A stretch of 56,517 nt of DNA. Origin: a virus. The notes under the pieces were generated by a model, which saw only the letters and a program-made list of their open reading frames with translations, made no database searches and had not been told where the DNA came from. Positions within the stretch are counted from its first letter, which is position 1. Each line of letters opens with the position of its first letter. Below are positions 1 to 56,517 of this stretch, piece after piece. The position numbers and the translations under genes are program-made. Location of the stretch: IMG/VR virus record IMGVR_UViG_3300033150_002389; one strand, given 5' to 3'.

Positions 1-70
1 TTCGCAATCTCGTATCGCCCGAATCTCCCCGTCTTGCACTTCGGAGATCCGGGCCGGAAGTCCCCCACGC
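1..70. repeat. terminal direct repeat; bases 1-70 are identical to 56448-56517 (circular or terminally redundant genome, unique length about 56447 bp)
   Basis: exact 70-nt identity between window start and window end, read directly. Confidence 0.9.
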
Positions 71-566
71 CTATCACCAGTCCGGCGCGGTTGATAATAT
101 CTGGCAGGGTATCCTTGATGAAGCTTTCGTTGAACATGTTCTCATCGATCCACATCTCCCACGTTGTCTCCCAGGGGAGGTCTATCCTGGCCCTGGAGCG
201 CAGGACCGCGTTCCCCTGCACTACCACCCTGCGGACATCCACTGCGTATTCGGTGATGCGTTTGCCATCACGCACCAGGATCAGCTCTTCCGGTTTCATC
301 TCCAGGATCGCGCCGCTCAGCACGCTCTTGACCGAGGTGCGACCCTGCTTGTAAGGCCCGGCGGCCTGGACGATGGATGAGCGAAATGCATCACCTGGCA
401 TGTAGAGAAATCCATCCTCGGTCTTGTACGCCGATAGCTCCGCTTCGTCTTCCGAGAGCGGGATTGACTGGCTGCGCGTCCTTACGCTGGCCTGGGCCAT
501 CATCGCTCTTGCGCTGTGCATCAGGATCGGCGTCAAACCTCTTACCGTTACTTCGATTTCATACAT
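1..566 (-). CDS. hypothetical protein, N-terminal 188 codons; frame runs off the window start and resumes across the junction (C-terminus at 56414)
   Basis: ATG at 566-564 preceded by AAGGAGG with 7-nt spacer; translation MYEIEVTVRGLTPILMH... is protein-like; absent from the ORF track because the window edge cuts it. Confidence 0.55.
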   Translation of the reverse strand, partial: MYEIEVTVRGLTPILMHSARAMMAQASVRTRSQSIPLSEDEAELSAYKTEDGFLYMPGDAFRSSIVQAAGPYKQGRTSVKSVLSGAILEMKPEELILVRDGKRITEYAVDVRRVVVQGNAVLRSRARIDLPWETTWEMWIDENMFNESFIKDTLPDIINRAGLVIGVGDFRPGSPKCKTGRFGRYEIA

Positions 567-802
567 CTGCTGTCCTCCTTACTGGTTTTTTGGTTTCCAT
601 GGCATGGCGAGGCTTGGCCCAACGTGGCCCAGCTTGGCAGGGCATGCCGTGGCTTGGCGGGGCGTGGCGGGGTTAGGCTAAACTCAAGCGTGACCAGGCC
701 TCCCTTAAACACCGCGGAGCAGAACTCCCAGCCCTGGCGCCTAAAATCGGCCTTGATGGTTTCGTAGAGATGCTGCTTGACTATGACGATTTTGGTGGTC
801 AT
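548..802 (-). CDS. hypothetical small protein
   Basis: ORF track; N-terminal 40 aa protein-like, C-terminal part is low complexity and runs through the GC-rich repeat block; no clear SD. Confidence 0.3.
   Translation of the reverse strand: MTTKIVIVKQHLYETIKADFRRQGWEFCSAVFKGGLVTLEFSLTPPRPAKPRHALPSWATLGQASPCHGNQKTSKEDSRCMKSK
598..676. repeat. GC-rich degenerate direct repeats (GGCATGGC, GCTTGGC, GGGTTAGGC motifs)
   Basis: repeated words read directly; a related block lies at 56341-56405 on the other side of the junction-spanning gene. Confidence 0.5.
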
Positions 803-965
803 GATTGGGGAAGTATATTAAAAGATTTACAACTTGTCAACTAAAAAAGATATGATTCGGCAATAAAAACCTACACTCAAGTGCCACTGGTGGAGAGATG
901 ATTGGCAAGGGTTAGTTATCTCGGTGGAAAGCTCTAGCGGGTATTATGAGGGAGGAATGAATGGC

Positions 966-1598
966 CTATAATTTGGGAATCTTTGTATCTATGAAATCCA
1001 CGTGTTCTTCCAGCTCCGGTTGAATAGGATTGCGTAGCGGATCAAGGCAAACCTGCATGCCTTCACGTCTCGCAAACTTCAAAGCAGGGACAATATCTGC
1101 ATCCCCGGTGATAATGATCAATAAATCAGCTATTCTTTTTATCGCTATGAGGGCTATATCAAGGCCGATCCTCATATCAACGGCCTTTTGCTCAATAAGG
1201 GGGCGAACATCGTGCTCAGAAAGATCATCAACAGATAGATTTTTGCTTATCAGTGATTTGAGTTTATCTGGAGCCAGTATCCATTCATTGTTTTTCCAAA
1301 CCGCCTTACCAAGGCGAAGGGCAAAGTTAGGCGTGGTTTTTATGGATTCGAATAACTTACTCTGGGCTTTGGCTACGGCGGTCTGACTGAAATCGATGGC
1401 TTTTTTTGATATGGGGTTATGCCCCTTTTTCTCTAAAGGGGCGGTATCATAATAGAAGATACGGTATAGATAATCGTTCTCCCGCAAATGCTTTAAGCAG
1501 TATTTGCGGATCTCAGGGCCTGAATAGTAAAATGTTTTGAGCTTATATATCCTTTTACGCATGAACCAACCATCAATCATGAATACAACTCTCCGCAT
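966..1598 (-). CDS. NYN-domain (PIN-like, LabA family) protein
   Basis: N-terminal VVFMIDGWF and central LLIIITGDADIVPALKFARREGMQV resemble NYN acidic motifs; AT-rich relative to the rest of the genome. Confidence 0.55.
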   Translation of the reverse strand: MRRVVFMIDGWFMRKRIYKLKTFYYSGPEIRKYCLKHLRENDYLYRIFYYDTAPLEKKGHNPISKKAIDFSQTAVAKAQSKLFESIKTTPNFALRLGKAVWKNNEWILAPDKLKSLISKNLSVDDLSEHDVRPLIEQKAVDMRIGLDIALIAIKRIADLLIIITGDADIVPALKFARREGMQVCLDPLRNPIQPELEEHVDFIDTKIPKL

Positions 1599-1723
1599 GA
1601 CTCCTCCACAAAAAGCAAAGCCCCTTGGTCGGCTCCGAGCTATTTCTTAATTTCCCGAAGCGTCACAAGGGGCACTTTTTACTCAAAGCAGCTTTTAACA
1701 CACGTAAATAATATCGTCATTTT

Positions 1724-2101
1724 CTAACAAAAATCAAGAGAAATTTCAGGCTCAGGCTTTGAAGGTATTTTCAATCTTATATCTCTTCCCCCGCTGTTTT
1801 CTGCACTCCAAAACTCTTGCCATACTTCTGCGGGGGCGGGACAGTAAAGGTTCTCAAGATTATCGTTGCTGAATGCGTAGTCGACCTGAGCGCATATGAG
1901 GGCAATTATGTCTTTCTGGGCTTGTTCGACACTCTCCGCGGTGGCAACGATATCGAGCTCCAGACAGTGAGCGACAAACATGCCATCGTCTTCTTTGATC
2001 AGGATATTGAAAATCATTCCGCTTTCATGGTTTTCCATAGCCCCTCCTAGTTTCATCAAGTTTTGCAAGCCAAAATCAATTCTTTCTTCAACTAAATTCA
2101 A
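1724..2101 (-). CDS. HicB-like (UPF0150) antitoxin-fold protein
   Basis: segment IKEDDGMFVAHCLELDIVATAESVEQAQKDIIALI resembles HicB N-terminal domain; no HicA partner seen. Confidence 0.45.
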   Translation of the reverse strand: MNLVEERIDFGLQNLMKLGGAMENHESGMIFNILIKEDDGMFVAHCLELDIVATAESVEQAQKDIIALICAQVDYAFSNDNLENLYCPAPAEVWQEFWSAENSGGRDIRLKIPSKPEPEISLDFC

Positions 2102-2107
2102 AGTATA

Positions 2108-2671
2108 TTACACTCTCTTTTTCTGCGTACCGATGCCATCTGCCTTTCCGGTAGAGGACTCTTGCTGGGGGCCGGCCAACTGCTCCAGATATCGCACTTT
2201 TTTTTCTAGCCTATCTATCTCTTGCTTTAGGTTCGTTTCGGTATGCTTCCATTTCTCTTCGCTCTGTTTCAACCTTGCCTCAGCTCGGACGGCTGCCTTA
2301 AAGGCTGCTATGTTTGCCCGCAAGGCAGCGATGATAATCTCATTTCGCGACTCCATGATTTCTTTTACGTCAGCCATTGCCTGGATAACGGCAAGATCTC
2401 TGGCCTCAATCTCTATTCCATTTTTTGGTGAAGACGGGACGCTATTAAAATAATACTGCAAGACATCCTTTTCGCCTAATGCCTGAAGGAGTTTTTCGCG
2501 GGTGGGTGTTTTGGGATTGCCTTTCAGATTATTATGGACGGCTGACTTTGTTTTCCCCATTCTCTGCGCCAATTCGTTATAAGAGATTTTCTTTGTCTTC
2601 ATGAACGACTTCAAAAGGCAAGTAAACTCCTTACCGGGGAGCAATAAAACCGTTGACGGGTCGTAAATCAT
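2108..2671 (-). CDS. HTH DNA-binding protein with coiled-coil C-terminus; repressor candidate (alternative start at 2602)
   Basis: HTH-like ISYNELAQRMGKTKSAVHNNLKG; divergent from a Cro-like gene; no S24 peptidase domain seen. Confidence 0.5.
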   Translation of the reverse strand: MIYDPSTVLLLPGKEFTCLLKSFMKTKKISYNELAQRMGKTKSAVHNNLKGNPKTPTREKLLQALGEKDVLQYYFNSVPSSPKNGIEIEARDLAVIQAMADVKEIMESRNEIIIAALRANIAAFKAAVRAEARLKQSEEKWKHTETNLKQEIDRLEKKVRYLEQLAGPQQESSTGKADGIGTQKKRV

Positions 2672-2681
2672 TTGATATACA
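2653..2681 (+). promoter_or_regulatory. candidate sigma70-like promoter TTGACG-N17-TATACA giving a near-leaderless transcript for the 2688 gene
   Basis: hexamers and spacing read directly; -10 ends 6 nt before the ATG; overlaps the 2108-2671 ORF unless that gene starts at 2602. Confidence 0.25.
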
Positions 2682-2687
2682 TTTCCT

Positions 2688-2939
2688 ATGCGGATAAAAG
2701 ACTATTTAGAGAAATATAAACTTAGTCAAGCAGGCTTTGCAAAACAGCTATCGATTTCGAAATCTGCTGTTAGCCTCATCCTGCGTGGTGCCCGTCGCCC
2801 CTCTCCTGAGCTTGCCCTTAAGATCCAGGAAGCCACCAATGGCGAGGTGACGGTCATGGAATTACTTTTTCCTGCTCTTGATGAACATGTAGATGAGCAG
2901 AAAGGGGACACCAATAAAAAAAGTGCCGAATGCCCATAA
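2688..2939 (+). CDS. XRE-family HTH regulator (Cro-like)
   Basis: YKLSQAGFAKQLSISKSAVSLILRG is a classic HTH_3-type motif; first gene of the plus-strand block, divergent from the repressor candidate. Confidence 0.6.
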   Translation: MRIKDYLEKYKLSQAGFAKQLSISKSAVSLILRGARRPSPELALKIQEATNGEVTVMELLFPALDEHVDEQKGDTNKKSAECP

Positions 2940-3269
2940 CTCGGAGTCCTCAAGAATCATCAGGGCGTAAAAAGCCCACAGGGCCAATAAAACGCAGGTA
3001 ATAATGGTGACGCGGTTTTCTCTCCATCTTTCAGGCGTTAACGCTGTCATAGCTTTGCTGATGAGAAGTATTGAACCACAACCCAGGAGCCAAACGCCAA
3101 AAACGTATACGGGTATAGAAATCAATGGCCTGAGGGGCAACTGGCGAGAATATACAATGTAGTAGAGGAGGCTGAGGTCTTTTGGTCCCCTTGAAAGGAT
3201 CGTCGCTGACCAGACCAAACTCCAGCAGGCAACAAGGCAAAGATTCAGGTGCGATTTTGTCTCGGACAT
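2862..3269 (-). CDS. integral membrane protein (about four hydrophobic helices)
   Basis: ATG at 3269 with AGGAGG 7 nt upstream; hydrophobic segments throughout. Confidence 0.5.
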   Translation of the reverse strand: MSETKSHLNLCLVACWSLVWSATILSRGPKDLSLLYYIVYSRQLPLRPLISIPVYVFGVWLLGCGSILLISKAMTALTPERWRENRVTIITCVLLALWAFYALMILEDSELWAFGTFFIGVPFLLIYMFIKSRKK

Positions 3270-3310
3270 GGCCATGCCTCCTATTCGGTCATCTATGAAC
3301 GGCATAACAA

Positions 3311-3604
3311 TCATGCGGGGGATTCCTCTGGGGCGAACCCGGGTTGGTTACGGAGGTTCACCGCTTCAAGCACTGCAACAACGAATGAGTGATCTAGAAG
3401 GACACGTCGCGGCTCTCCGCTGGGAGGCTTCGAAACCGTTGCCGAGAAGTAGGTCCCTCCTTCGTGGATTTCAGTGCAGGTCATGTAGTAAACGGGATTG
3501 CCCCTTTCGTCTGTGGCCTTTTCAGCCAGATCACTTGCAAGGTACGGATACCGGGCGATGCGTTCATCAAGAATAACCGTGTATATCTTGAGCTTGTGGC
3601 TCAT
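3311..3604 (-). CDS. hypothetical protein
   Basis: ORF track; AAGGAGGA upstream of ATG at 3604. Confidence 0.5.
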   Translation of the reverse strand: MSHKLKIYTVILDERIARYPYLASDLAEKATDERGNPVYYMTCTEIHEGGTYFSATVSKPPSGEPRRVLLDHSFVVAVLEAVNLRNQPGFAPEESPA

Positions 3605-3646
3605 GACATCCTCCTTCGCTGGCTACGGGCCTGGAGAAGGGTTGCT

Positions 3647-3916
3647 ATGAAACGCCACCTAAGTCCCATGACAGAGAAAAACAGCCAAAACCTCAAGGTT
3701 TTCAGGTTCTTGCGCTCACTGGAGTCGCCTAAAGTTCCACTGGAAACAATTCTTACTCTTATCATCAGGTTCCAATGGAAATCAATAAGAAATTTCGCGT
3801 CAGACCTGGGGTTGAGCCATACCTCGGTGCTTCGCGCACTGAAGGGGAGGCCTGTGTCCGCCCGGGTGAAAGACAAGATTAGAGATGCCCTCGGGTTTAA
3901 CCCCTGGGCAGAATGA
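3647..3916 (+). CDS. small HTH DNA-binding protein
   Basis: internal ATG at 3647 of ORF 3464-3916; HTH-like IRNFASDLGLSHTSVLRALKG. Confidence 0.4.
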   Translation: MKRHLSPMTEKNSQNLKVFRFLRSLESPKVPLETILTLIIRFQWKSIRNFASDLGLSHTSVLRALKGRPVSARVKDKIRDALGFNPWAE

Positions 3917-4042
3917 AGCACGAAATAGGCGGGGGCGCAGCCCCCTGTGTGGTGGCAGAGGAATAGGCAGCGGTAGGCCCCCAACCCCCTATTGCGCTAT
4001 CCTCTGCCTCTCGCACCATGAAAACCCTACAGGAGGCCTTTC

Positions 4043-4249
4043 ATGGCTCACAACAATGAGGCCCGGGAGACGATCTCCGTCAGCATGCCGGGATGGCTGA
4101 TCGAGCAGCTTGATGCTGCCAGGAACAAGGTGTTCAGGTCTCGCAGCGATTTTGTTTGTGAGGCGATCCGCAAACACATCCTGGCCACGATGGACTCCCC
4201 GGACTTTTGGGAAAAAGTATGCCAGGAACCTGAGGATGAGTCTTATTAA
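4043..4249 (+). CDS. ribbon-helix-helix (CopG/Arc-like) DNA-binding protein
   Basis: AGGAGG 6 nt upstream of ATG; ISVSMPGWLIEQLDAARNKVFRSRSDFVCEAIRKHI matches RHH beta-alpha-alpha pattern. Confidence 0.55.
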   Translation: MAHNNEARETISVSMPGWLIEQLDAARNKVFRSRSDFVCEAIRKHILATMDSPDFWEKVCQEPEDESY

Positions 4250-4402
4250 AAAATAATGAAAAAATTATTTTACAGAAAATATCAAGGATAACATGAAGTT
4301 ATTAAAGTTGACCAAAGGGAAATCTGCCAGAAACAGCAACAATGGACTATTCTATGAAACGACAGTGAATGAGTACTACCTTGCAATATAATCTGACGGG
4401 CA

Positions 4403-4723
4403 TCAGCGCCCATAATTACGGTAGCCTGAACCACGCCTCGAACCAGGGAGTCCTAATAAGCTATCATTATATGGGCTCGGGTTTGATGGGAATAGCCTTC
4501 TTGGGTTGTTTGAGTAGGGCGTTACCCGCCCGGTATTCGGGTTGTAGTTCCCTGGGTATGAGTAGTTATTCATCCGAGTTGAGTCAGGGGTAGTCCGCCA
4601 ATGCCCTTGAACATAGGTTCCGTCGCTACGGTAATAGCCTCTGACCCAGGTTTGGCCTGCTCCAGCATACAATGGCCAGAACAGAACAAAAAGTAAAGCA
4701 GCAAAAACAATAAGCTTTTTCAT
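4403..4723 (-). CDS. small secreted Tyr/Asn/Pro-rich protein with signal peptide
   Basis: N-terminal MKKLIVFAALLFVLFWPLYAGAG is signal-peptide-like. Confidence 0.5.
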   Translation of the reverse strand: MKKLIVFAALLFVLFWPLYAGAGQTWVRGYYRSDGTYVQGHWRTTPDSTRMNNYSYPGNYNPNTGRVTPYSNNPRRLFPSNPSPYNDSLLGLPGSRRGSGYRNYGR

Positions 4724-4956
4724 GAGCGGCCTCCTGCTTTTAAAGGTGTTTAAAGGGTTTAAACTCTGAATACCATAATATCGGAACTAAAAACAACAGG
4801 GAAAAACAGGTGGACGTAGTAGGAGAATTTTTGAATAGACGTCAGCATTGAAGCCCCCGTATTGAGGGTTGGCGGGAAGGTTAAGCTCTTGAAGAGTTTA
4901 ATAATATGCCCAGGGCATAAAATGCAAGCGAAAAACCAAGCCGTTAGAGGTTAGGG

Positions 4957-5229
4957 TTGGTATATCAACTGAGAGACGGGATAGAGTTTTTGAAATCACT
5001 TCCTGATAATTCCGTTGACGGAATTTTCACAGACCCACCGTGGAAACGTGGAACCAAAAAAAAGACATCATTGAGGGGTGCTGATATTTATTTTGCCCCT
5101 TTTGGCTCTCCCTGGCCAAAGAAGATAAGAGGTTTCAAGCCACAAGAGTACTTGAAAGCGTCTACCGGTAAAGTCGCTGGAAAGCTAACCGAAGAGGACG
5201 TCCGCAAAGCCTATGAGTTAGTGGGGTAA
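4957..5229 (+). pseudogene. N-terminal fragment of an N6A/N4C DNA methyltransferase (motif IV DPPW only)
   Basis: LKSLPDNSVDGIFTDPPW is a typical methyltransferase N-terminus, but the ORF stops after 90 aa and no FxGxG motif follows. Confidence 0.4.
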
Positions 5230-5232
5230 ACC

Positions 5233-6306
5233 ATGAGAGAATTCGGAAAAATCCACACAAGGTACTGGTCCTGGGCTCAAGCCCACAACCTCACGGACCA
5301 GGTCAAGCTGATAGGAGCATACCTCCTTTCATGTGAGCACGGGAACTCCTTAGGCTGCTTCCGGCTCCCAAGAAGCTACATTGCGGAGGATCTGGGATAT
5401 AGTGTGGACATCGTGTCCACATCATGTCGACACCTTGAAAAATTAGGTTTTTTGGAGTACTGCGAGACCTCAAAATTTGTGCTGATCAAAAAATACCTCA
5501 AATGGAACCCTCCAAAAAACGAAAGTCACGCCCAGGGAATCTTGTCTATGGTCTCACAAATTATTCCCTCATCCTTTACATTGCTGGAATCACTGATGGA
5601 ATCCCTCAGGAGGTACGGAGGGAAGCATCTTAAAAGACAAGATGTGGACACTTTGTATCACACCTTGTCCCCCATGGTGTCAACACAGTGTCCACAAAGT
5701 GTGGAGACAAAAGAGACAGAGACAGAGATAGAGAAGGAGATAGAGATAGAGACAAAGAAGGAGAAGGAGATAGAGAAGGAGAATATGAGGGCCGCACCTG
5801 CGGACCCTCCTCACCCTAAAAATTCAAAAAAATCCGAGGGAGAGAAATTTCACTTCAAAGTCAAGGTGCCACTCCCAAAGAATTTCTATCCCACCAGCGA
5901 GATGAAAGCTTATGCGAAAAGATATCACATGCCCGAAGAGGAGGTCCCCTTTCAATTCGAAAAGTTTAAAGCTCACCACCAAAAGCTCGAAAGTAAATTC
6001 AACGACTGGATCGCTGCGTGGAGGAACTGGGTGCTCAAGTGGGTGGAGTTCAATAAACCGACCAGCGGTCCGCCCCTCCAGGAGCCAGTACAGAGTTCAC
6101 GGTGTAAAGGTTGCGGAGCTACGAACGTGATGATCGATCTGGAAACCGGATTGTGCGCCAAATGCTTCAGGGCAGTGGCCGCCCCGGATCTAGCTGGACT
6201 GGTGGATAAAGCGACCAAAGGCATGGATATGAGCGAGGAGGAGCGATTGCAGCAGCTGAAAAAACAATCCGAACAGCTCAAATCAAAGGAGGTGCCCTAC
6301 GCATGA
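5233..6306 (+). CDS. hypothetical protein with winged-helix-like N-terminus, Glu-rich dipeptide repeat and C-terminal CxxC-x13-CxxC zinc ribbon; replication-initiator candidate
   Basis: ORF track; CKGCGATNVMIDLETGLCAKC zinc ribbon; position in early region. Confidence 0.5.
   Translation: MREFGKIHTRYWSWAQAHNLTDQVKLIGAYLLSCEHGNSLGCFRLPRSYIAEDLGYSVDIVSTSCRHLEKLGFLEYCETSKFVLIKKYLKWNPPKNESHAQGILSMVSQIIPSSFTLLESLMESLRRYGGKHLKRQDVDTLYHTLSPMVSTQCPQSVETKETETEIEKEIEIETKKEKEIEKENMRAAPADPPHPKNSKKSEGEKFHFKVKVPLPKNFYPTSEMKAYAKRYHMPEEEVPFQFEKFKAHHQKLESKFNDWIAAWRNWVLKWVEFNKPTSGPPLQEPVQSSRCKGCGATNVMIDLETGLCAKCFRAVAAPDLAGLVDKATKGMDMSEEERLQQLKKQSEQLKSKEVPYA
5708..5784. repeat. tandem hexanucleotide repeats (A[CTA][AG][GA]AG, about 11 units) inside the 5233-6306 gene
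   Basis: read directly: acagagacagagatagagaaggagatagagatagagacaaagaaggagaaggagatagagaaggag. Confidence 0.6.
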
Positions 6307-6704
6307 GGTTGCGGGCGACAGAGGAGCAGGTAAGCGAGTATATGGCCGAGTACAACCGGAAGATGGGGTTCGCTGAGACGAGAGAAGACCAGGAAGCGGA
6401 ACCCGGACCGGAGGGGCGTCTCCAAGGCAGGATAATGAAGTGGGCGAAGGACCGGGGGTACCCCTGCCAGTGAAACAGGCAGAGCGCTCGGGTCCGGGGG
6501 ATCCTGACACCTGGTTGGCCGGATTGAATGATTGCCATTGGGGGCGGCCGGTGGCTCGCCTTTGAGCTTAAGTCCAAGAGGGGGAGGTTGACCCCCGCAC
6601 AGAAGGCCATGAAGCTGAATTTTTCAAGGCTGGGTCACATCTACCCGGTCGTAAAAAGCTTTAGAGCGTTCTTAAAACTTTACGAGGAGAGGAGGAACAG
6701 GTGA
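6303..6704 (+). pseudogene. VRR-NUC-like nuclease frame with two in-frame TGA codons (6471-6473, 6525-6527); pseudogene or UGA readthrough gene
   Basis: single frame reads MRLRATEEQVSEYMAEY...IMKWAKDRGYPCQ-TGA-NRQSARVRGILTPGWPD-TGA-MIAIGGGRWLAFELKSKRGRLTPAQKAMKLNFSRLGHIYPVVKSF; PD...ELK resembles PD-(D/E)xK; start overlaps upstream stop as ATGA. Confidence 0.5.
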
Positions 6705-7453
6705 TGGAATTTTTATTCCACGAACTAAGTAGCGCTGTACTGGCTAGTAAATTTCGGAAATGGGCGGAGAATTCTATGTCTCATATTAAGGCTCCTCGCC
6801 CACAAGGAGCGGGGCTTTTACCGGGAAGCACAATAGCACTTTCTGAAGGGGGGCAAACTCCTAACTTCAGCCCTGGTACAGCTCTAGCTATTGCGGCAGG
6901 GTGCGTCTATTACCCTGGCCTACCGTCAGAGCGTTCCAAGTTCGTGCACTCACCCTATACGGGGACCAATTGTGCAAGCCCGGTCGTTGCACCTATACCT
7001 CAGAAACCGAAAAGGCCGAACAAACGGCAGCAACTGAAAGCGCAACGGGCTCCGTATAAATCCGAATGTAAGGCACAATTGCTTTTGAGGGATCTCATCG
7101 GATTTGAGCAGTGGAAGGTATACCGGAGGACGAACCGGGTGATTGTCATAGGTAAGCACAGCTGGATTATCGGCAACGTTTTTGGTGATTACCATAGATC
7201 ACAGCCATTCCTCGCTAAACCCGATGTTGTGAGGCTCGATGGAGTCCGGAGGTGGCGTGGCCACTATCCATCAACCAGCTTTTGCTTCCTGGACAGGTGC
7301 AACGAGCCCATACCTTACACCGACAAGGTCTACGCACTGGTCATGAACCTGATCAACGACGAAAAGGAATTCCTGCGCACCGGTAACCGGATCCGCGAGC
7401 AGAAACTTAAAACGGTCCCGGAATCGGCGGTATACAGCGTTGATAAGTGTTGA
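6701..7453 (+). CDS. hypothetical protein
   Basis: ORF track; C-terminal half protein-like. Confidence 0.4.
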   Translation: MMEFLFHELSSAVLASKFRKWAENSMSHIKAPRPQGAGLLPGSTIALSEGGQTPNFSPGTALAIAAGCVYYPGLPSERSKFVHSPYTGTNCASPVVAPIPQKPKRPNKRQQLKAQRAPYKSECKAQLLLRDLIGFEQWKVYRRTNRVIVIGKHSWIIGNVFGDYHRSQPFLAKPDVVRLDGVRRWRGHYPSTSFCFLDRCNEPIPYTDKVYALVMNLINDEKEFLRTGNRIREQKLKTVPESAVYSVDKC

Positions 7454-7472
7454 AGCAGAGGAGGTGGGGTAA

Positions 7473-7577
7473 ATGATGAAATCAGCCCTGATAGGCGCAA
7501 TCATCGGCTTGGGGCTTGCCGCAATCGTGATGATTTTCCAGTGGTTAGCTAGGAAGACCAAGGGAGATCGCAAATGA
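7473..7577 (+). CDS. 34-aa hydrophobic peptide
   Basis: GGAGGTG SD; MMKSALIGAIIGLGLAAIVMIFQWLARKTKGDRK; stop overlaps next start (ATGA). Confidence 0.3.
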   Translation: MMKSALIGAIIGLGLAAIVMIFQWLARKTKGDRK

Positions 7578-7783
7578 GTGCGAACATTATCGTTGGGCTT
7601 GGGGAGATAGCGAAAAAGCTTGGGGTAAGCAAGCGGACCGCGCGGAAGATACTGCGCCGAACAGACACGCCCATCCTCCAGGCTTATAGACCCAGGATTG
7701 CGGTTTTTGAGGAAGACCTCTTGGAGAGAGTGAAAGGCGTCACACTTCAACCTGCCTCAGAACCATGCGTCTCTACCGAATAG
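7574..7783 (+). CDS. HTH_17/excisionase-like DNA-binding protein
   Basis: LGEIAKKLGVSKRTARKILRR HTH-like. Confidence 0.5.
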   Translation: MSANIIVGLGEIAKKLGVSKRTARKILRRTDTPILQAYRPRIAVFEEDLLERVKGVTLQPASEPCVSTE

Positions 7784-7805
7784 GGGGTCAAAATTGACAA
7801 GGCCT

Positions 7806-7866
7806 CGATTTGCCCCGAAAGGGTATCATTCTTCCGCGATTTACCCCGAAAAAGCACCTTTCTTCC
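7806..7866. promoter_or_regulatory. two imperfect 30-bp direct repeats (CGATTTRCCCCGAAARRG...TTCTTCC)
   Basis: 7806-7835 and 7837-7866 read directly; intergenic, upstream of the 7895 gene and the packaging genes. Confidence 0.4.
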
Positions 7867-7894
7867 CCCCTTTTTTAGCTCCCGGACACTTGAC

Positions 7895-8365
7895 ATGGGG
7901 ATAAGAGGTAGGTTAAACTCCGCTAGACTTCGGATTTTTGCGCCAAAATGCACTTTTAACGGGAGTTTCGCATGTAAAGGCCAAGACAAAAAGACGTTTT
8001 TATGCCCAATCCAGGACGCCAGATTCACCGGTCTCCTGGATTTTTATTGTGAAGGGGGTGTGTGGGAGAAAGACGCTCCCCCTGGCGAATTCGACCCTAA
8101 CGCCGTACCCCGCCTAAAATCCATAGAGATCGCCTGCTGGTTCGACAACGACTTCACTGCACTTGATTCCTACTGCGCCTGGAAAGGCTCCGGAAAGCTC
8201 AATATGACCCCCGCTATGTGCCGCCAATTCAAGGTTGCATGGGCGCGGTATTACGTCAGGATGAGGCCCCTTAATCAGAGAAAGCCAAAGTGGCTAAAAG
8301 GGGAGTCGTCCTACCAGGGCGTGAGCCTCCGGTGGGCAAGGGACCATGGATTAGATGACCGGTAA
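7895..8365 (+). CDS. hypothetical Cys-rich protein
   Basis: ORF track. Confidence 0.4.
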   Translation: MGIRGRLNSARLRIFAPKCTFNGSFACKGQDKKTFLCPIQDARFTGLLDFYCEGGVWEKDAPPGEFDPNAVPRLKSIEIACWFDNDFTALDSYCAWKGSGKLNMTPAMCRQFKVAWARYYVRMRPLNQRKPKWLKGESSYQGVSLRWARDHGLDDR

Positions 8366-8549
8366 AAAGGGAAATGACAGGGAAAGGGAGCGCCACAGGA
8401 TAGAAGATAAGATTATTGCGGGCATCGACAAAGAGCGCGGCGAAGCTTGCTCCTGGCCAGAACCGGGACCCCTGCGCGTCCCCATCATTGATCTACTGGT
8501 GTGGAAGGCAACAATTCATAACCGACCAATAAAGGCGTGCTGTTTTTAG

Positions 8550-9110
8550 ATGGCAAAGAAAAAAGCGAGGAACCCAAAGCAAATAGCGTGGCTTAAAGCT
8601 TACCTCGACGAAGGCAGTCACACGTTCCTGAACGCCACCGCCTCGGCAATTGCCGCTGGCTATCGTGCCACCAGTCGACACAGCTTTGGGCAAATCGGGT
8701 ATCGGAACCGAAACCTGCTCGCCACCGAAATTGAGAGCTGGCTCGATGAGCATGGCTTTTCCGATAACCGCCTGAAACTCAAACTCCTCAATCTCATTGA
8801 GGCAAAGCAGACCGTCTTCCATAAACTCAAAGGCGTGATCAATGAGAAGGAACTACCCCAGGGCCACCGCTTAGTGGTCGCCTCAGAAGCGGGCGAGGAT
8901 CCCGGCGATTCGCTTATAGGGATCGACGTCGTTGCACTCGAGACTCAGCGCAGAGCCCTGGATATGGCTTTCAAAATCAAAGGCACATACGCCCCGGACA
9001 GGCACGAACACACCGGTAAAGATGGCAAGCCCATTGAGGTTGACGTAAGAGGTGAAATGAACCTCCAGGCACTCAATGAAGCCATCAAAAAAGACCAGGA
9101 AAACCACTGA
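8550..9110 (+). CDS. terS: terminase small subunit
   Basis: N-terminal NATASAIAAGYRATSRHS matches Terminase_2 signature; immediately upstream of the large subunit. Confidence 0.7.
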   Translation: MAKKKARNPKQIAWLKAYLDEGSHTFLNATASAIAAGYRATSRHSFGQIGYRNRNLLATEIESWLDEHGFSDNRLKLKLLNLIEAKQTVFHKLKGVINEKELPQGHRLVVASEAGEDPGDSLIGIDVVALETQRRALDMAFKIKGTYAPDRHEHTGKDGKPIEVDVRGEMNLQALNEAIKKDQENH

Positions 9111-9225
9111 AAACGCTCCGTTGCTACCAATGCGGTCAACTCCCCGCTGGTCGACGCGACCTCCTAAACCCTGAGCGCCGGGTCTTCAGGGCAATTGGTA
9201 GAAACCCGGCTTCATGTAAACAATC

Positions 9226-10980
9226 ATGGAAAATGCGATAAGAAAACCGAGCAACCTTGAGTACGCAAGGCAGGCCTCCGAGTATCTGCCTTTTGCATCG
9301 TATAGCGGTGCACTCCGGATCTACAGGGAGATGCTCAACGACCCTCATCTCGACGAGCAAGTCCTGGCGATAGTAGGTCTGTATGACCGCTTTTTCCTCA
9401 TCACGCAAGTGCTGCGCTTGCAGTCAGTCATAAATCGCACGTGGCGCCCCGAGTGGCTGTACGAGCGGTGCAGGGAAGTTGAAGCTAATCCCGACGGGCA
9501 CCTGGACTTATGGGCACGGGAGCATTTCAAGACGAGTATCATGACCTTCGCAGGTGCAATCCAGGAAATAGCCAAGGACAGCCCGCTTTACCAGGTCTTC
9601 GACCCACCCGACGCCTACTTCCGGGGTCCAGGGCAAGAGATAACCATCGGCATCTTCAGCCACAATACAAAGATAGCGCGCGACTTCGTGGTGCGCGTGA
9701 AGCGCGAACTGGAAAACAATCCGCTCCTCCCGAGATTCTACCCCACGGTGTTCTGGGATCAGCCCAGGAAGCAAGCCCCGGTCTGGTCGAGAGACGACGG
9801 GCTCATCTGCAAGAGAGTTTCCAACCCGAACGAGGCAACCCTTTCCGGCTGGGGCCTAGTTGACGGCCTTCCCACCTCAAAGCACTTCAAACTCATGATC
9901 TATGACGACGTCGTCACGGAGAAATCGGTGACGACACCCGATATGATCCTCAAGACGACAGAGGCGTGGGAGCTCTCCGACTTCCTGTCGTCCCGTATAG
10001 ACGAGAAGACTCCGCCCAGAAAGTGGTACGTGGGAACGAGGTACAATTTTGCCGATACCTATGGGGTTATGTTGGAGAGGGAAGCTGCAACGCCCCGCAT
10101 TTACCCTGCGACCGATAGCGGGACCCCCGATGGGGCGCCGGTGCTGCTGAGCCCGAAGGAGTGGGAGAAGAAAAAGCGAGACAGCTCGCCACGGACGATC
10201 GCCTGCCAGATGCTCCTCAACCCACTGGCCGGCGAAGAACAGGAACTCAAGCCTGAGTGGATCCGCAGGTGGGAAATCAGGCCTGAAACCCTCAACGTGG
10301 CAATCTGTGTTGACCCGGCGTCCTCGAAGAAGAAAGAGTCTTGCAACTCCGCTTTTGCGGTCATTGGCATTGACGCAGCCTGGAACAAGTATCTGCTGGA
10401 TGGTGCGTGTCACAAGATGGATCTGGCAGCCAGATGGAGGATGCTCAAGTATCTGCGGAACAAGTGGATCAAGCAGCCAGGGGTCCAGACCGTCATGGTA
10501 GCCTATGAAAAGTACGGCATGCAGTCCGACATTGAACACTATGAGCAAATGATGCAAATCGAAAAGGCGGCATTTCCGATCACTGAAGTCTCATGGCCCC
10601 GCGATCGGACCCAGGGCGCAAAGGACGACAGGATTCGCCGCCTCATTCCCGACCACCAGAACTGGAAGTTCTTCTACCCCGAAGTGGAGTATGACCGGGT
10701 TGCAGATCAGTTTAATTTCAAGCCCCGGGCGACCAAGCTCCAGGCCGATGCCATCAAAAGAGGGAAGCCCTATCTTGTAGCAACCAGGATCATGCGTAAG
10801 GACGAGAACGGCGAGCTTTACAACGTGGTTGAGCGCGTCATCAAAAACGAGTATCTGTTTTTTCCCGCAACCACATGGAAAGACTTCCTGGACGCTATGA
10901 GCAGGATTTATGACCTGGATATGCGGCCGCCCCAGGTGGTGAGGGAGCAAGACACTTTACCGGAACCAGAGACCGATTAG
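9226..10980 (+). CDS. terL: terminase large subunit
   Basis: 584 aa; ATPase-like N-terminus and RNase-H-like nuclease motif VAICVDPASS...AFAVIGID; gene order terS-terL-portal. Confidence 0.75.
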   Translation: MENAIRKPSNLEYARQASEYLPFASYSGALRIYREMLNDPHLDEQVLAIVGLYDRFFLITQVLRLQSVINRTWRPEWLYERCREVEANPDGHLDLWAREHFKTSIMTFAGAIQEIAKDSPLYQVFDPPDAYFRGPGQEITIGIFSHNTKIARDFVVRVKRELENNPLLPRFYPTVFWDQPRKQAPVWSRDDGLICKRVSNPNEATLSGWGLVDGLPTSKHFKLMIYDDVVTEKSVTTPDMILKTTEAWELSDFLSSRIDEKTPPRKWYVGTRYNFADTYGVMLEREAATPRIYPATDSGTPDGAPVLLSPKEWEKKKRDSSPRTIACQMLLNPLAGEEQELKPEWIRRWEIRPETLNVAICVDPASSKKKESCNSAFAVIGIDAAWNKYLLDGACHKMDLAARWRMLKYLRNKWIKQPGVQTVMVAYEKYGMQSDIEHYEQMMQIEKAAFPITEVSWPRDRTQGAKDDRIRRLIPDHQNWKFFYPEVEYDRVADQFNFKPRATKLQADAIKRGKPYLVATRIMRKDENGELYNVVERVIKNEYLFFPATTWKDFLDAMSRIYDLDMRPPQVVREQDTLPEPETD

Positions 10981-11000
10981 GCTGGAAGGAGTGCGAGATA

Positions 11001-11294
11001 ATGGCAAAGAAGGGGACATTGTTTGGTAGGCCTCGGGAGGAGGTAATCAAGCGTCCCGGGGCGTTCAGCGCAAAGGCAAAACGTGCCCACATGAGCACGA
11101 GTGAGTATGCAGATAAAGTGCTCAAGAAAGGGAATCGTGCCAGCGCAGAGACGCGAAAACAGGCAGGCTTGGCCAAGGCCTTCGAGACAATGAGGGAGAA
11201 AAAGCTCGCAAAAAAGTCAACCAAGTCAAGCCCGTCGGCCACGGATCGGGATATCGCCCAAGGATACAAGAAAGTGCCTTGGCCAGCGGACTAG
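11001..11294 (+). CDS. hypothetical basic protein
   Basis: ORF track. Confidence 0.4.
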   Translation: MAKKGTLFGRPREEVIKRPGAFSAKAKRAHMSTSEYADKVLKKGNRASAETRKQAGLAKAFETMREKKLAKKSTKSSPSATDRDIAQGYKKVPWPAD

Positions 11295-11453
11295 GGGGCA
11301 CACATGACGACGACATCAGACAAATCCTGGCTTTCTGAGGTTCTTGAGGCGGACCCGGAGCACAACGAGCCCGAGGACGTTTACGAGTTCAGCAACGGCC
11401 GTAAGCTCAAGAGTACCGACAAGACGGACCATGGGATATATGATGGGAGTTAG

Positions 11454-11879
11454 TTGGTGGAATCAAGGAAGCTAACAAGAAGGGGGTTCCTGAAGGTTTC
11501 GGCTGTCGCTATCGGTGCGGGTTCTTTACCCCTGGAGACCATAGAGGCCATTGCCCGGTCAGTTGAAGAAGCCTTCAAAAATGACAAGTTTAATCCAGGC
11601 CATGAATATGGCTCTTTGTTATACACGCCTTGGAACGGTGACAAAACAAAAGAATTAAATAAAACCGTTATTATACAACACCTTCTCCAAAACCTACGAA
11701 AACATGTGCCAGCCAAGTATCTACGCAAAGTTCAAATCAGGAGGAGCATTTCAGATTATTATAGGCCCTCTTCGATAGCTTGGTATTATGCACCTTGGAA
11801 TAAACCAGGATACCTTGGCCTACATGGCAAGTGGGAATATCAGACCAAGGAAGGCGTCTATCTTTGGGTTAAGGCCTAA
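11454..11879 (+). CDS. Tat-signal secreted protein (moron candidate)
   Basis: N-terminal SRKLTRRGFLKVSAVAIGAGS is a twin-arginine motif plus hydrophobic core; body of the gene is AT-rich. Confidence 0.5.
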   Translation: MVESRKLTRRGFLKVSAVAIGAGSLPLETIEAIARSVEEAFKNDKFNPGHEYGSLLYTPWNGDKTKELNKTVIIQHLLQNLRKHVPAKYLRKVQIRRSISDYYRPSSIAWYYAPWNKPGYLGLHGKWEYQTKEGVYLWVKA

Positions 11880-11889
11880 ACTGGGGGAG

Positions 11890-12090
11890 ATGGCCTTTGA
11901 CTTCGAAAAATGGCTCGCTGGTCCAGAGAGAGAGGAGACACGGTTCCAGCACGACCCGCGCTACGACGCACTGCCAGAATCGATCAAGTTCATGTACAGC
12001 CCCGAAGAGTACGCTTGGCTAAGCGACGAGGAGAAGGCACACATTGTCGAAAGAGAATGTATGCCCGACCCGGATGAATTTGGAGGATAA
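11890..12090 (+). CDS. hypothetical protein
   Basis: internal ATG of ORF 11788-12090 after GGGGGAG. Confidence 0.3.
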   Translation: MAFDFEKWLAGPEREETRFQHDPRYDALPESIKFMYSPEEYAWLSDEEKAHIVERECMPDPDEFGG

Positions 12091-12094
12091 AAGC

Positions 12095-12640
12095 ATGAGA
12101 AAAAGTTTTAGGCTGTTTTTGGTCCTTGCCAGCATGCTCCTGCTAGCATGGGCGGGGGCTGGGTGTGTGACGACTAGCGAACAGCCCGCCCCAACTTCCC
12201 AATCTTTCGAGGGATCTCGTTTCCACTACGGCACCATACAGTTTATTCAGCGGACAGTATCAAACGGCATTCTGCGCAAAGGGATTACCGAAAAAACCAT
12301 TCTGCTGCCGGAAGGGGTGCCTGACTTTACTTCCTTTGGTCCTGGCGTAGATCAATATCCCGATGACATAGTTCACCAAATTATGTATCCAACAAAGCCG
12401 GGAGCCAAGTTCAGCAATTATAGCCACTACGCCTTCTTTGCATGGTTCCACCAAGGTGAATTTATCCCCATCGGAATTTATTACACGGACATAGGCGCAG
12501 ATCCAGGCGAAATGTGCTGGATCTATCAACGCAATGTTCCAGGGGAAGCCAGCCCTGAAGACATGCAGGCTCTTGTGAGTTATTACGCTGAGCGCGAAAA
12601 GGCAGTCAAGCAAGATCAGGCGAGTAAACACGGCTTATGA
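12095..12640 (+). CDS. putative lipoprotein
   Basis: GGAGG 8 nt upstream; MRKSFRLFLVLASMLLLAWAGAGC signal peptide with lipobox-like Cys. Confidence 0.5.
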   Translation: MRKSFRLFLVLASMLLLAWAGAGCVTTSEQPAPTSQSFEGSRFHYGTIQFIQRTVSNGILRKGITEKTILLPEGVPDFTSFGPGVDQYPDDIVHQIMYPTKPGAKFSNYSHYAFFAWFHQGEFIPIGIYYTDIGADPGEMCWIYQRNVPGEASPEDMQALVSYYAEREKAVKQDQASKHGL

Positions 12641-12808
12641 CCGCGATCCCCGACAAGACCCTCTGCACAAACAACGAGTGCTGGATCAGGCACGACTGCC
12701 TGAGGTACACCTCCGAGCCACAGAAAGGCTATCGTTATGCATACTTCGTGCCTCGTCGCGTTTTAGGGGCCACCCTTGATTGCAAGCACAAGATCCAGGA
12801 GACGAACA

Positions 12809-13315
12809 ATGGGTAACGTCATCATTGACCCCACAACAAAGAGTACCACCTCAATCAGGGCACGCAAGGACGGCAACGTCTACTCCGTTGATAAGCGAAG
12901 CACGCAGAATGCCATGGCCAAATTCGGCATTATTGTGAAGCCCAAAGAGGAGATAGGAATCGAAGTCAACCCCTACGCACCGGACGGAAACGCGGACTTG
13001 GCCGCCAGGGCGATGAAAGTCCTCGTCGATCACTACCCGGGCTACACATGGATCGTGGAGGTGGACGATAGGCCCAGTGTCGCATGCCTGAATGTCTATA
13101 ACCAGGACGTGAACGCAGCGCTTTTCTCCGGGGCGCCCTACGGCTACAGGATTTTCCTCAGCACGGCCTATGACGACCCGAACCTGAAATGCGTCATGCG
13201 GGCCGGCGGCGAAATCTTGGAGAGGGCGCGTCTTGTGCGAGGGCGAAATCGGGGTGAAGCCCCTATTGCAGTTGACGGGGTTCTCAATAAGCACCAGCCA
13301 CGGAGAGTGAACTGA
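12809..13315 (+). CDS. hypothetical protein
   Basis: AGGAG upstream of internal ATG of ORF 12776-13315; stop overlaps portal start. Confidence 0.45.
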   Translation: MGNVIIDPTTKSTTSIRARKDGNVYSVDKRSTQNAMAKFGIIVKPKEEIGIEVNPYAPDGNADLAARAMKVLVDHYPGYTWIVEVDDRPSVACLNVYNQDVNAALFSGAPYGYRIFLSTAYDDPNLKCVMRAGGEILERARLVRGRNRGEAPIAVDGVLNKHQPRRVN

Positions 13316-15360
13316 TGTTAGAAGCGCAAGCGCACGTATTGCAAGCAAGGGACGACGAGCGGGTGTGGGTGCAGATTGCTCAAGACGCCTACCAAAAGTC
13401 GACGACCTATGTTGACAATAATTACCGAAAACAGTGGGAAAACAATTATCGGCACTTCATGAGCCGGCACCACGCTGGCTCAAAATACTACAAGGCGTCC
13501 TACCTCTACCGCTCGAGGATCTTCCGACCGAAAACCCGTTCTGCTATCCGCAACAATGAGGCGGCTGCCGTTGCAGCGTTCTTCTCAAACCAGGATGTGG
13601 TCTCGATACAAAGCCAGAACACGAATGACCCGATGCAAAGAGCAAGCGCAGACATCGTGGAGGCACTTCTCCAATACAGGTTGACGAAAACTATTCCCTG
13701 GTTTTTGATTTGCATCGGCGCATATCAGGACTCGATGGTTCCCGGAGTGGTCTGTAGCTACCAGAGCTGGGAGTACGAAGAAGCTGAGAGGGTTGACCGA
13801 GTAGCCCTTGTTGACGCTGATAGAAACCCCGTACTGGATGGGGACGGTAAGCCTCAATATACAACTATCAAAGAAAAAAAGGTGATCAAGGACCAACCAG
13901 CAATCAGGCTCATACCCGTGGAAAATTTGCGCATAGACCCCGCAGCTGACTGGACGGACCCTATCAATTCGAGCCCCTACGTAATTGAGCTGATGCCGAT
14001 GTATATCATGGACGTGAAGTTCAGAATGAACGCCTCGGACCCGAAGACAGGCCAGCCCAAATGGCGCGAATTGCCTGACGAGGTCCTGAAGACAGCAAGA
14101 AGCCAAAGGTTTGACATTACCCGCCAGGCCCGTGAGGGGCAGCGGACGGACAGGATGGAGCCACAGGCGTCCAGCAAAGAGCTGGCCCTCTATGACATTG
14201 TGTGGGTCCATCGCAATATCATCAAAATTAAGCACCAGGATTGGGTCTATTACACGCTCGGCACGGAACATCTTCTCTCCGACCCCAAACCTCTGGAGCA
14301 GGTCTATTTCCATGGCGAGAGGCCCTACGTAATGGGCATCTCCGTGATCGAGGCCCACAAAATATATCCAAGCGGGTTGGGTCAGCTGGGAGAAGGTATT
14401 CAGAAGGAGATAAACGAAAACGCCAATCAAAGGCTTGACAATGTAAAGCTCGTGCTAAACAAGCGCTACTTCGTGAAAAGGGGATCCCAGGTGGACCTCA
14501 AGTCCCTCGTGCGAAACGCCGCAGGGTCAATCACGATGGTCAATGATATCAATGGCGACGTAAAGGAGATGGAGTTCAATGATGTAACCCGATCCTCGTA
14601 CCAGGAACAGGATCGGCTGAACGTTGATTTCGACGAAGTGGTGGGCAACTTCTCAGTGTCCACCATCCAGACCAACCGCCGGCTCAATGAGACCGTCGGC
14701 GGAATGAACCTGCTCAAGGGCAACACAAATGCTCTGACCGAATATGCGCTGCGCACATTTTCAGAGACGTGGGTTGAGCCTGTTATGCGACAGCTCGTTA
14801 AGCTCGAACAGAAGTATGAAACGGACACCACCATTTTGGCCATTGCCGCGGAAAAGGCCAACATCTTCCAGAAGTACGGCATTGACGAGGTGACCGACGA
14901 GTTGCTCAATCAGGAGCTAACGACGACCGTGAACGTTGGCATGGGCGCAACTGACCCCCTGATGCGGCTGCGGAACTTTACCTTTGGGCTTAGAATCATC
15001 CTTGAGGTGGTGACAAAGACGCCGCCCGGGTCGCTCAACGTTATGGAGGTAGCGAAAGAAGTATTTGGCTATCTGGGTTTCAAGGACGGGGAGAGATTTT
15101 TTGTCGAGCAGATGGGAGACGATCCAGAGAAGATGCAGATGGGCATGATTATTCAGCAGTTGCAGCTGGCAATCCAACGACTCCAGGAGCAGCTTGATTC
15201 CAAGATGGTTGACAATGAGACGAAGCTTATAGCTGCGAAGATGAAAGAGCAGGGTGAAGACAGACGCAAGCTTGCCGACATCCGAGCAAAGCTCGAAATG
15301 AAAGCCATGGACCTGCTGAACCCGGTCGTTGGCGAGACGGTGCCCGCGAATGCTCACTGA
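13315..15360 (+). CDS. portal protein (putative)
   Basis: 681 aa, position after terminase and before scaffold and capsid. Confidence 0.6.
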   Translation: MLEAQAHVLQARDDERVWVQIAQDAYQKSTTYVDNNYRKQWENNYRHFMSRHHAGSKYYKASYLYRSRIFRPKTRSAIRNNEAAAVAAFFSNQDVVSIQSQNTNDPMQRASADIVEALLQYRLTKTIPWFLICIGAYQDSMVPGVVCSYQSWEYEEAERVDRVALVDADRNPVLDGDGKPQYTTIKEKKVIKDQPAIRLIPVENLRIDPAADWTDPINSSPYVIELMPMYIMDVKFRMNASDPKTGQPKWRELPDEVLKTARSQRFDITRQAREGQRTDRMEPQASSKELALYDIVWVHRNIIKIKHQDWVYYTLGTEHLLSDPKPLEQVYFHGERPYVMGISVIEAHKIYPSGLGQLGEGIQKEINENANQRLDNVKLVLNKRYFVKRGSQVDLKSLVRNAAGSITMVNDINGDVKEMEFNDVTRSSYQEQDRLNVDFDEVVGNFSVSTIQTNRRLNETVGGMNLLKGNTNALTEYALRTFSETWVEPVMRQLVKLEQKYETDTTILAIAAEKANIFQKYGIDEVTDELLNQELTTTVNVGMGATDPLMRLRNFTFGLRIILEVVTKTPPGSLNVMEVAKEVFGYLGFKDGERFFVEQMGDDPEKMQMGMIIQQLQLAIQRLQEQLDSKMVDNETKLIAAKMKEQGEDRRKLADIRAKLEMKAMDLLNPVVGETVPANAH

Positions 15361-15655
15361 TCACGAACTTGGGTATTATCACGCCAAGATCAGCATAGGC
15401 GAAGAGGCGCGCAGGTTCCTTGGCGAACGGGTGGGCAAGTACTTATTGCAGAAAGCACAGCAGGATGTGGACGCGGTTGTGGATGACTTTCAGTCCATTG
15501 ACCCCACAGACACTAAGGCGGTAATCGCATTGCAAATTCGGCTCAAGGCGGCCCTATCGGTACCCCAATGGCTCGAAGAGGCCGTGAGCGAAGGCGCAAA
15601 TGCTCTCAACGAGTATTTGGAGCGTAAAGAACTAGACAAAGAGGAAGGAGGATAA
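15350..15655 (+). CDS. hypothetical protein
   Basis: ORF track, internal start. Confidence 0.35.
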   Translation: MLTDHELGYYHAKISIGEEARRFLGERVGKYLLQKAQQDVDAVVDDFQSIDPTDTKAVIALQIRLKAALSVPQWLEEAVSEGANALNEYLERKELDKEEGG

Positions 15656-15660
15656 ACCCT

Positions 15661-16800
15661 ATGGCAGATCCCGAAAAACAGGACGCTACCCCCAAGGGCG
15701 CGGACAACGAGGATCTCACAGAAGAAGAAAAGCAGCAGCTGGAGAGTCAAGGCCGAGAGAAGGCCGCAGACGTGCGTCTGAGCGCTCTTGACCAGATTGC
15801 AGCCAATGTCGACCGTCAAAGAGTTGAAGAGGACGGAATGAAACTGGACATTGAAGAGCCTGCCCAGGAGGAACCAGAAGGGAACGAAACGGACCAGGCG
15901 GGGGAGGAGACTTCGGGGGAGCACGCGATCGACGAGGCTGAGGCTGCAAAGAAAGAGAAAGAGCAACAGGAGCTAGAGCGGTACGAAGAAGAGGTTACCC
16001 TTGTTATTGACGGGACCGAACAAAAAGTGCCATTGAGCAAGGTGAAGGAGGCCGGGATAAGGACGCTCCAGAAGGAGTCAGCTGCGGATAAACGCCTCGA
16101 AGAGGCATCACGGCTCAAAAAGCAGGCCGAAGAGTTGCTAGAGGAAGCGACGAAAAAAGCCGCCGAGGCACCCACAAAGACGGATGGGTCACCCGACGGC
16201 AAGACCCCGGAAGAGCGCGATGCCGAGTTCAATGAAAAGAAGCGCGCCTGGATACAGGCTATCCAGTACGGAGACGAAGACGAGGCAGCCGCTGCCATAG
16301 ACGAGATCATCGCGGCCGGACGCGGCACTACCCCCGCTATCACGCCCGAGATGATTCAGGAAGAGGTGCAGAAGGCCCTTGAGCAGCGAGAAGAGCAGGC
16401 TAAAGAGCAGGCTGCCGAAGTGATTCGTCAAAAGTTCTTTCAACCCGCGGAAAGTGGAGGCTTCCAGGACCTCGGGGAGAACCCCTACCTGATGGCGGAG
16501 GTTACCCGGATTGTCAATGAGAAACTGGCCGCCGGCGAACCCAATGTATGGGAAACGTACGCCGCAGCGGGCGCAGAGGTCAGAAAAGCCAGGGAAGAGG
16601 CCGTCAAACCCAAGCCCCCCCCTAAACCTAAAGTCGCGGACATGAAAGAAAAAGAAGAGAAGAAGAAGGGCATTGACGAGCCAAAACCCGTCAGTGCAAA
16701 ACAAGAAACCACTACCCCTTCGGACCAGGAGAAAACGGAAGAGCAGGCCCGCGCGGAGGCCGTGCAAGAAATCATGAAGGTCCGAGGGCAAACCAGATAG
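15661..16800 (+). CDS. scaffolding protein (putative)
   Basis: highly acidic Glu/Lys/Ala-rich helical protein between portal and capsid genes. Confidence 0.5.
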   Translation: MADPEKQDATPKGADNEDLTEEEKQQLESQGREKAADVRLSALDQIAANVDRQRVEEDGMKLDIEEPAQEEPEGNETDQAGEETSGEHAIDEAEAAKKEKEQQELERYEEEVTLVIDGTEQKVPLSKVKEAGIRTLQKESAADKRLEEASRLKKQAEELLEEATKKAAEAPTKTDGSPDGKTPEERDAEFNEKKRAWIQAIQYGDEDEAAAAIDEIIAAGRGTTPAITPEMIQEEVQKALEQREEQAKEQAAEVIRQKFFQPAESGGFQDLGENPYLMAEVTRIVNEKLAAGEPNVWETYAAAGAEVRKAREEAVKPKPPPKPKVADMKEKEEKKKGIDEPKPVSAKQETTTPSDQEKTEEQARAEAVQEIMKVRGQTR

Positions 16801-16815
16801 AAAGGAGTAAGAAGT

Positions 16816-16920
16816 ATGCCTGGACAGTTATGGGCGGTGAATACCTTGGGTGGGTACATGTATTCACTCAACCTGAGTAAAAAGCTCAGGATGGCTGTTC
16901 AGCCTCTGATCAAGTTCCGT
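16816..16920 (+). CDS. major capsid protein, exon 1 (35 codons)
   Basis: AAGGAG 9 nt upstream of ATG; MPGQLWAVNTLGGYMYSLNLSKKLRMAVQPLIKFR then TAA at 16921. Confidence 0.6.
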
Positions 16921-17168
16921 TAAGAATGGCGGAAGTAAAACCCGCTCTGATTGACTTGGAAGCCCGGGCGCGGGCGACAAGGCGCAAGCAACGCCACCCT
17001 AAAGGAGGGCGTGTGGGCAGCGTGAACGACTGAGCGAGCGGGCACTGGAGAGAAAATACCAATATCCAGTGATGCGACAGTCTGAACCCCGGCATAACGC
17101 CTCAAGAGAAACCGGGGAGGCTACCCCAACAGGGCGTCCGCCCATGCGGTCATGAAAGTAACAGATTG
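16921..17168 (+). ncRNA. putative group I self-splicing intron (248 nt, no ORF)
   Basis: preceded by U, ends with G, length 2 mod 3; P1, P3, P7, P8 and P9-like helices found by eye in canonical order (details in findings). Confidence 0.6.
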
Positions 17169-18056
17169 CAGTTTTGCGATGTAAAAGATGCAACGCAACA
17201 GGGGCTGAAAAAAGGCGATACGTTCCACTGGAATGTATACAGTGACGTTTCGACACAGGGCACGAAGCTCACTGAAACGAAAACCATGCCCGAAACACAA
17301 TTCACGATCACCCAGGGAACCTTGACCATTGATGAGTATGGCAATAGCGTTCCCTACTCCGGGAAGCTTGATAATCTTTCCGAGCACCCGGTCACGGAGA
17401 TCATCAACAAGGTCCTGAAGAATGACGCAAAGAAGGCCTTTGACATAGCGGCACATGCCCAGTTCAATGCCTGCGTTCTTCGCGTCGTTCCGACGGCTGG
17501 GACGTCTACCACGGCGGTTACTCTGACCACGAACGGAACCGCGACCCTGACCAACGACGTTGCCCTGAAGAAGCAGCACATTGGGCTGGTAGTCGACACC
17601 ATGAAGGAGCGGAACATCCCGCCCTACATTGAGGACGACTACTACGTACTCGCATGGCCGTCCACGTTCCGGCAGCTCAAAACGGACCTTGAGGGCGTCT
17701 ATCAGTATGTGACGCAGGGCTTCCAGCTCATCATGAACGGTGAGATTGGCCGGTACGACAATTGCCGTTTCGTGGAGCAGACCCAGATTCCGAAGGGCGG
17801 AGCGGCGGATTCCACAACCTGGGACGCCGATACGAAAACGGCCGATGCCTGGAACAAGGCCAAGAGCGACTGGGCGTTCTTCTTTGGGGAGGATACGGTC
17901 GCCGAGGCAATTGCGGTTCCCGAGGAGATGCGCGGGAAAATCCCCACAGACTATGGCCGGTCGAAGGGGGTAGCGTGGTATTACCTCGGGGGCTTCGGGA
18001 TCGTCCACACAGCGGCCGCCCAGTGTCGAATCCTCAAATGGGATTCGGCATCATAG
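17169..18056 (+). CDS. major capsid protein, exon 2 (295 codons)
   Basis: ORF track 17166-18056; position after scaffold; splicing would give ...LIKFR-QFCDVKDAT... Confidence 0.6.
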   Translation, partial: QFCDVKDATQQGLKKGDTFHWNVYSDVSTQGTKLTETKTMPETQFTITQGTLTIDEYGNSVPYSGKLDNLSEHPVTEIINKVLKNDAKKAFDIAAHAQFNACVLRVVPTAGTSTTAVTLTTNGTATLTNDVALKKQHIGLVVDTMKERNIPPYIEDDYYVLAWPSTFRQLKTDLEGVYQYVTQGFQLIMNGEIGRYDNCRFVEQTQIPKGGAADSTTWDADTKTADAWNKAKSDWAFFFGEDTVAEAIAVPEEMRGKIPTDYGRSKGVAWYYLGGFGIVHTAAAQCRILKWDSAS

Positions 18057-18074
18057 GAAGGGGGGTGAGGAAAT

Positions 18075-18467
18075 ATGCCAAGTTTCTACGACGACGCACA
18101 ATACGGCGTGAGGGAGAGGCTTTATCTCACCGCACACCAGGCGGAGAAGACGCTGGCCGGGGATAAAACTCTCGTGAAGAGGTTCTACCCCAAGGGTCCG
18201 ATCAAGATCTTGAAGTTTGGGATCCAGCACATCGCGACCCAGGGCGGTACCGAGGTAACAGTTAACCTCAAAAGGAATTCGTCAACGCTGGCTACAGTTG
18301 TTGCCTCCACGGATTCAGCACCGTGGACCATAGCCAGCAAGTCGCTCGACAAGAACTGCGACGCGGGCTCCTATCTCACCGTGGACAGCGCAGGTACCGT
18401 TGCGACAGGATCTATAATCTGTTTCATCGAGTACAGGCGGCGCTACAGCACTAAGTGGGACGTCTAG
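18075..18467 (+). CDS. 130-aa virion-associated protein, paralog 1 (decoration-protein candidate)
   Basis: GGGGGTGAGG SD; about 85 percent aa identity to the next gene. Confidence 0.55.
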   Translation: MPSFYDDAQYGVRERLYLTAHQAEKTLAGDKTLVKRFYPKGPIKILKFGIQHIATQGGTEVTVNLKRNSSTLATVVASTDSAPWTIASKSLDKNCDAGSYLTVDSAGTVATGSIICFIEYRRRYSTKWDV

Positions 18468-18499
18468 CGACGCCATATTCTAAAACTTCGTAAACGAAT

Positions 18500-18526
18500 G
18501 GGGGCTTTCAGGAGCCCCCTTCACTT
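18500..18526 (+). terminator. hairpin GGGGGCT-ttcagg-AGCCCCC followed by T-rich tract; candidate partial terminator
   Basis: perfect 7-bp stem read directly; weak U-tract. Confidence 0.35.
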
Positions 18527-18539
18527 AAAGGGGTGACTT

Positions 18540-18932
18540 ATGCCCTCATTTTATAGTGATGCACAGTATGGCGTTGTTGAGCGCCTTCACTTCCATGCCT
18601 ATCAGGATTCGGTCCTCATAAACGGTGACAACACCCTGGTGAAGAGGTTCTATCCCAAAGGCCCAATCAAGATTTTGAAATTCGGGATCCAGCACCGGGC
18701 AACGCAAGGTGGCACCGAGGTCACGGTCAACTTAAAGCGCAACTCTTCAACGCTCGCAACGGTAGTGGCTTCGACGGACTCGGCGCCCTGGACCATTGCG
18801 AGTAAGTCCATTGACAAGAATGTGGACGCAGGGAGCTATTTGACCATCGACAGCGCCGGTACCGTTGCCAGCGGAAGCATAATTTGCTTCATTGATTACA
18901 GGCGCAGATACAGCTCGAAGTGGGATACCTGA
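18540..18932 (+). CDS. 130-aa virion-associated protein, paralog 2
   Basis: tandem paralog; protein conserved while synonymous sites have diverged. Confidence 0.55.
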   Translation: MPSFYSDAQYGVVERLHFHAYQDSVLINGDNTLVKRFYPKGPIKILKFGIQHRATQGGTEVTVNLKRNSSTLATVVASTDSAPWTIASKSIDKNVDAGSYLTIDSAGTVASGSIICFIDYRRRYSSKWDT

Positions 18933-18955
18933 TCTGAAAGGGAGTTCTCTGTAAT

Positions 18956-19996
18956 ATGAAAATCGTCGAGATCGCGCGGCACTGTTGCATCAGAGTCCAA
19001 AAGCAAGCAATTCCGCTCATGGATAAGGGTTACGAGGTTCATTGCATCGCAAACAAGCCTCCAATGTTTGGCGACCGATATAAGACGCTTACCATCTACC
19101 AGCACAGGGCGCAGATGGAGGAGGCGATCAAGCTTCACGAGGATGCCGACATCTTCCACGCGCATAACGAGCCCTCGTGGTTCGTTACGATCATCAAGTC
19201 AATTTTCCCTGATAAGCCCGTTGTCCTTGATTGCCACGACAGCTTCCTTCTGAGGGTAGACCCGGATGCGCCTTACGACCCCGACAGACCTAAATGGAGC
19301 AAGGATGAGCGCGACAATATGGAGCTTGCGGATGCACTTGTCTTCGTCTCAGAGCCGATGGCGCAGATTGTCCGGGAGACCTACTGGCTAGAGCAACCTT
19401 ATGTAGTCCTCCCTTCGTATGTTCCAGAGGAGTTTTACAGGGTGGACGCCTGGAAGCTGCTCGGAGGAGTCTGCATGGAAGGAAGGGTTGATCTCCCCCA
19501 GGAAATCGAGCAGGGCAGGGAACACTGGTGCTTTTGGTATTGCGAATATACGGAGACCGCGCGGCAATTCCATGAGCGAGGAATCCCGTTCTATCTCTAC
19601 ACGCCTGGAGGGACGAAGGAGATACAGGAAACATACGGCCAGACAGCAACCTGGAAGGGATCGTATCCATTTGATCGGCTAATTCGTCAGATAGGCCGGC
19701 ATGAATACGGGTTGTGCGGGAATATCAGGCCTCACCCTGCCTGGCAGGCCGCTATGCCCAATAAGCTGTTTGAATACCTCGCCGCTGGCATACCCGTCAT
19801 CGCCCTAAATGCGAAGCACCCGGGCCAGTTCATTGAAGAGCACGGTTTCGGTATGGCGGTAGAAAACATGGGCCAGGTGAAAGAGCGCTGGATGGAGCAC
19901 CGGGATTTTAGGAAGAACATCGCTAGGCGCTCCAGAGACTGGGCTATGGAACGCCATATAGACAAACTCGAAGCGCTTTACAGGGAGCTTGTCTAA
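18956..19996 (+). CDS. GT-B fold glycosyltransferase (GT1/GT4-like)
   Basis: C-terminal PNKLFEYLAAGIPVIALNAKHPGQFIEEHGFG matches the E-x7-E family motif. Confidence 0.6.
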   Translation: MKIVEIARHCCIRVQKQAIPLMDKGYEVHCIANKPPMFGDRYKTLTIYQHRAQMEEAIKLHEDADIFHAHNEPSWFVTIIKSIFPDKPVVLDCHDSFLLRVDPDAPYDPDRPKWSKDERDNMELADALVFVSEPMAQIVRETYWLEQPYVVLPSYVPEEFYRVDAWKLLGGVCMEGRVDLPQEIEQGREHWCFWYCEYTETARQFHERGIPFYLYTPGGTKEIQETYGQTATWKGSYPFDRLIRQIGRHEYGLCGNIRPHPAWQAAMPNKLFEYLAAGIPVIALNAKHPGQFIEEHGFGMAVENMGQVKERWMEHRDFRKNIARRSRDWAMERHIDKLEALYRELV

Positions 19997-20619
19997 TGGG
20001 GCAGCATCCCTTGCAGCCAAAACGTACCCCAAGAGATGTCTGTTACTGGGACCTATTCGCGAAGACATGCGTCAATCGAGACACGTCTCATGTCTCATTC
20101 AATTCTCAGAAGGCCCGCACGATTTCGCATTACCTGCTGCGCTACTCTGTGGAAAACCTGAAGATACTGGAAATTGGCCTAGGCCGAGCCCTTATCGCTG
20201 GGACGTTGAAGAACCTCTGCTGGCAGTTCAATTATGTGGGTACGGACCTTTCTCACCGATTTTGTGACTGGGGAAAAAAGGCCTTTGGCCTGACGACCCT
20301 TCAGGCGCGGATAGATCGCCTGCCCTTTAGGGATGGGCTTTTTGATCACATACTTCTCTTCGACGTCCTCGAGCACGTGGACCCTGCAATCAGGAAGGTT
20401 GCCTACAGGGAAATAGGCAGAGTACTCAAGCTTCGTGAAGCCTATGTATTTATCAACAACCCTTGCGGCGGGCACTCCGGGCACCGGTCCTTTGATTGGG
20501 GATTTACCCAAACCGATATTGGCCTTATGGCCGATGCGCTTGGGGCGCTGATAAAGGACCTGCACCTTTACGAGTCCTCCCCTGGGGCGCTGTCTCAATT
20601 CGTGGTGCTTGCGAGGTAA
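19996..20619 (+). CDS. class I SAM-dependent methyltransferase
   Basis: motif I-like ILEIGLGRALIAG and motif II-like FDHILLFDVLEHV. Confidence 0.6.
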   Translation: MGQHPLQPKRTPRDVCYWDLFAKTCVNRDTSHVSFNSQKARTISHYLLRYSVENLKILEIGLGRALIAGTLKNLCWQFNYVGTDLSHRFCDWGKKAFGLTTLQARIDRLPFRDGLFDHILLFDVLEHVDPAIRKVAYREIGRVLKLREAYVFINNPCGGHSGHRSFDWGFTQTDIGLMADALGALIKDLHLYESSPGALSQFVVLAR

Positions 20620-20625
20620 GGGACG

Positions 20626-21546
20626 ATGAAGGCGCTATTACACTACCCTAAATGGGGGAATCGCTGGGCTCCGTACATTGAAACGGAACTCGGGTGCTTC
20701 TACGACCTCACTGTAACGGACTCCCTTGATGGCGAAACTCTCGGCGCCCAATCACAAGATGCGGATCTCCTTATCAGCATGTGGTGCAATGAGGCAACCT
20801 ATTTTTGGAGCCACTACTTCCCGGACAAGAAAATTATCAGCTACCTCCGGCGATATGAGCTCTGGACCCCCAATTTGATAGGCTCGATCAACTTTGATGC
20901 AGTAGATGCCATGATTTTTGTGAGTGAATATTACCGCTCCACATTCAATGATTTGCTGAAGGAAAACGCCCCACGTCGCCAATACGTCATCTACAACGGG
21001 GTTGATGTCAATGCAATTCCTTTCAGGCAAGAGACCCCAAAGAGCAAGAAAATAGCCTTTGTCTGCGCGGTAAGGGACGTGAAGAACTTTCCGCTTGCGT
21101 TCCAGATTCTGCTCAGTTTGCCGGAGGATTACACCATACACAATATTTGCTTCTCCGGTGATCCCCTACTCGTGCCCCAGCTTCTCTCCTATCGGGAGGT
21201 CTTGGGTCTGCAAGAGAGGTTTCGCTTTGAGGGCCGCGTAGAGCCTGACAAGGTGTATGACTGGTTGAGCGACAAAGGTTTTATTCTTTCAACGTCTATC
21301 AACGAAGGCAACCCCAACAACGTCATCGAGGCGATGGCAATGGGGATCAAGCCCGTAATTCATGCGTGGCCTGGGGCTACGGACCAGTTCGCTACGGAGT
21401 GGGTATTCAAAACGGTAGATGACGCGGTTAAGATGATTACCAACTCCGATTACGAGCCGGAACGTTACCGTAAATGGGTGGAAGATCACTACAGCCTCGA
21501 TAATTTCAGGAGAATCCACAAGGTCATAGAGGATGTCTGGCAATAG
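20626..21546 (+). CDS. GT-B fold glycosyltransferase (GT1/GT4-like)
   Basis: STSINEGNPNNVIEAMAMGIKPVI motif. Confidence 0.55.
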   Translation: MKALLHYPKWGNRWAPYIETELGCFYDLTVTDSLDGETLGAQSQDADLLISMWCNEATYFWSHYFPDKKIISYLRRYELWTPNLIGSINFDAVDAMIFVSEYYRSTFNDLLKENAPRRQYVIYNGVDVNAIPFRQETPKSKKIAFVCAVRDVKNFPLAFQILLSLPEDYTIHNICFSGDPLLVPQLLSYREVLGLQERFRFEGRVEPDKVYDWLSDKGFILSTSINEGNPNNVIEAMAMGIKPVIHAWPGATDQFATEWVFKTVDDAVKMITNSDYEPERYRKWVEDHYSLDNFRRIHKVIEDVWQ

Positions 21547-22239
21547 GTGAGGCTCATGCCACATACAATCTCAGTATCTTTAGGCCCGGAGTGGATCAAA
21601 AAGGCCATAGTGGTCAGTCATGAGCGGTCAGGGACACACTTTTTGATGAACACCCTAGCCGACAGTTTTCAATATGTCTCATATCCGTGGATTAACATGG
21701 ACATAGACCAGCCAATAAATTGGTGGGCGGCGGATAATCTGCTCTCGTTTCTGATGTCTATGAAAGGCGAGCCAGTCCTTAACATCGTAAAATCTCACCA
21801 TTCAGTAGAGTTTTTCCTCCCCGTGCTTGAGGAGGTTCTGGAAGAATTTCATCTCTTCTACATATACCGCGAACCTCAGGCCGTGATGGAAAGTTTGTGC
21901 AGGCACCTCAATGCCATCCCGTGGAACGCAGGACCGAAAGTGGAGAGCGGCGCTGCTTTGGCTGCTACTGAGCCCTCTGGTTCCCTTTTGAGATACCAGG
22001 CACGGCAGTACCCGAATATGCGGGAGCGCCTCTTAGCGCATCAAAAAGGCTGGAAAGAGGGTATTCCCGAGCACCTGAGAGGACAGATAATCTATGTGTC
22101 ATTCGAGGACCTGCGGGACCGCTTTGAGGCAACGGTGCGTTTCATCGGGCGACAGTTAAAAAGGGCCGTGCCCAAAGTAATAATCAAGCCAAGCCGGGAG
22201 GACAGGGTCGTTACTCCGGACGGCGTCTGGCTTCAATAA
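21547..22239 (+). CDS. sulfotransferase-fold protein (putative PAPS-dependent)
   Basis: 5'-PSB-like VVSHERSGTHFL and 3'-PB-like YREPQAVMES motifs. Confidence 0.45.
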   Translation: MRLMPHTISVSLGPEWIKKAIVVSHERSGTHFLMNTLADSFQYVSYPWINMDIDQPINWWAADNLLSFLMSMKGEPVLNIVKSHHSVEFFLPVLEEVLEEFHLFYIYREPQAVMESLCRHLNAIPWNAGPKVESGAALAATEPSGSLLRYQARQYPNMRERLLAHQKGWKEGIPEHLRGQIIYVSFEDLRDRFEATVRFIGRQLKRAVPKVIIKPSREDRVVTPDGVWLQ

Positions 22240-22257
22240 GAAGAAAGGAGACGAATC

Positions 22258-22455
22258 ATGGCAGATAAAGACAGCTTCAAGCATGTCGAGAACTCTGGAG
22301 TCAGTCAGCGGGATCTTGACAGAGGGTTCACGGATGCGTTGGTCACAGACGAGGAGCAGGGCCGGCGCGTCTACCCTGGAGGCTATGTCGGGGAGGACCC
22401 GGAAGAAATGCCAGCAGAAGGCTTTTTGGGGAGGGCTAAAGGATGGGAACGTTAA
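22258..22455 (+). CDS. hypothetical small protein
   Basis: ORF track. Confidence 0.3.
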   Translation: MADKDSFKHVENSGVSQRDLDRGFTDALVTDEEQGRRVYPGGYVGEDPEEMPAEGFLGRAKGWER

Positions 22456-22823
22456 ACAAATCAAGGCCATACGCGACGGTTTACGGCCAAGCGGGGCACG
22501 CCTATGAACAGGACGGCAAACTCTTTGACCATCATGGGAACGAAATAGGCGGCCCGACACCGGTTGGATCTCCCGGGCCGGTGGTTGAGCAGCGAGAACC
22601 GGCCAATGAGGCGGTAGCGCCTGCGCCTGAGGAACCACAGCTCAACGAATTGGATGCCGTCATTGAGGAGGCCAATGCTCAGGTGCCGGCACACGAGCTC
22701 ACTCGTAAAGAGATCATGGAAAAGCTTGATGCTCTTGACATCGCTTACGACAGGCGGGCCAGGAGGTCGGTCCTCCTTCGCAAACTACTTGAGGCTGAGG
22801 CAGATCAATTCAAGGAAGCATAG
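22443..22823 (+). CDS. hypothetical protein with Rho_N/SAP-like C-terminus
   Basis: HELTRKEIMEKLDALDIAYDRRARRSVLLRKL. Confidence 0.4.
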   Translation: MGTLNKSRPYATVYGQAGHAYEQDGKLFDHHGNEIGGPTPVGSPGPVVEQREPANEAVAPAPEEPQLNELDAVIEEANAQVPAHELTRKEIMEKLDALDIAYDRRARRSVLLRKLLEAEADQFKEA

Positions 22824-24311
22824 ATGCTTGATATCTTTAAGCCCCAGAACGTAAGAGCCCTTGAGGTCAAGTATGAGCTCGTGCCCTATACCAAAGGCGT
22901 GGTCCTTGACCTTGGCTGCGGCCCCTGGAAGACCTATCCCCACTTCATAGGCATAGACCTATGTCAGAACTGGCCTCCTCATATTCCGTGGAGGCCGGAT
23001 ATTGTGGCCGACTGCAGAAGCCTTTCCATGTTCGCTGGCCAGTCTGTGGATGCAGTTTTTTCGTCTCACCTCCTCAATGAGTTGGATGACCGGGCTGCCG
23101 TGCTCAAGGAGTGGTGGAGGGTGATAAAGCCGGGAGGACATCTCGTTCTCTACTTGCCTTATGGCGACCTCAGCGAGAAGGGCGTTGTCCATAGCATGGA
23201 AGCTATCCCTGGGGGATGGGATCTGGTTGTCAACGAAGTCAAGCCAGACCATAACTCGTTCCTGCAGGTCTACAGGAAGCGAAGCGATAAGGCCAAGCGC
23301 TACCCCTACCGGGATCTAAAGCCCGAGAAAATGTGCGCAGTGGTACGCTACGGTGGCGCCGGGGACATGATCCAGACATCAAGCGTTCTGCCAGAGCTCA
23401 AGAAACAGGGATACCACGTTACACTTTACACCTCAGAGGGGGGATACGAGGTCATAAAAGCGGACCCTCACGTTGACGAGTTCGTGGTCCAGCAAAGGGA
23501 GCAGGTGCCGAATAGGGAGCTTGGCGAATACTGGGGCGTGCTCAAAGGCAAATATACGAAATTCGTAAACCTCAGCGAGTCCGTGGAGGGCTCCCTCCTG
23601 GCTATGGAGGGAAGGACCATATTTGCGTGGCCACACGGAGCCCGGCATAAGGTCCTCAACTTCAACTACCTTGAAATCATGCACGACATTGCTGAAGTGC
23701 CCTTCCAAATTCACACAAGGTTCTACGCAACGAAGCAGGAAATAAAGTGGGCAAAGAGGCAGCGCAAAATGCCCTATAATCTACTGTGGGTTTTATCTGG
23801 CAGCTCGGTTCACAAAGCCTGGCCCTACATGGACCAGATCATTGCAAGGCTCCTGATTGAGCGAAACGACGTGGCCATAGTCCTCTCAGGCGACGAGCTA
23901 TCCCAAATGCTGGAAACTGGCTGGGAAAACGAGCCGAGGGTGATAAAGACCTCTGGCAAATGGTCTATGAGGCAGACTATGGCCTTTGGATGCCACGCCG
24001 CCGATCTGGTCATCGGACCGGAAACCGGAGTGCTCAACGCAGTTAGCATGCTTGACATACCGAAAATCATTTGCCTGAGTCACAGCTCAGTCGAAAACCT
24101 CACGAGAGACTGGGTCAACACGATAAGTTTAACCCCGGAGGGATGTACTTGTTACCCCTGCCACAGAATGCAGCACGGCTTTACCCACTGCTCAAGGGAT
24201 GAGGAGACAGGCGTCGCAGAGTGCCAAGCGAAGATCACCCCGGAAGCCGTGTGGGACGCAATTGAAAGGAGCTTTAAATGGCATCGTCCGGCTCTGCAGA
24301 TTATACGGTAA
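22824..24311 (+). CDS. bifunctional SAM methyltransferase / GT9 (heptosyltransferase-like) glycosyltransferase
   Basis: N-terminal VLDLGCGPWKT and LKPGGHLVL; C-terminal GSSVHKAWP and CHAADLVIGPETGVLNAV GT9-like motifs. Confidence 0.55.
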   Translation: MLDIFKPQNVRALEVKYELVPYTKGVVLDLGCGPWKTYPHFIGIDLCQNWPPHIPWRPDIVADCRSLSMFAGQSVDAVFSSHLLNELDDRAAVLKEWWRVIKPGGHLVLYLPYGDLSEKGVVHSMEAIPGGWDLVVNEVKPDHNSFLQVYRKRSDKAKRYPYRDLKPEKMCAVVRYGGAGDMIQTSSVLPELKKQGYHVTLYTSEGGYEVIKADPHVDEFVVQQREQVPNRELGEYWGVLKGKYTKFVNLSESVEGSLLAMEGRTIFAWPHGARHKVLNFNYLEIMHDIAEVPFQIHTRFYATKQEIKWAKRQRKMPYNLLWVLSGSSVHKAWPYMDQIIARLLIERNDVAIVLSGDELSQMLETGWENEPRVIKTSGKWSMRQTMAFGCHAADLVIGPETGVLNAVSMLDIPKIICLSHSSVENLTRDWVNTISLTPEGCTCYPCHRMQHGFTHCSRDEETGVAECQAKITPEAVWDAIERSFKWHRPALQIIR

Positions 24312-25219
24312 CCGCCAGTCAACTTATCCAAGACGCGCTTGAAGAGCTCGGGGTGGTTGGTGCAGGGCAAACCGTATCGGCGGAAGACTCGGCAACTGCG
24401 TTGCGCGCCCTGAATCTCCTTGTCAAGCAGTGGATGGGTCCCGGGAGCCCTGTCACGCCGGGTCTCAAAATGTGGAAACGGCGGCAACTCACTTTGGACC
24501 TAACATCTACCGACAAGTATGCCCTGCAAATTCGACGCCTAGCCTTCACCTCGGGGGGCACGACGGCCATTGCGGTAGGGGACACCATTGCTGGTGCAAC
24601 CTCCAGCGCAACTGCAAAAGTCATGGCGGTAGAGGTGACATCTGGCAGCTGGGCTGGTGGCGATGCGGCCGGCGAGCTCATAATTGAGGGCCAATCCGGG
24701 ACCTTTCAATCAGAAAATCTGAACGTTGGAGCAAGCTCCAACCTTGCGACAATATCCGGGAACAGCGAACAGTACGGGCCACCAACGGAAATCATGGACC
24801 CCCTAAGGCGTACCTCTGATGGCGAAGATACTCCCATGGATATCATATCCCAAGCTGAATACATGGGAATTGGCGATAAGGACGCAAGCGGCACCCCGAC
24901 TAAGATTTACTACGAAAAAAGGATTGACGAGCTGAGGATCTATCTCAACGCCACTCCGAGCGTCACTACAGACAGCATTGTGTTCGTGGCTCTACTTCCG
25001 ATAGAGGATTTTGATAGCACTAAGGACAATCCTGACTTTACACGTGAATGGCACAGAACGCTGAAGTGGAACCTGGCCAAGGAGCTACTCGCAAAGTTCC
25101 CGAGTAGCAAGGACAGGGCCGCAGTAATCATTGCGCACGCCAACGAATCCTTGGGTATAGCCAATATGTTTGAACCGGAGAACTCGGACGTCTACTTTGA
25201 GCCGGACAAAGACTTATGA
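24278..25219 (+). CDS. virion structural protein (head-tail adaptor or tail tube candidate)
   Basis: position in late operon. Confidence 0.4.
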   Translation: MASSGSADYTVTASQLIQDALEELGVVGAGQTVSAEDSATALRALNLLVKQWMGPGSPVTPGLKMWKRRQLTLDLTSTDKYALQIRRLAFTSGGTTAIAVGDTIAGATSSATAKVMAVEVTSGSWAGGDAAGELIIEGQSGTFQSENLNVGASSNLATISGNSEQYGPPTEIMDPLRRTSDGEDTPMDIISQAEYMGIGDKDASGTPTKIYYEKRIDELRIYLNATPSVTTDSIVFVALLPIEDFDSTKDNPDFTREWHRTLKWNLAKELLAKFPSSKDRAAVIIAHANESLGIANMFEPENSDVYFEPDKDL

Positions 25220-26610
25220 ACTTGCCACTTTTACACGAACTGCCAGGCGAAGGCGTTTATCCCATCAATCTGTTCTGGATGCCAGAACTTGACGACGGAC
25301 GTCCCGGACTGATGGGGACCCCGGGCCTCACGCTCTTTAGAGTGATCGACAGCGGGGGCGGAGAGATCCGCGGCATGTGGGATATGGACGGGTACCTCTA
25401 TATCGTCTGCAAGTCCTCCGTATACCGGTACATAGACGGCACGCTGACAACATGCACCGGGTCGCTGCTAACCTCAAGTGGCCGGGTCTCAATGGTGGAC
25501 AACGGGACACAGCTGATGATCATCGACGGCACCTATGGCTACTATGTTACCGGAACCACAGTTACCCAAATTACAGATGCCGACTTCCCCACACCTTCAT
25601 CCCTTGCCTTCCAGGACGGTTACGGCGTCGTCACGCAGGATGGGACCGGACGAATCTATATATCAGCCCTCAATGACTTTTCCACGTGGGACGCCCTGGA
25701 TTATTCCACCGCAGACGGAGAGCCTGATGATGCATTGGCGGTTATTTCCGATCACCGGGAGCTCTGGGTGTTTGGCGAAGAAAGCATCGAGCCCTACTAC
25801 AATTCCGGTAACGCGGATTTTCCCTTCGAGCGAATTTCCGGCGGCTATCAAACAAAAGGGATTGCTGCCGCAAAATCGTTAACTGCAGGCGACAACACCC
25901 TCTTTTGGCTATCCAATCACCGGCAGGTTTTGAGGTCAACTGGCCTGGGGTCTGCACCCGAGATCGTGTCTACCCGGCAGCTTGACAAGAAATTTGCAGC
26001 TTACAATACCGTCTCCGACGCCTTCGGCTTCTGCCTCGATACGGTCGGCGGCACTTGGTATGTGCTTGCCTTTCCAACCGAAAACGTCACCTGGGCCTAC
26101 AATACTGCCACCAAGCGCTGGCATCAATGGGCAAGCTATCCTATCACCGGAGATACCAATATTCGTCATCGAGCGAACTGTTACTGCTACCATGCGGGAA
26201 ACCACCTCATTGGAGACTATGATAACGGCAGAATCTATGAGGTGGATCCGTCCAGCTACACTGACTATGGAAATGCCATAAAATCCCAGGTGATCTTGCC
26301 CACCGTCACGAGAGATGGTAGGCAGATTTACCACAACCGGCTTGAGGTAGAATTCAAGGCAGGCGTCGGGCTCGCTACCGGGCAAGGCAGTGATCCCAAA
26401 GCTGTGCTGGATTGGTCCGACAATGGCATGAGGTCCTGGTCCAACGAGCTCTGGCGCAGTATCGGAAAGATCGGCGAGTATACCCGGCGCGTCACCTGGC
26501 ACCGCTTGGGTATGGCGAGGCGCAGGAACTACCGCCTCACGATAACAGATCCTGTTGAGAGGGTCATCTATAACCCCGCCGTCTTGGACCTCAATGTTGG
26601 TGGATACTGA
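25216..26610 (+). CDS. virion structural protein (tail hub candidate, similar size to P22 gp10)
   Basis: 464 aa, Gly/Thr/Tyr-rich beta-type composition; position. Confidence 0.4.
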   Translation: MNLPLLHELPGEGVYPINLFWMPELDDGRPGLMGTPGLTLFRVIDSGGGEIRGMWDMDGYLYIVCKSSVYRYIDGTLTTCTGSLLTSSGRVSMVDNGTQLMIIDGTYGYYVTGTTVTQITDADFPTPSSLAFQDGYGVVTQDGTGRIYISALNDFSTWDALDYSTADGEPDDALAVISDHRELWVFGEESIEPYYNSGNADFPFERISGGYQTKGIAAAKSLTAGDNTLFWLSNHRQVLRSTGLGSAPEIVSTRQLDKKFAAYNTVSDAFGFCLDTVGGTWYVLAFPTENVTWAYNTATKRWHQWASYPITGDTNIRHRANCYCYHAGNHLIGDYDNGRIYEVDPSSYTDYGNAIKSQVILPTVTRDGRQIYHNRLEVEFKAGVGLATGQGSDPKAVLDWSDNGMRSWSNELWRSIGKIGEYTRRVTWHRLGMARRRNYRLTITDPVERVIYNPAVLDLNVGGY

Positions 26611-26613
26611 TTC

Positions 26614-27153
26614 ATGGGAGCTAGGCGTCTAACCAAGGCGGTAGAACGAGCCCTCGCGCAACTAGGAAGACCGATTTTCAACTGGGCGCTGGAGCTGGCA
26701 GACAGCGTTGACAAGGTTGACGCAATTTCGGAGGTCGGGGCAACTTATCAGCCCTACAAGGACTACGACAAGAGGCTTAAGGAAGTTGAGCTAAAGTTAG
26801 AGCTGCTTCACGCCAAGGGTTACCAGAAATCTATTAACGAAGCCACACTAGCTGCAGCGCTTGATCTATATAAAGCCTCCGAAAACCCAACCGCAAACAG
26901 AGACTTTCAGGCGGAGATAGACGACGCTAGGCTGGCAGCCGCCCTTGGGTTGTATCAACCCCAAGCCCAGCGGCCGGACCCTTGGCCAGTCGGCTCCGTG
27001 TTTGTCAGTACAGTCAATGCCGACCCGAAAGATAGCCTTGGGTACGGAACTTGGGAGGCCTTTGGTGAAAGCATGGAGCTGGTAACGATTGATGCCACAA
27101 CAAGCGAAATCACTGTCGTAGGCACAATCTATCTATTTAAACGTACCGCATAG
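26614..27153 (+). CDS. virion structural protein (needle or plug candidate)
   Basis: coiled-coil-like N-terminal half; position. Confidence 0.35.
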   Translation: MGARRLTKAVERALAQLGRPIFNWALELADSVDKVDAISEVGATYQPYKDYDKRLKEVELKLELLHAKGYQKSINEATLAAALDLYKASENPTANRDFQAEIDDARLAAALGLYQPQAQRPDPWPVGSVFVSTVNADPKDSLGYGTWEAFGESMELVTIDATTSEITVVGTIYLFKRTA

Positions 27154-27167
27154 AGGAGGACCTAGTC

Positions 27168-27503
27168 ATGTCGCTCGTATTTAAAAACGCCTATGCAGGG
27201 CAGCCCGGGGCGGCCGCAACCGAGCTCTATGCATGCCCAGCAAATACCCAGGCCAGAATCGTCAAGTGCACAGCCTGCAATGACACAACAAGCGCGATCA
27301 CTTTCAAGGCGTACAAGGTGCCGTCCGGGCAAAGCGTAGGTGATGAGTACCTTATCCTTAACGACAAGGCACTGGGGAGCAAAGAGACCTACGAGTGCCC
27401 AGAAGTTACGGGCCAGGTCCTGGATGCAGGAGACAAGATTTACTTCCATCCCTCTGTCGCCGATCAACTGTCCGTAATGCTGGACGTAATGGAAAACGTG
27501 TGA
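27168..27503 (+). CDS. hypothetical protein
   Basis: AGGAGGA SD; ORF track. Confidence 0.4.
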   Translation: MSLVFKNAYAGQPGAAATELYACPANTQARIVKCTACNDTTSAITFKAYKVPSGQSVGDEYLILNDKALGSKETYECPEVTGQVLDAGDKIYFHPSVADQLSVMLDVMENV

Positions 27504-27814
27504 TGGACGCCCAGTCAATTGCAAATGTGTGCGGAGGGCTACTATTGGGAGGTTATGCAGCTTTGCGAGTAATAAATTTCTTTCGGTCGAGGTCGAGTAG
27601 TTCAGGCGCCAATTCAAGGCAGAACACCGCTAACCGCGCTCACTGCCCTGAGGACAGCTGCAAGGCGACGGTCATCAGCACAGCAGAGAGGGTCAGGACC
27701 CACGATGACCAAATCTCGAAGCTCTTTGAAACAACAAAGAAGATCTCAGAAGATGTAGCCTTTATGAGGGGCAAATTGAGCGGCGCGAAAATAGTTCGCT
27801 TCCAAGAGGAGTGA
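27503..27814 (+). CDS. small membrane-anchored protein (holin or spanin candidate)
   Basis: TGATG stop/start overlap; N-terminal hydrophobic helix IANVCGGLLLGGYAALRVINFF. Confidence 0.3.
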   Translation: MDAQSIANVCGGLLLGGYAALRVINFFRSRSSSSGANSRQNTANRAHCPEDSCKATVISTAERVRTHDDQISKLFETTKKISEDVAFMRGKLSGAKIVRFQEE

Positions 27815-28437
27815 CAGCAGTGAATGCTGAAAGCCACGACATCCTCAATGGCACCATGACAATTTATCGCACTTTGAAGGCCTACCGGAGGCAGAGGGCG
27901 ATTGAGGATCAGGATTGGGCTCTCATTCTGGCGTCCCTCAAGCGGATAGAGGGGGCATGTAAAACGTGCTACCGGAATGACTCTGCGAGCAAGGTAATCG
28001 CTTTGCGTCGGGTAGCCCTGCGGGTCGCTTGGAGCTTCCTTGGACGACCATACATTTGGGGCGGTGACGACCCATTGCAGGGATTTGACTGTTCTGGTTT
28101 CGTCATTGAATGTTTGAAATCCGCGGGTGTCCTTCCGCGCGTGGGTGATTGGACAGCGCAGGGGCTCTGGGATCGATTTGAGGATTGCAAAGTCCAGGAC
28201 GTCGAACCAGGCTGCCTCGTATTTTGGAAAAATGAAAAGGGCAGAGTAACCCATGTGGAAATCTGCATCGGCAACGGCCTCACCATCGGATCTAGCGGTG
28301 GCGGAAGTCACACGCTCACGGGTGCGGACGCCATCAAACAGAACGCGTACATCAAGGTACGCCCGATCCGCGATAGCCATAGCCTGAAGGGTTACCTGGA
28401 CCCGTTTCTGAAAGCAAAGGAAGGGGGTTTCAAATGA
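27811..28437 (+). CDS. NlpC/P60-family peptidoglycan endopeptidase
   Basis: GFDCSGFVIECL catalytic Cys motif and downstream VTHVEI His. Confidence 0.6.
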   Translation: MTAVNAESHDILNGTMTIYRTLKAYRRQRAIEDQDWALILASLKRIEGACKTCYRNDSASKVIALRRVALRVAWSFLGRPYIWGGDDPLQGFDCSGFVIECLKSAGVLPRVGDWTAQGLWDRFEDCKVQDVEPGCLVFWKNEKGRVTHVEICIGNGLTIGSSGGGSHTLTGADAIKQNAYIKVRPIRDSHSLKGYLDPFLKAKEGGFK

Positions 28438-29030
28438 CACCATTGATAGCGGCAGGGCTCTCACTCCTGCCCAAGCTGCCAGAGATATGGAGCTCAGTCG
28501 CGAGCCTGTTCGGCAAGAAAGCCCCCGATTCAGTGGAGGAGGCGGGGAAGCTCGCGGGAGACATCTTGGGGGCTATCTCCAAGGGCGCTGTTCCCATAGA
28601 GCGGCAGATACAGCTGAAGACAATCATGTATCAGCACGAGGAGAAGATCAGGGAATACACGCTCAAAGAGAGGGAGCTCGATTACCAGCACGAGCAGAAA
28701 AAATGGGAGACCTATGCCCAGATTGAGGCCCAAGATGCGGCAAGCACCAATAAATTTCGAGCGGAGACCCGACCGAAGATACTGAGAGACCTGTTCAAGC
28801 TCACAGCTGGATACGTGCTTTTTGCCCCACTCGCCCTCCTAGCCGCTAACGTGGCTGGGATGGCGGCGATCGCCGAATTTGCGGGCTTCTTGAAATGGAT
28901 AGGTGGGTTTCTTTTTTCCACCTTTGGTTCCGCATATCTCGGCTACTCGGTCGTGAGGTCCGCGTGGGACAAGAAAGGTGAGAACAGGCCGGATAACCCC
29001 TTGATGAACGCAATCTCCAAACTCATCTAA
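28434..29030 (+). CDS. membrane protein (ejection or lysis candidate)
   Basis: C-terminal hydrophobic helices. Confidence 0.4.
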   Translation: MTPLIAAGLSLLPKLPEIWSSVASLFGKKAPDSVEEAGKLAGDILGAISKGAVPIERQIQLKTIMYQHEEKIREYTLKERELDYQHEQKKWETYAQIEAQDAASTNKFRAETRPKILRDLFKLTAGYVLFAPLALLAANVAGMAAIAEFAGFLKWIGGFLFSTFGSAYLGYSVVRSAWDKKGENRPDNPLMNAISKLI

Positions 29031-29060
29031 CCTGGAGAGACATAGAGAGGAGACGAAAAA

Positions 29061-29702
29061 ATGTTAGGTGCAATTTTAGGAGTAGCTGCGGCCACATTGG
29101 GCGGAGCCTTAATCAGCTCCGGTGGGGCATCTAAGGCTGCCAGTACGGCGGCTGCCGCCACAGACCGCGCCGCAGAAGTACAACGCGAAATGTTTTACAC
29201 CAGCAGGGAGGACCTGGCTCCCTGGCGCGAAGCCGGGAAACGAGCCCTGAGTGCTCTCGAAGGAAGAATTGAGGCTGGCCCGGGTGAATTTGTGCCGGAG
29301 GAGGAACCCGGATTCAAGTTCGGCTACAGGGAGTTCGTCGAAAAGCCGCTTATGAGGCGAGCCTCGGCGCGAGGCGGTGTTGATAGTGGCAGGACCCTCA
29401 AGGAGCTCACTCGTTACGCAGAAGACTACGCCTCCACTCGGTACGACAATTTCCTCAACCGCTGGTACAAAAGCCTTACCCCATATCAGAGCCTTGCTGG
29501 TGTCGGTCAGACATCGGCTGCTCAAATGGGCGAGAACGCTCTAGTCGCTGGCGGGAACATTGGAAACGCCCTGATCACAGGCGGCCAGGCAAGGGCTTCC
29601 GGCTACGCTAATCAAGCCAATATCTGGGGAGGAACCGCAGCTGGCATAGGGCAAAACCTTCTTGATTACGCGATTCTAAAGAAAGCGGGAATACTAAATT
29701 GA
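29061..29702 (+). CDS. internal virion protein (putative)
   Basis: Gly/Ala-rich; position. Confidence 0.4.
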   Translation: MLGAILGVAAATLGGALISSGGASKAASTAAAATDRAAEVQREMFYTSREDLAPWREAGKRALSALEGRIEAGPGEFVPEEEPGFKFGYREFVEKPLMRRASARGGVDSGRTLKELTRYAEDYASTRYDNFLNRWYKSLTPYQSLAGVGQTSAAQMGENALVAGGNIGNALITGGQARASGYANQANIWGGTAAGIGQNLLDYAILKKAGILN

Positions 29703-29709
29703 CGGGGGA

Positions 29710-31242
29710 ATGAAAATGGCTAATTTTTTAGTGAATCCGCCGCCTGTCCCCTCAATAGGCAAGTCAATGCAAAACGCTTTAAGCCTGAAATACCTCCAGA
29801 CGAGGCAGGCATTGGCGGAGCGAGATTTGAGGGACGTAGGCAGAGCAGAGGAATACGAGAAGGCGAAACGAAGTCTGGATGCCTTTAACGCTTACATTGA
29901 CACCTATGAGAAAACCGGGAACAAGGACCTTGCTGACAAGGCCTTCAAGGCTTTGGAGCCAGATTCAGACCCTCCAGCTGAAACGTGGCGTATAGATAAA
30001 AACGACCGCCACTACACCTTTGCTGATGGCACCGAGGTAATTGGGGACCCCCAAGACGTCAAGACCGTGATGGAGGAACTCAGGCAGTATTTGCCCCAAA
30101 TTCACCAGAACCCGGAATACCAAGCCAGATTCTTTGATTTCGCAGCTGCACATAATGTCGGTATCAAGTTCGGTAAAGCTGGGGAAATTGAGCCCTTATA
30201 CGACACGGCTGAGCGGAGGGTTTATAACCTTCCCAAGGCGGAGGCTCGGGCGAAGAAAGCAGAAGATCCGGTGCGGTACCAGACCTATGATGAACGAATT
30301 GGAAAGAGGAAGAAGTGGGAGCCCTCCACCAAGGAAGAGTTGCTTGACCTTGAGGAAGCCAAGCAGAGAATCAGGGCAAAATACGAGCAGCCTGGATTGA
30401 CCCCGGCGCAAAAGAGCAGGCTGAACTTGCTCGAAGAGAAGGCAAAAGCAGAGATTGAAATAATACAGGCGTACCGCATGGGAGAAAAGGATCTTCAGGG
30501 CAACCCTGTTGTGCCTCCAGAACAGGCAGCGGCCGCAACTCGACGCCTCGAAGAAACCATGAAACAGATAGACCAAATCCGCGGCCAAAGACCAACCAAC
30601 GCTTTAGCTCAACCTACAGGAATAGCCCCTCGTGGAGCGCCTATAACGCCATCAGCATTACCGGAGGCTCCAAGAGCAACGGCACCTGCGGCGCCGACCC
30701 AACCGACTGCTGGCTCATTGTTTTCCAAGCTTGTCGCTATCCATGCCGAGCTACTCAAACAGGGCGTTGACCCTATGAGTCTTCCCAAGGTTCGGGCTGC
30801 AACAGAAGCTTACTTCAAGCAGAACCCGGAAGCGCAAGAGCGTTTTAGGGATGCCCTTAATGCCCAGCAGATTGAGGGTCCCCCTCCGGTTTCGCCAGAA
30901 GTCAACGCCATACGCCAGGAACTGCGCAAGGAGGCAACCCAGAACCTGACAATTGCTGAGGCGGCAAAAGAGATTGGGAAACGGCTTGTATCGGGCATGA
31001 GTCCCGAGCGCGCTGGCGCAGTAGCGGCAGAGTACCTCCCACTTTTACCGGAAGATGAAAAGGTGGTGGACTTCGACTCATTCAAGAAGTTCTTCAAGAA
31101 GGTGCGGAAGGCGGATAAGTGGACTGAGCAATACCTCCGGGAGGCCTTCAAGACCTATTGGAAAGGCTTGAATTGGGCTGGCAATGCCCTCTTGGGCATA
31201 AGGATTCCTGGAACAGCCGGACTCAGAAGCGAGGAGAAGTAA
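29710..31242 (+). CDS. internal virion / ejection protein (putative)
   Basis: 510 aa; position before the giant protein. Confidence 0.4.
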   Translation: MKMANFLVNPPPVPSIGKSMQNALSLKYLQTRQALAERDLRDVGRAEEYEKAKRSLDAFNAYIDTYEKTGNKDLADKAFKALEPDSDPPAETWRIDKNDRHYTFADGTEVIGDPQDVKTVMEELRQYLPQIHQNPEYQARFFDFAAAHNVGIKFGKAGEIEPLYDTAERRVYNLPKAEARAKKAEDPVRYQTYDERIGKRKKWEPSTKEELLDLEEAKQRIRAKYEQPGLTPAQKSRLNLLEEKAKAEIEIIQAYRMGEKDLQGNPVVPPEQAAAATRRLEETMKQIDQIRGQRPTNALAQPTGIAPRGAPITPSALPEAPRATAPAAPTQPTAGSLFSKLVAIHAELLKQGVDPMSLPKVRAATEAYFKQNPEAQERFRDALNAQQIEGPPPVSPEVNAIRQELRKEATQNLTIAEAAKEIGKRLVSGMSPERAGAVAAEYLPLLPEDEKVVDFDSFKKFFKKVRKADKWTEQYLREAFKTYWKGLNWAGNALLGIRIPGTAGLRSEEK

Positions 31243-31244
31243 AA

Positions 31245-34200
31245 TTGCCCAACCTCAATGCCCTCATTCAAAGCGCCGAACGGGAAGCACAAGCCGTTAC
31301 GGGCGTAAAAGCCAACGCCCTTACTACTGCAGCTAGCCCCTCAACCGAAGAAAAAGACTACCAAAATTACCTCCTTCAATACGCAGTAACAAACCCTGAA
31401 AATCCTGCCCACCATTACGACTATCGCTCTGCCTACAGGGCTGGCGTGAAACCGATTATGTGGGACGATCTACCCAAAGAGGTTAAAGAGGAGGATATCC
31501 AACAAGCAATTACAGGGGAACGGACTGGCCGCCCCATGTCGAGAGAAGAAGCAATCCAGTTTTACTCTGGTCATTACATGTGGCCCGACCAATTCAAGCT
31601 TCCCGGACACCCTGTACCGCCGAAAAAAGAGGCGATCAATGCCCTCATTGCGCAGGCAGCAGAAGAGGCCCAAGCCACATTGCAAGGCACGGAAACCGAG
31701 TATCATCCGTGGGGTGCCGCCAAGATGACAGTCTATGACGCGCTGTCTGGGCTTTCTGCGCTGCCGCGCACCATAGGCATGGGAGAGACCGCCCGCAATG
31801 TGGCTGAGTTCTACGATAAGCGGGCTGAAGCGGATCCGGATATCCGGGAATTCAAGAAGGCGTCCGAGCAAGGGCGGGAAAGTATATGGACTGAGGCACT
31901 GGGTTCCGCTGGCCCGACAGCCATGGCTCTGGGCATGAGATTCATCCCCTATGTGGGGTTTCCACTCGCAGCCTCTTATTTCTGGCACCTGAATAAAGAC
32001 GAGGTGAAGGACCTTGCGCTAGCAAAGGGTGCCGACGAAAAAACAGCGGAGAGGATTTCCTGGATAGGCGGCACCGTCAACTCTGCACTTGATGTCCTTG
32101 GCCTGGAGGCGATTGCTGGGAAAATGCCATTCCTTCGCGGGCCAGTGAAGAGCGTGAAGCACCGCCTGGTAGGTGCTGCAGTCCGCCTAATGGCCAGTAC
32201 AGGTGGCGAAGGTCTCACAGAGGGAATGCAGGAAGTCGTCGGCGAGCTATCGTCCGAATATGCGGCGAGCAAAGATGTCAGAGAATTTCTCGATCGAGTC
32301 AGCCAAAAGCAGTGGTGGGACAAAGCACTTGCCAAAGCTGAAAAGTCACTGAAAGTCGGCTCCATGATGGGGGCCGTCTTCGGTGGTGCTGCATCGGTGG
32401 CGGAAACCAGGCTTCAAAAGCGCCTTAAACCTGAGAAGGCAACCAAGCCCCTAGAGGCCCCGAAAGACCTGAGCGAGCTCATAGAAGAGGCTGAAAAAGA
32501 GTATACCGAAATCTTGCAACAGGAGGTGCCCCGTGATCGTAAAGAGGAAGAAAGGATATTACGTCGTGAGCGAGCACAAAGGCAAGGACGGAAAGAGGAG
32601 GAGGCTCGGCGGCCCGTACCCCACGAGGGAAGAGGCCGAGGAGAGGCTGGAGCAGGTGGAGTATTTCAAGGCCCGCAGCCGACACGCCCAACGGAAGAAG
32701 CGGTCCGCGTCGAGGAGGAATATCAGAAAGGAGACAGAGTAGAAACGCCGGAGGGCGCCGGCGAGGTCCTCAGGGTCGCGCCAGCGGAAACATCTGGGGA
32801 GGAAAAGCTGACAGTGAAGCTGGACGAGGGAGAAACTGTCGAGGTCTCTCCCGCCGAAGAGAAGGTGGAAAAGCCGTCCCCCCCACCGGAGGAAGTCGAC
32901 GAGGCGGCACAGGAAGCCGAGCCTGCCCCTACCGAGGCGCAGAAGGAAGCTGGCAATTACAAGAAGGGTCATATCAATATACAGGGGATGGATATCTCCA
33001 TTGAGAATCCAAAAGGTTCGATAAGGGAGGGCGTAGACAAGCAAGGGAAAAAGTGGAAATCAAAGGTCGCGGCCCACTATGGCTACATCAGGCGCACAGA
33101 GGGCAAAGACGGCGATCAGGTAGATGTCTTTATCGGCCCGCGCCCTGAAACCAACAGGGTATTCGTGATAGACCAGGTTGACCCAGAGACCGGCCTGTTT
33201 GACGAACACAAAGCGATGGTCGGTTTCCCTACGAAGAAGATGGCCAAGACGGCCTACCTCCGCAGCTACACCAAGGATTGGAAGGGCCTGGGGGCGATCA
33301 CGGAAATGACCGTCAATCAATTCAAAGATTGGATTAGGACGGGAGACTCGTCGGCGCCCCTGGGTCTTAAAGAAAAGCGCAAGGTAGCAAAGGACGCTAC
33401 ACGGGGGGCTGCCGGCAACCTGCTTATAAAGACCTCAGATCAGACGATCTACGAATCCAGGCAACCCGTTCACGCCCTGATGCTCGGCGAATTTGGCGTA
33501 AAGCCAGAAGATGTTATTGACACTGGCTTGATTGATAAAACCGGGAAAGAGATGTGGGCCGGCAGCAAAGAGATCAAGCCGCTAACTGAAGAAGTCGCCG
33601 CAGCTGTCCGAGAGCAGAGGAAGCGGGAGCAGCAGAAAAAGAGGGCGCAGCGCGCAGCTAAAGCCAAGACCTTTCGGCAATGGGTCGCCCTCACAGGGGG
33701 CATTAATCCCCAGGACAAGACCTGGCGTGGCGAAATCCGAGACATGCGCTATACAATGAATGCCGCCGGCAAAAAAGTTCCAGCGCCGGGCTGGCCAGTT
33801 GGCATTTGGAATCGCAAGGCAAGAGGCGTGGATGAGCGGACCCATGACGCTATTGAGGCCGGGTGGCTTCCCACAGCGGCTACAGAAGACGACTTCATGC
33901 AGGCCCTAGAGCAAAACATTACGACCAAAATAACAAAGGCTGGTGCCCAGGAAGATGTTGACACCGTCGTAAAAGAAGAGGAAGATAAGTTAGAGCAAGA
34001 GTACGAGAGGGAGCTGGCCCGCCTTAAGGTTAAAATCAAGGAGGAATGGGATGCCGGAGGACAAGAATACACACCCGCCGATCTCGAAGGAGCTGCGCGA
34101 GAGCTTGAAGCCTACCTTGCGGCGAATGAACGTGACGAGATTAAAGCTGCGAGTATTGAAGAACTTGAGGAAATCTGGCGTCTTTTCGACGAAGCAGTAA

Positions 34201-37200
34201 AGCCAGAACCCCCAGTTGTTGAACAAGCCCTAGACGAAGCATGGAAGGAGATTTCCCAAGAAGACCAGGACTGGCTTGATAAAGAGCTCGGCCTGAAACC
34301 CGCCGAAGAGAAGCAGGCAGAAAGACCCCCCGCCAGAAAGAGCCCTCCTGAGAGCAAATCTATAGACGATGCCATTGGATGGGTTCACGCTGTGCAGCAA
34401 AGCGTGTGGGATCCCACGGAAAAGAAATGGCATTACACCCCGCGTGAAAAGATTATCAGGGCTATTGAAAAAGCCAAGAAAGCCGGGGCTCGGGTCGAAC
34501 GCCTGCCCGGTACGGGAAGGGAAAGCGCTGAGACCTGGAAGCTCTATGACGACGAAAAGGGCCTTGTCTACGTCCTTCAGAGGGAACCAAATGGGCGGAC
34601 CACTTGGACAAGTCGCAGGATTCCCCCATCCGCGTCCAAAAAATCCTATGAAGACATCGTGAAGCAACTTGAAGCCAAAGGTTTTTACGGGACGATTGAT
34701 CGGTTGAAGCGCGGCCTAATAACACTGGATGAAGCGCACAAGGAACTTTTGGGAGCAAGGCTGAAAATTAAGGTAGTACCGCTAAACCCCGAAGAGTTCG
34801 CAGCGGAACTTAAAGCCAAGGGTGTTGGTAGGCAGGAATCCTGGAGCCACTGGATTAGAAAGACTGGCTTAAAGCCGGGCATGGACGCGAAAGACTGGTA
34901 TAAGATATACGATTCCGTTACACTGAGTAAGCTGGAGGCTGCGCAGAAACCCAAAGAAGTCGAGAAAGCACAGCCAAGGGAGAAGGCTGCAAGACCAGCC
35001 CTTGAACTCAAACCGACCGAGCCAACGCCTCAAGAGAGGGTCGAATTACTGAGGGCAAAAGGCGAGATTGAAAAGCCCATCAAGGCATATCGGGAAGGGG
35101 ATCGAGAAATCATTAAACTCCCCGATGGCCGCAAGCTCATAAGAGGCAGGGACAGTGAAGGCCGGATCTACTACGAAGTCGAAGGCTCCTGGGAGGGCCT
35201 CAAAGAACTGGGCTTTGACCCGGAAACCTTTACGATTGACCAGGCAAAGGCCGCCCGAGTCTTTCAGCAATACCTCAAGCCTAAAGCCGCTATCCCCAAA
35301 GAAAAGGTTAAACCCCCTACCACCGGCAAACAGAAGAGTCTGCTTGCCCCGGAGAAGGGGGAAACGCTTGATATTTTTGAGAGAGGTGTTGACAAGATAG
35401 GTGAAAGCGGGGCACAATACATTTATGCACCTACCACGCCCCAAGAGCAATATTCACTATTTGATTTCAAGCCTGCCGAACGGCAAGAGGATCGTAAAGT
35501 ACCTCCCCGTAGACGTGTGCGAGTTTCCACAACCGGACGAATTAGAGCGGCGGGAGAACTCGTATCAGGCCCAGAGGATGTTGCAGCCCTCCTCGCCTTC
35601 CTCAGAAAATCGCCACAAGAATTCCTTTACACGGTAACGACTGATAAAGAAGGTGGAATCCTTGAGATCCACAAGTACGCCAAGGGTCACAGCGCCGGTG
35701 CCATAGCCAACCCCGTTGAACTTGCTGGGCGGATACTGAACATACCTGGGGCATCTGAAGCTTATCTCGTCCACAACCATCCCACAGGTGACCCGAAACC
35801 AGGCAAAGAAGATTACCAGATAACTTCAAGCGTCAGGAGCCTTCTTGAGGCTGGCGATGTGGAACTGACATCACTTATTCTTGGTGGAACCGAATACGTT
35901 GAGATGCGCCCAGGGGAAGTGGCAGAGACAACAAGGAAGATCCGCCCCAGAATTCGCAAAATTAGCCTTCCGGTGAAAGAGCGCAGCCTGCTTCTCGGCG
36001 GCGCCCCACAGACTAGAATCGTCGATTCGGAGGACGCGCTCAAAGCCCTGAAGGAGCAATTCAATAATGACGATGGCGTTATGCTCCTTGACCGCAAAAA
36101 CAGGGTGCTTGCCTTTGTGCCCTTTATCAAAGGCAGAAGCATGAAGCAGACCACCGCCGACGTTCTAAGGATCGCCGAAGCCACCAACGCCAGCGGAATG
36201 ATCGTCAACAACAGCGTGCTAACCCAGGCGCGCTCGGACTACGTCAATGCCCTGTGGAACGGAATTGAAGGTTTGACGATAGTAGACGTATTTTGGGAAG
36301 CCCAATCGTGGGCTTCGCGACAAGGGCGTGGCAAAGGTCCCACAAAATATGCCACGCTTCTTTCCGAAACCAAACTAGCTCTCCGCGGCGAACAACCATA
36401 CCGCCTATCCCCGCGCCAATTCCGAAATATCAAAAGGACCGCCAAGCTGGTTCACTCCTGGCTCGAAAAAGCCGGAGCACCTCCCGAAGTGCTTGAGCGC
36501 ATTGATGTAGAGCTAAAGCCCATAATCTCCTTGAGCGGAAAAAATATTGCCAAGTCAGTGAAGGAGTGGCAGGAACAGGGCATGGGGATACGCCAGATTT
36601 TTGGTGCTACCACCTTTGACGATTATCGCGCGATTATGGAACTTGCCCTGTCGCTTCAGAATTTGAAAGGGCTGGAACGCACCACCTATCACGAATACAT
36701 GCACGTGGCCCAGAGATGGCTACTGACAAAATCCGATGCGGAGCACTTGATAAAATATTTTGGTAGCGAGGAGGCCGCTGCGGATGCCTTTGCGGAATTC
36801 ATGGTGAATCGCTCATCGCTCAAAGATAAGCCCAACATGATCCGCGCAATCATGATGAGGTTGCGCCGCTACCTGCAAATCATTAGGAACGGGCTCAAGG
36901 GACAGGGTTTTACCCGTCCCGAGGATATCTGGGGCAAAATGGTCACCGGGCAGTATGTCCCGCATTTTGGCGCACCAGAGATCGAAGAGACTACGACGGC
37001 TTTCTCTTTGGCGGAGCCCCCGGGGAAAGAAGCAGAAGTCGAGCCCCGCATAGTTCCGACCAAGCATTTCTCAGGCACATTTGATGACTGGAACAGGCAC
37101 GTGATCGAGACCTGGGAAAAATACGGCGGACGCAAAGGCACTTTTCAGGCTGAAGAGAAGAAATACGAACAGGGTTTTTCAAGGGGGTCCTTAGGCCCCC

Positions 37201-40200
37201 TCCGCACGCTTGGGGAAATATGGAAGAACCGCAAAGCTGGGTGGAAAGCTCAAAAGCCAGATACCACGGTCCTCGACCGCCTCATATCAGTGCCGGCACA
37301 TCACTTTGAGAAGGTCCCCGCTTTAAGGAGAATGTACGAGGCGGCTCTTGCCAGGCCCGACACCTACTATGAGTACCTGAATCTCCTAACCAAGAACAGT
37401 AAAGGTGAATACCTTACCAAAAAGCTGGAGGACTTCAGAAAGCGCCACAAACAGGACTACGCTAAGGTCAAGGCGTACCTAGTCAACCGCGACCGCAACC
37501 AAATAGGGTACAGGGTTGAGAAAGACGAGGGTAGCGACCTATGGAAGCTCAGGAAACCAAACGGCCAGTTAGTGGGCAGTTATGACTCTGAGGCCAAGGC
37601 ATGGGGCGCTGCCGTTCAAATGGAGGCTCAGGACCTTAGAAAGCGCGGCTTTCCCGACCAAGCCGTTGACGCGGTGGTGTCCTTCCGGCTAATCATGCAT
37701 AAAGGCTTTAATATCCTGTCAGCTTCGATGCGCGAAATTATCAGCCAATATGAGGAGTCGGGTACGGCACTACCCTCAGTAGCGGTCAGGCTGGACAACA
37801 AAAGGGTAGAAGTTGACCTCAAAACCGCCCTAGCCATGATGGGGGATATGCGAGGTTACTACTTCCCGCGCATAAGAAGGCCCGGGCGATTCGTGCTGTA
37901 CGCCGAAAAGAAGGGCGAAAACCCGATCATGGAATTCTTTGACACCAAAACGCTTCTTGCCAAGCGGCACACAGAACTCCAAAGGAAAGGGTACACCGTC
38001 ACGAAGGATCTCTCCCCCAAGATGCCGGAAGACGTCTTCGAAATGGCAGGCCAGGTCATTGCCATGCAGGCGCAGATCAATCAGGCCCTTGAGCGTATAC
38101 ATGCGCGCGGACTATCTTTAGAGGACTTTAACCTCCAGTGGACCGACAGGATGGTAAGGCCAGGGCTCAGGGACTTCGTTATCACCGGACCGACATCCAA
38201 GAGGATGACACGGGTCTTTAAGGAGCTGGGCGGAAAGTTCTATTCAGCGTATGAAGGGGAGCCGAGGGCCTGGCATTTCTACAACCCTGGCCCGAATTTC
38301 GACAAAAAGGTCGCAAAGGCGCTGGCCAACTCAGTTGGCATAGTTGACCAAGAGGTGCAGGTACTGTTCGCAAAAGCCATGGCCGAGCAAGTGGCCAACA
38401 TCATAAAGGGTCGTGGGCACCGTGCCCACATGATCCAGCGCCAAATGGCCAAGGGCAAGGATGTCTGGATCGGTTATGAGGAGGACCCGGCTATTGCCGC
38501 GGCGAAATATGCGTCGGGGTTGGCCGCAGGGGAGGCTAAAAGGATCGCAGCGCTTGACATGGTTCGAGCGTTCACTGGCACAGACATTACCTGGCAGCAG
38601 TACAAGACCCTTGAGGGCGAGGACGCCACGTATGAGGAGTGGCTCAACATGGTGGAGGACCGGCGGGTCAACCCCACGAAACAGCCCAATGCCTTCAGGG
38701 AAGGCAAAGCGTACCTGCAGGACGTGCTCAGGAACGAAGAGTGGATTGACCGGTTCGTGGGCACAGTCAAGGGCGTGGCGGTGCTGAAATATCTAGGCGG
38801 CCGCATCAGCGCCCCCTTGGTGAACCTCACTGCCATGGTAACGTCAGTCCCGGCAGCTATGGAAGGTATCGCTGGGATCCCGATACACAAGACCTTCCGT
38901 CTCATCGGCAACGCCTCCAGGCTTTACGGCCACTATAAATTCGGTGACAAGGATAAATTACCGCAGCACGTCAAGGACCTTTTTGAGGAGATCGAACAGA
39001 AAGGCTGGCACAAGTCGCAATACAATCGCGAAGCGCTGTCAGTTCTTGAGAGCAAGCTAGGCCGAGGGTGGAACAGGGCAATCGAATGGGCCATGCTCGG
39101 CTTCGGGGCTACCGAGCAACTCAACAGGGTTTCGACAATTGCAGGCACTTACCTTGGATTGAAGCTCCAAACACCCCAAGGGAGCTTTAACCACGACGAA
39201 GCCCTGCGCATTGCAAAGGAGGTCTCAGACAAGGCTCACGGAGTTTACGGAAAGGCGAATATCCCATACCTCGCTAGGGGCGCCAATCCTGCCGCGCAAA
39301 TTGCCAGAATGTTTTACGTATTCCGGACCTTTTCGCACAACTACCTTCTGACCATGAAGCGAGTGTGGGGTCCCGGCTGGAAGCCCGAGCACGCAAAGGC
39401 TTTTTCGTGGATGCTCCTGAGTCCAGCCGTGCTGGCCGGGACTGGGGCGACTGTCTCTACGCCTATCATAACGGCAATCGCTCAAGCCCTGGGCATAGGC
39501 GGAGAAGACCCAGAGGAAAAATTTTACGACTGGTTGAACCGGAATTTTGGCGAATACGCTGAGCGATTCGGCAGGTTCGGCGCTTTCGGTCTCGCAGGCG
39601 TATCCCTTAAGGGTTCGCTTCAGATCGGAATTACCGACATCCCAACGACGATACCCGAAATCCTTGGCGCTCCTGGAAGCGTCATATCTGAAACATTCTA
39701 CCGCGGTCCACAAAGCATTTTGCGTGGCGACGTCCTAAAGGGCATCGAAAATGAACTACCGCTCTTCATGGCCGGAATAGTAAAGGCATATAGAGAGACC
39801 ACAGAGGGGGTGACCACCAGAAACAATGCACCCGTCTTCTGGGGCAATGAACCGCTCCTCCCGGAGACGATTGATGCACTTTACAGAGCTCTCTCCTTTA
39901 ATCCCGCAAGGATCGCGGGGATTAGGGAGAAGCAATGGAAGGAGAGGCGCATTGAACAGAAATATCGAGAAATGAGGACGGATATCTACGCCAAGATCAA
40001 GCGCTTTTACCTGCGTCCCCTATCTGAACGGTCCAAGGCGGATTGGTTGGATATCATCGCTGAAATTCAAGATTACAACGAAGCGGTAAGGGCGCACGGG
40101 CTTGAGCGCCTCGCACCCCTCATCACCCGGAAATCCATACGAAACAATATCAGGCGGGCATTCCGGCCCCCAAAAAGGGAACGCCTAAGGCAGGCGATGC

Positions 40201-40205
40201 CATAA
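31245..40205 (+). CDS. giant polyvalent ejection protein (about 2986 aa) with pyrophosphatase-like, JAB/MPN and zincin HExxH domains
   Basis: TTG start with GAGGAG 8 nt upstream; DGDQVDVFIG (PPase signature-like), LVHNHPTGDPKPGKEDYQIT (JAB), HEYMH (zincin); C-terminal hydrophobic segments. Confidence 0.6.
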   Translation: MPNLNALIQSAEREAQAVTGVKANALTTAASPSTEEKDYQNYLLQYAVTNPENPAHHYDYRSAYRAGVKPIMWDDLPKEVKEEDIQQAITGERTGRPMSREEAIQFYSGHYMWPDQFKLPGHPVPPKKEAINALIAQAAEEAQATLQGTETEYHPWGAAKMTVYDALSGLSALPRTIGMGETARNVAEFYDKRAEADPDIREFKKASEQGRESIWTEALGSAGPTAMALGMRFIPYVGFPLAASYFWHLNKDEVKDLALAKGADEKTAERISWIGGTVNSALDVLGLEAIAGKMPFLRGPVKSVKHRLVGAAVRLMASTGGEGLTEGMQEVVGELSSEYAASKDVREFLDRVSQKQWWDKALAKAEKSLKVGSMMGAVFGGAASVAETRLQKRLKPEKATKPLEAPKDLSELIEEAEKEYTEILQQEVPRDRKEEERILRRERAQRQGRKEEEARRPVPHEGRGRGEAGAGGVFQGPQPTRPTEEAVRVEEEYQKGDRVETPEGAGEVLRVAPAETSGEEKLTVKLDEGETVEVSPAEEKVEKPSPPPEEVDEAAQEAEPAPTEAQKEAGNYKKGHINIQGMDISIENPKGSIREGVDKQGKKWKSKVAAHYGYIRRTEGKDGDQVDVFIGPRPETNRVFVIDQVDPETGLFDEHKAMVGFPTKKMAKTAYLRSYTKDWKGLGAITEMTVNQFKDWIRTGDSSAPLGLKEKRKVAKDATRGAAGNLLIKTSDQTIYESRQPVHALMLGEFGVKPEDVIDTGLIDKTGKEMWAGSKEIKPLTEEVAAAVREQRKREQQKKRAQRAAKAKTFRQWVALTGGINPQDKTWRGEIRDMRYTMNAAGKKVPAPGWPVGIWNRKARGVDERTHDAIEAGWLPTAATEDDFMQALEQNITTKITKAGAQEDVDTVVKEEEDKLEQEYERELARLKVKIKEEWDAGGQEYTPADLEGAARELEAYLAANERDEIKAASIEELEEIWRLFDEAVKPEPPVVEQALDEAWKEISQEDQDWLDKELGLKPAEEKQAERPPARKSPPESKSIDDAIGWVHAVQQSVWDPTEKKWHYTPREKIIRAIEKAKKAGARVERLPGTGRESAETWKLYDDEKGLVYVLQREPNGRTTWTSRRIPPSASKKSYEDIVKQLEAKGFYGTIDRLKRGLITLDEAHKELLGARLKIKVVPLNPEEFAAELKAKGVGRQESWSHWIRKTGLKPGMDAKDWYKIYDSVTLSKLEAAQKPKEVEKAQPREKAARPALELKPTEPTPQERVELLRAKGEIEKPIKAYREGDREIIKLPDGRKLIRGRDSEGRIYYEVEGSWEGLKELGFDPETFTIDQAKAARVFQQYLKPKAAIPKEKVKPPTTGKQKSLLAPEKGETLDIFERGVDKIGESGAQYIYAPTTPQEQYSLFDFKPAERQEDRKVPPRRRVRVSTTGRIRAAGELVSGPEDVAALLAFLRKSPQEFLYTVTTDKEGGILEIHKYAKGHSAGAIANPVELAGRILNIPGASEAYLVHNHPTGDPKPGKEDYQITSSVRSLLEAGDVELTSLILGGTEYVEMRPGEVAETTRKIRPRIRKISLPVKERSLLLGGAPQTRIVDSEDALKALKEQFNNDDGVMLLDRKNRVLAFVPFIKGRSMKQTTADVLRIAEATNASGMIVNNSVLTQARSDYVNALWNGIEGLTIVDVFWEAQSWASRQGRGKGPTKYATLLSETKLALRGEQPYRLSPRQFRNIKRTAKLVHSWLEKAGAPPEVLERIDVELKPIISLSGKNIAKSVKEWQEQGMGIRQIFGATTFDDYRAIMELALSLQNLKGLERTTYHEYMHVAQRWLLTKSDAEHLIKYFGSEEAAADAFAEFMVNRSSLKDKPNMIRAIMMRLRRYLQIIRNGLKGQGFTRPEDIWGKMVTGQYVPHFGAPEIEETTTAFSLAEPPGKEAEVEPRIVPTKHFSGTFDDWNRHVIETWEKYGGRKGTFQAEEKKYEQGFSRGSLGPLRTLGEIWKNRKAGWKAQKPDTTVLDRLISVPAHHFEKVPALRRMYEAALARPDTYYEYLNLLTKNSKGEYLTKKLEDFRKRHKQDYAKVKAYLVNRDRNQIGYRVEKDEGSDLWKLRKPNGQLVGSYDSEAKAWGAAVQMEAQDLRKRGFPDQAVDAVVSFRLIMHKGFNILSASMREIISQYEESGTALPSVAVRLDNKRVEVDLKTALAMMGDMRGYYFPRIRRPGRFVLYAEKKGENPIMEFFDTKTLLAKRHTELQRKGYTVTKDLSPKMPEDVFEMAGQVIAMQAQINQALERIHARGLSLEDFNLQWTDRMVRPGLRDFVITGPTSKRMTRVFKELGGKFYSAYEGEPRAWHFYNPGPNFDKKVAKALANSVGIVDQEVQVLFAKAMAEQVANIIKGRGHRAHMIQRQMAKGKDVWIGYEEDPAIAAAKYASGLAAGEAKRIAALDMVRAFTGTDITWQQYKTLEGEDATYEEWLNMVEDRRVNPTKQPNAFREGKAYLQDVLRNEEWIDRFVGTVKGVAVLKYLGGRISAPLVNLTAMVTSVPAAMEGIAGIPIHKTFRLIGNASRLYGHYKFGDKDKLPQHVKDLFEEIEQKGWHKSQYNREALSVLESKLGRGWNRAIEWAMLGFGATEQLNRVSTIAGTYLGLKLQTPQGSFNHDEALRIAKEVSDKAHGVYGKANIPYLARGANPAAQIARMFYVFRTFSHNYLLTMKRVWGPGWKPEHAKAFSWMLLSPAVLAGTGATVSTPIITAIAQALGIGGEDPEEKFYDWLNRNFGEYAERFGRFGAFGLAGVSLKGSLQIGITDIPTTIPEILGAPGSVISETFYRGPQSILRGDVLKGIENELPLFMAGIVKAYRETTEGVTTRNNAPVFWGNEPLLPETIDALYRALSFNPARIAGIREKQWKERRIEQKYREMRTDIYAKIKRFYLRPLSERSKADWLDIIAEIQDYNEAVRAHGLERLAPLITRKSIRNNIRRAFRPPKRERLRQAMP
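32533..32742 (+). CDS. embedded +1-frame ORF, 69-aa basic protein
   Basis: GTG with AGGAGG 6 nt upstream; GC3-rich codons in this frame while the host frame is low complexity with A-ending codons. Confidence 0.4.
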   Translation: MIVKRKKGYYVVSEHKGKDGKRRRLGGPYPTREEAEERLEQVEYFKARSRHAQRKKRSASRRNIRKETE

Positions 40206-40248
40206 GATGCCATAAAACGCCATAAACTGCCACGACTTGCCATACTTT
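40199..40248. repeat. five tandem 10-bp repeats (consensus GCCATAAnnT) overlapping the stop codon of the giant gene
   Basis: gccataagat gccataaaac gccataaact gccacgactt gccatacttt read directly. Confidence 0.55.
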
Positions 40249-40259
40249 GCGATGACCGA

Positions 40260-40288
40260 GGCGGCGCTTCAGCGCCGCCTGTTTTTTT
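40260..40288 (+). terminator. rho-independent terminator
   Basis: GGCGGCGC-ttca-GCGCCGCC stem followed by seven T. Confidence 0.7.
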
Positions 40289-40307
40289 ACCAAAAAGGAG
40301 ATTTGTC

Positions 40308-42875
40308 ATGAAATCCAGGCACTTAAAAATCGTTTTTCAGGCGCTTCTGATTATCTTTATGCTTCTCGCCCACCTTTCTTGGGCGGGAACCCTCATGTCC
40401 AATCCCAAGTTTCAAGCGTTCGACTCTTCCGGTGTACCCCTTGCCGGAGGAAAGCTCTACAGCTATCTCCCGGGTACCACGACAAGCAAGGCTACATACT
40501 CTGACCGCAACCTTTCGACGCCCAACACCAATCCTGTCATTTTGGATAGTCGCGGTGAGGCGACGATCTATGGGTCCGGGCTTTACAAGCTTGTCCTTAA
40601 AGATTCGTCCGATGTCACTATCTGGACCATGGATAACGTGGAATTCGTGGGGGGAGGGGGATCTTACAATCTCTATCCTAACCCCTCGGAAAGTGACCAT
40701 GGCGCTGCTGGAAACGGATCGTCACTTTACGACCTCCTTACGGCACTAGGCACCAGCAAAAAAGCGACCGTGGCGTTCACCCATAACGGCTCCTCGAACA
40801 CCACCACCTACACGGTCAACACCACCTACGACATTTCTTCCTACACCAACGTAACGTTTCAATTCGAAAACGGTGCCCTCCTCTCTCCTGCTGCTGGAGT
40901 GACGGTAACGATTTATTCGCCGGAGAATATTAATGCGCCGGCAACACAACAGATTTTTGATGGTGATGGATCAATCGCCTATTCTGTTCCAGGGCACATA
41001 TATACCGGCTGGTACGGGTCTGACACTGATGCTTATCAAGATGCTTTTGGCAACGCAAATTGCCATATCACCTGCACTCATGATGTCAGCCTTACAGATA
41101 AAATTACAATACAAGATGGTCAGTGGATTGACTTTCTCCCAGGTGTGGTACTAACTCAGACCGGCACAGATAAAAATACTTTTTATGCTTCTTCAAAAAA
41201 TAATATCACCATTGATGGCCGAGGCGGAAAACTGGTTGGCAGATTGGTTACAGAGCAGCTTACAGACAGAGGATTAATCCATTTTGATGGTTGCACAGAT
41301 GTCAGAGTAACTGATCTTGAGGTAATGACCGGCTTTGATTTGGTTTGGATTGCTAATTCGGATCGTGTATGGGTAGAGAGAAACGAGCTGCATAACTACC
41401 AGCGTGTTGCACTGAATGGCACGAGCAATACAAAATTTCATTTTGATAAAAATACTATTTACGACAATCAGGAAACAGGGAAGCAGAATTGTTATGCTAT
41501 CCAAGCAACAGGTGATAATGATGGCGGCAGCCCGCTTGAATATTCCTCAATCAATTTTAACAAGATAACAGGTCCTCGGGCCTGGGATGGCATTATGTCT
41601 CATGACTGTGACGATCTTGAGATTATAGGCAATGTCATAAAAGATGTTCGCCAGGGGATTGATGTTGGGCTGGCAGGCAGCACAAATATAGTTAAGAATG
41701 TAAGGATCATTGGAAATTATCTTGAAGGCACCTCAACGGATACTTGGTCTGGCACAGGTGCTAATAATTCCGGCATTCAAATCTCTGGTCAACCTGTGGC
41801 AGGCGATTGGACAGATTTTGATGCTATTTCAGATGTAGTAGTGTCAGACAATATCATTACTGGCTTCAATAAGCACACAACATCCGCTGGAAATGCAGGG
41901 ATTTTTGCTCAATATATCAGAAATTTCTCGCTTACAGGAAATGTGATTTACGGCTTGGAAGATAATTGGACTCATGGTGCTGGGATTGTATTAGTTGGTG
42001 CGACGGTTTCTGGGACAATTTCAGGAAACACTATCACAGCTAAATCAGGCGAAACAGGTCCTATGAATCAGGGAATTCGTCTGTATAACCTTGATCTATG
42101 TTACGGTGTTACAGTTGTTGGCAATACAATTGCCGATGAATCAGGCAATATGGATTATGCTATTCGGGTAACAGGTTCAAATTTTATAGATGCAGTAGTT
42201 GAAAAGAATAACTTTTACGGTTTTACCACACCTTACAATTTTGGAGCCACTGGAAACAAAGGCCCTCTGCCATTTTGTGATGTAGGCTATTGGAATGGTA
42301 ATGCTTGGGCTAATCCCGTTACCTATTTAGGCGCGAAGATGCGTTATTATACTGCTACTGATAAAGTTGACACTGGGGGGTTGGTTCTTAGAAAGCGTAT
42401 AGAAGATACAATTGCCTCAGTGGACGACACTGATACGATTACTATAAATGGATCAACATCTAATATGGCAGTTGGAGACGTAATTCACATTTTCAAAGAT
42501 ACAGATGAGTCTAGTCCTTATGTTCATAGTACTACAATCGCAACGATTGTCGATGCTGATACTATAGACATTACAGGTGCACTTGGAGCAACAACGGAGG
42601 TCTCAGCGGGGAATAAAATCTACGTTGTAGAATGGGAAAAGCCGTATGCATCAGGGACGGGGACAATTGCCAGTGGAACAACAAGCAAGGTTATTACTCA
42701 TGGATTAGGATTTACCCCCGACCCACAAGATATAACCATTACTCTAATAGAAAATCCTACAAATACCCCAGGGGCAATCTGGGTAGATAGTATTGGCGAT
42801 ACAACTTTTACGGTAAACTGTGAGAATGACCCTGGTGCATCAAATCTGGATTTTGCTTGGAAATATAGGAAATAA
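40308..42875 (+). CDS. tailspike / tail fiber with right-handed beta-helix (pectate-lyase-like) domain
   Basis: AAGGAG SD; conserved tail-fiber N-terminal motif ...GVPLAGGKLYSYLPGTTTSKATYSD...NTNPVILDSRGEA; beta-helix repeat motifs; AT-rich C-terminal two-thirds. Confidence 0.65.
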   Translation: MKSRHLKIVFQALLIIFMLLAHLSWAGTLMSNPKFQAFDSSGVPLAGGKLYSYLPGTTTSKATYSDRNLSTPNTNPVILDSRGEATIYGSGLYKLVLKDSSDVTIWTMDNVEFVGGGGSYNLYPNPSESDHGAAGNGSSLYDLLTALGTSKKATVAFTHNGSSNTTTYTVNTTYDISSYTNVTFQFENGALLSPAAGVTVTIYSPENINAPATQQIFDGDGSIAYSVPGHIYTGWYGSDTDAYQDAFGNANCHITCTHDVSLTDKITIQDGQWIDFLPGVVLTQTGTDKNTFYASSKNNITIDGRGGKLVGRLVTEQLTDRGLIHFDGCTDVRVTDLEVMTGFDLVWIANSDRVWVERNELHNYQRVALNGTSNTKFHFDKNTIYDNQETGKQNCYAIQATGDNDGGSPLEYSSINFNKITGPRAWDGIMSHDCDDLEIIGNVIKDVRQGIDVGLAGSTNIVKNVRIIGNYLEGTSTDTWSGTGANNSGIQISGQPVAGDWTDFDAISDVVVSDNIITGFNKHTTSAGNAGIFAQYIRNFSLTGNVIYGLEDNWTHGAGIVLVGATVSGTISGNTITAKSGETGPMNQGIRLYNLDLCYGVTVVGNTIADESGNMDYAIRVTGSNFIDAVVEKNNFYGFTTPYNFGATGNKGPLPFCDVGYWNGNAWANPVTYLGAKMRYYTATDKVDTGGLVLRKRIEDTIASVDDTDTITINGSTSNMAVGDVIHIFKDTDESSPYVHSTTIATIVDADTIDITGALGATTEVSAGNKIYVVEWEKPYASGTGTIASGTTSKVITHGLGFTPDPQDITITLIENPTNTPGAIWVDSIGDTTFTVNCENDPGASNLDFAWKYRK

Positions 42876-43127
42876 ACCGATTACCGTACTCAAACAAGAC
42901 AGTTATGGAAGCGGATGAGCATACCCAATGGATGGTGTAACTGAACAAATTCTATCATCATGTTCTATTAGTACGGAGATGGTAGCAAAGACATTCTTCC
43001 CAGAGCGCTTTCGTCTACCATTCGCCAAAGAGATTCATGGGAAGATTTTTAACCTCATTAAGTTGGGCTATGTTTTACCATCTTTTTGCCGCTAGGTGGG
43101 TAAGGTCCTGAAAGTATTACTCAGTCC

Positions 43128-43155
43128 GCTGGTTCAAATCCAGTCGTCCCGACCA
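43128..43155 (+). other. tRNA 3'-end-like sequence (T-arm GCTGG-TTCAAAT-CCAGT, acceptor 3' strand, CCA); attP core candidate
   Basis: T-loop and acceptor read directly; no matching 5' acceptor strand or anticodon arm upstream; 20 nt from the integrase stop. Confidence 0.45.
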
Positions 43156-43175
43156 GCGATTTGCAATAATATCGG

Positions 43176-44396
43176 TTAGTTATCGCTTTCGGAGTGCCTA
43201 AATTTCTTTGCCACTTTTTTGCCACCCCTAGCATCGGAATAGATGGCCCTGAGGTCGTCTCCTTCCTCCCAGTAGTAGCGGTCAAATGCCTTGGTAGTGC
43301 TCCTCATCGAGCCATAGCGGATCTCCTCCGGGGTGCGGTATTTTCTGAGAGCCCTGGTGGTTGAGTGGGTAGTGCCCCCGTAGAGGTCCACTCCCTGGAT
43401 TCCGAGCTTGGCACAGGCCCGCTTCCACCACTTGTAAAAATGTTTCTCGCCGAATTGCCTCCCATTCTTATGGCGGAAGAAATAGGCGTCAGGATCTATG
43501 CAAGGGGGTAGGGCCCCCAAGATCTCCACGTCTTCGTCAATGAGATACACGATTTTGGACCTATTCTCCTTGGGGTGCCGTATCAGGATCTCTCTTGCCT
43601 TCAGGTTGATGTCCCCTTCCCGGATATTGCGCCATTCCTCGGGCCGCACGTTAAAGTAGGTGGTCATCCATTTGATGCCCAGCCAGGTCTTGTAGGGGGC
43701 CCACCCCTTCAGCGTATCCAAGATACCGAATTGGTCTGCCTTCGTAACAGTCTTTCGCCGGCGAAGCTCAAACTGGACCTTCGGGAACTTGGGCATTACC
43801 GAGATCTCATCATTATCGTAAAGCCACTTGAAGAACTGCTTAAGTGTCTGAATATAATTGAATTTGCTCTTATTGCTGACGTTATACTGGGTGAGAAAAA
43901 ACTGGAAGTCTTTCAGGCGCAGGCGTTTTACGCTGACAGGGCCAAAAACTCGAATCGCCTTCCAAATATGGTCTTCAAGGGCCCGATAGGTGTTTGGGCT
44001 GATGCCGTCCGGCCTGATCTCCGCCTCTCGGAGGCGGAGCCACTCATTGGCTAGATTTTCAAACCCAAGGGGATTATCAGCCCGATATTCCCTGGGGTCG
44101 AACGTTCCCTCATCCTCCTTGAACCTGAGGCCAGTGAGGCATTTTTGAGCGGCCTCGTAGCTCCTGAAACGCCGTGTGACCCCCCTGAAGTAGATCCGAA
44201 ACCGCCTGCTGGCCCTTTGCTCTGGATGGTTCGGGCAGAAGAGTCCCCTCCGACCATCATCTTTAAACCTGCCCCCGCATAAGGGGCACTTTTCATCAGA
44301 ATAGATTCCCCCTTTCATGCAATCGCCCCCAACCCCAGATTTGGCTGATACGGGGCCGATCTTACGTTGGTAAGGGGTAGATGTCAAGGAGGCCAT
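43176..44396 (-). CDS. int: tyrosine recombinase / phage integrase
   Basis: C-terminal HSTTRAL (HxxR) and AFDRYY catalytic Tyr region; adjacent to tRNA-like att sequence. Confidence 0.7.
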   Translation of the reverse strand: MASLTSTPYQRKIGPVSAKSGVGGDCMKGGIYSDEKCPLCGGRFKDDGRRGLFCPNHPEQRASRRFRIYFRGVTRRFRSYEAAQKCLTGLRFKEDEGTFDPREYRADNPLGFENLANEWLRLREAEIRPDGISPNTYRALEDHIWKAIRVFGPVSVKRLRLKDFQFFLTQYNVSNKSKFNYIQTLKQFFKWLYDNDEISVMPKFPKVQFELRRRKTVTKADQFGILDTLKGWAPYKTWLGIKWMTTYFNVRPEEWRNIREGDINLKAREILIRHPKENRSKIVYLIDEDVEILGALPPCIDPDAYFFRHKNGRQFGEKHFYKWWKRACAKLGIQGVDLYGGTTHSTTRALRKYRTPEEIRYGSMRSTTKAFDRYYWEEGDDLRAIYSDARGGKKVAKKFRHSESDN

Positions 44397-44617
44397 AGAA
44401 AATCAAGTCTCGTTCAAAAATTGCCAACTGAGTTGGGGTAATTTTGGCCTACCTAAGATAGGCCGAGACGGAATCCTGAATTACTTTCGGGTTGCCACCC
44501 TTTTTCTTTCGACCAGGGTCTTTCCCAATGCGATATCGGTGCAAGGGACAACTTGTGCTTGGGCATTCAGTGACCGCCTTATAGGGCTTCCGGCCCTTGC
44601 CCGCTCCAATGCCCCGA

Positions 44618-44860
44618 TTATCGTTCGTCAGCGAACGACATGAATATCCACCGCTGACCACCGCATAGGAGAATCGAGGCGGAGGTCAAATTGCCATCCG
44701 GATCTGTGCCAATCTCCGGCTCACTAAACAGCGGGCACCAGTCTCCACATGGGACCAATTGCTCTGTTTGGTGGGGGCATAGTTGCTCCATCGCACGGGA
44801 ACCGTGCTTGGATGGCCTGTAAATAACAAGATGCCCTTGCTCATTAATCTCGCCGTTCAT
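44618..44860 (-). CDS. hypothetical small Cys-containing protein
   Basis: GGGAGAAAGGA SD upstream of ATG at 44860. Confidence 0.35.
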   Translation of the reverse strand: MNGEINEQGHLVIYRPSKHGSRAMEQLCPHQTEQLVPCGDWCPLFSEPEIGTDPDGNLTSASILLCGGQRWIFMSFADER

Positions 44861-44928
44861 TCCTTTCTCCCTTCTAAGCTCAACCGTCTAAGTATTTTTG
44901 GGCTGCCCTCACGAGGTCATATCTCAGC

Positions 44929-46587
44929 TCAATCCATGCCCCATAATCTTACCTGTGTCGGCACCCTGCGCTTTTTGCCCCTCGGCGGGCTGGTAGCAGA
45001 GCGCCCCTCCCTGCCGTTTAGGGGATAGGCGTATTGAACGAATTTCAAGCACTCCTCAAGTTCACGCAGCGTCATATTCCGTCTGGCCTTACGGAAATGC
45101 GCCTTGACCTCGGCGTTTATCCTCTGGGGCTTGTACCGATTCTCGAAGCTGAACCTGGCAATGTGGCGGCTTATCCGGGCAAGGAGCTCCTCCTCCATAT
45201 CTTTTACCGTAATCGTTTGCGAGGGCCTCCCTGCATCCGAGGCTGCCCCATACATGGAGATCTCGCGCGACCCGGTAATTTCTCCGCCCAAAGGAGTAAT
45301 CCAGGGCTCTCTTTCTGGCTCCCGACTATCTCCTGCAGCCTTGTTGGGCGCCCTTTCTACGTCACCGACTATGGGCACCTGCTCTTGACGAATAGCCTCA
45401 ACCACCTCGGAAAATAGGGGGTCGTCCGGCGCGAAAACGTAGGCAACCTGGCTTTCATAGGGTCCAGCGCTGGGATCAATGCGGACCGCCCTGGAGATCA
45501 TCTGCTCTATCCAGGGGAGCGTCCGGATGTGCGTGAGGCATATAATGTGCGAGATCTGCGGGACATCGAGCCCCTCATAGGCCATTGCTATGGTCACCAA
45601 AATATCCAGCCCCCCGAATCTAAACTCCTTTATGTTCTTCAGGGCCACCGGGCTGTCATGAGACGTTGCTATTTTCGCCTTATAGCCCATCGCCTTGAGC
45701 AACCCAGCAAAGTGCTTGGCATGCGAGTAGTTGGCTGTGACGACAAGAAGCTTTGATATTGTGCTGCGTTCTTTATGGCGGGACCAATGTTCGAGGCCTC
45801 TTTTCAGGATTTGCTCTGCAAATTGGGTGCTCAAGGCGGTAAAAAGGGCTGCCGAGGCCTCCTCGTTCATCTTGGACAGTTTCCCGGACCGCCGCACGCC
45901 CTGTTTCGTTTCCCATTCCACGTAACCGTCCGATAGGTAAAAGCGCAAAGGAATGATTGCTTGCTCCATCAATGCGGCGCTCCGGGAATATCGAATAAAG
46001 GCGGACTCCTCTCCCTGGGCAGGGGCGGGTCGAAATATTCCTGGCTCTTCTTCAATGTAGGGGATAAATGCAATGCGGGCATTATCTCCACGCTCAAGGG
46101 TACCAGACATAAGGATTCGGTATTCGGCAAGTCGCACAATATCACGTAGGCAGCCAGCCCAAGCACCGCCGTACTCGCAGTGGTGGAACTCATCGAGAAT
46201 GAGGATATATCGCCTTCGGAGAAACTCTCGGTATACCGTCCGATCATGGTCTACCCCCAATGCTTGGTATGTGGTGATAAAGCCGCTCTGCCCTCGGCAC
46301 GGATCCGTTTCATTCGTAGACGATCGGATGGTCAACTGGTGGTCAAACATACGGCGAAAGAACGGATCAAGGAAATTGCGTTCTCCCTGGTCCTGGAGCG
46401 ATTTGCGCGGCACCACCCAGCAGAGCCGATCGGCCAACCCTGCGGTGATCAGCCGACCGGCAATGATTGGAATGGCCGACTTCCCTCCCCCAGGGACCAC
46501 ATGAAGCGTAATCGTGTGAATGGGATCCCCGCTAATAATGCGCTCCATCACGCAATCAAACTCTGCTTGGTGCTTTCGCTTCTGCAT
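44929..46587 (-). CDS. superfamily 2 helicase (DEAD/DEAH-like)
   Basis: Walker A VVPGGGKSAIP, motif II LDEFHH, motif III MSGT. Confidence 0.6.
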   Translation of the reverse strand: MQKRKHQAEFDCVMERIISGDPIHTITLHVVPGGGKSAIPIIAGRLITAGLADRLCWVVPRKSLQDQGERNFLDPFFRRMFDHQLTIRSSTNETDPCRGQSGFITTYQALGVDHDRTVYREFLRRRYILILDEFHHCEYGGAWAGCLRDIVRLAEYRILMSGTLERGDNARIAFIPYIEEEPGIFRPAPAQGEESAFIRYSRSAALMEQAIIPLRFYLSDGYVEWETKQGVRRSGKLSKMNEEASAALFTALSTQFAEQILKRGLEHWSRHKERSTISKLLVVTANYSHAKHFAGLLKAMGYKAKIATSHDSPVALKNIKEFRFGGLDILVTIAMAYEGLDVPQISHIICLTHIRTLPWIEQMISRAVRIDPSAGPYESQVAYVFAPDDPLFSEVVEAIRQEQVPIVGDVERAPNKAAGDSREPEREPWITPLGGEITGSREISMYGAASDAGRPSQTITVKDMEEELLARISRHIARFSFENRYKPQRINAEVKAHFRKARRNMTLRELEECLKFVQYAYPLNGREGRSATSPPRGKKRRVPTQVRLWGMD

Positions 46588-46741
46588 CCTCAGTCAGTTT
46601 CTCCAGGTATTCGTACAATTCAATGCCTATGGCCTCTATCAGCTCACGTTCTTGGTCTTTAGCCAAGTCATAGCTATTCTTGGGAGGCTCCGCCAGGATC
46701 TCATAGGGATCCCTGTCATCGTTGGATGAATAGGGTGCCAT
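46556..46741 (-). CDS. hypothetical small acidic protein
   Basis: ORF track. Confidence 0.3.
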   Translation of the reverse strand: MAPYSSNDDRDPYEILAEPPKNSYDLAKDQERELIEAIGIELYEYLEKLTEDAEAKAPSRV

Positions 46742-46765
46742 AAGCTTATTGCTTTCATTGGTTGG

Positions 46766-47140
46766 TTAACCTCTTAAAGCAGTTATTATCTTTTTCTTTA
46801 TAAACTGGAGTAATGTCATATTTTCCAGTTCTCTGATCTTCTTTCTTAATCGAGCATTCTCGCGATAATCACTTTCACGCCTCTTCTCTTGGGCTTCGAA
46901 AACTGCAAAGGGCAAGCCAAGCGCTGTCTGGGTAGCTTGATCCCACCCTATTACCACATCAAGGCCATAGAAATTACGGAACCTTTTCCCCTTAACCATT
47001 TCTCTGGTTATTACAATCTCTTTATTCGGTTCAAATAAACCGTGTGCCAACAAATATTCTGGGCCATAGCGAGCAATAGGCTGGAAATCATTAGGTTTTA
47101 CCTTTTCAATTTTTACGTCCCTTACAAGTATCATCTCCAA
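46766..47140 (-). CDS. hypothetical protein
   Basis: ORF track. Confidence 0.4.
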   Translation of the reverse strand: MEMILVRDVKIEKVKPNDFQPIARYGPEYLLAHGLFEPNKEIVITREMVKGKRFRNFYGLDVVIGWDQATQTALGLPFAVFEAQEKRRESDYRENARLRKKIRELENMTLLQFIKKKIITALRG

Positions 47141-47342
47141 ACCTACTTCTTCTTAGACACGAGACCTTGGAGATCTCTCCACCGTTCTCTAGCCATTTTG
47201 CTAGGGCCTTACCGGAAATCAGATGTTTGCCGCCCAACCTCCGCGATGGAAGGGCAGCCCTATGGATCAGCGCATATACCGTGAGCTCATGTACCCGGAG
47301 GAACTTTGCTACCTCTTTGACACTATAGATCTCATCTTCCAT
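47106..47342 (-). CDS. HTH_17 (excisionase/MerR-like) DNA-binding protein
   Basis: internal ATG at 47342 of ORF 47106-47537; YSVKEVAKFLRVHELTVYALIHRAALPSRRLGGKHLI. Confidence 0.45.
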   Translation of the reverse strand: MEDEIYSVKEVAKFLRVHELTVYALIHRAALPSRRLGGKHLISGKALAKWLENGGEISKVSCLRRSRFGDDTCKGRKN

Positions 47343-47361
47343 TCGCTTCCACCTACCTAAC

Positions 47362-47553
47362 TTATTTCGCATATCCCTCCAGTCCCTTCTCAATGACGAG
47401 CCATTCTGGTAACAGCAACTCGTTCGCTGTCCGATCCTCCCAGAGTATTTGGCTTTCGGGGATCCATGCTTCGTCATCACCAAACCTAAAGAGCCGCGCC
47501 CTGCCGGTATCACAGAGCTGACCATCATAAATGACAATCATCTCCTTGGGCAT
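47362..47553 (-). CDS. hypothetical small protein
   Basis: GGAGG SD; ORF track. Confidence 0.4.
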   Translation of the reverse strand: MPKEMIVIYDGQLCDTGRARLFRFGDDEAWIPESQILWEDRTANELLLPEWLVIEKGLEGYAK

Positions 47554-47562
47554 ACCCCCTCC

Positions 47563-48465
47563 CTACTTCAGCGGAAAGGGTAATTCCTGACAGACAAAAC
47601 CAGCAGCAGCCTTGTGTCCGCCGCCTCCATATTCTTTTGCTATCTCGGAAACATCAACCTCCGGCTTGGCGCTGTACAGGTAAACTACCCATTTATCCTT
47701 TTGGTATGCAAACGCGATCATGGCATCATATTGGCCTGTATCTACTGAGTTGAAAAGCTTGGTATTGCCGAATGCCCGATTAATCGCAATGCACTTTAGG
47801 TTGTTGAAATAAACAGGGAACCACGTAGCTTGGGCATACTTCTTGTTGTCCCGTTCAATGTATTTGAGCACCACCTCGCCCTCATTGATAATTCTTTCGC
47901 ATATGCTTTGGTAGAAAAGGCTACGCCAGAAGTCCTGATTTTCAGGTGCTGTGTCATGCAGGCGAACCCCATATTGGAAAGGCAGGGTTCGCGGGTCGAA
48001 GTGATCCCAAACGTCGTATTCTGCAAGCAACCGAACGAAAAGGGGCGGTCCTTCCGGTAAGCCCTGAAGGAGAGGATGAAGGCGCTTCCTCAAATATCTC
48101 CAAACAAGCTCGCATGCACCAGCACCAACCTCCCTGATGCCACAAATGGAAAGATATGCGGGATGCCTGTTGTTCCATTCCTTATGGGCCTCTATCGCTG
48201 ACTTGTGGTGATCTATCCAAATGAGCTTGTTATCCGTTAATTGCTGCAGCTTGACCATCTCTTCAAAAGGCTGAAGGGAGAAATCCACCATGAAAATTCT
48301 GCCTATCTCGGCCAGTGAATCAAGCCTTACAAGGTCCCAGGGGAATTTGTCACCATAGTCAATAGGGTGCAATTCACATTCAGGATATGCCATCTTGACG
48401 AGAGCACCTGAACAATGCCCGTCAAGATCTGCGGAGTGATAAAAGCACAATATTCTATTTGACAT
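47563..48465 (-). CDS. DHH-family phosphoesterase (NrnA/RecJ-like)
   Basis: CFYHSADLDGHCSG (DHH motif I), IWIDHHKS, GGGGHKAAAGF (DHHA1); AAGGAGG upstream of ATG at 48465. Confidence 0.6.
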   Translation of the reverse strand: MSNRILCFYHSADLDGHCSGALVKMAYPECELHPIDYGDKFPWDLVRLDSLAEIGRIFMVDFSLQPFEEMVKLQQLTDNKLIWIDHHKSAIEAHKEWNNRHPAYLSICGIREVGAGACELVWRYLRKRLHPLLQGLPEGPPLFVRLLAEYDVWDHFDPRTLPFQYGVRLHDTAPENQDFWRSLFYQSICERIINEGEVVLKYIERDNKKYAQATWFPVYFNNLKCIAINRAFGNTKLFNSVDTGQYDAMIAFAYQKDKWVVYLYSAKPEVDVSEIAKEYGGGGHKAAAGFVCQELPFPLK

Positions 48466-48850
48466 GAGTTCCTCCTTCCCACACAACATTTTCAAGTGTT
48501 CTAATTATCATGTGAGTGGCTTCTGTAATATCGTCTACCCCAAGAGCAAACCTTTGCTCGATCATTCCCACCAAAGGGGCAAGAAATAGTTCCATGACTT
48601 CGTGAAAAGCTGTTCGCTCAATTAATGCCTTGTCTATTGAAATGTCTTCATATTCCCGAAATTCTGTGTTCAACGCAAATATTGCCTGTCGATGAATGAG
48701 GTTATATCTTATTTGCGCTCGCTCGTTGGCGAGCGTCTCTGTGGTAAAGTGGAGTTGCCAGCATTTGAGCCCAAAAACATCAACCCACTTTCCGACATGC
48801 TTCTTAAATAACTCAAAATCAGCCTTGCTTGTTTTATAGGTCCTTGCCAC
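48455..48850 (-). CDS. hypothetical protein
   Basis: ORF track. Confidence 0.4.
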   Translation of the reverse strand: MARTYKTSKADFELFKKHVGKWVDVFGLKCWQLHFTTETLANERAQIRYNLIHRQAIFALNTEFREYEDISIDKALIERTAFHEVMELFLAPLVGMIEQRFALGVDDITEATHMIIRTLENVVWEGGTHVK

Positions 48851-48877
48851 CCGTGTATATACTCCCTGTCGTGCCTC

Positions 48878-51181
48878 CTATGCGCCTGCGTTCACCTCAA
48901 CTCCGCCGCTCTGAAACAGCACCTGGTGATCCGCCATGGCCACGCACTCTGGCTTATGGCTGATGAAAAAGCATGATTCAAACCCGCCAGAGACCATGAA
49001 CGCTCTATACAGGCGAATGAAGTTCAAGGCGTTTTCTACGTCCAGCGCCCCATCTTCCTCGTCGGCCAAACACGTGAGGAAATTGTGGCCGCTCTTTTCT
49101 TTGCTGATCAGCGTCATTGCCAGGCGCAGAGCCTTTAGTATCCATATTTTCTCCCCGCCTGAGAGGTTCTCAAGCAGCGGCTCGCTGCCGTCCTCCCGCA
49201 TGACGAGGACTTGCAGAACTTCCCTGCCCTCCTCGTCCTGGGTCCGGAGGCGCACCGTGAACAGAGGGCCAAAAGCCTGGCTGAGCAATTCGTTCGCGTA
49301 TGCGCTGATGGCCGGCGCGACGCTATCAATCTCCAGCGCCCTGAGGCCATTCGCCCCGCACGCCGTCTGTAGGTATGCCCACTCAGACACCTCGTTCTTC
49401 ACCCTCCCAATTTCTCCTTGTAGCGCAGCAAGCTTTTCTTTCTCCCGTTCCGCCTGTTGAAGCTGATTTTCAAGCACCGCGATGTTCCTGGAGGTTTCGG
49501 CGCACGCCTTTTCACCCTGGGCGAACTCCCCTTGCAGAGCCTCAATCTTCCCTTTCAGCTCCGCGACCCTTGACTCCGCTTTCTCGTCTATCCCCGCTTT
49601 GACCTCCTCTTTCATCTTTGCGAGTACCCTGATTTCCTCCTGCTTGGCGCGTACCTTCTTATCCCATTTCTCCTTGGCCAGATGGCGATCCTTCACCAGA
49701 GCGAACAGCCGGTCGTCTGTAGAGGAAACTGCTGCACGCGCCGTCTCAAGTTGGGATGCCTTATCCCCGAATGCCTTGTTCCGGCTGATTATCTGTTGCT
49801 GCTCTGTGATCGCTTTTTTGACCCGCGCGATGCTCTCACCGAGTTTACCCTGCTCACCCTCAAGGGAGCGCAACCTTTCGGTAGCGGAGCGGATGTCTTT
49901 TTCCACCGCCTCAAGCCGCTTTTCCTGCTCGGCTTTTAATTCTCCTATCTGGCGTTCGAGGCCCGGAATCGCTTTTTGGGATTCTATGGACCTGGCGATA
50001 AATGAGCAGGTAGTGGACCGGCAGGCAGGGTCGCGGAGATTTAAAGTCTTCAAATCCTCCTTCGCTGCCTTGAGCCTGGCCTCAAGGACTGCGAGGTCCT
50101 TAGCTTCGCTCAAGCTCGCTTTTTCAGCCTTCGCTTTGGCGAGCTCCTCCTTTACTCTGCCAATAGAACCTTGGGCTTCATCATTTTTTGCCCTCGTATC
50201 CTCCAGATCCTTTAGGAGACCTGCTAGCCTCGCAGCGGCCTCCTCTGATTCCCTCACCGCACTGGTGATCCTGTCGCCTTCCTCAAGGATGCCCTTATAG
50301 CGCGCAATTTCCCCCTCAAGCTTAGCTATTTCCCGGCCAAACCTTTCAATCTCCTCCCGGGCATCCCCCTCAATGGCTGCAAGGTCCCTCCGGGCGGCCT
50401 CATGGCTTTCGCTGTAGGCATCGAGCTTAGCGCGCAGGACCCTGTTCTTGCTCTCAGTCTCGCTGGCAATGTCAAGCTCATTCTTTACGCGCTCCAACTC
50501 ACCTGCCAGCCCCTGGGTTCGCTTATTCTGTTGCTCATACCGCTGCCTTTCCGTGATCAGCTTTATCCTCAGCCCTTCGATCTCGCCCACTATGCGTTCA
50601 AGGTGCTGGACCTCTTTTTGCAACTGGTTTGCCTTTCCACTCAGGACCTGGCCAATTTGCTTCGCGGTCTGCTCCCATTCAACGTAGCGGTCCAGGCGGA
50701 GGAATTCGGTAAACAACGATTTAAGCTGCCCCGGGGTCATGTCCGTGATTTTTTCTGCGCCCTGGGCGCAGAACACGCTGTTGAAAAAGAGCCGAGAACT
50801 ACCGAAGAGCCCCTCAATATAGCGATCGTAGTCCCGCACCTTGCCGTTCACCTGGGGATCCCCGTTCTTCCAGATAAACCCTTCCTGGCGCTCGCTGTCA
50901 CAATCAATCTTCAGGAGGGTCCGGTAGACATCGCCATTCCACCTGAAGGAAAGCTCCCTGTAGCTATCCCTCAAGAACACGTGGTGCTGCAGCGCCCTCT
51001 TGCGTGATGCGAAGGCGCGAAACGGTTGGAGGTTCTCAAGGAGTGAGGTCTTCCCCCTGCCGTTTTGCCCGGCAATAGCAACCAGACCGGAAAGACTGGA
51101 CAGATCAAGGGCGAGGTCGTCGAGCCCCAGCCCTTTCTTGATGCCGATGAATCCGCGCAGTTTGATCGACTCAATTTTCAT
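48878..51181 (-). CDS. sbcC: SbcC/Rad50-like ATPase
   Basis: Walker A GQNGRGKTSLLE, long coiled coil with central Cys hook-like CRSTTC, signature LSGGEKIW, Walker B/D-loop ADEEDGALD. Confidence 0.7.
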   Translation of the reverse strand: MKIESIKLRGFIGIKKGLGLDDLALDLSSLSGLVAIAGQNGRGKTSLLENLQPFRAFASRKRALQHHVFLRDSYRELSFRWNGDVYRTLLKIDCDSERQEGFIWKNGDPQVNGKVRDYDRYIEGLFGSSRLFFNSVFCAQGAEKITDMTPGQLKSLFTEFLRLDRYVEWEQTAKQIGQVLSGKANQLQKEVQHLERIVGEIEGLRIKLITERQRYEQQNKRTQGLAGELERVKNELDIASETESKNRVLRAKLDAYSESHEAARRDLAAIEGDAREEIERFGREIAKLEGEIARYKGILEEGDRITSAVRESEEAAARLAGLLKDLEDTRAKNDEAQGSIGRVKEELAKAKAEKASLSEAKDLAVLEARLKAAKEDLKTLNLRDPACRSTTCSFIARSIESQKAIPGLERQIGELKAEQEKRLEAVEKDIRSATERLRSLEGEQGKLGESIARVKKAITEQQQIISRNKAFGDKASQLETARAAVSSTDDRLFALVKDRHLAKEKWDKKVRAKQEEIRVLAKMKEEVKAGIDEKAESRVAELKGKIEALQGEFAQGEKACAETSRNIAVLENQLQQAEREKEKLAALQGEIGRVKNEVSEWAYLQTACGANGLRALEIDSVAPAISAYANELLSQAFGPLFTVRLRTQDEEGREVLQVLVMREDGSEPLLENLSGGEKIWILKALRLAMTLISKEKSGHNFLTCLADEEDGALDVENALNFIRLYRAFMVSGGFESCFFISHKPECVAMADHQVLFQSGGVEVNAGA

Positions 51182-51404
51182 TTATTCCTCCGTCCCAGCC
51201 GTTGGCCTTGCGGCCATGCTTCGTCAACGCATCGCCCAGTTCTATCGCTTGATCTCCAGTCATGGCGAGCCACAACACGGGCACGCCGAAACTGACCACG
51301 ACCTTTTCCCCATCGGTCGGGATGCCGATCCGGAGCTCGCCCTCATCATGCTCGTTAATCTTGCCCTCCGGAAATCTGCCGGTAGGGCCTATCTTCTTCT
51401 CCAT
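51171..51404 (-). CDS. hypothetical small protein between sbcD and sbcC
   Basis: AAGGAGG 4 nt upstream of ATG at 51404. Confidence 0.4.
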   Translation of the reverse strand: MEKKIGPTGRFPEGKINEHDEGELRIGIPTDGEKVVVSFGVPVLWLAMTGDQAIELGDALTKHGRKANGWDGGINEN

Positions 51405-51445
51405 TACGCCTCCTTTCAAAGCTATTAACCCCTGGGGTTAATCTT

Positions 51446-52681
51446 TTAGCGTGATACCCGCTCGACAAGCTCCTGTGCTGGCAGGGCTTCGAGGCTATCG
51501 GCCTTTTCCAGAATGCTCTCCGGCACCCCGTTTTCTCCGGACACCCGGGCTCGCTCAAGAATTTTCTCTCTCAGCTTTTGCGCTTTCAGGATAGTTTCGC
51601 ACCTCACATTCTCCCTGGGTACTCGCACGATCCGCACCTCAACCGAGCTTGCCCTGTAAACGCTAAAGTCGCCGTCAAGGTAGAATTTCTTGATTCCCTC
51701 AGGGTCCAACTGTTCCGCTTCATCCTGCCACACCCTCAGCTCCACGCGCAGGGCAGCCCCCTGGACCTCTTCAGGGGCCAGGCTATACAGCACGATGTCT
51801 AGGTCGTGCAGCGTATCCTCCTCATGGCGGGTGAAGTCATATATGAGCCTTGTGAGTTTGCGGTGGGGTGTTTTGATGAATTGGGACAGCGTTGCGGTCC
51901 CATCAATTGTCTGTATGTAATAGCCCTTATCTTCCTTCTCGCCATAATTGAGAGGGTAAAGGGACCCGGAATAGAAGATGTTGGGTTCGATACTCTGGCG
52001 CTTGTGTATGTGCCCGAGGAGAACCAGGTGGGCGTTGGCCAGTGAAAGCTGGTCTTTGCCAATCTCAATCTCGCGCCCGACCATGACCTGGCTTTCAGAT
52101 ATCTCTGCGCCCCGGACAGAGAAGTGGCCCACTAAAATGTGGGGGCAGCTAAACTGCGAAGCGATGTCCCCGAACCCTGCGAAGATGCCGCTCATGGTCT
52201 GAGAGATTTCCTGGTCCGTCTCGAGGATCCCGCCGCGGCTGTCCCAGAACTGCTTTGTCGGCGCGGGAACAAGACTTACGATCAAGTCGCAATCGCTTAT
52301 GTCAGGGGATGCGGTGTCCCAGAAATCCTGCATTGTCCAGATTTCCCCCTTCGCGACTACGATCTGCTCCGGCACCGCAGATACCCAGATGCCCGGGTTA
52401 TTGATGTGTGCCAGTATTTCGGGCGCTTTGCCGTCGTGCGACGGCGTTCCCGTTACACATATCACCGGCGCAATAGCTGCTATCTGGGAGAACCAGCCCA
52501 CCGCGAGCCTTGCCGAATCCGACCCGAGCTTGACCGCCTGGTTGTCGAAAATATCTCCCGCCACGACCACGAGGTCGGGCCGCTCCACCTGCGCCTTTTC
52601 TGTTACAGCATGCAGGCAACGCCAGCACTGATCTATATCGTGGTCACGAATATGCAGGTCTGCCAAGTGGAATATCTTCAC
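51446..52681 (-). CDS. sbcD: SbcD/Mre11-like metallophosphoesterase nuclease
   Basis: calcineurin-like motifs HLADLHI, GDIFD, LVGHFS, LLGHIH. Confidence 0.7.
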   Translation of the reverse strand: MKIFHLADLHIRDHDIDQCWRCLHAVTEKAQVERPDLVVVAGDIFDNQAVKLGSDSARLAVGWFSQIAAIAPVICVTGTPSHDGKAPEILAHINNPGIWVSAVPEQIVVAKGEIWTMQDFWDTASPDISDCDLIVSLVPAPTKQFWDSRGGILETDQEISQTMSGIFAGFGDIASQFSCPHILVGHFSVRGAEISESQVMVGREIEIGKDQLSLANAHLVLLGHIHKRQSIEPNIFYSGSLYPLNYGEKEDKGYYIQTIDGTATLSQFIKTPHRKLTRLIYDFTRHEEDTLHDLDIVLYSLAPEEVQGAALRVELRVWQDEAEQLDPEGIKKFYLDGDFSVYRASSVEVRIVRVPRENVRCETILKAQKLREKILERARVSGENGVPESILEKADSLEALPAQELVERVSR

Positions 52682-52953
52682 GAGCCTGCCTCCGAGTTTT
52701 TGAAGTTGAATGAGACTTGCTCGGCATCGACATAGTCGATGGTCGAGTCCTTGACCTTATCCTTCACGAAGCTGATCGAGGTCTCTACTTTGAAGCGGCC
52801 GTTGTCGGTCTCCTCAATCTTTGTTCCCAGCGCTATGGAGAATTTCCTCTCGTCGCATTTGAGATAGGCTTCATTCAGTTCATCCTTGTATTCCGACAAG
52901 AGCCTGCTTACGCTCTCCTCAATCGTTTGAATCACCTCTTGGTTCAATCTCAT
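52678..52953 (-). CDS. hypothetical protein
   Basis: ORF track; overlapping stop/start chain. Confidence 0.4.
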   Translation of the reverse strand: MRLNQEVIQTIEESVSRLLSEYKDELNEAYLKCDERKFSIALGTKIEETDNGRFKVETSISFVKDKVKDSTIDYVDAEQVSFNFKNSEAGS

Positions 52954-53156
52954 GGCGTTGCCTCCTCGCTTTCCACTTCGACCGCGAACACGGTCTTCGT
53001 GTCCGCGCCGTCCGCCCGCTCAAGCTGGCTGAAGCACTCCGCCGGGGTCTCGCCCACGCAGAGGACCTTCGAGAGCGGACCCTTCTGCTCCACGCCGACC
53101 CAGCGCCGCACGGCCATGGAGTATTGGATCTCATAGGTTTTGCCCATCTCCCTCAT
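52950..53156 (-). CDS. hypothetical protein
   Basis: ORF track. Confidence 0.35.
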   Translation of the reverse strand: MREMGKTYEIQYSMAVRRWVGVEQKGPLSKVLCVGETPAECFSQLERADGADTKTVFAVEVESEEATP

Positions 53157-53449
53157 CTCCTTATTTTCTCGATCTCAAAGGGACCTTCCGCCACCTTGCT
53201 GAGGGCCTCCACGACGTAGGCGGCAAAGGACGCGCTGTGGAAACGCCTTGCCCTGCGCTTCGAGCCGAGCTCGTACCGACCGCCATCTGCATGACCTACA
53301 AAATACAGCCCCATCTTCCTGTCCTTTATTACGTACTCCTTCGTCATCTCCCTCTCCCATCGTTTGAGCACCCAGCCTGCAAACAGCCCCAAAACCAGTA
53401 CAGCGGTGATCACGCCCAACAGAAAGAATATGCTTGCAAACAACCGCAT
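53153..53449 (-). CDS. membrane protein with N-terminal TM helix
   Basis: MRLFASIFFLLGVITAVLVLGLFAGWVL. Confidence 0.45.
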   Translation of the reverse strand: MRLFASIFFLLGVITAVLVLGLFAGWVLKRWEREMTKEYVIKDRKMGLYFVGHADGGRYELGSKRRARRFHSASFAAYVVEALSKVAEGPFEIEKIRR

Positions 53450-53581
53450 TTATCGCCTCATCAGCCTCAGCATGCCAAGCATTAACAGAAATCCAAGCAG
53501 GTTCGCCCAGGGGAAATAGTCGCCCTCGTTCATGGCCAGAGACATGCCCAGCACGAAAACTATCCCTATTATCCAGTTCAT
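53450..53581 (-). CDS. 43-aa hydrophobic membrane peptide
   Basis: MNWIIGIVFVLGMSLAMNEGDYFPWANLLGFLLMLGMLRLMRR; TAAATG junction with next gene; below ORF-track length cutoff. Confidence 0.35.
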   Translation of the reverse strand: MNWIIGIVFVLGMSLAMNEGDYFPWANLLGFLLMLGMLRLMRR

Positions 53582-53585
53582 CAGC

Positions 53586-54707
53586 CTAGTACGGGTTCTC
53601 CTCTTTGTCGGGCATGGAATTAAGCTTCCGGAAGAAGCCTATGCGGTGTTCAGGCTCCCACTGTAGTATGGGCCTCTTGAGCTGCGTCATGTCATAGCCC
53701 TTACGCGCTGCAAGCAGAGTCAGGGTCTTTATCTGGTCATCCACGCCGCTGTTGATGAAATCAACTTCCCTGCTGTCCCCCTCGGGCGGTCCTCCCTCTG
53801 CCTCTCCGTTTTCAGGGTCCGGGGGTTCCTCGGGTTCTACGTCGATGATGGTGTGAGACCCAGGGGGCCGTTGTTGATCCGGCGGCTTCCCAGGACCAGG
53901 GTCAGAGCCCGGCGCCGGCGCCCCCGCTTTGTATGCGCCCCTGGGGGGGCCGTAGATGCTCGTCATAGCGTCTATGGACGCCTCGGTGAGCTGCCGCCTA
54001 ACCTCCGGGTCCGAGTAATCGGGACGGAATACAACCCGGGCCACAACAAAGGGCTGTTCCAGCTCCTTTTTGGTGTAGGTGCTTTTCATCCCGAGGACGG
54101 CGCGGATCACCCTGTTCATTGCGCCGGATTCGGCCAGTTTCAGTTTATGCTTCCGCTTCTGGAGCAGGTCCCTCCGGATGCAGCGCTGAATGTAAGCTTC
54201 CTTTTCATCCTCAGTCTTCTTCTGCCACCAGGTGGCGTCCTCGTCGGCCTCGTATTTCTCGGCCTTGTTGCGGTACTGCTCCTCCAGCTCCATCTCGATG
54301 ACCTCAAAGTCGAGGTCGTACTCCCCCTTCCAGAACACCCAGGTGCCGTCGGACTTGCGCACCCCGCCGACTGCTTGATAGCTCACATAATTCTTATCGC
54401 TTCTGTCATCCGTGCGCCTTGTCTCGGCAGGGTGCCACATGATGCCAGCGCAAAGGCTCAGCTTCATGAGTGCCTGCTTAGTAAGCGCGTATTTGGTGGG
54501 CTTCCTTTGATTCCCCTGCTCCTGGACGTACACGTCGCCGTCGTCCGGGTTGGGTGATAGGAACACCTGCTCAAGGACGGGCTCGTGCATGTCGGAATAG
54601 GTCCTGAGGGTTTGGGTGGGGACTAACACGTTGAACGACCTTGCCCTGTATTCCTCCAGGGAAAACTCCTTTTGTTCCTGTGCTGATGCGCTATCGTGTT
54701 TGCTCAT
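53586..54707 (-). CDS. hypothetical protein (recombination or replication candidate)
   Basis: 373 aa; Pro/Gly-rich linker; position. Confidence 0.4.
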   Translation of the reverse strand: MSKHDSASAQEQKEFSLEEYRARSFNVLVPTQTLRTYSDMHEPVLEQVFLSPNPDDGDVYVQEQGNQRKPTKYALTKQALMKLSLCAGIMWHPAETRRTDDRSDKNYVSYQAVGGVRKSDGTWVFWKGEYDLDFEVIEMELEEQYRNKAEKYEADEDATWWQKKTEDEKEAYIQRCIRRDLLQKRKHKLKLAESGAMNRVIRAVLGMKSTYTKKELEQPFVVARVVFRPDYSDPEVRRQLTEASIDAMTSIYGPPRGAYKAGAPAPGSDPGPGKPPDQQRPPGSHTIIDVEPEEPPDPENGEAEGGPPEGDSREVDFINSGVDDQIKTLTLLAARKGYDMTQLKRPILQWEPEHRIGFFRKLNSMPDKEENPY

Positions 54708-54912
54708 TTTTCCTCCTCGGTAAGTTATATTTCAGAACCTTCACGATAAGCCCCAACGTCCTCCTGAGTCGCCTGTTTTCCGCAAGGACACTGCCGAGCC
54801 TCTGCCGCAATTCCAGGTTCTGCTGGTAGAGGCGGTCAAGTTCACTATAGATTGGGTTATCAATCATTGAGCTGCACCTCCGTATGCCATCCGCAATCTC
54901 TGCAATAGACAA
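54691..54912 (-). CDS. hypothetical small coiled-coil protein
   Basis: ORF track. Confidence 0.35.
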   Translation of the reverse strand: MSIAEIADGIRRCSSMIDNPIYSELDRLYQQNLELRQRLGSVLAENRRLRRTLGLIVKVLKYNLPRRKNEQTR

Positions 54913-55132
54913 TCGCCTTCGACTTGGAGTTCAAGTAATTCCAGTGGAAGTAGAGCGGTTTTCCGCATTCGATACAGTTCTCACCTTCGACCCGCTGGAG
55001 GCCTCCGTACCATTGCTTCGCAAGGGAATCCAAAACCATTATGCGCATGTCGGCAGCTTCGCGCTCTTCTGAGAATGCACGGCCAAGAGGAGTGAAAAGC
55101 GGTAGCTGCTGCCTTGTGTCCTTTCGGGGCAC
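54860..55132 (-). CDS. zinc-ribbon protein
   Basis: CIECGKPL...YCRDCGWH (CxxC-x18-CxxC). Confidence 0.4.
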   Translation of the reverse strand: MPRKDTRQQLPLFTPLGRAFSEEREAADMRIMVLDSLAKQWYGGLQRVEGENCIECGKPLYFHWNYLNSKSKAIVYCRDCGWHTEVQLND

Positions 55133-55287
55133 GAACCTCTCCCTTCTGGGGCGGGGCCATGGGCCTGGCGGAGACCCCGGCTTTGGCTCCGCAGGCCACT
55201 AGGTCCCGCCCGGGCTCAAAAGGTTATGCTGTTAGGTTGCCCGGTTACGCGCCCCTGCCTAACCTCCTACGCTTTATTTTCTTGGCC

Positions 55288-55515
55288 CTACCTGTCACCG
55301 TCGCGCTTGCGGTCCCAACCCCACCCTTGTTGGGGCGACCGGGCGCTAAACGGATTCCCAGACGAATCCGGGGTAGGGTCCCACATGCGTCCCAGAGCTT
55401 TCTGGATCGGGAAGAAGGCCTCAGGCCCCATGCGCGAGATGATCTCCTCGCTCACAATGGCGACCTTCTTGCGTCTTCCCTCATGAATTTCGAAAAGCTC
55501 CAGGTCCGACATCAT
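55288..55515 (-). CDS. hypothetical small protein
   Basis: ORF track. Confidence 0.3.
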   Translation of the reverse strand: MMSDLELFEIHEGRRKKVAIVSEEIISRMGPEAFFPIQKALGRMWDPTPDSSGNPFSARSPQQGWGWDRKRDGDR

Positions 55516-55527
55516 CAGTGCCTCCCT

Positions 55528-56313
55528 TTAGAGCACGGCGTCCTCCGCCTCGTCGGGGACGAATTCAGGCTCATCGGGGTTGATTTCCCGGCTGAGGCGA
55601 AACACTGTCTCCTTCAGTCGTCTTACCTGCTCCTTCAGCTTCTCGTTCTCCTTCTCGAGGGCGAGCCTGATCTCCAGCTCCCTCTCGTAGCGCTCGCGCC
55701 AGTCTATCACTGGCTCATCGGGTTTTCTTTCCGCCCCCTGCCTGGTGGGGCTCTCGAAGATCCTGTTGACCTTCTTTTGCTCCTCATCTTCCTTGATTTT
55801 GGGCTGGACAAGGTCACTGCGGGATGGCTTCTTGAATATTGCTGAGTCTGCGTGCGTTATTGCGCGTCTGAGCTTGGGATCCGCGACGCCTTTCTGCCTC
55901 GCGTGCTTTAGCTTGGTAATTTTCACACTCAGGGCTTCGGCTATCAGCTCCGGCTTCATTCCGGCCTTTGTGCCGATCAGGTAGCATCTGGCGTAGTCAA
56001 CCTCTGACAGGTTCTGGCCGTGCGTGGAATTCCAGGCCATTGCCCAGAACAGGAGATCCTTATCATCCTCAAATTCGTAGAGCTCTGCTTTGATGGTATC
56101 GGATTTATTCCTGGTGCAGGCGGCGACGCGGTGAAATCCGTCCACCACCCGCATTGACCTGGCCTCCACCCTCACGGGAGGGAACTCGGCCCCCAGGCTG
56201 TAGGCCTCCTGATACTTCCTGGCGGTGCTGTCGCTTATCGTGTGCCGGGGGTAGATGTTGAAGTCCAGCACCAGCTCTGCGATGTTGACTTCTTTACTCT
56301 CCAGATGCTTCAT
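55528..56313 (-). CDS. ParB N-terminal domain (ParB/Srx-like) protein
   Basis: VVDGFHRVAA resembles the ParB DGxHR box; AAGGGAG SD. Confidence 0.55.
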   Translation of the reverse strand: MKHLESKEVNIAELVLDFNIYPRHTISDSTARKYQEAYSLGAEFPPVRVEARSMRVVDGFHRVAACTRNKSDTIKAELYEFEDDKDLLFWAMAWNSTHGQNLSEVDYARCYLIGTKAGMKPELIAEALSVKITKLKHARQKGVADPKLRRAITHADSAIFKKPSRSDLVQPKIKEDEEQKKVNRIFESPTRQGAERKPDEPVIDWRERYERELEIRLALEKENEKLKEQVRRLKETVFRLSREINPDEPEFVPDEAEDAVL

Positions 56314-56340
56314 GCTGTGTCGCTCCCTTGATCATAATAA

Positions 56341-56405
56341 GCTTGGCTTGGCTTGGCGCGGCCGGACCCGGCTCGGCCGGGCTCGGCATGGCCGGGCTAG
56401 GCGTG
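56341..56405. repeat. GC-rich degenerate direct repeats (GCTTGGC x3, GGCTCGGCCGGGCTCGGCATGGCCGGGCTAGGC)
   Basis: read directly; related to the 598-676 block. Confidence 0.5.
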
Positions 56406-56413
56406 TAAAAGCA

Positions 56414-56517
56414 TTACTTGCCCCCCTTCTTAACCGGGAACTCATACTTCGCAATCTCGTATCGCCCGAATCTCCCCGTCTTGCACTTCGGAGATCCGGG
56501 CCGGAAGTCCCCCACGC
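56414..56517 (-). CDS. C-terminal end of the junction-spanning hypothetical gene (stop TAA at 56416-56414)
   Basis: frame continues from window position 1 through 56447 and reads ...RYEIAKYEFPVKKGGK-stop. Confidence 0.5.
   Translation of the reverse strand, partial: VGDFRPGSPKCKTGRFGRYEIAKYEFPVKKGGK
56448..56517. repeat. terminal direct repeat, second copy (identical to 1-70)
   Basis: exact identity. Confidence 0.9.

What the first reader, a model, noticed from the sequence alone, without database searches (positions are those of the whole stretch)
16816..18056. Major capsid gene split by a 248-nt ORF-less group I-like intron
The capsid frame opens at 16816 with a good SD, runs 35 codons and hits TAA at 16921. 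The rest of the capsid protein resumes at 17169 in a different frame. The 248-nt gap (16921-17168) follows a U, ends in G, and is 2 mod 3 long, so splicing restores the frame to give ...LIKFR-QFCDVKDAT.... By eye it contains P1 (exon UUCCGU 16915-16920 with GCGGAA 16929-16934, U.G at the splice site), P3 (16941-16947 with 17036-17042), P7 (GACUG 17028-17032 with CAGUC 17078-17082, inside an R-element-like AACGACU), a P8 hairpin (17043-17071) and a P9-like hairpin (17087-17117), in canonical group I order.
Basis: partly seen in the sequence, partly recalled or inferred. Interest (0 to 1): 0.8.

Follow-up and report, generated by a model that had tools for sequence, protein, structure and literature searches.

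The report
Self-splicing intron in phage capsid gene
The phage's major capsid gene is split by a 248-base, ORF-less group I intron that must be spliced out of the mRNA; this is a known kind of element, but it belongs to a large, compact intron family, found mostly in capsid genes, that the Rfam group I model does not detect.

Summary
Joining 16816-16920 to 17169-18056 gives a 330-aa major head protein. It aligns without a gap to hundreds of uninterrupted 330-aa homologues across ...KFR|QFCDVKDA.

Rfam finds nothing here, even at E<=10. That is a false negative: in the same test it also misses the T4 td intron and scores T4 nrdB below threshold.

The intron's 3' motif led to more than 60 related introns in viral contigs. 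A MAFFT alignment of 15 of them, without the window, supports P3-P9.2 including the P3/P7 pseudoknot. 96% of cells pair, against 78% when shuffled and 39-49% when slid, and 37 of 48 pairs show compensatory changes.

A covariance model built from that alignment hits window 16929-17168 end to end (128.6 bits, E=7e-43). It also hits Twort-like and T4 nrdB group I introns.

P1 is a perfect 6-bp helix ending in U.G in 62 introns, with 31 different sequences, and P10 is supported.

Relatives carry the same intron at the same capsid site without an ORF, with a LAGLIDADG ORF, or with an HNH ORF.

Verdict: a genuine group I intron and a new member of a known kind. Of 63 delineated family members, 59 sit in major capsid genes.

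The parts
16816..16920 (+). Capsid exon 1: 35 codons, ATG 16816 preceded by AGGAG, ending ...AAG UUC CGU
   Evidence: It aligns to residues 1-35 of uninterrupted 330-aa homologues. The PHROG 1357 match starts at residue 20, inside exon 1.
16921..17168 (+). Group I intron, 248 nt, with no homing-endonuclease ORF (the only ORFs inside are 35 and 28 aa)
   Evidence: Family model R1, built without this sequence, matches 16929-17168 full length at 128.6 bits, E=7e-43. ORF list.
17169..18056 (+). Capsid exon 2: 295 codons plus stop, beginning CAG UUU UGC (QFC...)
   Evidence: Pfam Phage_capsid_3 and PHROG 1357 major head protein.
16915..16920 (+). P1 5' strand (last 6 exon nt, UUCCGU). U16920 forms the U.G wobble at the 5' splice site.
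   Evidence: P1 is 6/6 complementary in 62 family introns with 31 different sequences. L062 shows a compensatory UUUCGU/GCGAAA.
16922..16928 (+). P1 loop / P10 5' strand (AAGAAUG), pairing with exon 2 nt 17169-17175
   Evidence: 5 of the first 6 anchored pairs form in the window. The family mean is 4.2 of 6, against 2.67 +/- 0.14 with permuted exons.
16929..16934 (+). Internal guide sequence GCGGAA (P1 3' strand)
16935..16940 (+). J1/3 GUAAAA. There is no P2.
   Evidence: Family-wide NWWAAA joiner of fixed length
16941..16947 (+). P3 5' strand CCCGCUC
   Evidence: Pairs with 17036-17042. In the family, 6 of 7 P3 pairs show compensatory changes and 100% of cells pair.
16948..16954 (+). J3/4 UGAUUGA (near-invariant)
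16955..16981 (+). P4-P5 hairpin: P4 CUUG 16955-16958 / CAAG 16978-16981; J4/5 GAA; P5 16962-16966 / 16971-16975 with a GGCG loop
   Evidence: RNAalifold found P4 and P5 independently. Covariation; CM alignment.
16982..17023 (+). P6 (16982-16985 / 17020-17023), P6a (16988-16989 / 17017-17018) and a window-specific insertion 16990-17016
   Evidence: All 4 P6 pairs covary (GGC/GCC, CGG/CCG, CGC/GCG types). The CM shows a 23-nt insertion here.
17026..17032 (+). P7 5' strand (R-like element AACGACUG): A17026, bulged C17027, G17028-G17032. G17028-C17082 is the inferred G-binding pair.
   Evidence: Pairs with 17078-17083. Three of 6 P7 pairs covary and the G-C next to the bulge is invariant in 15/15.
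17036..17042 (+). P3 3' strand GAGCGGG, which forms the P3/P7 pseudoknot
17043..17071 (+). P8 hairpin
   Evidence: All 4 modelled P8 pairs covary. Coordinates.
17072..17083 (+). J8/7 AUGCGA followed by the P7 3' strand CAGUCU (S-like element)
   Evidence: This region is shared with Twort-like and T4 nrdB introns.
17087..17117 (+). P9 hairpin (CCCCGG...CCGGGG)
17119..17138 (+). P9.1 hairpin
   Evidence: 7 of 8 family pairs covary. The window has two non-canonical pairs here.
17140..17150 (+). P9.2 short hairpin within the conserved CCGCC...GGU
   Evidence: these pairs are invariant, so they give no covariation evidence. An alternative register, 17138-17149, is possible.
17150..17168 (+). Conserved 3' tail UCAUGAAAGUAACAGAUUG ending in the terminal G17168 (3' splice site)
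   Evidence: GGUCA-N4-AGUAACAGAUUG is shared by more than 120 viral contigs, with the gap length fixed at 3-4 nt in 125 of 132 matches.

Best explanation
The sequence 16921-17168 is a compact, ORF-less group I self-splicing intron in the pre-mRNA of the major capsid gene.

Inferred mechanism (standard group I chemistry):
- The internal guide sequence GCGGAA pairs with the last six exon-1 bases to form P1. This places the U16920.G16929 wobble at the 5' splice site.
- The P3-P8 core, with its P3/P7 pseudoknot, binds an exogenous guanosine at the G17028-C17082 pair of P7. That guanosine attacks after U16920.
- The P1 loop then pairs with the start of exon 2 to form P10, and the terminal G17168 enters the G site.
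- The free 3'-OH of exon 1 attacks after G17168 and ligates CGU to CAG. This restores the 330-aa capsid reading frame.

Shown here: the exon junction, the secondary structure and its covariation, family membership, and homology to proven group I introns.

Inferred only: the catalysis itself and its efficiency in vivo.

The intron has no endonuclease gene, so it is probably a derivative that lost its homing endonuclease, or never had one. Same-site relatives carry LAGLIDADG or HNH genes in the P5 region.
For: 1. Junction. The spliced protein aligns end to end with uninterrupted 330-aa N4-gp56-family capsids across KFR|QFCDVKDA. The intron-less DNA consensus AAGTTCCGT|CAGTTCTGCGAC matches the ligated exons.
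2. Structure. A MAFFT alignment of 15 family members that excludes the window has 96.2% of cells paired. Shuffled controls give 77.8% and slid controls 39-49%. 37 of 48 pairs carry compensatory changes, and 0 of 500 shuffles reach the observed value. RNAalifold independently recovers P3, P4, P5, P6, P8, P9.1 and P9.2.
3. Membership. Model R1, built without the window, matches 16929-17168 over model positions 1-210 at 128.6 bits, E=7e-43.
4. Link to proven introns. R1 also hits two Rfam-recognised Twort-like introns at 43 and 38 bits. It hits the T4 nrdB intron at 18.4 bits (E=5e-5) and a 91-bit Rfam group I intron in L130.
5. P1 is a perfect 6-bp helix ending in U.G in 62 introns with 31 distinct sequences. 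About 10% would be expected by chance. P10 forms 4.2 of 6 pairs against 2.67 for permuted exons.
6. Same-site relatives have an intact exon 1 and carry LAGLIDADG ORFs (L004, L062, L125) or an HNH ORF (L329) inside the intron. L130 is ORF-less.
7. Group I introns that splice efficiently in phage capsid genes have precedent: LittleE and Tuc2009 (PMC3706429).
Against: - Rfam RF00028 gives no hit on the window at gathering threshold, nor at E<=10 on 16700-17400. It also gives no hit on 16 other family loci.
- No transcript or biochemical evidence is available for this sequence.
- P9.1 has two non-canonical pairs in the window.
- RNAalifold prefers to pair the P7 3' strand with the 3' terminal CAGAUUG rather than form P7. 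A competing inactive fold is therefore conceivable.
- The element lacks P2, and it lacks the P7.1/P7.2 helices typical of the IA phage introns it most resembles. Its subgroup is therefore unassigned.
Confidence: 0.93

Rival explanations
1. The insertion is not spliced. The capsid gene is disrupted: either it is a pseudogene in a defective phage, or a truncated capsid is translated from TTG 17166 without the first 35 residues.
For: Gene callers annotate only the 296-aa product (P0001 and similar entries). There is no direct RNA evidence. Rfam is silent.
Against: - Exon 1 is an intact ORF with a Shine-Dalgarno sequence and ends exactly at the junction.
- The same arrangement is kept in divergent relatives (L130, L004, L062, L125) whose exon 1 sequences differ but stay open.
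- P1 co-varies with synonymous exon changes, which would have no purpose without splicing.
- The N-terminal 35 residues are conserved in hundreds of homologues.
- All catalytic-core features are intact.
Confidence: 0.04
2. Ribosomes bypass the 248-nt gap by translational hopping, as in T4 gene 60, or resume by programmed frameshifting.
For: A stop codon (UAA) immediately follows the last exon-1 codon, as at the gene 60 take-off site.
Against: - The take-off codon CGU (16918-16920) has no matching landing codon. The codon before CAG 17169 is UUG.
- From general knowledge, 248 nt is about five times the gene 60 gap.
- The gap sequence is a covariation-supported group I fold found in many unrelated positions.
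- Same-site variants of 700-750 nt with endonuclease ORFs could not be bypassed.
Confidence: 0.01
3. The element is another class of intervening sequence: a group II intron, an archaeal bulge-helix-bulge intron, an intein, or a DNA transposon/MITE.
For: Some family members occur on contigs binned to archaeal MAGs. Rfam gives no group I hit.
Against: - The element begins UAAGA and ends UUG, not GUGYG...AY, and is far shorter than group II introns. Rfam gives no group II domain hit.
- A stop codon at the first intron codon excludes an intein.
- The P1/IGS, P3/P7 pseudoknot and terminal G architecture, together with cross-hits to T4 and Twort introns, specifically identify group I.
- A bulge-helix-bulge motif and terminal inverted repeats were not searched for explicitly.
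Confidence: 0.02

Closest known systems
Phage group IA2 introns: Staphylococcus phage Twort orf142 introns and T4 nrdB (and td)
   Same: - The S-like element GAUAUAGUCUGAAC.
- A P9 hairpin with a GAAA-type loop.
- A P5 resembling ACCCUAACGUAAAGACGAGGG.
- A 3' end of the type CAUAA.AG.AAC.G.UUG.
- The family model R1 detects them at 43, 38 and 18 bits.
- They sit in phage protein-coding genes, with optional homing-endonuclease ORFs.
   Different: - No P2: a 6-nt J1/3 joiner takes its place.
- No room for P7.1/P7.2. P7 and P3' are 3 nt apart, and P3' abuts P8.
- It has an extra P9.2 and an invariant GGUCA-N4-AGUAACAGAUUG tail.
- It is much more compact, at 198-250 nt without an ORF.
- The T4 td intron is not detected by R1.
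Capsid-gene group I introns of mycobacteriophage LittleE and lactococcal phage Tuc2009 (PMC3706429)
   Same: An intron inside a highly expressed major capsid gene. The 5' exon ends in U and the intron ends in G. Splicing restores a protein colinear with intron-less relatives.
   Different: The LittleE intron is 819 bp and carries an endonuclease gene. It lies in an unrelated HK97-like capsid of an actinophage. No sequence comparison with it was made here.
Rfam RF00028 Intron_gpI
   Same: The same overall P3-P9 architecture. A canonical RF00028 intron (91 bits) lies about 140 nt upstream in the same capsid gene of relative L130.
   Different: RF00028 gives no match to this intron or to 16 other family loci.
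Small (~206 nt) group I introns that fragment essential genes of uncultivated phages, e.g. Jug jumbo phages (PMC12880540)
   Same: Compact, mostly ORF-less introns found by metagenomics in essential phage genes. In that study splicing was confirmed by metatranscriptomes.
   Different: Those introns were reported in terL, nrdD and DNA polymerase genes of 360-400 kb phages and were found with subtype covariance models. Whether they are the same family was not tested.

Membership tests
Group I intron (biological class) | The 5' splice site follows a U that forms a U.G wobble in P1 with an internal guide sequence | tested here: met
   U16920.G16929 within UUCCGU/GCGGAA. The same rule holds with 6/6 pairing in 62 family introns having 31 different P1 sequences.
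Group I intron (biological class) | The intron ends in a conserved terminal G | tested here: met
   G17168. ...CAGAUUG is invariant in the family.
Group I intron (biological class) | Core helices P3, P4, P5, P6, P7 and P8 in canonical order, with a P3/P7 pseudoknot | tested here: met
   96.2% of cells paired and 37 of 48 pairs with compensatory changes, and the controls fail. The window is aligned to all helices.
Group I intron (biological class) | A guanosine-binding G-C pair in P7 next to a bulged nucleotide | tested here: met
   G17028-C17082 with bulged C17027 and A17026-U17083. The G-C pair is invariant in 15/15 (columns 115/174). The function of this pair is inferred by analogy with Tetrahymena G264-C311 (own knowledge).
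Group I intron (biological class) | P10 pairing between the guide region and the 3' exon | tested here: met
   The window forms 5 of 6 pairs. The family mean is 4.21, against 2.67 +/- 0.14 for permuted exons (maximum of 1000 permutations 3.08).
Group I intron (biological class) | Detectable homology to experimentally proven self-splicing group I introns | tested here: met
   R1 hits Twort-like introns (43 and 38 bits) and T4 nrdB (18.4 bits, E=5e-5) at the positions Rfam also marks.
Group I intron (biological class) | Guanosine-dependent self-splicing by two transesterifications | not testable with these tools
   Needs in vitro transcription and splicing, or RT-PCR.
Rfam RF00028 Intron_gpI (curated model) | Score at or above the gathering threshold (50 bits) | tested here: not met
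   No hit at gathering or at E<=10. As a control, the same model gives no hit at E<=1 for T4 td and 35.7 bits for T4 nrdB. This criterion therefore measures model coverage, not class membership (see also PMC6125680).
Subgroup IA2 (phage-type group I) | Extra P7.1/P7.2 helices in the core (Michel-Westhof criterion, own knowledge) | tested here: not met
   Only 3 nt lie between the P7 5' strand (ends 17032) and P3' (starts 17036), and none between P3' (ends 17042) and P8 (starts 17043).
Subgroup IA2 (phage-type group I) | Sequence similarity of the P7-P9 region and the 3' end to IA2 phage introns | tested here: met
   blastn matches the Intron_gpI annotated in Staphylococcus phage 110. CM alignments.
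Translational bypass (T4 gene 60 type) | Matched take-off and landing codons flanking the gap | tested here: not met
   Take-off codon CGU against UUG before the resume codon.
Mobile (homing) intron | An intron-encoded homing endonuclease | tested here: not met
   The window's intron has no ORF longer than 35 aa. Same-site relatives do encode LAGLIDADG (L004 26.4 bits, L062, L125) or HNH (L329) proteins.

The most novel reading that the evidence does not exclude
The intron may belong to a large and apparently undescribed lineage of compact group I introns related to IA2 but lacking P2 and P7.1/P7.2. These introns share an invariant GGUCA-N4-AGUAACAGAUUG 3' tail. The lineage appears to have specialised in phage major-capsid genes. 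Of 63 delineated members, 59 are in capsid genes, spread over at least 31 different insertion sites, with up to four introns per gene. Members carry interchangeable LAGLIDADG or HNH endonuclease genes, or none. Such a pattern would imply frequent retargeting by change of the guide sequence, for example through reverse splicing. It could also reflect a selective role in late-gene expression or in competition between co-infecting phages.
Probability: 0.35. Interest if true: 0.55.

Novelty: new member of a known kind. Interest (0 to 1): 0.4.

Why it matters
- **Annotation of this genome.** The correct capsid gene is a join of 16816..16920 and 17169..18056, giving 330 aa. The 296-aa fragment that gene callers record is incomplete.
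- **Limits of the Rfam model.** The case shows concretely that RF00028 misses a whole abundant family of phage group I introns. At least three GenBank phage genomes carry unannotated members that split RNR or capsid genes.
- **Split capsid genes in metagenomes.** Several contigs break inside the intron, so split capsid calls in metagenomes may often be intron artefacts. These distort protein clustering and phylogenies based on major capsid proteins.
- **A possible research subject.** The concentration of this family in capsid genes, if it is not a sampling effect, offers a good system for studying how ORF-less introns spread to new sites.

Tried and rejected
- **Rfam searches.** I scanned the whole window at gathering threshold, 16700-17400 at E<=10 and 16 family loci. 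There were no group I hits. I treated this as a sensitivity limit after the T4 control.
- **14-mer scan.** Searching viral contigs for AGTAACAGATTGCA gave mostly chance matches. Only L062 was real.
- **Exon-anchored metagenome scan.** This found only 6 loci. It was useful, but limited to the same site.
- **Capsid-protein scan of viral contigs.** All 80 best loci were uninterrupted. They served only as intron-less references.
- **blastn of the intron against GenBank phages.** There were few hits and none was annotated as an intron, apart from the Twort-like P7-P9 similarity.
- **Genome-contig scan.** The 84 hits are no more than chance expectation. After filtering with R1, about 25 loci were real. 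The MAG taxonomy is too heterogeneous to infer a host.
- **First 5'-boundary regex.** It was mis-specified and was redone.
- **RNAalifold's alternative pairing.** It paired the P7 3' strand with the 3' terminus. I rejected this as the main fold because P7 shows compensatory changes and the alternative does not.
- **Other classes considered and rejected.** Bypassing, group II intron, intein and pseudogene; see the rival explanations.
- **Neighbouring ORFs.** PHROG searches of 15661-16800, 18075-18467 and 18956-19996 gave nothing.
- **Literature.** I did not find a description of this specific family. The search was limited.

Full report
**1. The observation.**
An ORF with a good Shine-Dalgarno sequence opens at 16816 and stops at TAA 16921-16923 after 35 codons.
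- A 296-aa ORF occupies 17166-18056 in a different frame.
- The intervening 248 nt (16921-17168) follow U16920 and end in G17168.
- Joining 16920 to 17169 gives a 330-aa protein. It hits Pfam Phage_capsid_3 and PHROG 1357 'major head protein', with the match starting at residue 20, inside exon 1.

**2. Is the junction real?**
- A search of 5.8 billion proteins found 6554 relatives. Most of the best hits are uninterrupted proteins of about 330 aa (the sources call them the N4-gp56 family major capsid protein). They cover 100% of the spliced query.
- In the alignment the junction reads ...QPLIKFR|QFCDVKDAT... with no gap or extra residue.
- In 80 intron-less homologues from viral contigs, the consensus DNA at the site is AAGTTCCGT|CAGTTCTGCGAC. 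The window's ligated exons read AAGTTCCGT|CAGTTTTGCGAT.
- Several database proteins of 279-296 aa begin exactly at QFCDV. Their contigs carry the same interruption or break inside it.

**3. Rfam is negative, and why that does not refute the claim.**
- RF00028 gives no hit on the window at gathering threshold, and none on 16700-17400 at E<=10.
- In the same kind of search it gives no hit at E<=1 for the T4 td intron. It scores the T4 nrdB intron 35.7 bits, below its 50-bit threshold.
- It scores Twort-like introns at 106 and 69 bits.
- Nawrocki et al. state that no single alignment such as RF00028 captures group I diversity (PMC6125680).

**4. Relatives at the same capsid site.**
- L130 has a 206-nt ORF-less copy.
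- L004/L128, L062/L126 and L125/L127 have copies of about 705-735 nt. These contain 174-190-aa ORFs that hit LAGLIDADG_1. L004 scores above Pfam's cut-off; the other two are just below it.
- L329 has a copy containing an HNH ORF.
- Exon 1 is intact in all complete copies although it has diverged.
- P1 co-varies with the exon. The window and L130 have UUCCGU/GCGGAA, and L062 has UUUCGU/GCGAAA.

**5. A large family.**
- All these copies end in (G)GUCA-N-AAGUAACAGAUUG.
- The gap is 3-4 nt in 125 of 132 matches, whereas chance would spread it evenly over 1-7.
- Upstream sequences share the elements ...GAACGACUAAG...GAUGCGAUAGUCUGAAC-hairpin-GAGG...CCCGCC....
- A script found 67 distinct introns with a fixed 5' architecture: a 6-nt guide, NWWAAA, a 7-nt P3 strand, then UGAUUGA.
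- In 62 of them, a 6-mer ending in U and perfectly complementary to the guide lies just upstream. About 10% would be expected by chance. There are 31 distinct P1 sequences.
- P10, anchored at the first exon-2 base, forms 4.21 of 6 pairs. Permuted exons give 2.67 +/- 0.14.

**6. Secondary structure.**
- I aligned 15 ORF-less members with MAFFT, leaving out the window and L130 (A3).
- I scored the structure P3, P4, P5, P6, P6a, P7 (as a pseudoknot), P8, P9, P9.1 and P9.2.
- 96.2% of cells form standard pairs, against 77.8% in shuffles (0 of 500 reach the observed value). With the 3' partners slid by 1-3 columns the figure is 39-49%.
- 37 of 48 pairs show changes on both sides.
- RNAalifold on a second alignment recovered P3, P4, P5, P6, P8, P9.1 and P9.2 unaided.
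- RNAalifold paired the P7 3' strand with the 3' terminus instead of forming P7. However, P7 has three covarying pairs (C-G/G-C, U-A/C-G, and A-U/U-A/G-C) and the alternative pairing has none.

**7. Membership of the window's element.**
- Covariance model R1 was built from A3. P7 was left unpaired because the tool cannot model pseudoknots.
- R1 matches window 16929-17168 over all 210 model positions at 128.6 bits, E=7e-43. This is the only copy in the window.
- Relative to the consensus, the window has a 23-nt insertion in P6, a longer P8 and P9, and two non-canonical pairs in P9.1.

**8. Link to proven group I introns.**
- R1 also hits the two Rfam-recognised introns of Staphylococcus phage 110, a Twort relative, at 43 and 38 bits.
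- It hits the T4 nrdB intron at 18.4 bits (E=5e-5).
- It hits the 91-bit RF00028 intron that lies upstream in the same capsid gene of L130.
- The shared parts are P5, the S-like element, P9 and the 3' tail.
- Unlike the IA2 introns it resembles, the family has no P2 and no space for P7.1/P7.2. I therefore leave the subgroup open.

**9. Where the family lives.**
- I translated the ligated exons of the 63 delineated introns.
- 59 interrupt major head protein genes: 54 of one PHROG-1357 type, 2 of the window's type, and 3 of other types.
- 2 interrupt a P22-like portal gene and 1 another virion protein.
- Several contigs carry 2-4 family introns in a single gene.
- GenBank records hold unannotated members. 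Examples are Roseobacter phage CRP-118 (RNR split into gp44/gp45), MW202674 (two 'P22 coat protein' CDS) and Desulfovibrio phage 7757.
- The capsid enrichment rests on the first 120 rows of a truncated scan. It needs an unbiased census.

**10. Comparison with the literature and verdict.**
- Group I introns in phage capsid genes are documented, and splicing has been shown for LittleE; Tuc2009 is another case (PMC3706429).
- Small group I introns of about 206 nt are known to fragment essential genes of uncultivated phages (PMC12880540).
- The element is therefore a genuine group I intron and a new member of a known kind.
- The residual novelty lies in the family: Rfam does not detect it, its core is compact, and it is concentrated in capsid genes.

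Noticed in passing
window 18075-18467 and 18540-18932: Two tandem paralogous genes directly downstream of the capsid gene. Each is 130 aa and they are 84% identical. Neither has a PHROG match. Relatives (L001, L328, L329) appear to have a single copy in this position.
   Followed up: partly
L130 1853-2144: A second, canonical group I intron (RF00028, 91 bits) lies within the first few codons of the same capsid gene in relative L130. An HNH-like ORF sits upstream of its core. This capsid gene therefore carries two introns of different families about 140 nt apart.
   Followed up: partly
L004 2564-3373: The capsid gene of relative L004 has a second interruption near its C-terminus, after ...GVAW. 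It contains a 269-aa HNH_3 endonuclease ORF, and R1 gives a partial hit at 2760-2806.
   Followed up: partly
L345 829-2469; L394 1363-2629; L397 1804-2879; L275, L301, L305, L247, L238: Several contigs carry two to four copies of this intron family within 1-2 kb, apparently in a single capsid gene. Some of these contigs are binned to archaeal or CPR (candidate phyla radiation) MAGs, so they are probably mis-binned phage DNA.
   Followed up: partly
L331 2501-2709 (OR420741 Roseobacter phage CRP-118); L332 2493-2698 (MW202674); L334 2419-2646 (PV062637 / OR395405): Published phage genomes contain unannotated members of the family (91-145 bits). They split a ribonucleotide reductase gene (gp44/gp45) and a 'P22 coat protein' gene into two annotated CDS.
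   Followed up: partly
window 17078-17084 versus 17162-17168: The P7 3' strand (C/U)AGUCUG is complementary to the invariant 3' terminal CAGAUUG, and RNAalifold prefers this pairing. It could be a competing or pre-catalytic conformer. There is no covariation to test it.
   Followed up: partly
L001, L002, L003, L129 (contig ends): Four independent metagenome contigs end inside this intron, 27-138 nt upstream of exon 2. This suggests the assemblies break at the intron because populations are polymorphic for its presence or for its ORF content.
   Followed up: no
L335 (T4 134000-146000): Rfam RF00028 gives no hit at E<=1 for the T4 td intron and only 35.7 bits for T4 nrdB. This is a useful caution for any Rfam-based screen for phage introns.
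   Followed up: yes

What the first reader, a model, noticed from the sequence alone, without database searches (positions are those of the whole stretch)
18075..18932. Tandem paralogous 130-aa genes after the capsid gene, conserved in protein but diverged at synonymous sites
The two proteins are about 85 percent identical, differing mainly in residues 6-30. The DNA differs at many third positions, so this is an old duplication with both copies under purifying selection. A perfect 7-bp hairpin lies between them. They sit where decoration or head-fibre proteins occur, directly before a glycosylation cluster.
Basis: partly seen in the sequence, partly recalled or inferred. Interest (0 to 1): 0.5.

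Follow-up and report, generated by a model that had tools for sequence, protein, structure and literature searches.

The report
Duplicated jelly-roll capsid accessory genes
Two adjacent 130-residue genes right after a phage's major capsid gene are ancient, selectively maintained copies of an unnamed jelly-roll protein, most likely a capsid decoration protein, which in related uncultured phages is always inherited together with a glycosyltransferase cluster.

Summary
ORFs 18075-18467 (A) and 18540-18932 (B) are 83.8% identical in protein and 69% in DNA. Of their differences, 80 of 121 are at third codon positions. Synonymous sites are fully randomised and dN/dS is about 0.05 or lower.

Both copies belong to a small metagenome-only family ("FAM") with no Pfam or PHROG match. 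AlphaFold predicts the same eight-strand jelly roll for both. It resembles C1q/TNF domains, CBM6/36 modules and phage cement proteins.

In about 45 related loci the gene order is always MCP, FAM, GT4 glycosyltransferase. Among 52 loci found through the capsid protein alone, 50 lack both FAM and the glycosyltransferases, 2 have both, and none has only one. Copy number in relatives is 1, 2 or 3. One close relative keeps a 26-codon relic of a B-type copy.

A GC-rich terminator-like hairpin follows FAM in most relatives. In this window it sits between A and B.

Best reading: these are old paralogs of an abundant capsid decoration or cement protein, possibly the protein that carries or displays the glycan, with A made in bulk and B at a lower dose. 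The function is inferred, not shown.

Side finding: the capsid gene is split by a 245-nt group-I-like intron.

The parts
18075..18467 (+). FAM copy A (130 aa), jelly-roll protein. First gene after the MCP gene, upstream of the hairpin.
   Evidence: ORF and translation. Family profile E = 5.5e-71. AF2 pLDDT 82.4, pTM 0.75, 8-strand beta sandwich. GC3 = 0.715, the same as the MCP gene.
18500..18519 (+). GC-rich stem-loop GGGGGCTTTCAGGAGCCCCC followed by TTCACTTA. Terminator-like or attenuator-like element between A and B.
   Evidence: A comparable perfect GC-rich hairpin follows the last FAM copy in 22/38 distinct relatives. The same test finds 2/42 after MCP, 0/31 after GT4, 0/60 after portal and 0/21 after scaffold. 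Many of the hairpins carry T-runs.
18540..18932 (+). FAM copy B (130 aa), paralog of A, downstream of the hairpin. No hairpin follows it.
   Evidence: Profile E = 3e-69. AF2 pLDDT 82.5, pTM 0.75, same secondary structure as A. GC3 = 0.662, similar to the portal and GT4 genes. N-terminal signature shared with P0015, P0011 and P0014.
16816..16920 (+). Context: major capsid protein exon 1 (35 codons, MPGQLWAV...PLIKFR).
   Evidence: Aligns to the N-termini of intact MCPs in L135 and Vibrio phage 219E41.1. Uninterrupted homologs carry the exon 1 and exon 2 regions in one ORF.
17166..18056 (+). Context: major capsid protein exon 2 (HK97-type; Phage_capsid_3 / phrog_1357).
   Evidence: The profile matches begin at about position 50-60, which means the N-terminus is encoded elsewhere, namely in exon 1.
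18956..19996 (+). Context: GT4-family glycosyltransferase, first gene of the glycosylation cluster. Always the next gene after FAM in relatives.
   Evidence: Pfam Glyco_transf_4 E = 6.8e-13. GT4 lies directly downstream of FAM in 42/42 FAM-seeded loci.

Best explanation
Copies A and B are ancient tandem paralogs of an uncharacterised 130-190-aa jelly-roll protein family, called FAM here. In a clade of uncultured short-tailed phages with an SU10-type portal and adaptor, FAM is always encoded immediately 3' of the major capsid gene.

The most likely function is an abundant external capsid accessory protein, that is, a decoration or cement protein. FAM would be transcribed with the scaffold and capsid genes, in a unit that normally ends at a GC-rich terminator-like hairpin just after FAM.

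In this phage the hairpin lies after copy A. I therefore infer that A is made in bulk with the capsid protein and that B, which depends on read-through, is made at a lower dose.

The jelly-roll body (residues 32-130, 92% identical) is kept nearly the same in both copies. The N-terminal segment (residues 6-31, 50% identical) is the family's hypervariable region and carries paralog-type signatures shared with orthologs in other phages. I infer that it sets which capsid site or partner each paralog binds.

FAM and the downstream GT4/GT1 glycosyltransferases are gained and lost together. FAM is therefore probably the protein that carries or presents the glycan made by that cluster.

Shown: paralogy, age of the duplication, purifying selection, predicted fold, synteny, hairpin conservation, FAM-GT4 co-occurrence.

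Inferred: virion location, dosage difference, role of the N-terminal segment, glycosylation.
For: Paralogy and selection.

The duplication is older than the split between phage lineages:
- A against its L135 ortholog keeps a synonymous signal, while A against B keeps none.
- L135 has a 26-codon relic, MSAFYDDARYGIVERFY|NDSSWDPTD, of a B-type copy.
- All arrays except those in L033 and L034 fall in one clade with bootstrap 100.
- Three-copy arrays occur in L002-L005.

Fold:
- AF2 jelly roll for both copies.
- Foldseek matches to C1q/TNF domains and to phage fibre knobs.

Position: the order MCP, FAM, GT4 holds in all 27 viral loci and all 21 metagenome loci.

In relatives without FAM, the gene after MCP is often a distantly homologous 120-135-aa family, FAM-X. 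hhalign gives probability 88%, P = 3e-6; shuffled controls give 0.2% or less. A small protein of this superfamily after MCP is therefore a stable part of the head module.

Hairpin enrichment after FAM.

FAM-GT4 coupling: 50 loci with neither, 2 with both, 0 discordant, and 42/42 adjacent. There are at least 4 presence/absence changes on the MCP tree, and GT4 tracks FAM at every one.

Precedents:
- The A4 gp25 cement protein is an N-anchor plus a CBM jelly roll that trimerises on 3-fold axes (PMC12002296).
- The BPP-1 jellyroll cement protein (PMC3863775).
- Mycobacteriophage capsid glycosylation, as summarised in PMC12619734.
Against: - There is no virion proteomics or structure for any member.
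- The jelly-roll fold is generic. Carbohydrate-binding modules, TNF/C1q domains, tail-fibre knobs and small plant-virus coats score as well as the cement proteins do.
- No sequence-level link to any known decoration protein was found.
- The positional analogue in SU10 (gp10, between MCP and adaptor) was not seen on the cryo-EM head (PMC9509320).
- The window's hairpin has only a weak T-tract (TTCACTTA), so termination efficiency is unknown.
- Bootstrap support for assigning A and B to orthologous types is low (31-71%).
- The FAM-GT4 coupling could partly reflect linked inheritance of neighbouring genes.
Confidence: 0.55

Rival explanations
1. FAM is a capsid- or neck-anchored adhesin (a head-fibre knob). 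It would be a C1q/TNF- or CBM-like trimer that binds host surface glycans for reversible adsorption. The paralogs would provide two binding specificities. The glycosyltransferase cluster would be functionally unrelated, or would modify something else.
Against: The part that differs between the paralogs is the N-terminal segment, not the jelly-roll body where ligand sites of CBMs and C1q domains lie. The body is strongly conserved across phages from very different environments, which is unusual for receptor-binding domains. This reading does not explain the strict co-inheritance with GT4.
Confidence: 0.15
2. FAM is not a virion protein. It is a non-enzymatic component of the glycosylation pathway, for example a lectin-like chaperone or a substrate adaptor for the GT4/GT1 enzymes, whose real target is the major capsid protein.
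For: FAM and GT4/GT1 co-occur and are co-absent without exception. The fold resembles carbohydrate-binding modules.
Against: A terminator-like hairpin separates FAM from the GT genes and groups FAM with the MCP gene. GC3 of copy A equals that of the MCP gene. Relatives without any GT4/GT1 still encode a distantly homologous protein, FAM-X, in the same slot. That argues for a head-structural role independent of glycosylation.
Confidence: 0.12
3. Copy B was not made by duplication in place. It was acquired by recombination from a related phage, or only its N-terminal segment was swapped in. On this view the pair is a mosaic rather than an old resident pair.
For: The N-terminal 35 residues of B are closest to P0015 from another contig (77%) and only 63% identical to A. 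The C-terminal 95 residues of A and B are each other's closest relatives (92%, bootstrap 75). The order of paralog types differs between contigs: L002 has A-B-C, while L136 has a C-like copy and then a B-like copy.
Against: A and B share almost no unique derived residues. Their high C-terminal identity can be explained by both being slowly evolving copies that stay close to the family consensus (reading of the alignment). No nucleotide tract of elevated identity exists. A B-type relic in L135 and B-type copies in L002 show that the two-type array is ancestral in this clade.
Confidence: 0.1
4. One copy is functionally redundant and on its way to loss. The pair has no specialised roles.
For: Copy number fluctuates between 1 and 3 among close relatives, and L135 shows a deleted copy.
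Against: Synonymous sites are fully randomised, yet B keeps an intact ORF, a strong Shine-Dalgarno sequence, all invariant residues, the same predicted fold and a dN of only 0.17. A redundant copy would have decayed long before synonymous saturation.
Confidence: 0.05

Closest known systems
Jelly-roll cement proteins of podophage and siphophage capsids: BPP-1 cementing protein (PDB 3j4u_H), Helicobacter phage KHP40 gp16 (7dou), cyanophage Pam1 cement protein (7eel_H), epsilon15 gp10
   Different: No detectable sequence similarity. FAM has the signature R-x-Y-P-K-G-P and A-T-Q-G-G-T-E motifs. It occurs in 1-3 tandem paralogs and is always followed by a glycosyltransferase cluster. Capsid binding is untested.
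Cyanopodophage A4 auxiliary cement protein gp25 (PMC12002296)
   Same: Architecture of a short N-terminal anchor plus a CBM-type jelly roll. A4 also uses two cement proteins with different sites and stoichiometries.
   Different: The two A4 cement proteins are unrelated folds, not paralogs. The A4 study does not describe a glycosyltransferase cluster linked to them. Trimerisation of FAM is only suggested by its resemblance to C1q/TNF domains.
Phage SU10 gp10 (Kuravirus), between MCP gp9 and adaptor gp11 (PMC9509320)
   Same: Same slot in a head module that shares the SU10-type portal and adaptor families. A small predicted beta-sandwich minor capsid protein.
   Different: SU10 gp10 is predicted to be Ig-like, not a jelly roll. 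It was not seen on the SU10 head. It is single-copy and has no adjacent glycosyltransferases.
C1q/TNF-like globular domains, including the BclA C-terminal domain and phage fibre knobs
   Same: These are the best Foldseek matches (E = 7e-5, TM about 0.57-0.59). The only, very weak, sequence-profile hit is to a C1q-related factor (E = 0.2).
   Different: FAM is a stand-alone domain without a collagen or fibre stalk. Neither the trimeric state nor the 10-strand topology is established.
Mycobacteriophage virion glycosylation (Freeman et al. 2023, as summarised in PMC12619734)
   Same: The summary reports glycans on virion proteins of Mycobacterium phages. FAM likewise sits next to glycosyltransferase genes inside the structural module of its phage.
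   Different: In mycobacteriophages the capsid and tail-tube subunits themselves are modified at their C-termini. Here a dedicated small accessory protein co-varies with the GT genes. The hosts are unknown and the phages are short-tailed (podophages). No glycan has been demonstrated.

Membership tests
Jelly-roll capsid cement/decoration proteins (BPP-1 CP, KHP40 gp16, Pam1 type) | Single jelly-roll beta-sandwich domain of about 120-140 residues | tested here: met
Jelly-roll capsid cement/decoration proteins (BPP-1 CP, KHP40 gp16, Pam1 type) | Gene adjacent to the major capsid gene in the head module | tested here: met
   FAM immediately follows MCP in the window and in all 48 related loci.
Jelly-roll capsid cement/decoration proteins (BPP-1 CP, KHP40 gp16, Pam1 type) | Detectable sequence homology to a characterised member | tested here: not met
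   No Pfam, PHROG, PDB-sequence or INPHARED tblastn match.
Jelly-roll capsid cement/decoration proteins (BPP-1 CP, KHP40 gp16, Pam1 type) | Bound to the outer capsid surface at 2-fold or 3-fold positions in defined stoichiometry | not testable with these tools
   Needs virion proteomics, cryo-EM or multimer modelling with the capsid protein.
C1q/TNF superfamily | Jelly-roll topology superposable on gC1q/TNF domains | tested here: inconclusive
C1q/TNF superfamily | Sequence-profile membership | tested here: not met
   Best PDB profile hit is C1q-related factor at E = 0.2. No Pfam C1q or TNF hit.
C1q/TNF superfamily | Obligate homo- or heterotrimer | not testable with these tools
   Only single-chain prediction was available.
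Carbohydrate-binding modules CBM6/CBM36 | Beta-sandwich fold of the CBM6/36 type | tested here: inconclusive
Carbohydrate-binding modules CBM6/CBM36 | Conserved calcium- and ligand-binding residues | not tested
   Model coordinates were not inspected residue by residue.
Retained tandem paralogs under purifying selection | Common origin, intact ORFs, dN/dS well below 1 | tested here: met
   83.8% aa identity. Omega about 0.04-0.06 with saturated dS. All invariant residues are kept in both copies.
Retained tandem paralogs under purifying selection | Duplication predates the divergence of related genomes (orthologous paralog types) | tested here: inconclusive
   Supported by the B-type relic in L135, by residual synonymous signal in A against its L135 ortholog but not in A against B, and by N-terminal signatures. 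Bootstrap support for the type clades is weak (31-71%).
Rho-independent (intrinsic) terminator, for the 18500-18519 hairpin | GC-rich stem-loop | tested here: met
   7-8 bp stem with 6 G-C pairs; centroid structure at -15.8 kcal/mol.
Rho-independent (intrinsic) terminator, for the 18500-18519 hairpin | U-tract immediately 3' of the stem | tested here: inconclusive
   TTCACTTA has 4 T in 8. The consensus scan did not call it on the + strand. Many homologous positions in relatives have clear T6-7 runs.
Rho-independent (intrinsic) terminator, for the 18500-18519 hairpin | Conserved position at the end of a transcription unit | tested here: met
   22/38 after FAM, against 0-2 after four other head genes.
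Phage virion protein glycosylation module | Glycosyltransferase genes embedded in the structural gene block and co-inherited with a structural protein | tested here: met
   GT4, MTase, GT1 and a sulfotransferase-like gene lie at 18956-22239. FAM and GT4/GT1 co-occur with no discordant locus.
Phage virion protein glycosylation module | Glycan covalently attached to a virion protein | not testable with these tools
   Needs glycoproteomics.

The most novel reading that the evidence does not exclude
FAM is the dedicated glycan acceptor of a portable capsid glycoprotein-coat module, made of an acceptor decoration protein plus GT4/GT1 and tailoring enzymes. Uncultured podophages gain and lose this module as a unit. 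The tandem paralogs (A, B and in some phages C) would be site-specialised or dose-specialised versions. They could form hetero-oligomers or occupy different quasi-equivalent capsid positions, giving a patterned sugar coat on the phage head.
Probability: 0.25. Interest if true: 0.7.

Novelty: new member of a known kind. Interest (0 to 1): 0.4.

Why it matters
The result defines an unannotated protein family that occupies the decoration-protein slot in a widespread clade of environmental podophages. About 70 clusters at 50% identity were found among 1.8 billion proteins, and none is named.

The family is tied, by presence and absence, to a glycosyltransferase cluster. That makes FAM a concrete candidate for a glycosylated or glycan-presenting capsid protein outside the actinobacteriophages, and the idea is directly testable by co-expressing MCP, scaffold, FAM and the GT genes.

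It is also a clean example of tandem paralogs kept in a small phage genome long enough for complete synonymous randomisation. Copy-number turnover (1, 2 or 3 copies, plus a deletion relic) is visible among relatives.

For annotation, the practical message is that both genes are real, both are constrained, and they should be labelled as putative capsid decoration paralogs.

Tried and rejected
Searches that found nothing:
- Pfam and PHROG scans of A, B, 35 diverse family members and FAM-X representatives gave nothing significant.
- tblastn of A and of GT4 against 50,697 phage records gave no match.
- The PDB sequence search with the family profile gave only E = 0.2 to a C1q-related factor. The search with the spliced MCP gave nothing.
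- The scan of 185,579 GTDB species genomes found no relatives, so FAM is not carried on prophages in that set.
- The look-up of P0001's contig found nothing on record.
- Freeman et al. 2023 is not held in the library and is cited only second-hand.

Hypotheses tested and rejected:
- Recent gene conversion between A and B. Rejected because there is no tract of elevated identity and nt identity equals the random-synonymous expectation.
- Active selection for nucleotide divergence to avoid recombination between the repeats. Not supported, because observed identity is not below the random expectation in any of six arrays.
- Concerted evolution of the C-terminal body. A and B are sisters for residues 36-130 (bootstrap 75). 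On inspection they share almost no unique derived residues, so I do not claim it.
- The 122-aa ORF after the Vibrio phage 219E41.1 MCP as a FAM homolog. The profile match is not significant.

The Rfam search for a group I intron in the MCP insert found no hit at the gathering threshold or at E <= 10. The intron call therefore rests on the exon junction, the U/G splice-site rule and the P1/IGS pairing.

Technical failures: two scripts timed out (Biopython bootstrap and ML dN/dS for many pairs). They were replaced by faster code.

Full report
OBSERVATION

Two ATG-initiated 130-codon ORFs lie at 18075-18467 (copy A) and 18540-18932 (copy B) on the + strand. Each is preceded by a GGGGTGA-type Shine-Dalgarno sequence.

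The proteins are 109/130 identical (83.8%) and the DNA is 69.2% identical. Differences by codon position are 25/16/80. Thirteen of the 21 amino-acid differences fall in residues 6-31, which are 50% identical. Residues 32-130 are 92% identical.

Synonymous sites are saturated:
- pS = 0.81.
- Four-fold sites at identical residues match in 16/49 cases, against a chance value of 0.28.
- Overall nt identity (0.695) is indistinguishable from what is obtained when every codon is redrawn from the genome's synonymous usage (0.682 +/- 0.016).
- The longest identical run is 14 nt.

dN is 0.14-0.17. Omega is about 0.04-0.06 where it can be estimated.

A 7-bp perfect stem (8 bp with a U.G pair), GGGGGCT...AGCCCCC, lies at 18500-18519 between the genes. 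The major capsid gene ends at 18056 and a GT4 glycosyltransferase starts at 18956.

WHAT THE PROTEIN IS

Neither copy matches any Pfam or PHROG family. tblastn against 50,697 deposited phage genomes finds nothing.

The 5.8-billion-protein collection holds only 36 relatives, all metagenomic and none named. An exhaustive profile search of 1.84 billion cluster representatives finds 70. No relative occurs in 185,579 bacterial or archaeal species genomes.

AlphaFold2 with the family alignment gives the same confident model for both copies: pLDDT 82.4 and 82.5, pTM 0.75. It is an eight-strand beta sandwich with a short N-terminal helix and strand.

Fold searches classify it as a jelly roll:
- Foldseek's best PDB hits are C1q-like globular domains and the tail-fibre knob of Agrobacterium phage 7-7-1.
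- BFVD hits are the distal domains of collagen-repeat and fibre proteins.

The fold is generic and cannot by itself assign a function.

GENOMIC CONTEXT IN RELATIVES

I fetched 27 viral-contig loci and 21 metagenome loci that encode a relative at 24-85% identity.

In every one the order is MCP, then FAM, then GT4 glycosyltransferase. Usually a methyltransferase, GT1, a sulfotransferase-like gene and a methyltransferase-fusion protein follow, then an SU10-type adaptor and a Phage_stabilise-type (Pfam PF11134) protein.

The head module has an SU10-type portal. The nearest cultured phages are Vibrio crassostreae podophages, with MCP 51% identical. They lack both FAM and GT4.

When loci are collected through the capsid protein instead, 80 loci with MCP 65-83% identical are obtained. 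Of those with at least 2.5 kb downstream, 50 have neither FAM nor GT4/GT1, 2 have both, and none is discordant. In FAM-seeded loci, GT4 is the next gene in 42/42.

On an MCP tree, FAM presence changes at least four times and GT4 follows each time.

In 31 of the 50 FAM-less loci, the gene after MCP (or a gene close behind it) belongs to another 120-135-aa family, FAM-X. This family is a distant homolog of FAM: hhalign probability 88%, P = 3e-6 over 117 columns, with reversed and shuffled controls at 0.2% or less.

So a small protein of this superfamily is a stable component of the head module. The FAM branch, recognisable by R-x-Y-P-K-G-P and A-T-Q-G-G-T-E motifs, is the form that travels with the glycosyltransferases.

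THE HAIRPIN

A GC-rich stem-loop, frequently followed by a run of six or seven T, lies just downstream of FAM in most relatives.

With a strict criterion (perfect stem of at least 6 bp with at least 5 G-C pairs, within 80 nt), the counts are:
- 22/38 distinct loci after the last FAM copy;
- 2/42 after MCP;
- 0/31 after GT4;
- 0/60 after portal;
- 0/21 after scaffold.

This is the signature of a terminator or attenuator closing the scaffold-MCP-FAM transcription unit. It groups FAM with the abundantly made capsid proteins rather than with the enzymes downstream.

In the window the element sits after copy A, and copy B has none. The same arrangement occurs in L033. L138 also has a hairpin after its first copy, but its second copy is followed by one too. 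In L002-L005 and L034 the element follows the last copy.

GC3 of copy A equals that of MCP (0.715). GC3 of copy B (0.662) resembles that of the portal and GT4 genes. I infer, but cannot show, that A is produced in bulk and B at a lower, read-through level.

HISTORY OF THE DUPLICATION

Most family members are single-copy. Arrays of two copies (window, L033, L034, L138) or three copies (L002-L005) occur only among close relatives.

All array members except those of L033 and L034 fall in one clade with bootstrap 100.

Within that clade the N-terminal 35 residues sort the copies into types:
- A groups with P0002 and with L004 copy 1.
- B groups with P0015 and with L002 copy 2.
- A third type carries a C-terminal extension.

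Bootstrap support for these types is weak.

Three further observations show that the duplication predates the divergence of these phages:
- A and its ortholog in L135 (85% aa identity) retain synonymous similarity above every simulation (0.762 against 0.706). A against B retains none.
- In L135 the intergenic region after the single full copy contains a 26-codon ORF, MSAFYDDARYGIVERFYNDSSWDPTD. This is the N-terminus fused to the C-terminus of a B-type copy, that is, an internal-deletion relic. The hairpin and GT4 follow it.
- All six within-array pairs examined are at the random-synonymous floor.

The higher C-terminal identity of A to B (92%) than to orthologs (78-86%) at first suggested concerted evolution. 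The two copies share almost no unique derived residues and show no nucleotide tract of identity, so I attribute the pattern to slow evolution of both copies rather than to gene conversion.

MECHANISM

Shown:
- Ancient paralogy.
- Strong purifying selection on both copies.
- Identical predicted jelly-roll fold.
- Invariant position after MCP.
- A position-conserved terminator-like element.
- Co-inheritance with GT4/GT1.

Inferred:
- FAM is an external capsid accessory (decoration or cement) protein.
- The conserved body forms the oligomer or the exposed face.
- The hypervariable N-terminal segment, which also carries the family's indels, determines the binding site or partner. This would parallel the N-terminal anchors of lambda gpD and A4 gp25 (PMC12002296).
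- A and B differ in dosage.
- FAM carries or presents the glycan made by the adjacent cluster. The analogy is glycosylated mycobacteriophage capsid and tail-tube subunits (summarised in PMC12619734).

A caution comes from SU10 itself. The small beta-sandwich protein gp10 in the same slot was not seen on the head (PMC9509320).

COMPARISON AND NOVELTY

FAM works like the jelly-roll cement proteins of BPP-1, KHP40 and Pam1, and like the N-anchor-plus-CBM auxiliary cement protein of A4. It is not a sequence member of any of them.

Membership in the C1q/TNF or CBM6/36 families is not established. I file it as a new member, in effect a new family, of a known kind.

The features that go beyond the known kind are the 1-3-copy paralog arrays and the strict coupling to a glycosyltransferase cluster. 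The most novel reading that is not excluded is a portable module of acceptor protein plus glycosyltransferases that coats the capsid. I give it a probability of about 0.25.

SIDE FINDINGS

The capsid gene is interrupted:
- Exon 1 (16816-16920) ends ...PLIKFR. Exon 2 begins QFCDV... at 17166/17169.
- Intact homologs read straight through this junction (...KFRQHCDV in L135...RFRQFTDL in Vibrio phage 219E41.1).
- The 245-nt insert follows a U and ends in G.
- Its GCGGAA (16929-16934) pairs with the exon end UUCCGU, including the U.G wobble. This forms a P1-like helix in the MFE fold, which has z = -2.3.
- Rfam does not recognise the insert.

Relatives carry other inserts in the MCP gene, some with an HNH gene.

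The window also encodes a 3015-aa protein with InPase and RadC/JAB domains, an NlpC/P60 protein, a P22 gp7-like ejection protein and a beta-helix tailspike-like protein.

Noticed in passing
window 16816-18056 (insert 16921-17165): The major capsid gene is split. A 35-codon exon 1 with its own RBS is followed by a 245-nt insert and then exon 2. The junction (FR|QF) matches uninterrupted homologs exactly. The insert follows a U and ends in G. An internal GCGGAA pairs with the exon end UUCCGU, forming a group-I-like P1 helix. Rfam gives no hit.
   Followed up: partly
L002 7316-9206, L003, L004/L005/L032, L011 1266-3919, L021 255-1768, L035 1413-3008: MCP genes of several relatives are also interrupted, at other positions. 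In L002-L005 the insert carries an HNH endonuclease ORF on the opposite strand. The capsid gene seems to be a recurrent target of mobile introns or homing elements in this clade.
   Followed up: no
L135 2069-2149 (between FAM at 1666-2058 and GT4 at 2197): A 26-codon relic ORF, MSAFYDDARYGIVERFYNDSSWDPTD*, lies here. It is the N-terminus fused to the C-terminus of a B-type FAM copy, so a second copy was lost by internal deletion. A GGGGGGCTCCGGCCCCCC hairpin follows it.
   Followed up: yes
downstream of FAM in L002 (10840-10876), L009, L013, L026, L044 and about 20 other loci; window 18500-18519: A terminator-like GC-rich hairpin, often with a T6-7 tail, is conserved in position but not in sequence right after FAM. 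It is almost absent after the MCP, GT4, portal and scaffold genes.
   Followed up: yes
L054 2238-2642, L063 5463-5837, L067 6946-7329, L080 7264-7653, L123 6874-7269 and about 30 other loci: Relatives that lack FAM and the GT4/GT1 genes encode another unannotated 120-135-aa family ('FAM-X', MsYDdP... N-terminus) in the slot after MCP. It is a distant homolog of FAM by profile-profile comparison (probability 88%), and has no Pfam or PHROG match.
   Followed up: partly
window 22824-24311 and homologs in nearly all related loci: The 495-aa protein with an N-terminal methyltransferase domain, together with the small protein before it (22443-22823), is kept even in relatives that lack FAM, GT4 and GT1. 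In some relatives (L092, L123) only the C-terminal portion of about 357 aa is present as a separate gene. It may be a core virion-modification enzyme of the clade.
   Followed up: no
window 31158-40205: A 3015-aa ORF carries an inorganic-pyrophosphatase-like (InPase) domain and a RadC-like JAB domain. This looks like a polyvalent, probably injected, protein. Nearby genes include an NlpC/P60 protein (27811-28437), a P22 gp7-like ejection protein (29061-29702) and a beta-helix tailspike-like protein (40308-42875).
   Followed up: no
window 18075-18932: GC3 of copy A (0.715) equals that of the capsid gene. GC3 of copy B (0.662) matches the portal and GT4 genes. This is a weak hint that A and B are expressed at different levels, consistent with the hairpin lying between them.
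   Followed up: partly
L136 1-111 and 172-564: In this contig a copy with a C-type C-terminal extension (...KWNVLRNY*) precedes a B-type copy (P0015), which is followed by GT4. L002 has the order A-B-C. The order of paralog types therefore differs between phages.
   Followed up: no

What the first reader, a model, noticed from the sequence alone, without database searches (positions are those of the whole stretch)
18956..24311. Phage-encoded glycan-modification cluster: three glycosyltransferases, two methyltransferases and a sulfotransferase-fold enzyme
Six consecutive plus-strand genes between the capsid paralogs and the tail genes carry recognisable motifs for two GT-B glycosyltransferases, a SAM methyltransferase, a sulfotransferase-fold protein with PAPS-binding-like motifs, and a methyltransferase fused to a GT9-like glycosyltransferase. 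All are soluble-type enzymes with no GtrABC-like membrane components. Together they could build a methylated, possibly sulfated glycan. Likely targets are virion proteins, perhaps the adjacent 130-aa paralogs, or a host surface polymer.
Basis: partly seen in the sequence, partly recalled or inferred. Interest (0 to 1): 0.85.

Follow-up and report, generated by a model that had tools for sequence, protein, structure and literature searches.

The report
Phage capsid-module glycan-building gene island
An uncultured temperate phage carries, inside its head-gene operon, five soluble enzymes (three sugar-adding, two methyl-adding and one sulfate-adding domain) that most likely decorate a capsid surface protein. 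They sit in a variable slot next to a sugar-adding enzyme found in every sampled relative whose contig reaches that far.

Summary
Coordinates 18956-24311 carry five enzyme genes: a GT4 glycosyltransferase, a SAM methyltransferase, a second GT4, a sulfotransferase, and a methyltransferase fused to a heptosyltransferase-fold (GT9-like) domain. Two small non-enzyme ORFs lie among them. All are soluble and tightly packed in the late head operon.

Three things were not in the finding:
- The GT9-like domain is a core gene of a large uncultured podophage lineage. It has an invariant four-cysteine finger and always lies between the capsid/cement genes and the head-tail adaptor. It was present in 46 of 46 capsid-selected relatives and in more than 593 IMG/VR loci.
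- The space upstream of it is a variable island of sugar-tailoring enzymes. Relatives carry GT4::sulfotransferase and MT::GT4 fusion proteins.
- The "130-aa paralogs" are jelly-roll capsid cement proteins. Their family co-occurs perfectly, and adjacently, with the first GT4, whose nearest solved relatives are Gtf3-type protein O-glycan glucosyltransferases. This two-gene module is scattered across the capsid phylogeny.

Best reading: cytoplasmic glycosylation of capsid surface proteins with a methylated, sulfated glycan. The acceptor and the chemistry are inferred, not shown. It is a new variant of phage virion glycosylation, so far demonstrated only in mycobacteriophages. The capsid gene also carries a 248-nt group-I-like intron.

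The parts
16816..16920 (+). Major capsid protein, exon 1 (35 aa, MPGQLW...LIKFR)
   Evidence: Matches the N-termini of the uninterrupted capsid proteins of L001 and L002.
16921..17168 (+). 248-nt insertion splitting the capsid gene; probable group-I-type intron (context, not part of the glycan cluster)
   Evidence: Exon 1 and exon 2 are in different frames. A predicted P1 hairpin places a U.G pair at the 5' junction, and the last base is G. The same site is split in L071, L008, L048 and L042. Rfam Intron_gpI hits lie inside the L042 insertion and elsewhere in L008 and L071. There is no Rfam hit in the window itself.
17169..18056 (+). Major capsid protein, exon 2
   Evidence: phrog_1357 major head protein 1.3e-22; Pfam Phage_capsid_3.
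18075..18467 (+). Capsid cement/decoration protein, paralogue A (130 aa); candidate glycan acceptor
   Evidence: 84% identical to paralogue B. The fold evidence comes from the model of paralogue B, the first row of alignment A4, which also holds A. It hits the family profile at 2.7e-66.
18540..18932 (+). Capsid cement/decoration protein, paralogue B (130 aa); candidate glycan acceptor
18956..19996 (+). GT4a: GT-B glycosyltransferase, Gtf3-like
   Evidence: Pfam Glyco_transf_4 6.8e-13. A 7-sequence profile best hits PDB 4w6q, 3qkw/3rhz and 9hu9 (the last named 'Glucosyltransferase 3'). Homologues carry PF26337 Gtf3_C. It occurs in exactly the loci that hold the cement family, and starts 170 nt or less after the cement gene.
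19996..20619 (+). Stand-alone class I SAM methyltransferase
   Evidence: Methyltransf_11 8.7e-13 and Methyltransf_25 3.1e-11. It overlaps the stop codon of GT4a by 1 nt. The equivalent gene is fused to GT4b in L009.
20626..21546 (+). GT4b: GT-B glycosyltransferase with an E-x7-E motif
   Evidence: Glycos_transf_1 7.5e-9; phrog_2170 1.7e-15. The E-x7-E motif is read directly from the sequence (NEGNPNNVIEAM). The homologue in L042 is fused to a sulfotransferase domain.
21547..22239 (+). PAPS-type sulfotransferase (the start may be the ATG at 21556)
   Evidence: Invariant SHERSGTHFLMN, KSH and R...S motifs; profile against SULT1C2 E=1.7e-10.
22258..22455 (+). 65-aa ORF of unknown function
   Evidence: Called as a gene on the near-identical contig. 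An analogous 66-aa ORF is present in L001.
22443..22823 (+). 126-aa protein; its C-terminal helical motif recurs just upstream of the GT9-like gene in relatives
   Evidence: PHROG 'Arc-like repressor' families match residues 66-121 (6e-7). Short tblastn matches lie immediately upstream of the fusion gene in L019, L028, L037, L056, L068, L077, L078 and L084.
22824..23315 (+). N-terminal SAM methyltransferase domain of the fusion protein
   Evidence: Methyltransf_11 1e-10. G31, G33 and D45 are invariant. The profile hits phosphoethanolamine N-methyltransferases.
23316..24311 (+). GT9-like (heptosyltransferase-fold) domain with a Cys4 finger (codons 443-467, nt 24150-24224): the lineage-wide core enzyme
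   Evidence: fold. (invariant R175, G177, G180, D181, G398, T401, G402, C443, C446, C456, C467). (conserved position). (motifs kept in GT9-only proteins). (363 clusters at E<=1e-30).
24278..25219 (+). Head-tail adaptor (downstream boundary of the slot)
   Evidence: phrog_12985 2.8e-22 and phrog_637 adaptor. The positional equivalents in L123, L174 and L175 are Pfam SU10_adaptor.
25216..26610 (+). Head-closure / Phage_stabilise protein
   Evidence: phrog_578 2.5e-99; PF11134 on the near-identical contig.

Best explanation
This is a capsid-glycosylation island.

The five enzymes are made from the late head operon together with the capsid and cement proteins. They are soluble, so they must act in the cytoplasm on a soluble acceptor, one sugar at a time. 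They would draw on host nucleotide sugars, SAM and PAPS. No lipid carrier, flippase or oligosaccharyltransferase is involved.

Proposed order of events:
- The Gtf3-like GT4a, which always travels with this cement-protein family, glycosylates the cement protein or extends a first sugar on it.
- GT4b extends the chain.
- The stand-alone methyltransferase and the sulfotransferase cap it with O-methyl and O-sulfate groups.
- The lineage-wide GT9-like enzyme, here fused to its own methyltransferase, adds and methylates a heptose-like sugar on a head component shared by all relatives. That component could be the capsid protein or whichever cement protein is present.

The result would be a strain-variable, negatively charged glycan coat on the capsid surface.

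Shown here:
- domain identities and intact catalytic motifs;
- solubility;
- position in the operon;
- conservation of the GT9-like anchor;
- variability of the island;
- gene fusions between its members in relatives;
- the cement fold;
- cement-GT4a co-occurrence.

Inferred:
- the acceptor;
- the sugars;
- the order of steps;
- that methyl and sulfate groups go onto sugar rather than onto protein.
For: (1) Enzyme identities.

(2) Late structural-operon context, no membrane segments, and no excess of promoter-like or terminator-like sites.

(3) The GT9-like gene has a fixed position.
- It lies between capsid/cement and adaptor in essentially all 80 loci fetched by the fusion protein.
- It is present in 46 of 46 loci fetched by the capsid protein that have at least 3 kb downstream.
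- 37 of the 60 loci with a match carry a GT9-only form that keeps RYGxxGD, GPETGVLN, LSHSS and all four cysteines.

(4) The slot upstream is a variable island of glycan-tailoring enzymes.
- L042: GT4a, GT2, MT, GT4::Sulfotransfer_1.
- L009: GT4a, MT::GT4, MocA oxidoreductase, hexapeptide acyltransferase.
- L113: GT4, MT, PIG-L deacetylase, hexapeptide transferase, MocA, GT, sulfotransferase, cupin.
- L007: TylF and FkbM O-methyltransferases.
- L001: MptE/Maf-like, radical SAM-SPASM, sulfotransferase.

(5) The 130-aa proteins have the fold of capsid cement proteins.

(6) Cement-GT4a linkage.
- The cement family and GT4a occur in exactly the same 7 loci, always adjacent.
- The Fisher test on the 126 loci not selected by the cement protein gives p=1e-7.
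- 3 of 3 contigs selected only by the cement protein have GT4a next to it.
- Carriers rank 81st to 161st of 161 by capsid identity, and the closest capsid relative (L001, 83%) lacks the module.

(7) The best solved relatives of GT4a are 4w6q, 3qkw/3rhz and 9hu9. The last is named 'Glucosyltransferase 3'; from memory the others are also Gtf3/GtfC-type enzymes. Gtf3 extends the O-glycan of a serine-rich adhesin intracellularly (PMC5207161).

(8) Precedent: mycobacteriophages carry O-methyltransferase and glycosyltransferase genes inside the head-gene block (Corndog, PMC4351075). Glycans have been found on mycobacteriophage capsid and tail-tube subunits (Freeman et al. 2023, as summarised in PMC12619734).
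Against: - No experimental datum exists and there is no cultured representative. The fusion protein has no tblastn match in 50,697 cultured phage records and no PHROG family.
- The acceptor is inferred from gene linkage only.
- The universal GT9-like enzyme occurs with several unrelated cement types, and two loci (L012, L015) have only about 260 bp between capsid and GT9 genes. Its acceptor therefore cannot be this cement family specifically.
- A Thr/Ser-rich 16-residue capsid loop that I considered as an acceptor site is absent from several carriers, including L042.
- Co-occurrence counts are not phylogenetically independent events.
- The GT9 fold is best known from LPS core synthesis.
- The phage is temperate and has a beta-helix tailspike, so a host-polysaccharide target is conceivable.
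Confidence: 0.5

Rival explanations
1. Host envelope remodelling. The enzymes would modify the host's LPS core, O-antigen or capsule, as in lysogenic conversion or superinfection exclusion. Alternatively they would stop progeny sticking to cell debris. The GT9-like enzyme would act as a heptosyltransferase on LPS, and the GT4, MT and ST enzymes would alter a surface polysaccharide.
For: - The phage has an integrase-like gene at 43176-44396 and a beta-helix tailspike at 40308-42875, which implies a polysaccharide receptor.
- The closest solved folds of the GT9-like domain are the LPS enzymes WaaF and WaaC.
- GT4b's weak NCBIfam hits are to exopolysaccharide GT4 enzymes.
- Virome papers list heptosyltransferases as auxiliary metabolic genes.
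Against: - The genes are embedded, with overlaps, in the late head operon about 19 kb from the integrase. There is no excess of promoter-like sites.
- No membrane component is present: no GtrA/B, Wzx/Wzy, acyltransferase-3 or initiating phosphoglycosyltransferase, and no hydrophobic segment.
- The GT9-like gene keeps a fixed place between capsid and adaptor in every relative examined.
- The GT9-like family is sharply separate from cellular GT9 enzymes. Only 856 of 1.84 billion representatives match at E<=0.001.
- GT4a is linked to a particular cement protein rather than to any host marker.
Confidence: 0.2
2. Virion glycosylation, but of another structural protein: the beta-helix tailspike, portal, adaptor or ejection proteins. 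The cement linkage would then reflect only shared recombination boundaries.
For: - TibC/AAH-type heptosyltransferases, which share the GT9 fold and a Cys4 finger at a similar position, act on beta-helical passenger domains (PMC4358343).
- The phage has a beta-helix tailspike.
- The GT9-like gene directly abuts the adaptor gene in all loci.
Against: - TibC is a weaker structural match than WaaF or WaaC, and the N-terminal beta-barrel of TibC is absent.
- The perfect, adjacent cement-GT4a pairing is hard to explain by chance boundaries. It holds across capsid proteins only 38-41% identical to the window's, in L175 and L176.
Confidence: 0.15
3. DNA hypermodification. The glycosyltransferases would add sugars to modified bases of the phage genome, as in T4 and the phage gene clusters described by Pyle et al.
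For: Phage GT-B enzymes can glycosylate 5hmC DNA with unusual sugars including heptose-like ones (bioRxiv 10.1101/2023.12.21.572611).
Against: - Pfam scans of the other ORFs in the window found no cytosine-5 methyltransferase, TET/5mYOX, thymidylate-synthase-like hydroxymethylase or nucleotide kinase.
- Both methyltransferases are Methyltransf_11-type, not DNA methyltransferases.
- The cluster lies in the head module, not the replication module.
Confidence: 0.03

Closest known systems
Mycobacteriophage virion glycosylation (Cluster O Corndog gp35-38; the Che8-type systems of Freeman et al. 2023)
   Same: - Phage-encoded soluble glycosyltransferases, with an O-methyltransferase, are inserted among head genes.
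- They are expressed late and are not themselves virion components.
- Glycans are found on capsid and tail-tube subunits (PMC4351075; summary in PMC12619734).
   Different: - The phage type differs: SU10/PTXU04-like podophage architecture, host unknown.
- A lineage-wide GT9-like anchor enzyme with a Cys4 finger is present.
- A sulfotransferase is present.
- The probable acceptor is a jelly-roll cement protein rather than a C-terminal extension of the capsid or tail-tube subunit.
- The fusion protein has no tblastn match in cultured phages. Homology of the GT4s to the mycobacteriophage enzymes was not tested.
Bacterial autotransporter heptosyltransferases (BAHT: TibC, AAH)
   Same: - GT9/GT-B fold, with Foldseek hits to 4rap/4rb4 at about 1e-7.
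- Cytoplasmic O-glycosylation of a protein.
- A four-cysteine metal finger inserted in the C-lobe just before the last helix. TibC uses C339, C342, C358 and C370 of 406 residues (PMC4358343). Here the cysteines are C443, C446, C456 and C467 of 495.
   Different: - The cysteine spacing differs (CxxC-x9-C-x10-C here, CxxC-x15-C-x11-C in TibC).
- There is no N-terminal beta-barrel. That place is taken by a methyltransferase domain, or by nothing.
- WaaF and WaaC are closer structural matches.
- Metal binding, oligomeric state and donor sugar are untested.
LPS heptosyltransferases WaaC/WaaF (CAZy GT9, Pfam PF01075)
   Same: - Best structural matches: 1psw at 7e-13, 3tov at 2e-11, WaaC at 1e-8.
- The N-terminal 'GD' motif (invariant D181) and a GxETG motif sit where GT9 enzymes have their catalytic Asp and their D-T/S-G motif. 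This comparison is from memory of the WaaC sequence.
   Different: - This protein does not reach PF01075 at all, and TIGR02193 scores 16.8 bits against a 185-bit cut-off.
- The family is small and phage-borne.
- It has a Cys4 finger and is often fused to a methyltransferase.
- It has a fixed position in the head module.
Gtf3/GtfC glucosyltransferases of serine-rich-repeat adhesin glycosylation
   Same: - These are the best solved relatives of GT4a by profile: 4w6q at 9e-7, 3qkw/3rhz at 2.8e-4, and 9hu9 'Glucosyltransferase 3'.
- Homologues of GT4a carry Pfam Gtf3_C.
- Gtf3 is a soluble enzyme that extends an O-glycan on a protein intracellularly (PMC5207161).
   Different: - Similarity is limited to about 100 C-terminal residues at modest E-values.
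- No serine-rich repeat acceptor is present.
- No GtfA/GtfB initiating pair is recognisable.
Chlorovirus PBCV-1 capsid glycosylation (A064R and others)
   Same: From my own knowledge: virus-encoded cytoplasmic enzymes build the capsid glycan. A064R joins glycosyltransferase domains to a methyltransferase domain that O-methylates the sugar just added. This is the same logic as the MT-GT9 fusion here and the MT::GT4 fusion in L009.
   Different: It is a eukaryotic giant virus with N-linked glycans on a double-jelly-roll capsid protein. No homology was tested and no sulfation is known.
Jelly-roll capsid cement proteins of podophages (BPP-1, KHP40 gp16, Pam1, Carin1)
   Same: - The size is similar (about 130 aa).
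- The gene lies directly after the capsid gene, as in the cultured relatives PTXU04 and Vibrio phage D65.
   Different: - Sequence identity is 6-17%.
- The gene is tandemly duplicated here.
- It is physically linked to a glycosyltransferase gene.

Membership tests
GT4 / GT-B glycosyltransferases (Pfam Glyco_transf_4, Glycos_transf_1) | Score above the Pfam gathering threshold | tested here: met
   GT4a scores 49.4 bits against 28.5 for Glyco_transf_4. GT4b scores 35.8 against 26.4 for Glycos_transf_1 and 32.3 against 27 for Glyco_trans_1_4.
GT4 / GT-B glycosyltransferases | E-x7-E motif in the C-terminal domain | tested here: inconclusive
   Read from the sequences. GT4b has NEGNPNNVIEAM, a full E-x7-E. 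GT4a has only the second Glu (PNKLFEYLAAG).
PAPS-dependent sulfotransferases (Pfam Sulfotransfer_1 / Sulfotransfer_3) | Score above the Pfam gathering threshold | tested here: not met
   The window protein scores 24.0 bits against a 27-bit cut-off for Sulfotransfer_3 and gives no PF00685 hit. Its homologues are on record with PF00685/PF13469. The L042 fusion protein scores 72 bits for Sulfotransfer_1.
PAPS-dependent sulfotransferases | 5'-phosphosulfate-binding loop, 3'-phosphate-binding R...S motif, and catalytic Lys/His after strand 4 | tested here: met
   S24-HERSGTHFLMN-35, K82, H84, R108 and S116 are invariant in 34 homologues. The SGTH loop aligns with the KSGTHW loop of a solved sulfotransferase, and the profile hits SULT1C2 at 1.7e-10.
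PAPS-dependent sulfotransferases | Transfer of sulfate from PAPS to an acceptor | not testable with these tools
   Needs an enzyme assay.
GT9 heptosyltransferases (Pfam PF01075, TIGR02193) | Family HMM above threshold | tested here: not met
   There is no PF01075 hit at E<=0.1. TIGR02193 scores 16.8 bits against 185. A minority of homologues carry PF01075.
GT9 heptosyltransferases | GT-B fold closest to WaaC/WaaF | tested here: met
   Model pLDDT 93. Foldseek gives 1psw 7e-13, 3tov 2e-11 and WaaC 1e-8.
GT9 heptosyltransferases | ADP-heptose as donor | not testable with these tools
   No heptose-synthesis gene was found in the window. The donor would have to come from the host.
BAHT protein heptosyltransferases (TibC/AAH) | Four-cysteine iron finger in the C-lobe | tested here: inconclusive
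   Four cysteines are invariant and lie at an equivalent distance from the C-terminus, but their spacing differs from TibC (PMC4358343). No residue-level structural superposition was possible.
BAHT protein heptosyltransferases (TibC/AAH) | N-terminal beta-barrel domain | tested here: not met
   The N-terminus is a class I methyltransferase, or is absent in the GT9-only forms.
Phage virion-glycosylation systems (mycobacteriophage type) | Soluble GT and MT genes inside the structural operon | tested here: met
Phage virion-glycosylation systems (mycobacteriophage type) | Glycan detectable on virion proteins | not testable with these tools
   No cultured phage is available. Needs mass spectrometry.
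Lysogenic-conversion O-antigen modification (GtrABC, Oac) | Integral-membrane components, with the locus next to the integrase/attP | tested here: not met
   The maximum 19-residue hydropathy is 1.34 or less in all cluster proteins. The integrase-like gene lies about 19 kb away on the opposite strand.
Phage DNA sugar hypermodification clusters | Accompanying 5mC/5hmC- or 5hmU-generating enzymes | tested here: not met
   None was found among the ORFs scanned with Pfam.
Jelly-roll capsid cement/decoration proteins | Fold, and gene position directly after the capsid gene | tested here: met
   [not shown]
Group I introns (Rfam RF00028), for the capsid-gene insertion | Covariance-model match | tested here: not met
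   No hit in the window at gathering threshold or at E<=1. The insertion at the same site in L042 contains an RF00028 match at 34.7 bits, below the 50-bit gathering score.

The most novel reading that the evidence does not exclude
A very large clade of uncultured podophages routinely glycosylates its capsid surface. Every member would encode a phage-specific heptosyltransferase-fold enzyme with a metal finger, acting as a protein glycosyltransferase on head proteins. A recombination hot spot beside it would swap cassettes of cement protein plus tailoring enzymes: glycosyl-, methyl-, sulfo- and acyl-transferases, sugar oxidoreductases and radical SAM enzymes. Capsids would then carry hypervariable, sometimes sulfated, glycan coats, a viral counterpart of O-antigen diversity. 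To my knowledge this would include the first sulfated glycan on a phage particle.
Probability: 0.35. Interest if true: 0.85.

Novelty: new variant of a known kind. Interest (0 to 1): 0.62.

Why it matters
As far as my searches and knowledge go, phage virion glycosylation has been demonstrated only in mycobacteriophages, where it shields particles from antibodies.

If this cluster does what its anatomy suggests, three things follow:
- Capsid glycosylation would be widespread in environmental phages. The anchor enzyme alone forms 363 clusters at 50% identity and appears in more than 593 IMG/VR loci.
- It would be organised as a conserved enzyme plus a swappable cassette.
- It would include chemistry (sulfation, O-methylation, acylation) I have not seen reported on phage particles.

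Such coats could alter particle charge, stability, adhesion to mucus or polysaccharide matrices, and recognition by host defences or grazers.

The cement-protein/GT4a pairing gives a concrete enzyme-substrate pair that can be tested without a cultured phage. The soluble enzymes would also be candidate tools for protein glyco-engineering.

Tried and rejected
- Sequence search of the fusion protein and its GT domain against PDB. Only methyltransferases, a weak 3tov hit and spurious survivin zinc-finger matches came back. TibC was not recovered by sequence, so the Cys4 correspondence rests on position only.
- A capsid-loop acceptor. A 16-residue Thr/Ser-rich insertion (GGAADSTTW...) distinguishes the window, L001 and L002 from PTXU04 and D65. 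Its length varies from 19 to 37 residues among carriers, and it is short in L042, L012 and others. I rejected it as a marker.
- Host identification from genome collections. Only eight MAG contigs were found, with mutually inconsistent taxa (Thermotogae, Saccharibacteria, Rhodocyclaceae, Acidobacteriota and others). These are probably binned phage contigs, so the host remains unknown.
- A second sulfotransferase in the window, suggested by homologue P0224 being listed on a contig of identical length. tblastn shows only the known gene.
- DNA similarity to cultured phages. Only a 130-160-nt stretch of the capsid gene matches PTXU04-like and Vibrio phages.
- Promoter and terminator scan of 16700-25300. 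Counts were no higher than in shuffled sequence.
- GC content of the island genes is 0.50-0.54 against 0.527 for the window. This gives no clear signal of foreign origin.
- PDB search with GT4b alone gave no hit.
- Freeman et al. 2023 could not be read because it is not held. I cite it only through other papers.

Full report
**1. What is at the coordinates**

The window is a temperate-looking podophage genome of about 56.5 kb. Its recognisable genes are:
- DnaD-like loader, large terminase and SU10-type portal;
- scaffold and N4/PTXU04-type capsid protein;
- adaptor and head-closure protein;
- P22 gp7-like ejection protein;
- a 3015-aa polyvalent protein with InPase and RadC domains;
- a beta-helix tailspike;
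- on the minus strand, an integrase-like gene, helicase, DHH phosphoesterase and SbcCD-like genes.

Between the capsid gene and the adaptor gene lie, all on the plus strand:
- two 130-aa paralogues (18075-18467 and 18540-18932);
- a 346-aa protein (18956-19996);
- a 207-aa protein (19996-20619);
- a 306-aa protein (20626-21546);
- a 230-aa protein (21547-22239);
- a 65-aa ORF (22258-22455);
- a 126-aa protein (22443-22823);
- a 495-aa protein (22824-24311).

The junctions range from a 34-nt overlap to a 72-nt gap. None of the proteins has a transmembrane-like stretch. Promoter-like and terminator-like sites are no more frequent than in shuffled sequence.

**2. Checking the domain calls**

Pfam supports four of the calls above its gathering thresholds:
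- a GT4 N-domain in the 346-aa protein (49 bits);
- Methyltransf_11 in the 207-aa protein;
- Glycos_transf_1 in the 306-aa protein;
- Methyltransf_11 at the N-terminus of the 495-aa protein.

The sulfotransferase call was sub-threshold (24 bits against 27), so I tested it in three further ways.
- 271 homologues were found, most of them on record with PF00685/PF13469.
- In an alignment of 34, the segments SHERSGTHFLMN, K82-S-H84 and R108...S116 are invariant. These correspond to the 5'-phosphosulfate loop, the catalytic Lys/His and the 3'-phosphate motif of PAPS-dependent sulfotransferases.
- The profile hits human and other cytosolic sulfotransferases down to E=1.7e-10, with the SGTH loop aligned to their KSGTHW loop.

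The GT9 call had only a faint NCBIfam hit (E=0.003).
- An AlphaFold model built on 58 homologues is confident (pLDDT 93).
- Its C-terminal two-thirds match WaaF (7e-13), a GT9 structure (3tov, 2e-11), WaaC (1e-8) and the protein heptosyltransferase TibC (about 1e-7).
- JGI names many homologues 'ADP-heptose:LPS heptosyltransferase/SAM-dependent methyltransferase', and a few reach PF01075.
- Invariant residues include R175, G177, G180, D181 (the GT9 'GD' position), G398, T401, G402, and four cysteines: C443, C446, C456 and C467.

- There are five enzyme genes carrying six catalytic domains.
- Two small ORFs without enzyme motifs lie among them.
- The flanking genes are cement proteins and head-completion genes, not capsid paralogues and tail genes.

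**3. The GT9-like enzyme is the conserved anchor**

The fusion protein has more than 2800 relatives in the metagenome protein collection and more than 593 loci in IMG/VR. It has no tblastn match in 50,697 cultured phage records and no PHROG family.

In the 80 loci fetched by the fusion protein, the order capsid, GT9-like gene, adaptor, head closure is kept almost without exception. The capsid-to-GT9 distance ranges from 259 bp to 7.8 kb, with a median of 950 bp.

To remove the selection bias I fetched 80 loci by the capsid protein instead.
- All 46 loci with at least 3 kb downstream of the capsid gene have the GT9-like gene.
- In 37 of the 60 loci with a match, only residues 165-485 align. These are GT9-only proteins of about 320-380 aa. 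L123 is an example: capsid, 130 aa, 138 aa, 364-aa GT9-like, SU10_adaptor.
- The GT9-only forms keep RYGxxGD, GPETGVLN, LSHSS and all four cysteines.
- In L174 the methyltransferase and the GT9-like protein are separate adjacent genes.

An exhaustive HMMER search of 1.84 billion representatives with the GT9-like domain alone gives 363 clusters at E<=1e-30 and only 856 at E<=0.001. The family is therefore sharply separate in sequence from cellular GT9 enzymes. The cultured relatives PTXU04 and Vibrio phage D65 (about 50% capsid identity) have the capsid and a roughly 130-aa gene but no such enzyme.

**4. The slot upstream is a variable island of glycan-tailoring genes**

Loci with long capsid-to-GT9 distances carry the following:
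- L042: a GT4a homologue, a GT2, a methyltransferase, and a single 565-aa protein joining Glycos_transf_1 to Sulfotransfer_1 (E=5.7e-20).
- L009: a GT4a homologue, a 631-aa methyltransferase::GT4 fusion, a GFO/IDH/MocA oxidoreductase and a hexapeptide acyltransferase.
- L113: GT4, MT, PIG-L deacetylase, hexapeptide transferase, MocA oxidoreductase, GT, sulfotransferase, cupin.
- L007: TylF-type and FkbM-type O-methyltransferases.
- L043: a GT2.
- L001: an MptE/Maf-like protein, a radical SAM-SPASM enzyme and a sulfotransferase 61% identical to the window's.

Two points follow.
- The order GT4a, MT, GT4b, ST recurs, and neighbouring genes are fused in relatives. This is classical evidence that the enzymes act in one pathway, and that sulfation is coupled to glycosyl transfer.
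- Several islands add enzymes that remodel nucleotide sugars. That fits glycan synthesis and not, for example, protein methylation alone.

**5. The 130-aa paralogues are cement proteins linked to GT4a**

- This cement family occurs in exactly seven loci: the window, L009, L042, L113, L174, L175 and L176.
- GT4a homologues occur in exactly the same seven.
- In each, GT4a starts within 170 nt of the end of the cement gene.
- L174-L176 had been fetched only by the cement protein, so GT4a there is a fulfilled prediction, 3 of 3.
- Among the 126 loci not selected by the cement protein the table is 4/0/0/122, Fisher p=1e-7. This test ignores relatedness.

The module is patchy relative to the capsid phylogeny.
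- Carriers rank 81st, 104th, 105th, 132nd, 160th and 161st of 161 by capsid identity to the window.
- L175 and L176 have capsid proteins only 38-41% identical to the window's.
- The closest capsid relative (L001, 83%) has a different cement protein and no GT4a.

The cement gene and GT4a therefore move as a unit.

By profile, GT4a's best solved relatives are 4w6q, 3qkw/3rhz and 9hu9.
- 9hu9 is named 'Glucosyltransferase 3'.
- From memory, the others are Gtf3/GtfC of serine-rich-repeat adhesin glycosylation.
- GT4a homologues carry Pfam Gtf3_C.
- Gtf3 is a soluble enzyme that extends a protein-linked O-glycan intracellularly (PMC5207161).

**6. Mechanism proposed**

The enzymes are soluble and co-transcribed with head genes. 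They lack any lipid-carrier machinery. They are linked to a capsid-surface protein and to a lineage-wide enzyme wedged between the head genes.

The best-supported reading is sequential cytoplasmic glycosylation of capsid surface proteins:
- GT4a acts on the cement protein.
- GT4b extends the chain.
- The methyltransferase and sulfotransferase cap it.
- The GT9-like enzyme, with its fused methyltransferase, adds and methylates a heptose-like sugar on a head component common to all relatives.

The Cys4 finger lies where TibC/AAH protein heptosyltransferases have their iron finger, which in TibC is needed for oligomerisation and substrate recognition (PMC4358343). The spacing differs, the TibC beta-barrel is missing, and WaaF and WaaC are closer structural matches. 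I therefore treat this as a resemblance, not as membership.

Precedents are the Corndog-type O-methyltransferase and glycosyltransferase block among head genes (PMC4351075) and the glycans demonstrated on mycobacteriophage capsid and tail-tube subunits (Freeman et al. 2023, via PMC12619734). From my own knowledge, chlorovirus A064R, a glycosyltransferase-methyltransferase fusion acting on the capsid glycan, is a further precedent.

**7. Rivals**

- Host envelope modification. This is conceivable, since the phage is temperate, has a beta-helix tailspike and carries an LPS-type fold. It fits poorly with the late-operon position, the absence of any membrane component, the invariant head-module location and the cement linkage.
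- Glycosylation of another virion protein, such as the tailspike or adaptor. This cannot be excluded for the GT9-like enzyme.
- DNA glycosylation. This is unlikely. No base-hydroxymethylating or DNA-methylating enzyme was found, and the characterised clusters of that kind have them.

**8. Limits**

- There is no cultured member and no biochemical datum.
- The host is unknown. Only inconsistent MAG assignments were found.
- The acceptor of the universal enzyme is unresolved. It occurs with several cement types, and two loci have almost no space for a cement gene.
- A candidate capsid loop did not hold up.

**9. Novelty and score**

The kind of system, phage-encoded virion glycosylation, is known. 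Several features here are not described in what I could search:
- the architecture of conserved GT9-like anchor plus swappable island;
- the cement-protein/Gtf3-like module;
- the sulfotransferase and its fusion to a GT4;
- the scale in metagenomes.

I rate it a new variant of a known kind, with interest 0.62.

**10. Seen in passing**

The capsid gene is split after codon 35 by a 248-nt insertion (16921-17168).
- It has a predicted P1 helix with a U.G pair at the 5' junction and a terminal G.
- The same site is interrupted in four relatives by insertions of 233 to 706 nt. The L042 insertion contains a sub-threshold Rfam group I match.
- Clear group I introns lie elsewhere in the head genes of L008 and L071.

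Noticed in passing
window 16816-18056 (insertion 16921-17168): The major capsid gene is split after codon 35 by a 248-nt insertion, with the two exons in different frames. The insertion has a predicted P1 hairpin with a U.G pair at the 5' junction and ends in G, like a small ORF-less group I intron. Rfam finds nothing in the window.
   Followed up: partly
L071 8102-8334; L008 3777-4169; L048 5231-5907; L042 2229-2934: Relatives have insertions of 233 to 706 nt at the same KFR|QF codon junction of the capsid gene. The first 60-65 nt of the L071 and L008 insertions are 82-86% identical to the window's. Rfam Intron_gpI matches L042 2620-2862 (35 bits, inside the insertion), L008 4339-4623 (75 bits, a second site in the capsid gene) and L071 7750-7978 (49 bits, upstream of the capsid gene).
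   Followed up: partly
L009 2407-3081; L176 8344-8979: Homing-endonuclease-type ORFs (GIY-YIG in L009, HNH_3 in L176) sit between the capsid and cement genes of relatives. The head module of this lineage therefore looks like a hot spot for mobile introns and endonucleases.
   Followed up: no
window 31158-40205: A 3015-aa ORF has an inorganic-pyrophosphatase-like domain (InPase, E=1e-59) and a RadC-like JAB domain. The L001 counterpart is 4462 aa, with Eco57I-like methylase and SNF2/helicase domains. It looks like a polyvalent, probably injected, anti-defence protein.
   Followed up: no
window 18075-18467 and 18540-18932: The cement gene is tandemly duplicated (84% identity). Pairs of family members also share contigs elsewhere (P0243/P0258, P0254/P0262, P0256/P0260, P0249/P0250), so two cement paralogues per genome may be common in this sub-lineage.
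   Followed up: partly
window 22443-22823: A 126-aa protein has a C-terminal helical motif (ELTRKEIMEKLDALDIAYDRRARR...) that matches PHROG families annotated 'Arc-like repressor'. Short matches recur immediately upstream of the GT9-like gene in at least eight relatives. Its role is unknown.
   Followed up: partly
window 17900-17950 (capsid residues about 262-277): A 16-residue Thr/Ser/Asp-rich loop (GGAADSTTWDADTKTAD) is absent from the cultured relatives PTXU04 and Vibrio D65. Among metagenomic relatives the loop varies from 19 to 37 residues. It does not track the glycosylation genes.
   Followed up: yes
window 43176-44396 (-), 48878-52681 (-): An integrase-like gene scores below the Pfam threshold (23 bits against 27.1). 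An SbcC/SbcD-like pair (SMC_N and Metallophos) is also present. No tRNA or attachment site was sought, so the temperate lifestyle is only suggested.
   Followed up: no

Follow-up and report, generated by a model that had tools for sequence, protein, structure and literature searches.

The 56,517-nt window (the whole stretch of DNA that was analysed, IMG/VR record IMGVR_UViG_3300033150_002389) encodes a giant protein that carries an inorganic pyrophosphatase (InPase), a RadC-type JAB and a zincin domain in a single ORF, i.e., at least two disparate activities on one polypeptide, as is typical of polyvalent proteins. Since this class was described by Iyer, Burroughs, Anand, de Souza, and Aravind in 2017 (J Bacteriol 199:e00245-17, PMC5512222), the giant protein is a new member of an already described polyvalent (PLxRFG) kind, and no new kind of system. 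With a probability of about 0.75, it is a packaged PLxRFG polyvalent protein, which would be made late, stored in the capsid, and expelled via the portal and tail at infection. All features given below with coordinates lie on the forward strand.

One gene in a P22-like layout

The gene (31245-40205) begins with TTG, ends with a TAA/TGA stop within its end coordinate, and takes up 16% of a circular podophage genome of about 56.4 kb, which is considered complete and circular because a 70-bp terminal overlap closes the contig on itself. Its frame is free of stops from 31158 to 40205 (3,015 codons), and the chance of a stop-free random frame of this length is about 1e-62. The TTG at 31245, from which all residue numbers are counted, is the only plausible start; it directly follows the TAA (31240-31242) of the upstream gene, and a ribosome-binding site, GAGGAG (31231-31236), can be read from the sequence 8 nt before it. 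The product has 2,986 aa, close to the roughly 2990 aa of a preliminary description of this DNA, of which the 'unusual size' has to be dropped, as class relatives span 2 to 5.6 kaa.

An artefactual origin of the long ORF, by chimeric assembly, fusion of several genes, or the use of internal starts giving separate products, could be suspected from the near half of the protein without homologue, and from the chimeras that metagenome assemblies may contain. It is nevertheless exceedingly improbable, given the 3,015 codons without stop, a uniform codon-position GC pattern (GC1 > GC3 > GC2 in all nine complete 900-nt windows, 31245-39344), the self-closing contig, and an identical protein (P0001) on record in the JGI metagenome collection, on two contigs. 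The order of InPase, RadC, and C-terminal module is also repeated in at least five independent relatives, and ORFs of this polyvalent/PLxRFG family typically measure 2-5.6 kaa. With homologues aligning across the domain borders, the ORF is thus one continuous gene, as first described, and not several separate ones.

The genes for TerL, the portal, the MCP, and both neck proteins are all located upstream. The P22-type neck (24278-26610) comprises the adaptor Ad3 (24278-25219) and the gp10-like head-closure/tail hub Hc3 (25216-26610). The neck genes match the PHROG families phrog_637, phrog_12985, and phrog_578 (E 2.5e-99), and Hc3 is similar to P22 gp10 over its full length (BLASTP E 3e-5, aa 16-447). 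Two genes upstream of the giant gene, a 213-aa protein (29061-29702) is a candidate gp7/gp14-like first ejection protein, with a weak match to PF25688 P22_gp7 (E 9.3e-5, 22.8 bits, under the cut-off of 28) and to P22 gp7 itself (BLASTP E 0.003). The 510-aa protein encoded between them (29710-31242) falls into the P22 gp20 slot by position and size only, with no family match and no similarity to P22 gp20. Directly downstream of the giant gene lies a beta-helix tailspike-like protein (40308-42875; PF13229 Beta_helix, E 6e-11), besides which a separate needle-like gene is present. The P22 gene order is kept (gp7-like gene, 510-aa gene, giant gene, tailspike, integrase) and, together with the PHROG, gp10, and weak gp7 matches, it bears out the P22-like layout proposed earlier. 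Phage-encoded in a complete genome, between neck/ejection genes and tailspike, the protein also sits beside virion genes, as polyvalent proteins do.

P22 gp16 and T7 gp16, the third (inner-membrane) ejection proteins of podophages, occupy the same slot: the last of a gp7-gp20-gp16-like cassette, which follows a P22-type neck and precedes the tailspike. T7 gp16 likewise contains an enzymatic domain. The giant protein is, however, five times as big as P22 gp16 (609 aa), with which it shows no similarity in sequence (BLASTP E > 0.1), profile (hhalign probability 0.3%), or fold. A homologue of P22 gp16 was, therefore, rejected, synteny being the one point of agreement. The preliminary term 'ejection protein' holds for the place in the gene order, but not for any detectable gp16 similarity, and is a positional inference. 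Likewise, an ejection-channel role is argued for by position only, because there is no similarity to gp16, to the C-terminal region of the N4 virion RNA polymerase (vRNAP), or to the fold of any solved ejection protein.

Enzymatic domains and the regions around them

The InPase domain (aa 564-697, 32934-33335) belongs to the family I inorganic pyrophosphatases, in the form known from polyvalent proteins, and matches PF18823, the InPase model of PMC5512222, in Pfam with an E-value of 9.8e-60 (200.7 bits, cut-off 26.8). HYGYI (aa 611-615) and DGDQVDVFIG (aa 622-631), the motifs from which a pyrophosphatase-like segment had been suspected, are in place, and E587, R594, Y612, D622, D627, D653, E654, K656, and Y671 are kept in 99-102 of 102 homologues. 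The classical PF00719 is not reached (12.3 vs. 23.5), as expected for the polyvalent-protein clade. The domain also matches the Pa193 gp19 portal (9b41_L, PDB 9B41; E 3.6e-30). Pbunavirus portal proteins (Pa193 gp19, BcepF1.124) carry the same InPase domain at their C-terminus, inside the capsid. In Pa193 gp19, it is fused to a myophage portal, with residues 529-765 not resolved in the map, whereas in the giant protein it is the cargo of a PLxRFG protein.

The RadC-type JAB/JAMM unit (aa 1431-1668, 35535-36248) consists of a Pfam core (aa 1442-1554) and some 110 further aa that are conserved along with it; this 238-column unit is found again in 8-21 relatives. The motif noted in the preliminary description, HNHPTGDPKPGKEDYQIT, is present at aa 1510-1527, and the assignment is confirmed by PF04002 (E 2.2e-15, 57.1 bits vs. 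a Pfam cut-off of 22.1) and by a match to the RadC homologue of PDB 2qlc (E 4e-4). The JAMM residues E1459, H1510, H1512, and D1523 are present. The canonical Ser, found in 20 of 23 homologues, is replaced by Gly1520, a substitution that, judging by sequence, could alter the RadC activity. An orthologue of cellular RadC was rejected, since the bacterial equivalog NF000642 (NCBIfam) is scored at 50.8 bits against a cut-off of 180, although the domain is shared all the same.

The gluzincin-type metallopeptidase domain (aa 1725-1911, 36417-36977) contains the HEYMH motif at aa 1816-1820 (H1816-E-Y-M-H1820) and E1843. It presents the features of zincins/gluzincins, namely HExxH on a helix, a downstream Glu ligand, and a fold of beta-sheet and helices. 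It has no Pfam match, including to the MPTase models of polyvalent proteins of PMC5512222, and the zincins of homologues give sub-threshold Pfam matches only (DUF6782, Peptidase_M41, DUF3920). The invariant HExxH...E columns and the fold nonetheless identify the suspected zincin as a real domain, as are the InPase and RadC domains. At least ten relatives have it too, with 900-1,400 aa separating it from the C-terminus, and in P0148 and P0143 it is contiguous with the C-terminal chassis.

Around these domains, aa 1-560 and 705-1430 (1,285 aa), 43% of the giant protein, show next to no detectable relatives and carry no assignment. The N-terminal conserved domain (aa 150-421, 31692-32507), Gly/Ala-rich and moderately hydrophobic, is common to the homologues P0002 (48%), P0007 (61%), and P0022, in each of which it sits close to the N-terminus; it has no Pfam match and no counterpart in isolated phages. 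The central charged region (aa 705-1430, 33357-35534) is devoid of an assignable domain, with no Pfam match, no counterpart in isolated phages, and 0-2 matches among 252 relatives. The stretches earlier read as coiled or low-complexity linkers are charged and without detectable homologues.

The C-terminal module and its relatives

The conserved C-terminal chassis (aa 2000-2986, 37242-40202), some 1,000 aa long, is a PLxRFG or 'tail-700' module. With NF032893, it scores 99.8 bits, 0.2 short of the cut-off of 100 (E 1.4e-28), over aa 2504-2970 and model positions 190-667 of 681. The PLxRFG motif is represented by a variant, YYFPRIRRPGRF (aa 2205-2216, 37857-37892), which aligns in register with GVYFPLARFGKY of NCBI-named PLxRFG members, and reads YFPRIRRPG vs. 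the canonical YFPLARFGKY or YFPLxRFG. It is located 780 aa from the end of the protein; the family definition places it some 650-750 aa from that end. A PR[IML]RxxG variant also occurs in P0002, P0004, P0005, and P0008-10, which, on sequence grounds, form a divergent PLxRFG subclade with the giant protein.

The module is found in 42 of the 102 first-round homologues, every time at the extreme C-terminus. A local profile groups the giant protein with the NCBI-named P0014, P0017, P0024, and P0080, and its matches all end 1-127 aa from the C-terminus. The module occurs in at least 1,173 protein clusters (50% identity) at E <= 1e-3, in 849 at 1e-10, and in 449 at 1e-30. The partner proteins display a broad variety of polyvalent-protein domains, namely SNF2, Eco57I methylase, ART-PolyVal, ddrB-ParB, MuF_C, PBECR, LPDs, SLT, and GGDEF domains. 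The polyvalent-protein Pfam domains of the homologues, together with their NCBI PLxRFG name, substantiate the earlier assignment to the known class of injected multi-effector proteins, that of PMC5512222. The AF2 model of the module is mostly helical (pTM 0.62), with no match among solved folds, including those of ejection proteins. As for the 'C-terminal hydrophobic segments' reported before, three Gly/Ala-rich segments do exist (aa 2508-2548, 2717-2754, and 2778-2799), but they are merely moderately hydrophobic (Kyte-Doolittle peak of 1.51), and similar ones occur in the N-terminal domain.

A mainly structural protein, i.e., a part of the tail or tube of tape-measure or tail-fibre type, with enzyme-like domains that would have degenerated or serve a structural purpose only, is suggested by the NCBIfam short name 'tail-700', by the 'tail protein' or 'structural protein' annotation of some relatives, and by the length and helicity of the module with its Gly/Ala-rich amphipathic stretches. 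This reading is quite unlikely: InPase, JAB, and zincin have retained their catalytic residues across 14-102 homologues, a conservation that argues for active enzymes, no tape measure exists in short-tailed phages with a P22-type neck, and the needle-like protein and tailspike are encoded separately.

Among PLxRFG proteins (NF032893; H66 gp60 / F116, the 495-kDa protein of Klebsiella Lastavirus), the same module is found at the extreme C-terminus, and the gene is in the same genome slot, a few genes past Hc3, where the structural block ends. Gp60 of Pseudomonas phage H66 (3,787 aa) matches the local profile with an E-value of 5e-155, possesses the canonical PLSRFG, and is annotated as 'verified by mass spectrometry as part of the virion'. 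The giant protein is no more than 23-25% identical to the members from isolated phages, across some 400 aa, and the cargo of H66 gp60 differs, its annotation listing a methyltransferase-like domain. In GenBank phages, relatives frequently bear the names 'DarB-like antirestriction', 'DNA methylase', or 'Snf2 helicase', and a role in DNA metabolism was guessed in PMC9505181; a non-packaged, intracellular anti-restriction or DNA-metabolism enzyme, synthesized in the course of infection and active in the producing cell, could be proposed on this basis. The virion annotation of H66 gp60 makes this improbable, as do the location of the gene among the late structural genes, with neck/ejection genes on one side and the tailspike on the other, and the lack of a methylase or helicase domain in the giant protein; P1 DarB itself is, moreover, a head protein (PMC5512222).

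Coliphage N4 vRNAP (gp50, 3,500 aa) is likewise a giant podophage protein, packaged in the virion and injected, in which an HExxH zincin lies ahead of a C-terminal region required for encapsidation (PMC5512222). Its order of cargo, zincin, and packaging region follows the same logic as the giant protein, and the two zincins align weakly with hhalign (E 0.003, probability 11%). An N4-like vRNAP was rejected, as there is no RNAP domain here and hhalign detects no relationship between the C-terminal modules (probability 0.2%).

Proposed role at infection

Packaging, injection, and self-processing by the MPTase were proposed for polyvalent proteins in PMC5512222; like the giant protein, these combine unrelated enzymatic domains on one giant polypeptide among virion genes, with a zincin between cargo and structural part. 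Under the favoured reading of a packaged PLxRFG polyvalent protein, the giant protein would be made late alongside the structural proteins, kept in the capsid, and, upon infection, leave by way of the portal and tail. The constant chassis, common to more than 1,000 otherwise different giants, would ensure incorporation into the virion, and passage through, or anchoring in, the trans-envelope channel, while the N-terminal two thirds would constitute exchangeable cargo. At the site of entry, the InPase cargo may hydrolyze PPi or a phosphoanhydride derived from a nucleotide. The RadC-type JAB may act as a metalloenzyme, either nuclease or peptidase. The gluzincin, directly ahead of the chassis, most likely would cut its own polyprotein and free the cargo, either while still in the capsid or once delivered. 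Such self-cleavage should not be taken for granted, because N4 vRNAP, which bears a zincin, is reported as packaged unprocessed (PMC5512222).

More tentatively, the PLxRFG module could be a structurally new, very widespread delivery chassis for proteins that replaces the gp16-type third ejection protein in P22-, F116-, and SU10-like podophages, with undescribed kinds of effector domains in aa 1-560 and 705-1430, and InPase-RadC as a defined counter-defence unit. If so, this pair would, for example, act at the site of entry by destroying a nucleotide-derived signal along with a target that is either nucleic acid or protein. [quoted passage not shown] The near half of the giant protein that is free of relatives may conceal new effector domains. 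Finally, zincin and C-terminal module form a constant block behind exchangeable cargo, which gives a clean chassis boundary, and the module is a good target for structure determination and for phages delivering chosen enzymes, among other reasons because its fold is neither solved nor recognisable.

The reading frame and its genome

The giant gene (31245-40205, + strand) lies in a frame that, read from the window sequence, contains zero stop codons from 31158 to 40205, and the chance probability of a stop-free frame this long is ~1e-62. The upstream gene ends with a TAA at 31240-31242, GAGGAG occupies 31231-31236, with the TTG at 31245 as the next start codon; the product, numbered here from that TTG, is therefore 2,986 aa long. 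The coordinates of the preliminary description match this product, and all four motifs quoted there were recovered: HYGYI at residue 611, DGDQVDVFIG at 622, HNHPTGDPKPGKEDYQIT at 1510, and HEYMH at 1816. The order GC1 > GC3 > GC2 was found in 9/9 complete 900-nt windows tested (31245-39344), so the tested ~90% of the ORF, homologue-free parts included, carries a coding pattern. An identical protein (P0001) is present in a JGI metagenome.

Both ends of the window (1-70 and 56448-56517) carry an exact 70-bp direct repeat, which indicates a circularly closed assembly and thus a complete phage genome of ~56,447 bp; the giant gene occupies 15.9% of it, and no tRNA genes were found in this genome. 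The ORF might be thought an assembly or annotation artefact, but the closure of the contig on itself, the uniform coding signal, and the recurrence of the architecture in relatives all argue against this, making it very improbable.

Gene order and neighbourhood

The giant gene is a single late gene in the position of P22 gp16. Upstream, on the same strand, lie the large terminase, portal, major capsid protein, P22-type adaptor (Ad3), and P22 gp10-type head-closure/tail-hub (Hc3) genes, the last being assigned by phrog_578 (E 2.5e-99) and by full-length alignment with P22 gp10 (E 3e-5). These are followed by a needle-like gene, an NlpC/P60 cell-wall peptidase, a 213-aa protein that matches P22_gp7 weakly (E 9e-5, under the Pfam cut-off), a 510-aa protein, and the giant gene; downstream come a beta-helix tailspike and, on the opposite strand, an integrase. 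This order agrees with that of P22 (4, 10, 26, 14, 7, 20, 16, ..., 9, int), the giant gene filling the gene 16 slot, so the ejection-protein position in a P22-like layout, proposed from the sequence alone, was correct. In P22, the gp10 hub templates the assembly of gp7, gp20, and gp16 into a trans-envelope channel (bioRxiv 10.64898/2026.09.03.749273), and podophage ejection proteins are typically recognisable by size and synteny only (PMC8954989).

Two mid-sized genes also precede a giant PLxRFG/polyvalent gene on two contigs of unrelated metagenomic podophages, L002 (JGI Ga0378408_0003491) and L005 (ENA ERZ25039549 contig_70467), one of which has an SU10-type adaptor in place of the P22-type neck. 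The products of one pair measure 508 and 475 aa and those of the other 213 and 441 aa, and neither pair resembles the present one in sequence. The upstream neighbours on the contig of P0006 (213 and 441 aa) are alike in size, but were not retained as counterparts, as they share no sequence similarity with the neighbours here.

The NlpC/P60 peptidase (27811-28437, + strand, E 6.5e-13), whose gene separates the needle-like gene from the ejection-protein cassette, may serve during entry as a virion-associated peptidoglycan hydrolase. Two glycosyltransferases (GT4/GT1 family matches) and a SAM-dependent methyltransferase (18956-19996, 20626-21546, and 22824-24311, + strand) are encoded between the major capsid gene and Ad3, an unusual location within a structural block; they may modify virion proteins or constitute a moron. 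The opposite-strand arm carries a weak tyrosine-integrase match (43176-44396), an SF2 helicase (44929-46587), a DHH/DHHA1 (RecJ-like) phosphoesterase (47563-48495), and an SbcC/SbcD-like pair (SMC_N/AAA_23 and Metallophos, 48878-51181 and 51446-52681). The phage may be temperate, and it has DNA-end-processing genes of its own. A 210-aa protein with an NYN ribonuclease domain (E 2e-6) is encoded at 966-1598 (- strand).

Variable cargo and constant C-terminal block

The part that places the giant protein in a family is its C-terminal module (C-module, aa 2000-2986). With NCBIfam NF032893 ('tail-700', PLxRFG domain-containing protein), aa 2504-2970 score 99.8 bits, just under its cut-off of 100, and four C-module homologues bear the NCBI PLxRFG name. 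The PLxRFG motif is in register yet altered (YYFPRIRRPGRF here vs GVYFPLARFGKY), a variant common to a subclade of relatives. Of 102 homologues from the first search round, each 1.8-5.2 kaa long, 42 have the module, which always ends 1-127 residues from the C-terminus. When aa 2000-2986 were compared exhaustively with 1.84 billion representative proteins, 1,173 clusters reached E <= 1e-3 and 449 reached E <= 1e-30, the matches being again C-terminal, in proteins of up to 5.6 kaa. The module, which is thus very common, has no recognisable solved fold, and homology to N4 vRNAP or P22 gp16 was rejected (hhalign probabilities of 0.2% and 0.3%). Short matches (~900-1,300 aa) were not accepted as stand-alone chassis proteins; P0124, the one checked, is probably a fragment: 17 nt separate its start from the end of its 3.9-kb contig.

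The zincin (HEYMH domain, aa 1725-1911), whose family has no curated model, is separated from the C-terminus by 900-1,400 aa in 10 or more relatives and is contiguous with the C-module in two of them (P0148 and P0143); zincin and C-module therefore act as one constant block. In one AF2 model, residues 1-214 (protein aa 1790-2003, zincin included) had pLDDT below 50, because the full-length homologues aligned poorly there, and a patchwork alignment placed zincin segments onto RadC; a clean domain alignment resolved this.

The N-terminal two thirds (the cargo) vary across the family. Homologues carry SNF2 helicases, Eco57I-type methylases, ART-PolyVal, ddrB-ParB, MuF_C, PBECR, LPD domains, lytic transglycosylase, or GGDEF, and the best relative covers at most 1,593 of the 2,986 residues. 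At least five relatives have InPase, RadC, and C-module in this order, and the domain at aa 150-421 is also N-terminal in three to five relatives. Pfam, PHROGs, and NCBIfam searches with the whole protein and ten tiles identified InPase, RadC, and PLxRFG only, the remaining tiles being blank; essentially no relatives and no family match were detected for aa 1-150, 440-560, and 705-1430. Large-database searches with aa 1-450 and aa 705-1430 yielded next to no matches and missed even the query protein itself (the word prefilter was saturated), and are not evidence of absence.

The InPase domain matches PF18823 (E 9.8e-60) and retains E587, R594, Y612, D622, D627, D653, E654, K656, and Y671; the metal- and substrate-binding residues of family I pyrophosphatases are kept in 99-102 of the 102 homologous domains. 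It matched ~294 Pseudomonas phage records, with one example confirmed. This protein, the Pa193 portal gp19 (Pseudomonas Pbunavirus, PDB 9B41 chain L), ends in an InPase of the same kind, for which (residues 529-765) there is no cryo-EM density, and a PDB sequence search found no experimental structure of this clade. The clade and its portal fusions were already described by Iyer et al. (PMC5512222).

RadC matches PF04002 (E 2.2e-15) and a solved RadC homologue (E 4e-4), without reaching the equivalog cut-off for cellular RadC. The metal ligands and catalytic Glu of its JAMM motif are kept (E1459, H1510, H1512, and D1523), and within aa 1510-1523 (35772-35813) Gly1520 stands at the canonical Ser position (Ser in 20 of 23 homologues). 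The ~110-aa stretch that follows ('DGVMLLDRKNRVLAFVPF...NASGMIVNN', 36012-36248, aa ~1590-1668) is always co-conserved with RadC in 8-21 relatives, as a 238-column unit. Inspected visually, it looks like a JAB half that lacks HxH; a BLASTP self-comparison gave no match that would indicate a second, degenerate JAB.

All three domains have their catalytic residues intact, apart from the Gly1520 substitution. This conservation argues against a mainly structural tail protein, which is an unlikely alternative to a packaged enzyme carrier.

Probable packaging and proposed action

Iyer et al. named 'polyvalent proteins' the giant phage or plasmid proteins combining unrelated enzymatic domains, and predicted that virions carry them and inject them along with the DNA, with zincin peptidases as their probable processing enzymes (PMC5512222). 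The C-module occurs, at 23-25% identity, in isolated phages including Pseudomonas F116, H66, and LKA5, Klebsiella Lastavirus, and Sinorhizobium PBC5. H66 gp60 (3,787 aa) has the module (E 5e-155 to the local profile) with a canonical PLSRFG, and its gene closes the structural block, downstream of Hc3. Its annotation reads 'verified by mass spectrometry as part of the virion'. A homologue is thus present in virions. Both these proteomic data and the gene position speak against a non-packaged, intracellular anti-restriction enzyme, which we consider improbable.

A packaged polyvalent PLxRFG protein is the favoured reading, with a probability of about 0.75. The protein would be packaged via its C-terminal block and would exit the capsid at infection as, or together with, the third ejection protein. 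The polypeptide would be cut by the zincin. At the inner membrane or inside it, InPase would have PPi or molecules derived from nucleotides as its substrates, and RadC a nucleic acid or a protein. A channel role for the C-module and self-processing by the zincin are both more tentative, somewhat short of even odds, because similarity to P22 gp16 or N4 vRNAP is undetectable and N4 vRNAP is reportedly packaged uncut (PMC5512222).

The initial interpretation as a multi-domain ejection protein was essentially right and the finding real, except that the size called unusual is ordinary for the class. Names and descriptions already exist for the polyvalent class, the PLxRFG module, and both enzyme domains (InPase and RadC); the giant protein is a divergent new member of that class. 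Beyond the literature consulted stand a zincin family lacking a curated model, a common C-module of no recognisable solved fold, and the co-occurrence of RadC and InPase in polyvalent proteins of phages, a combination that the 2017 survey had excluded.
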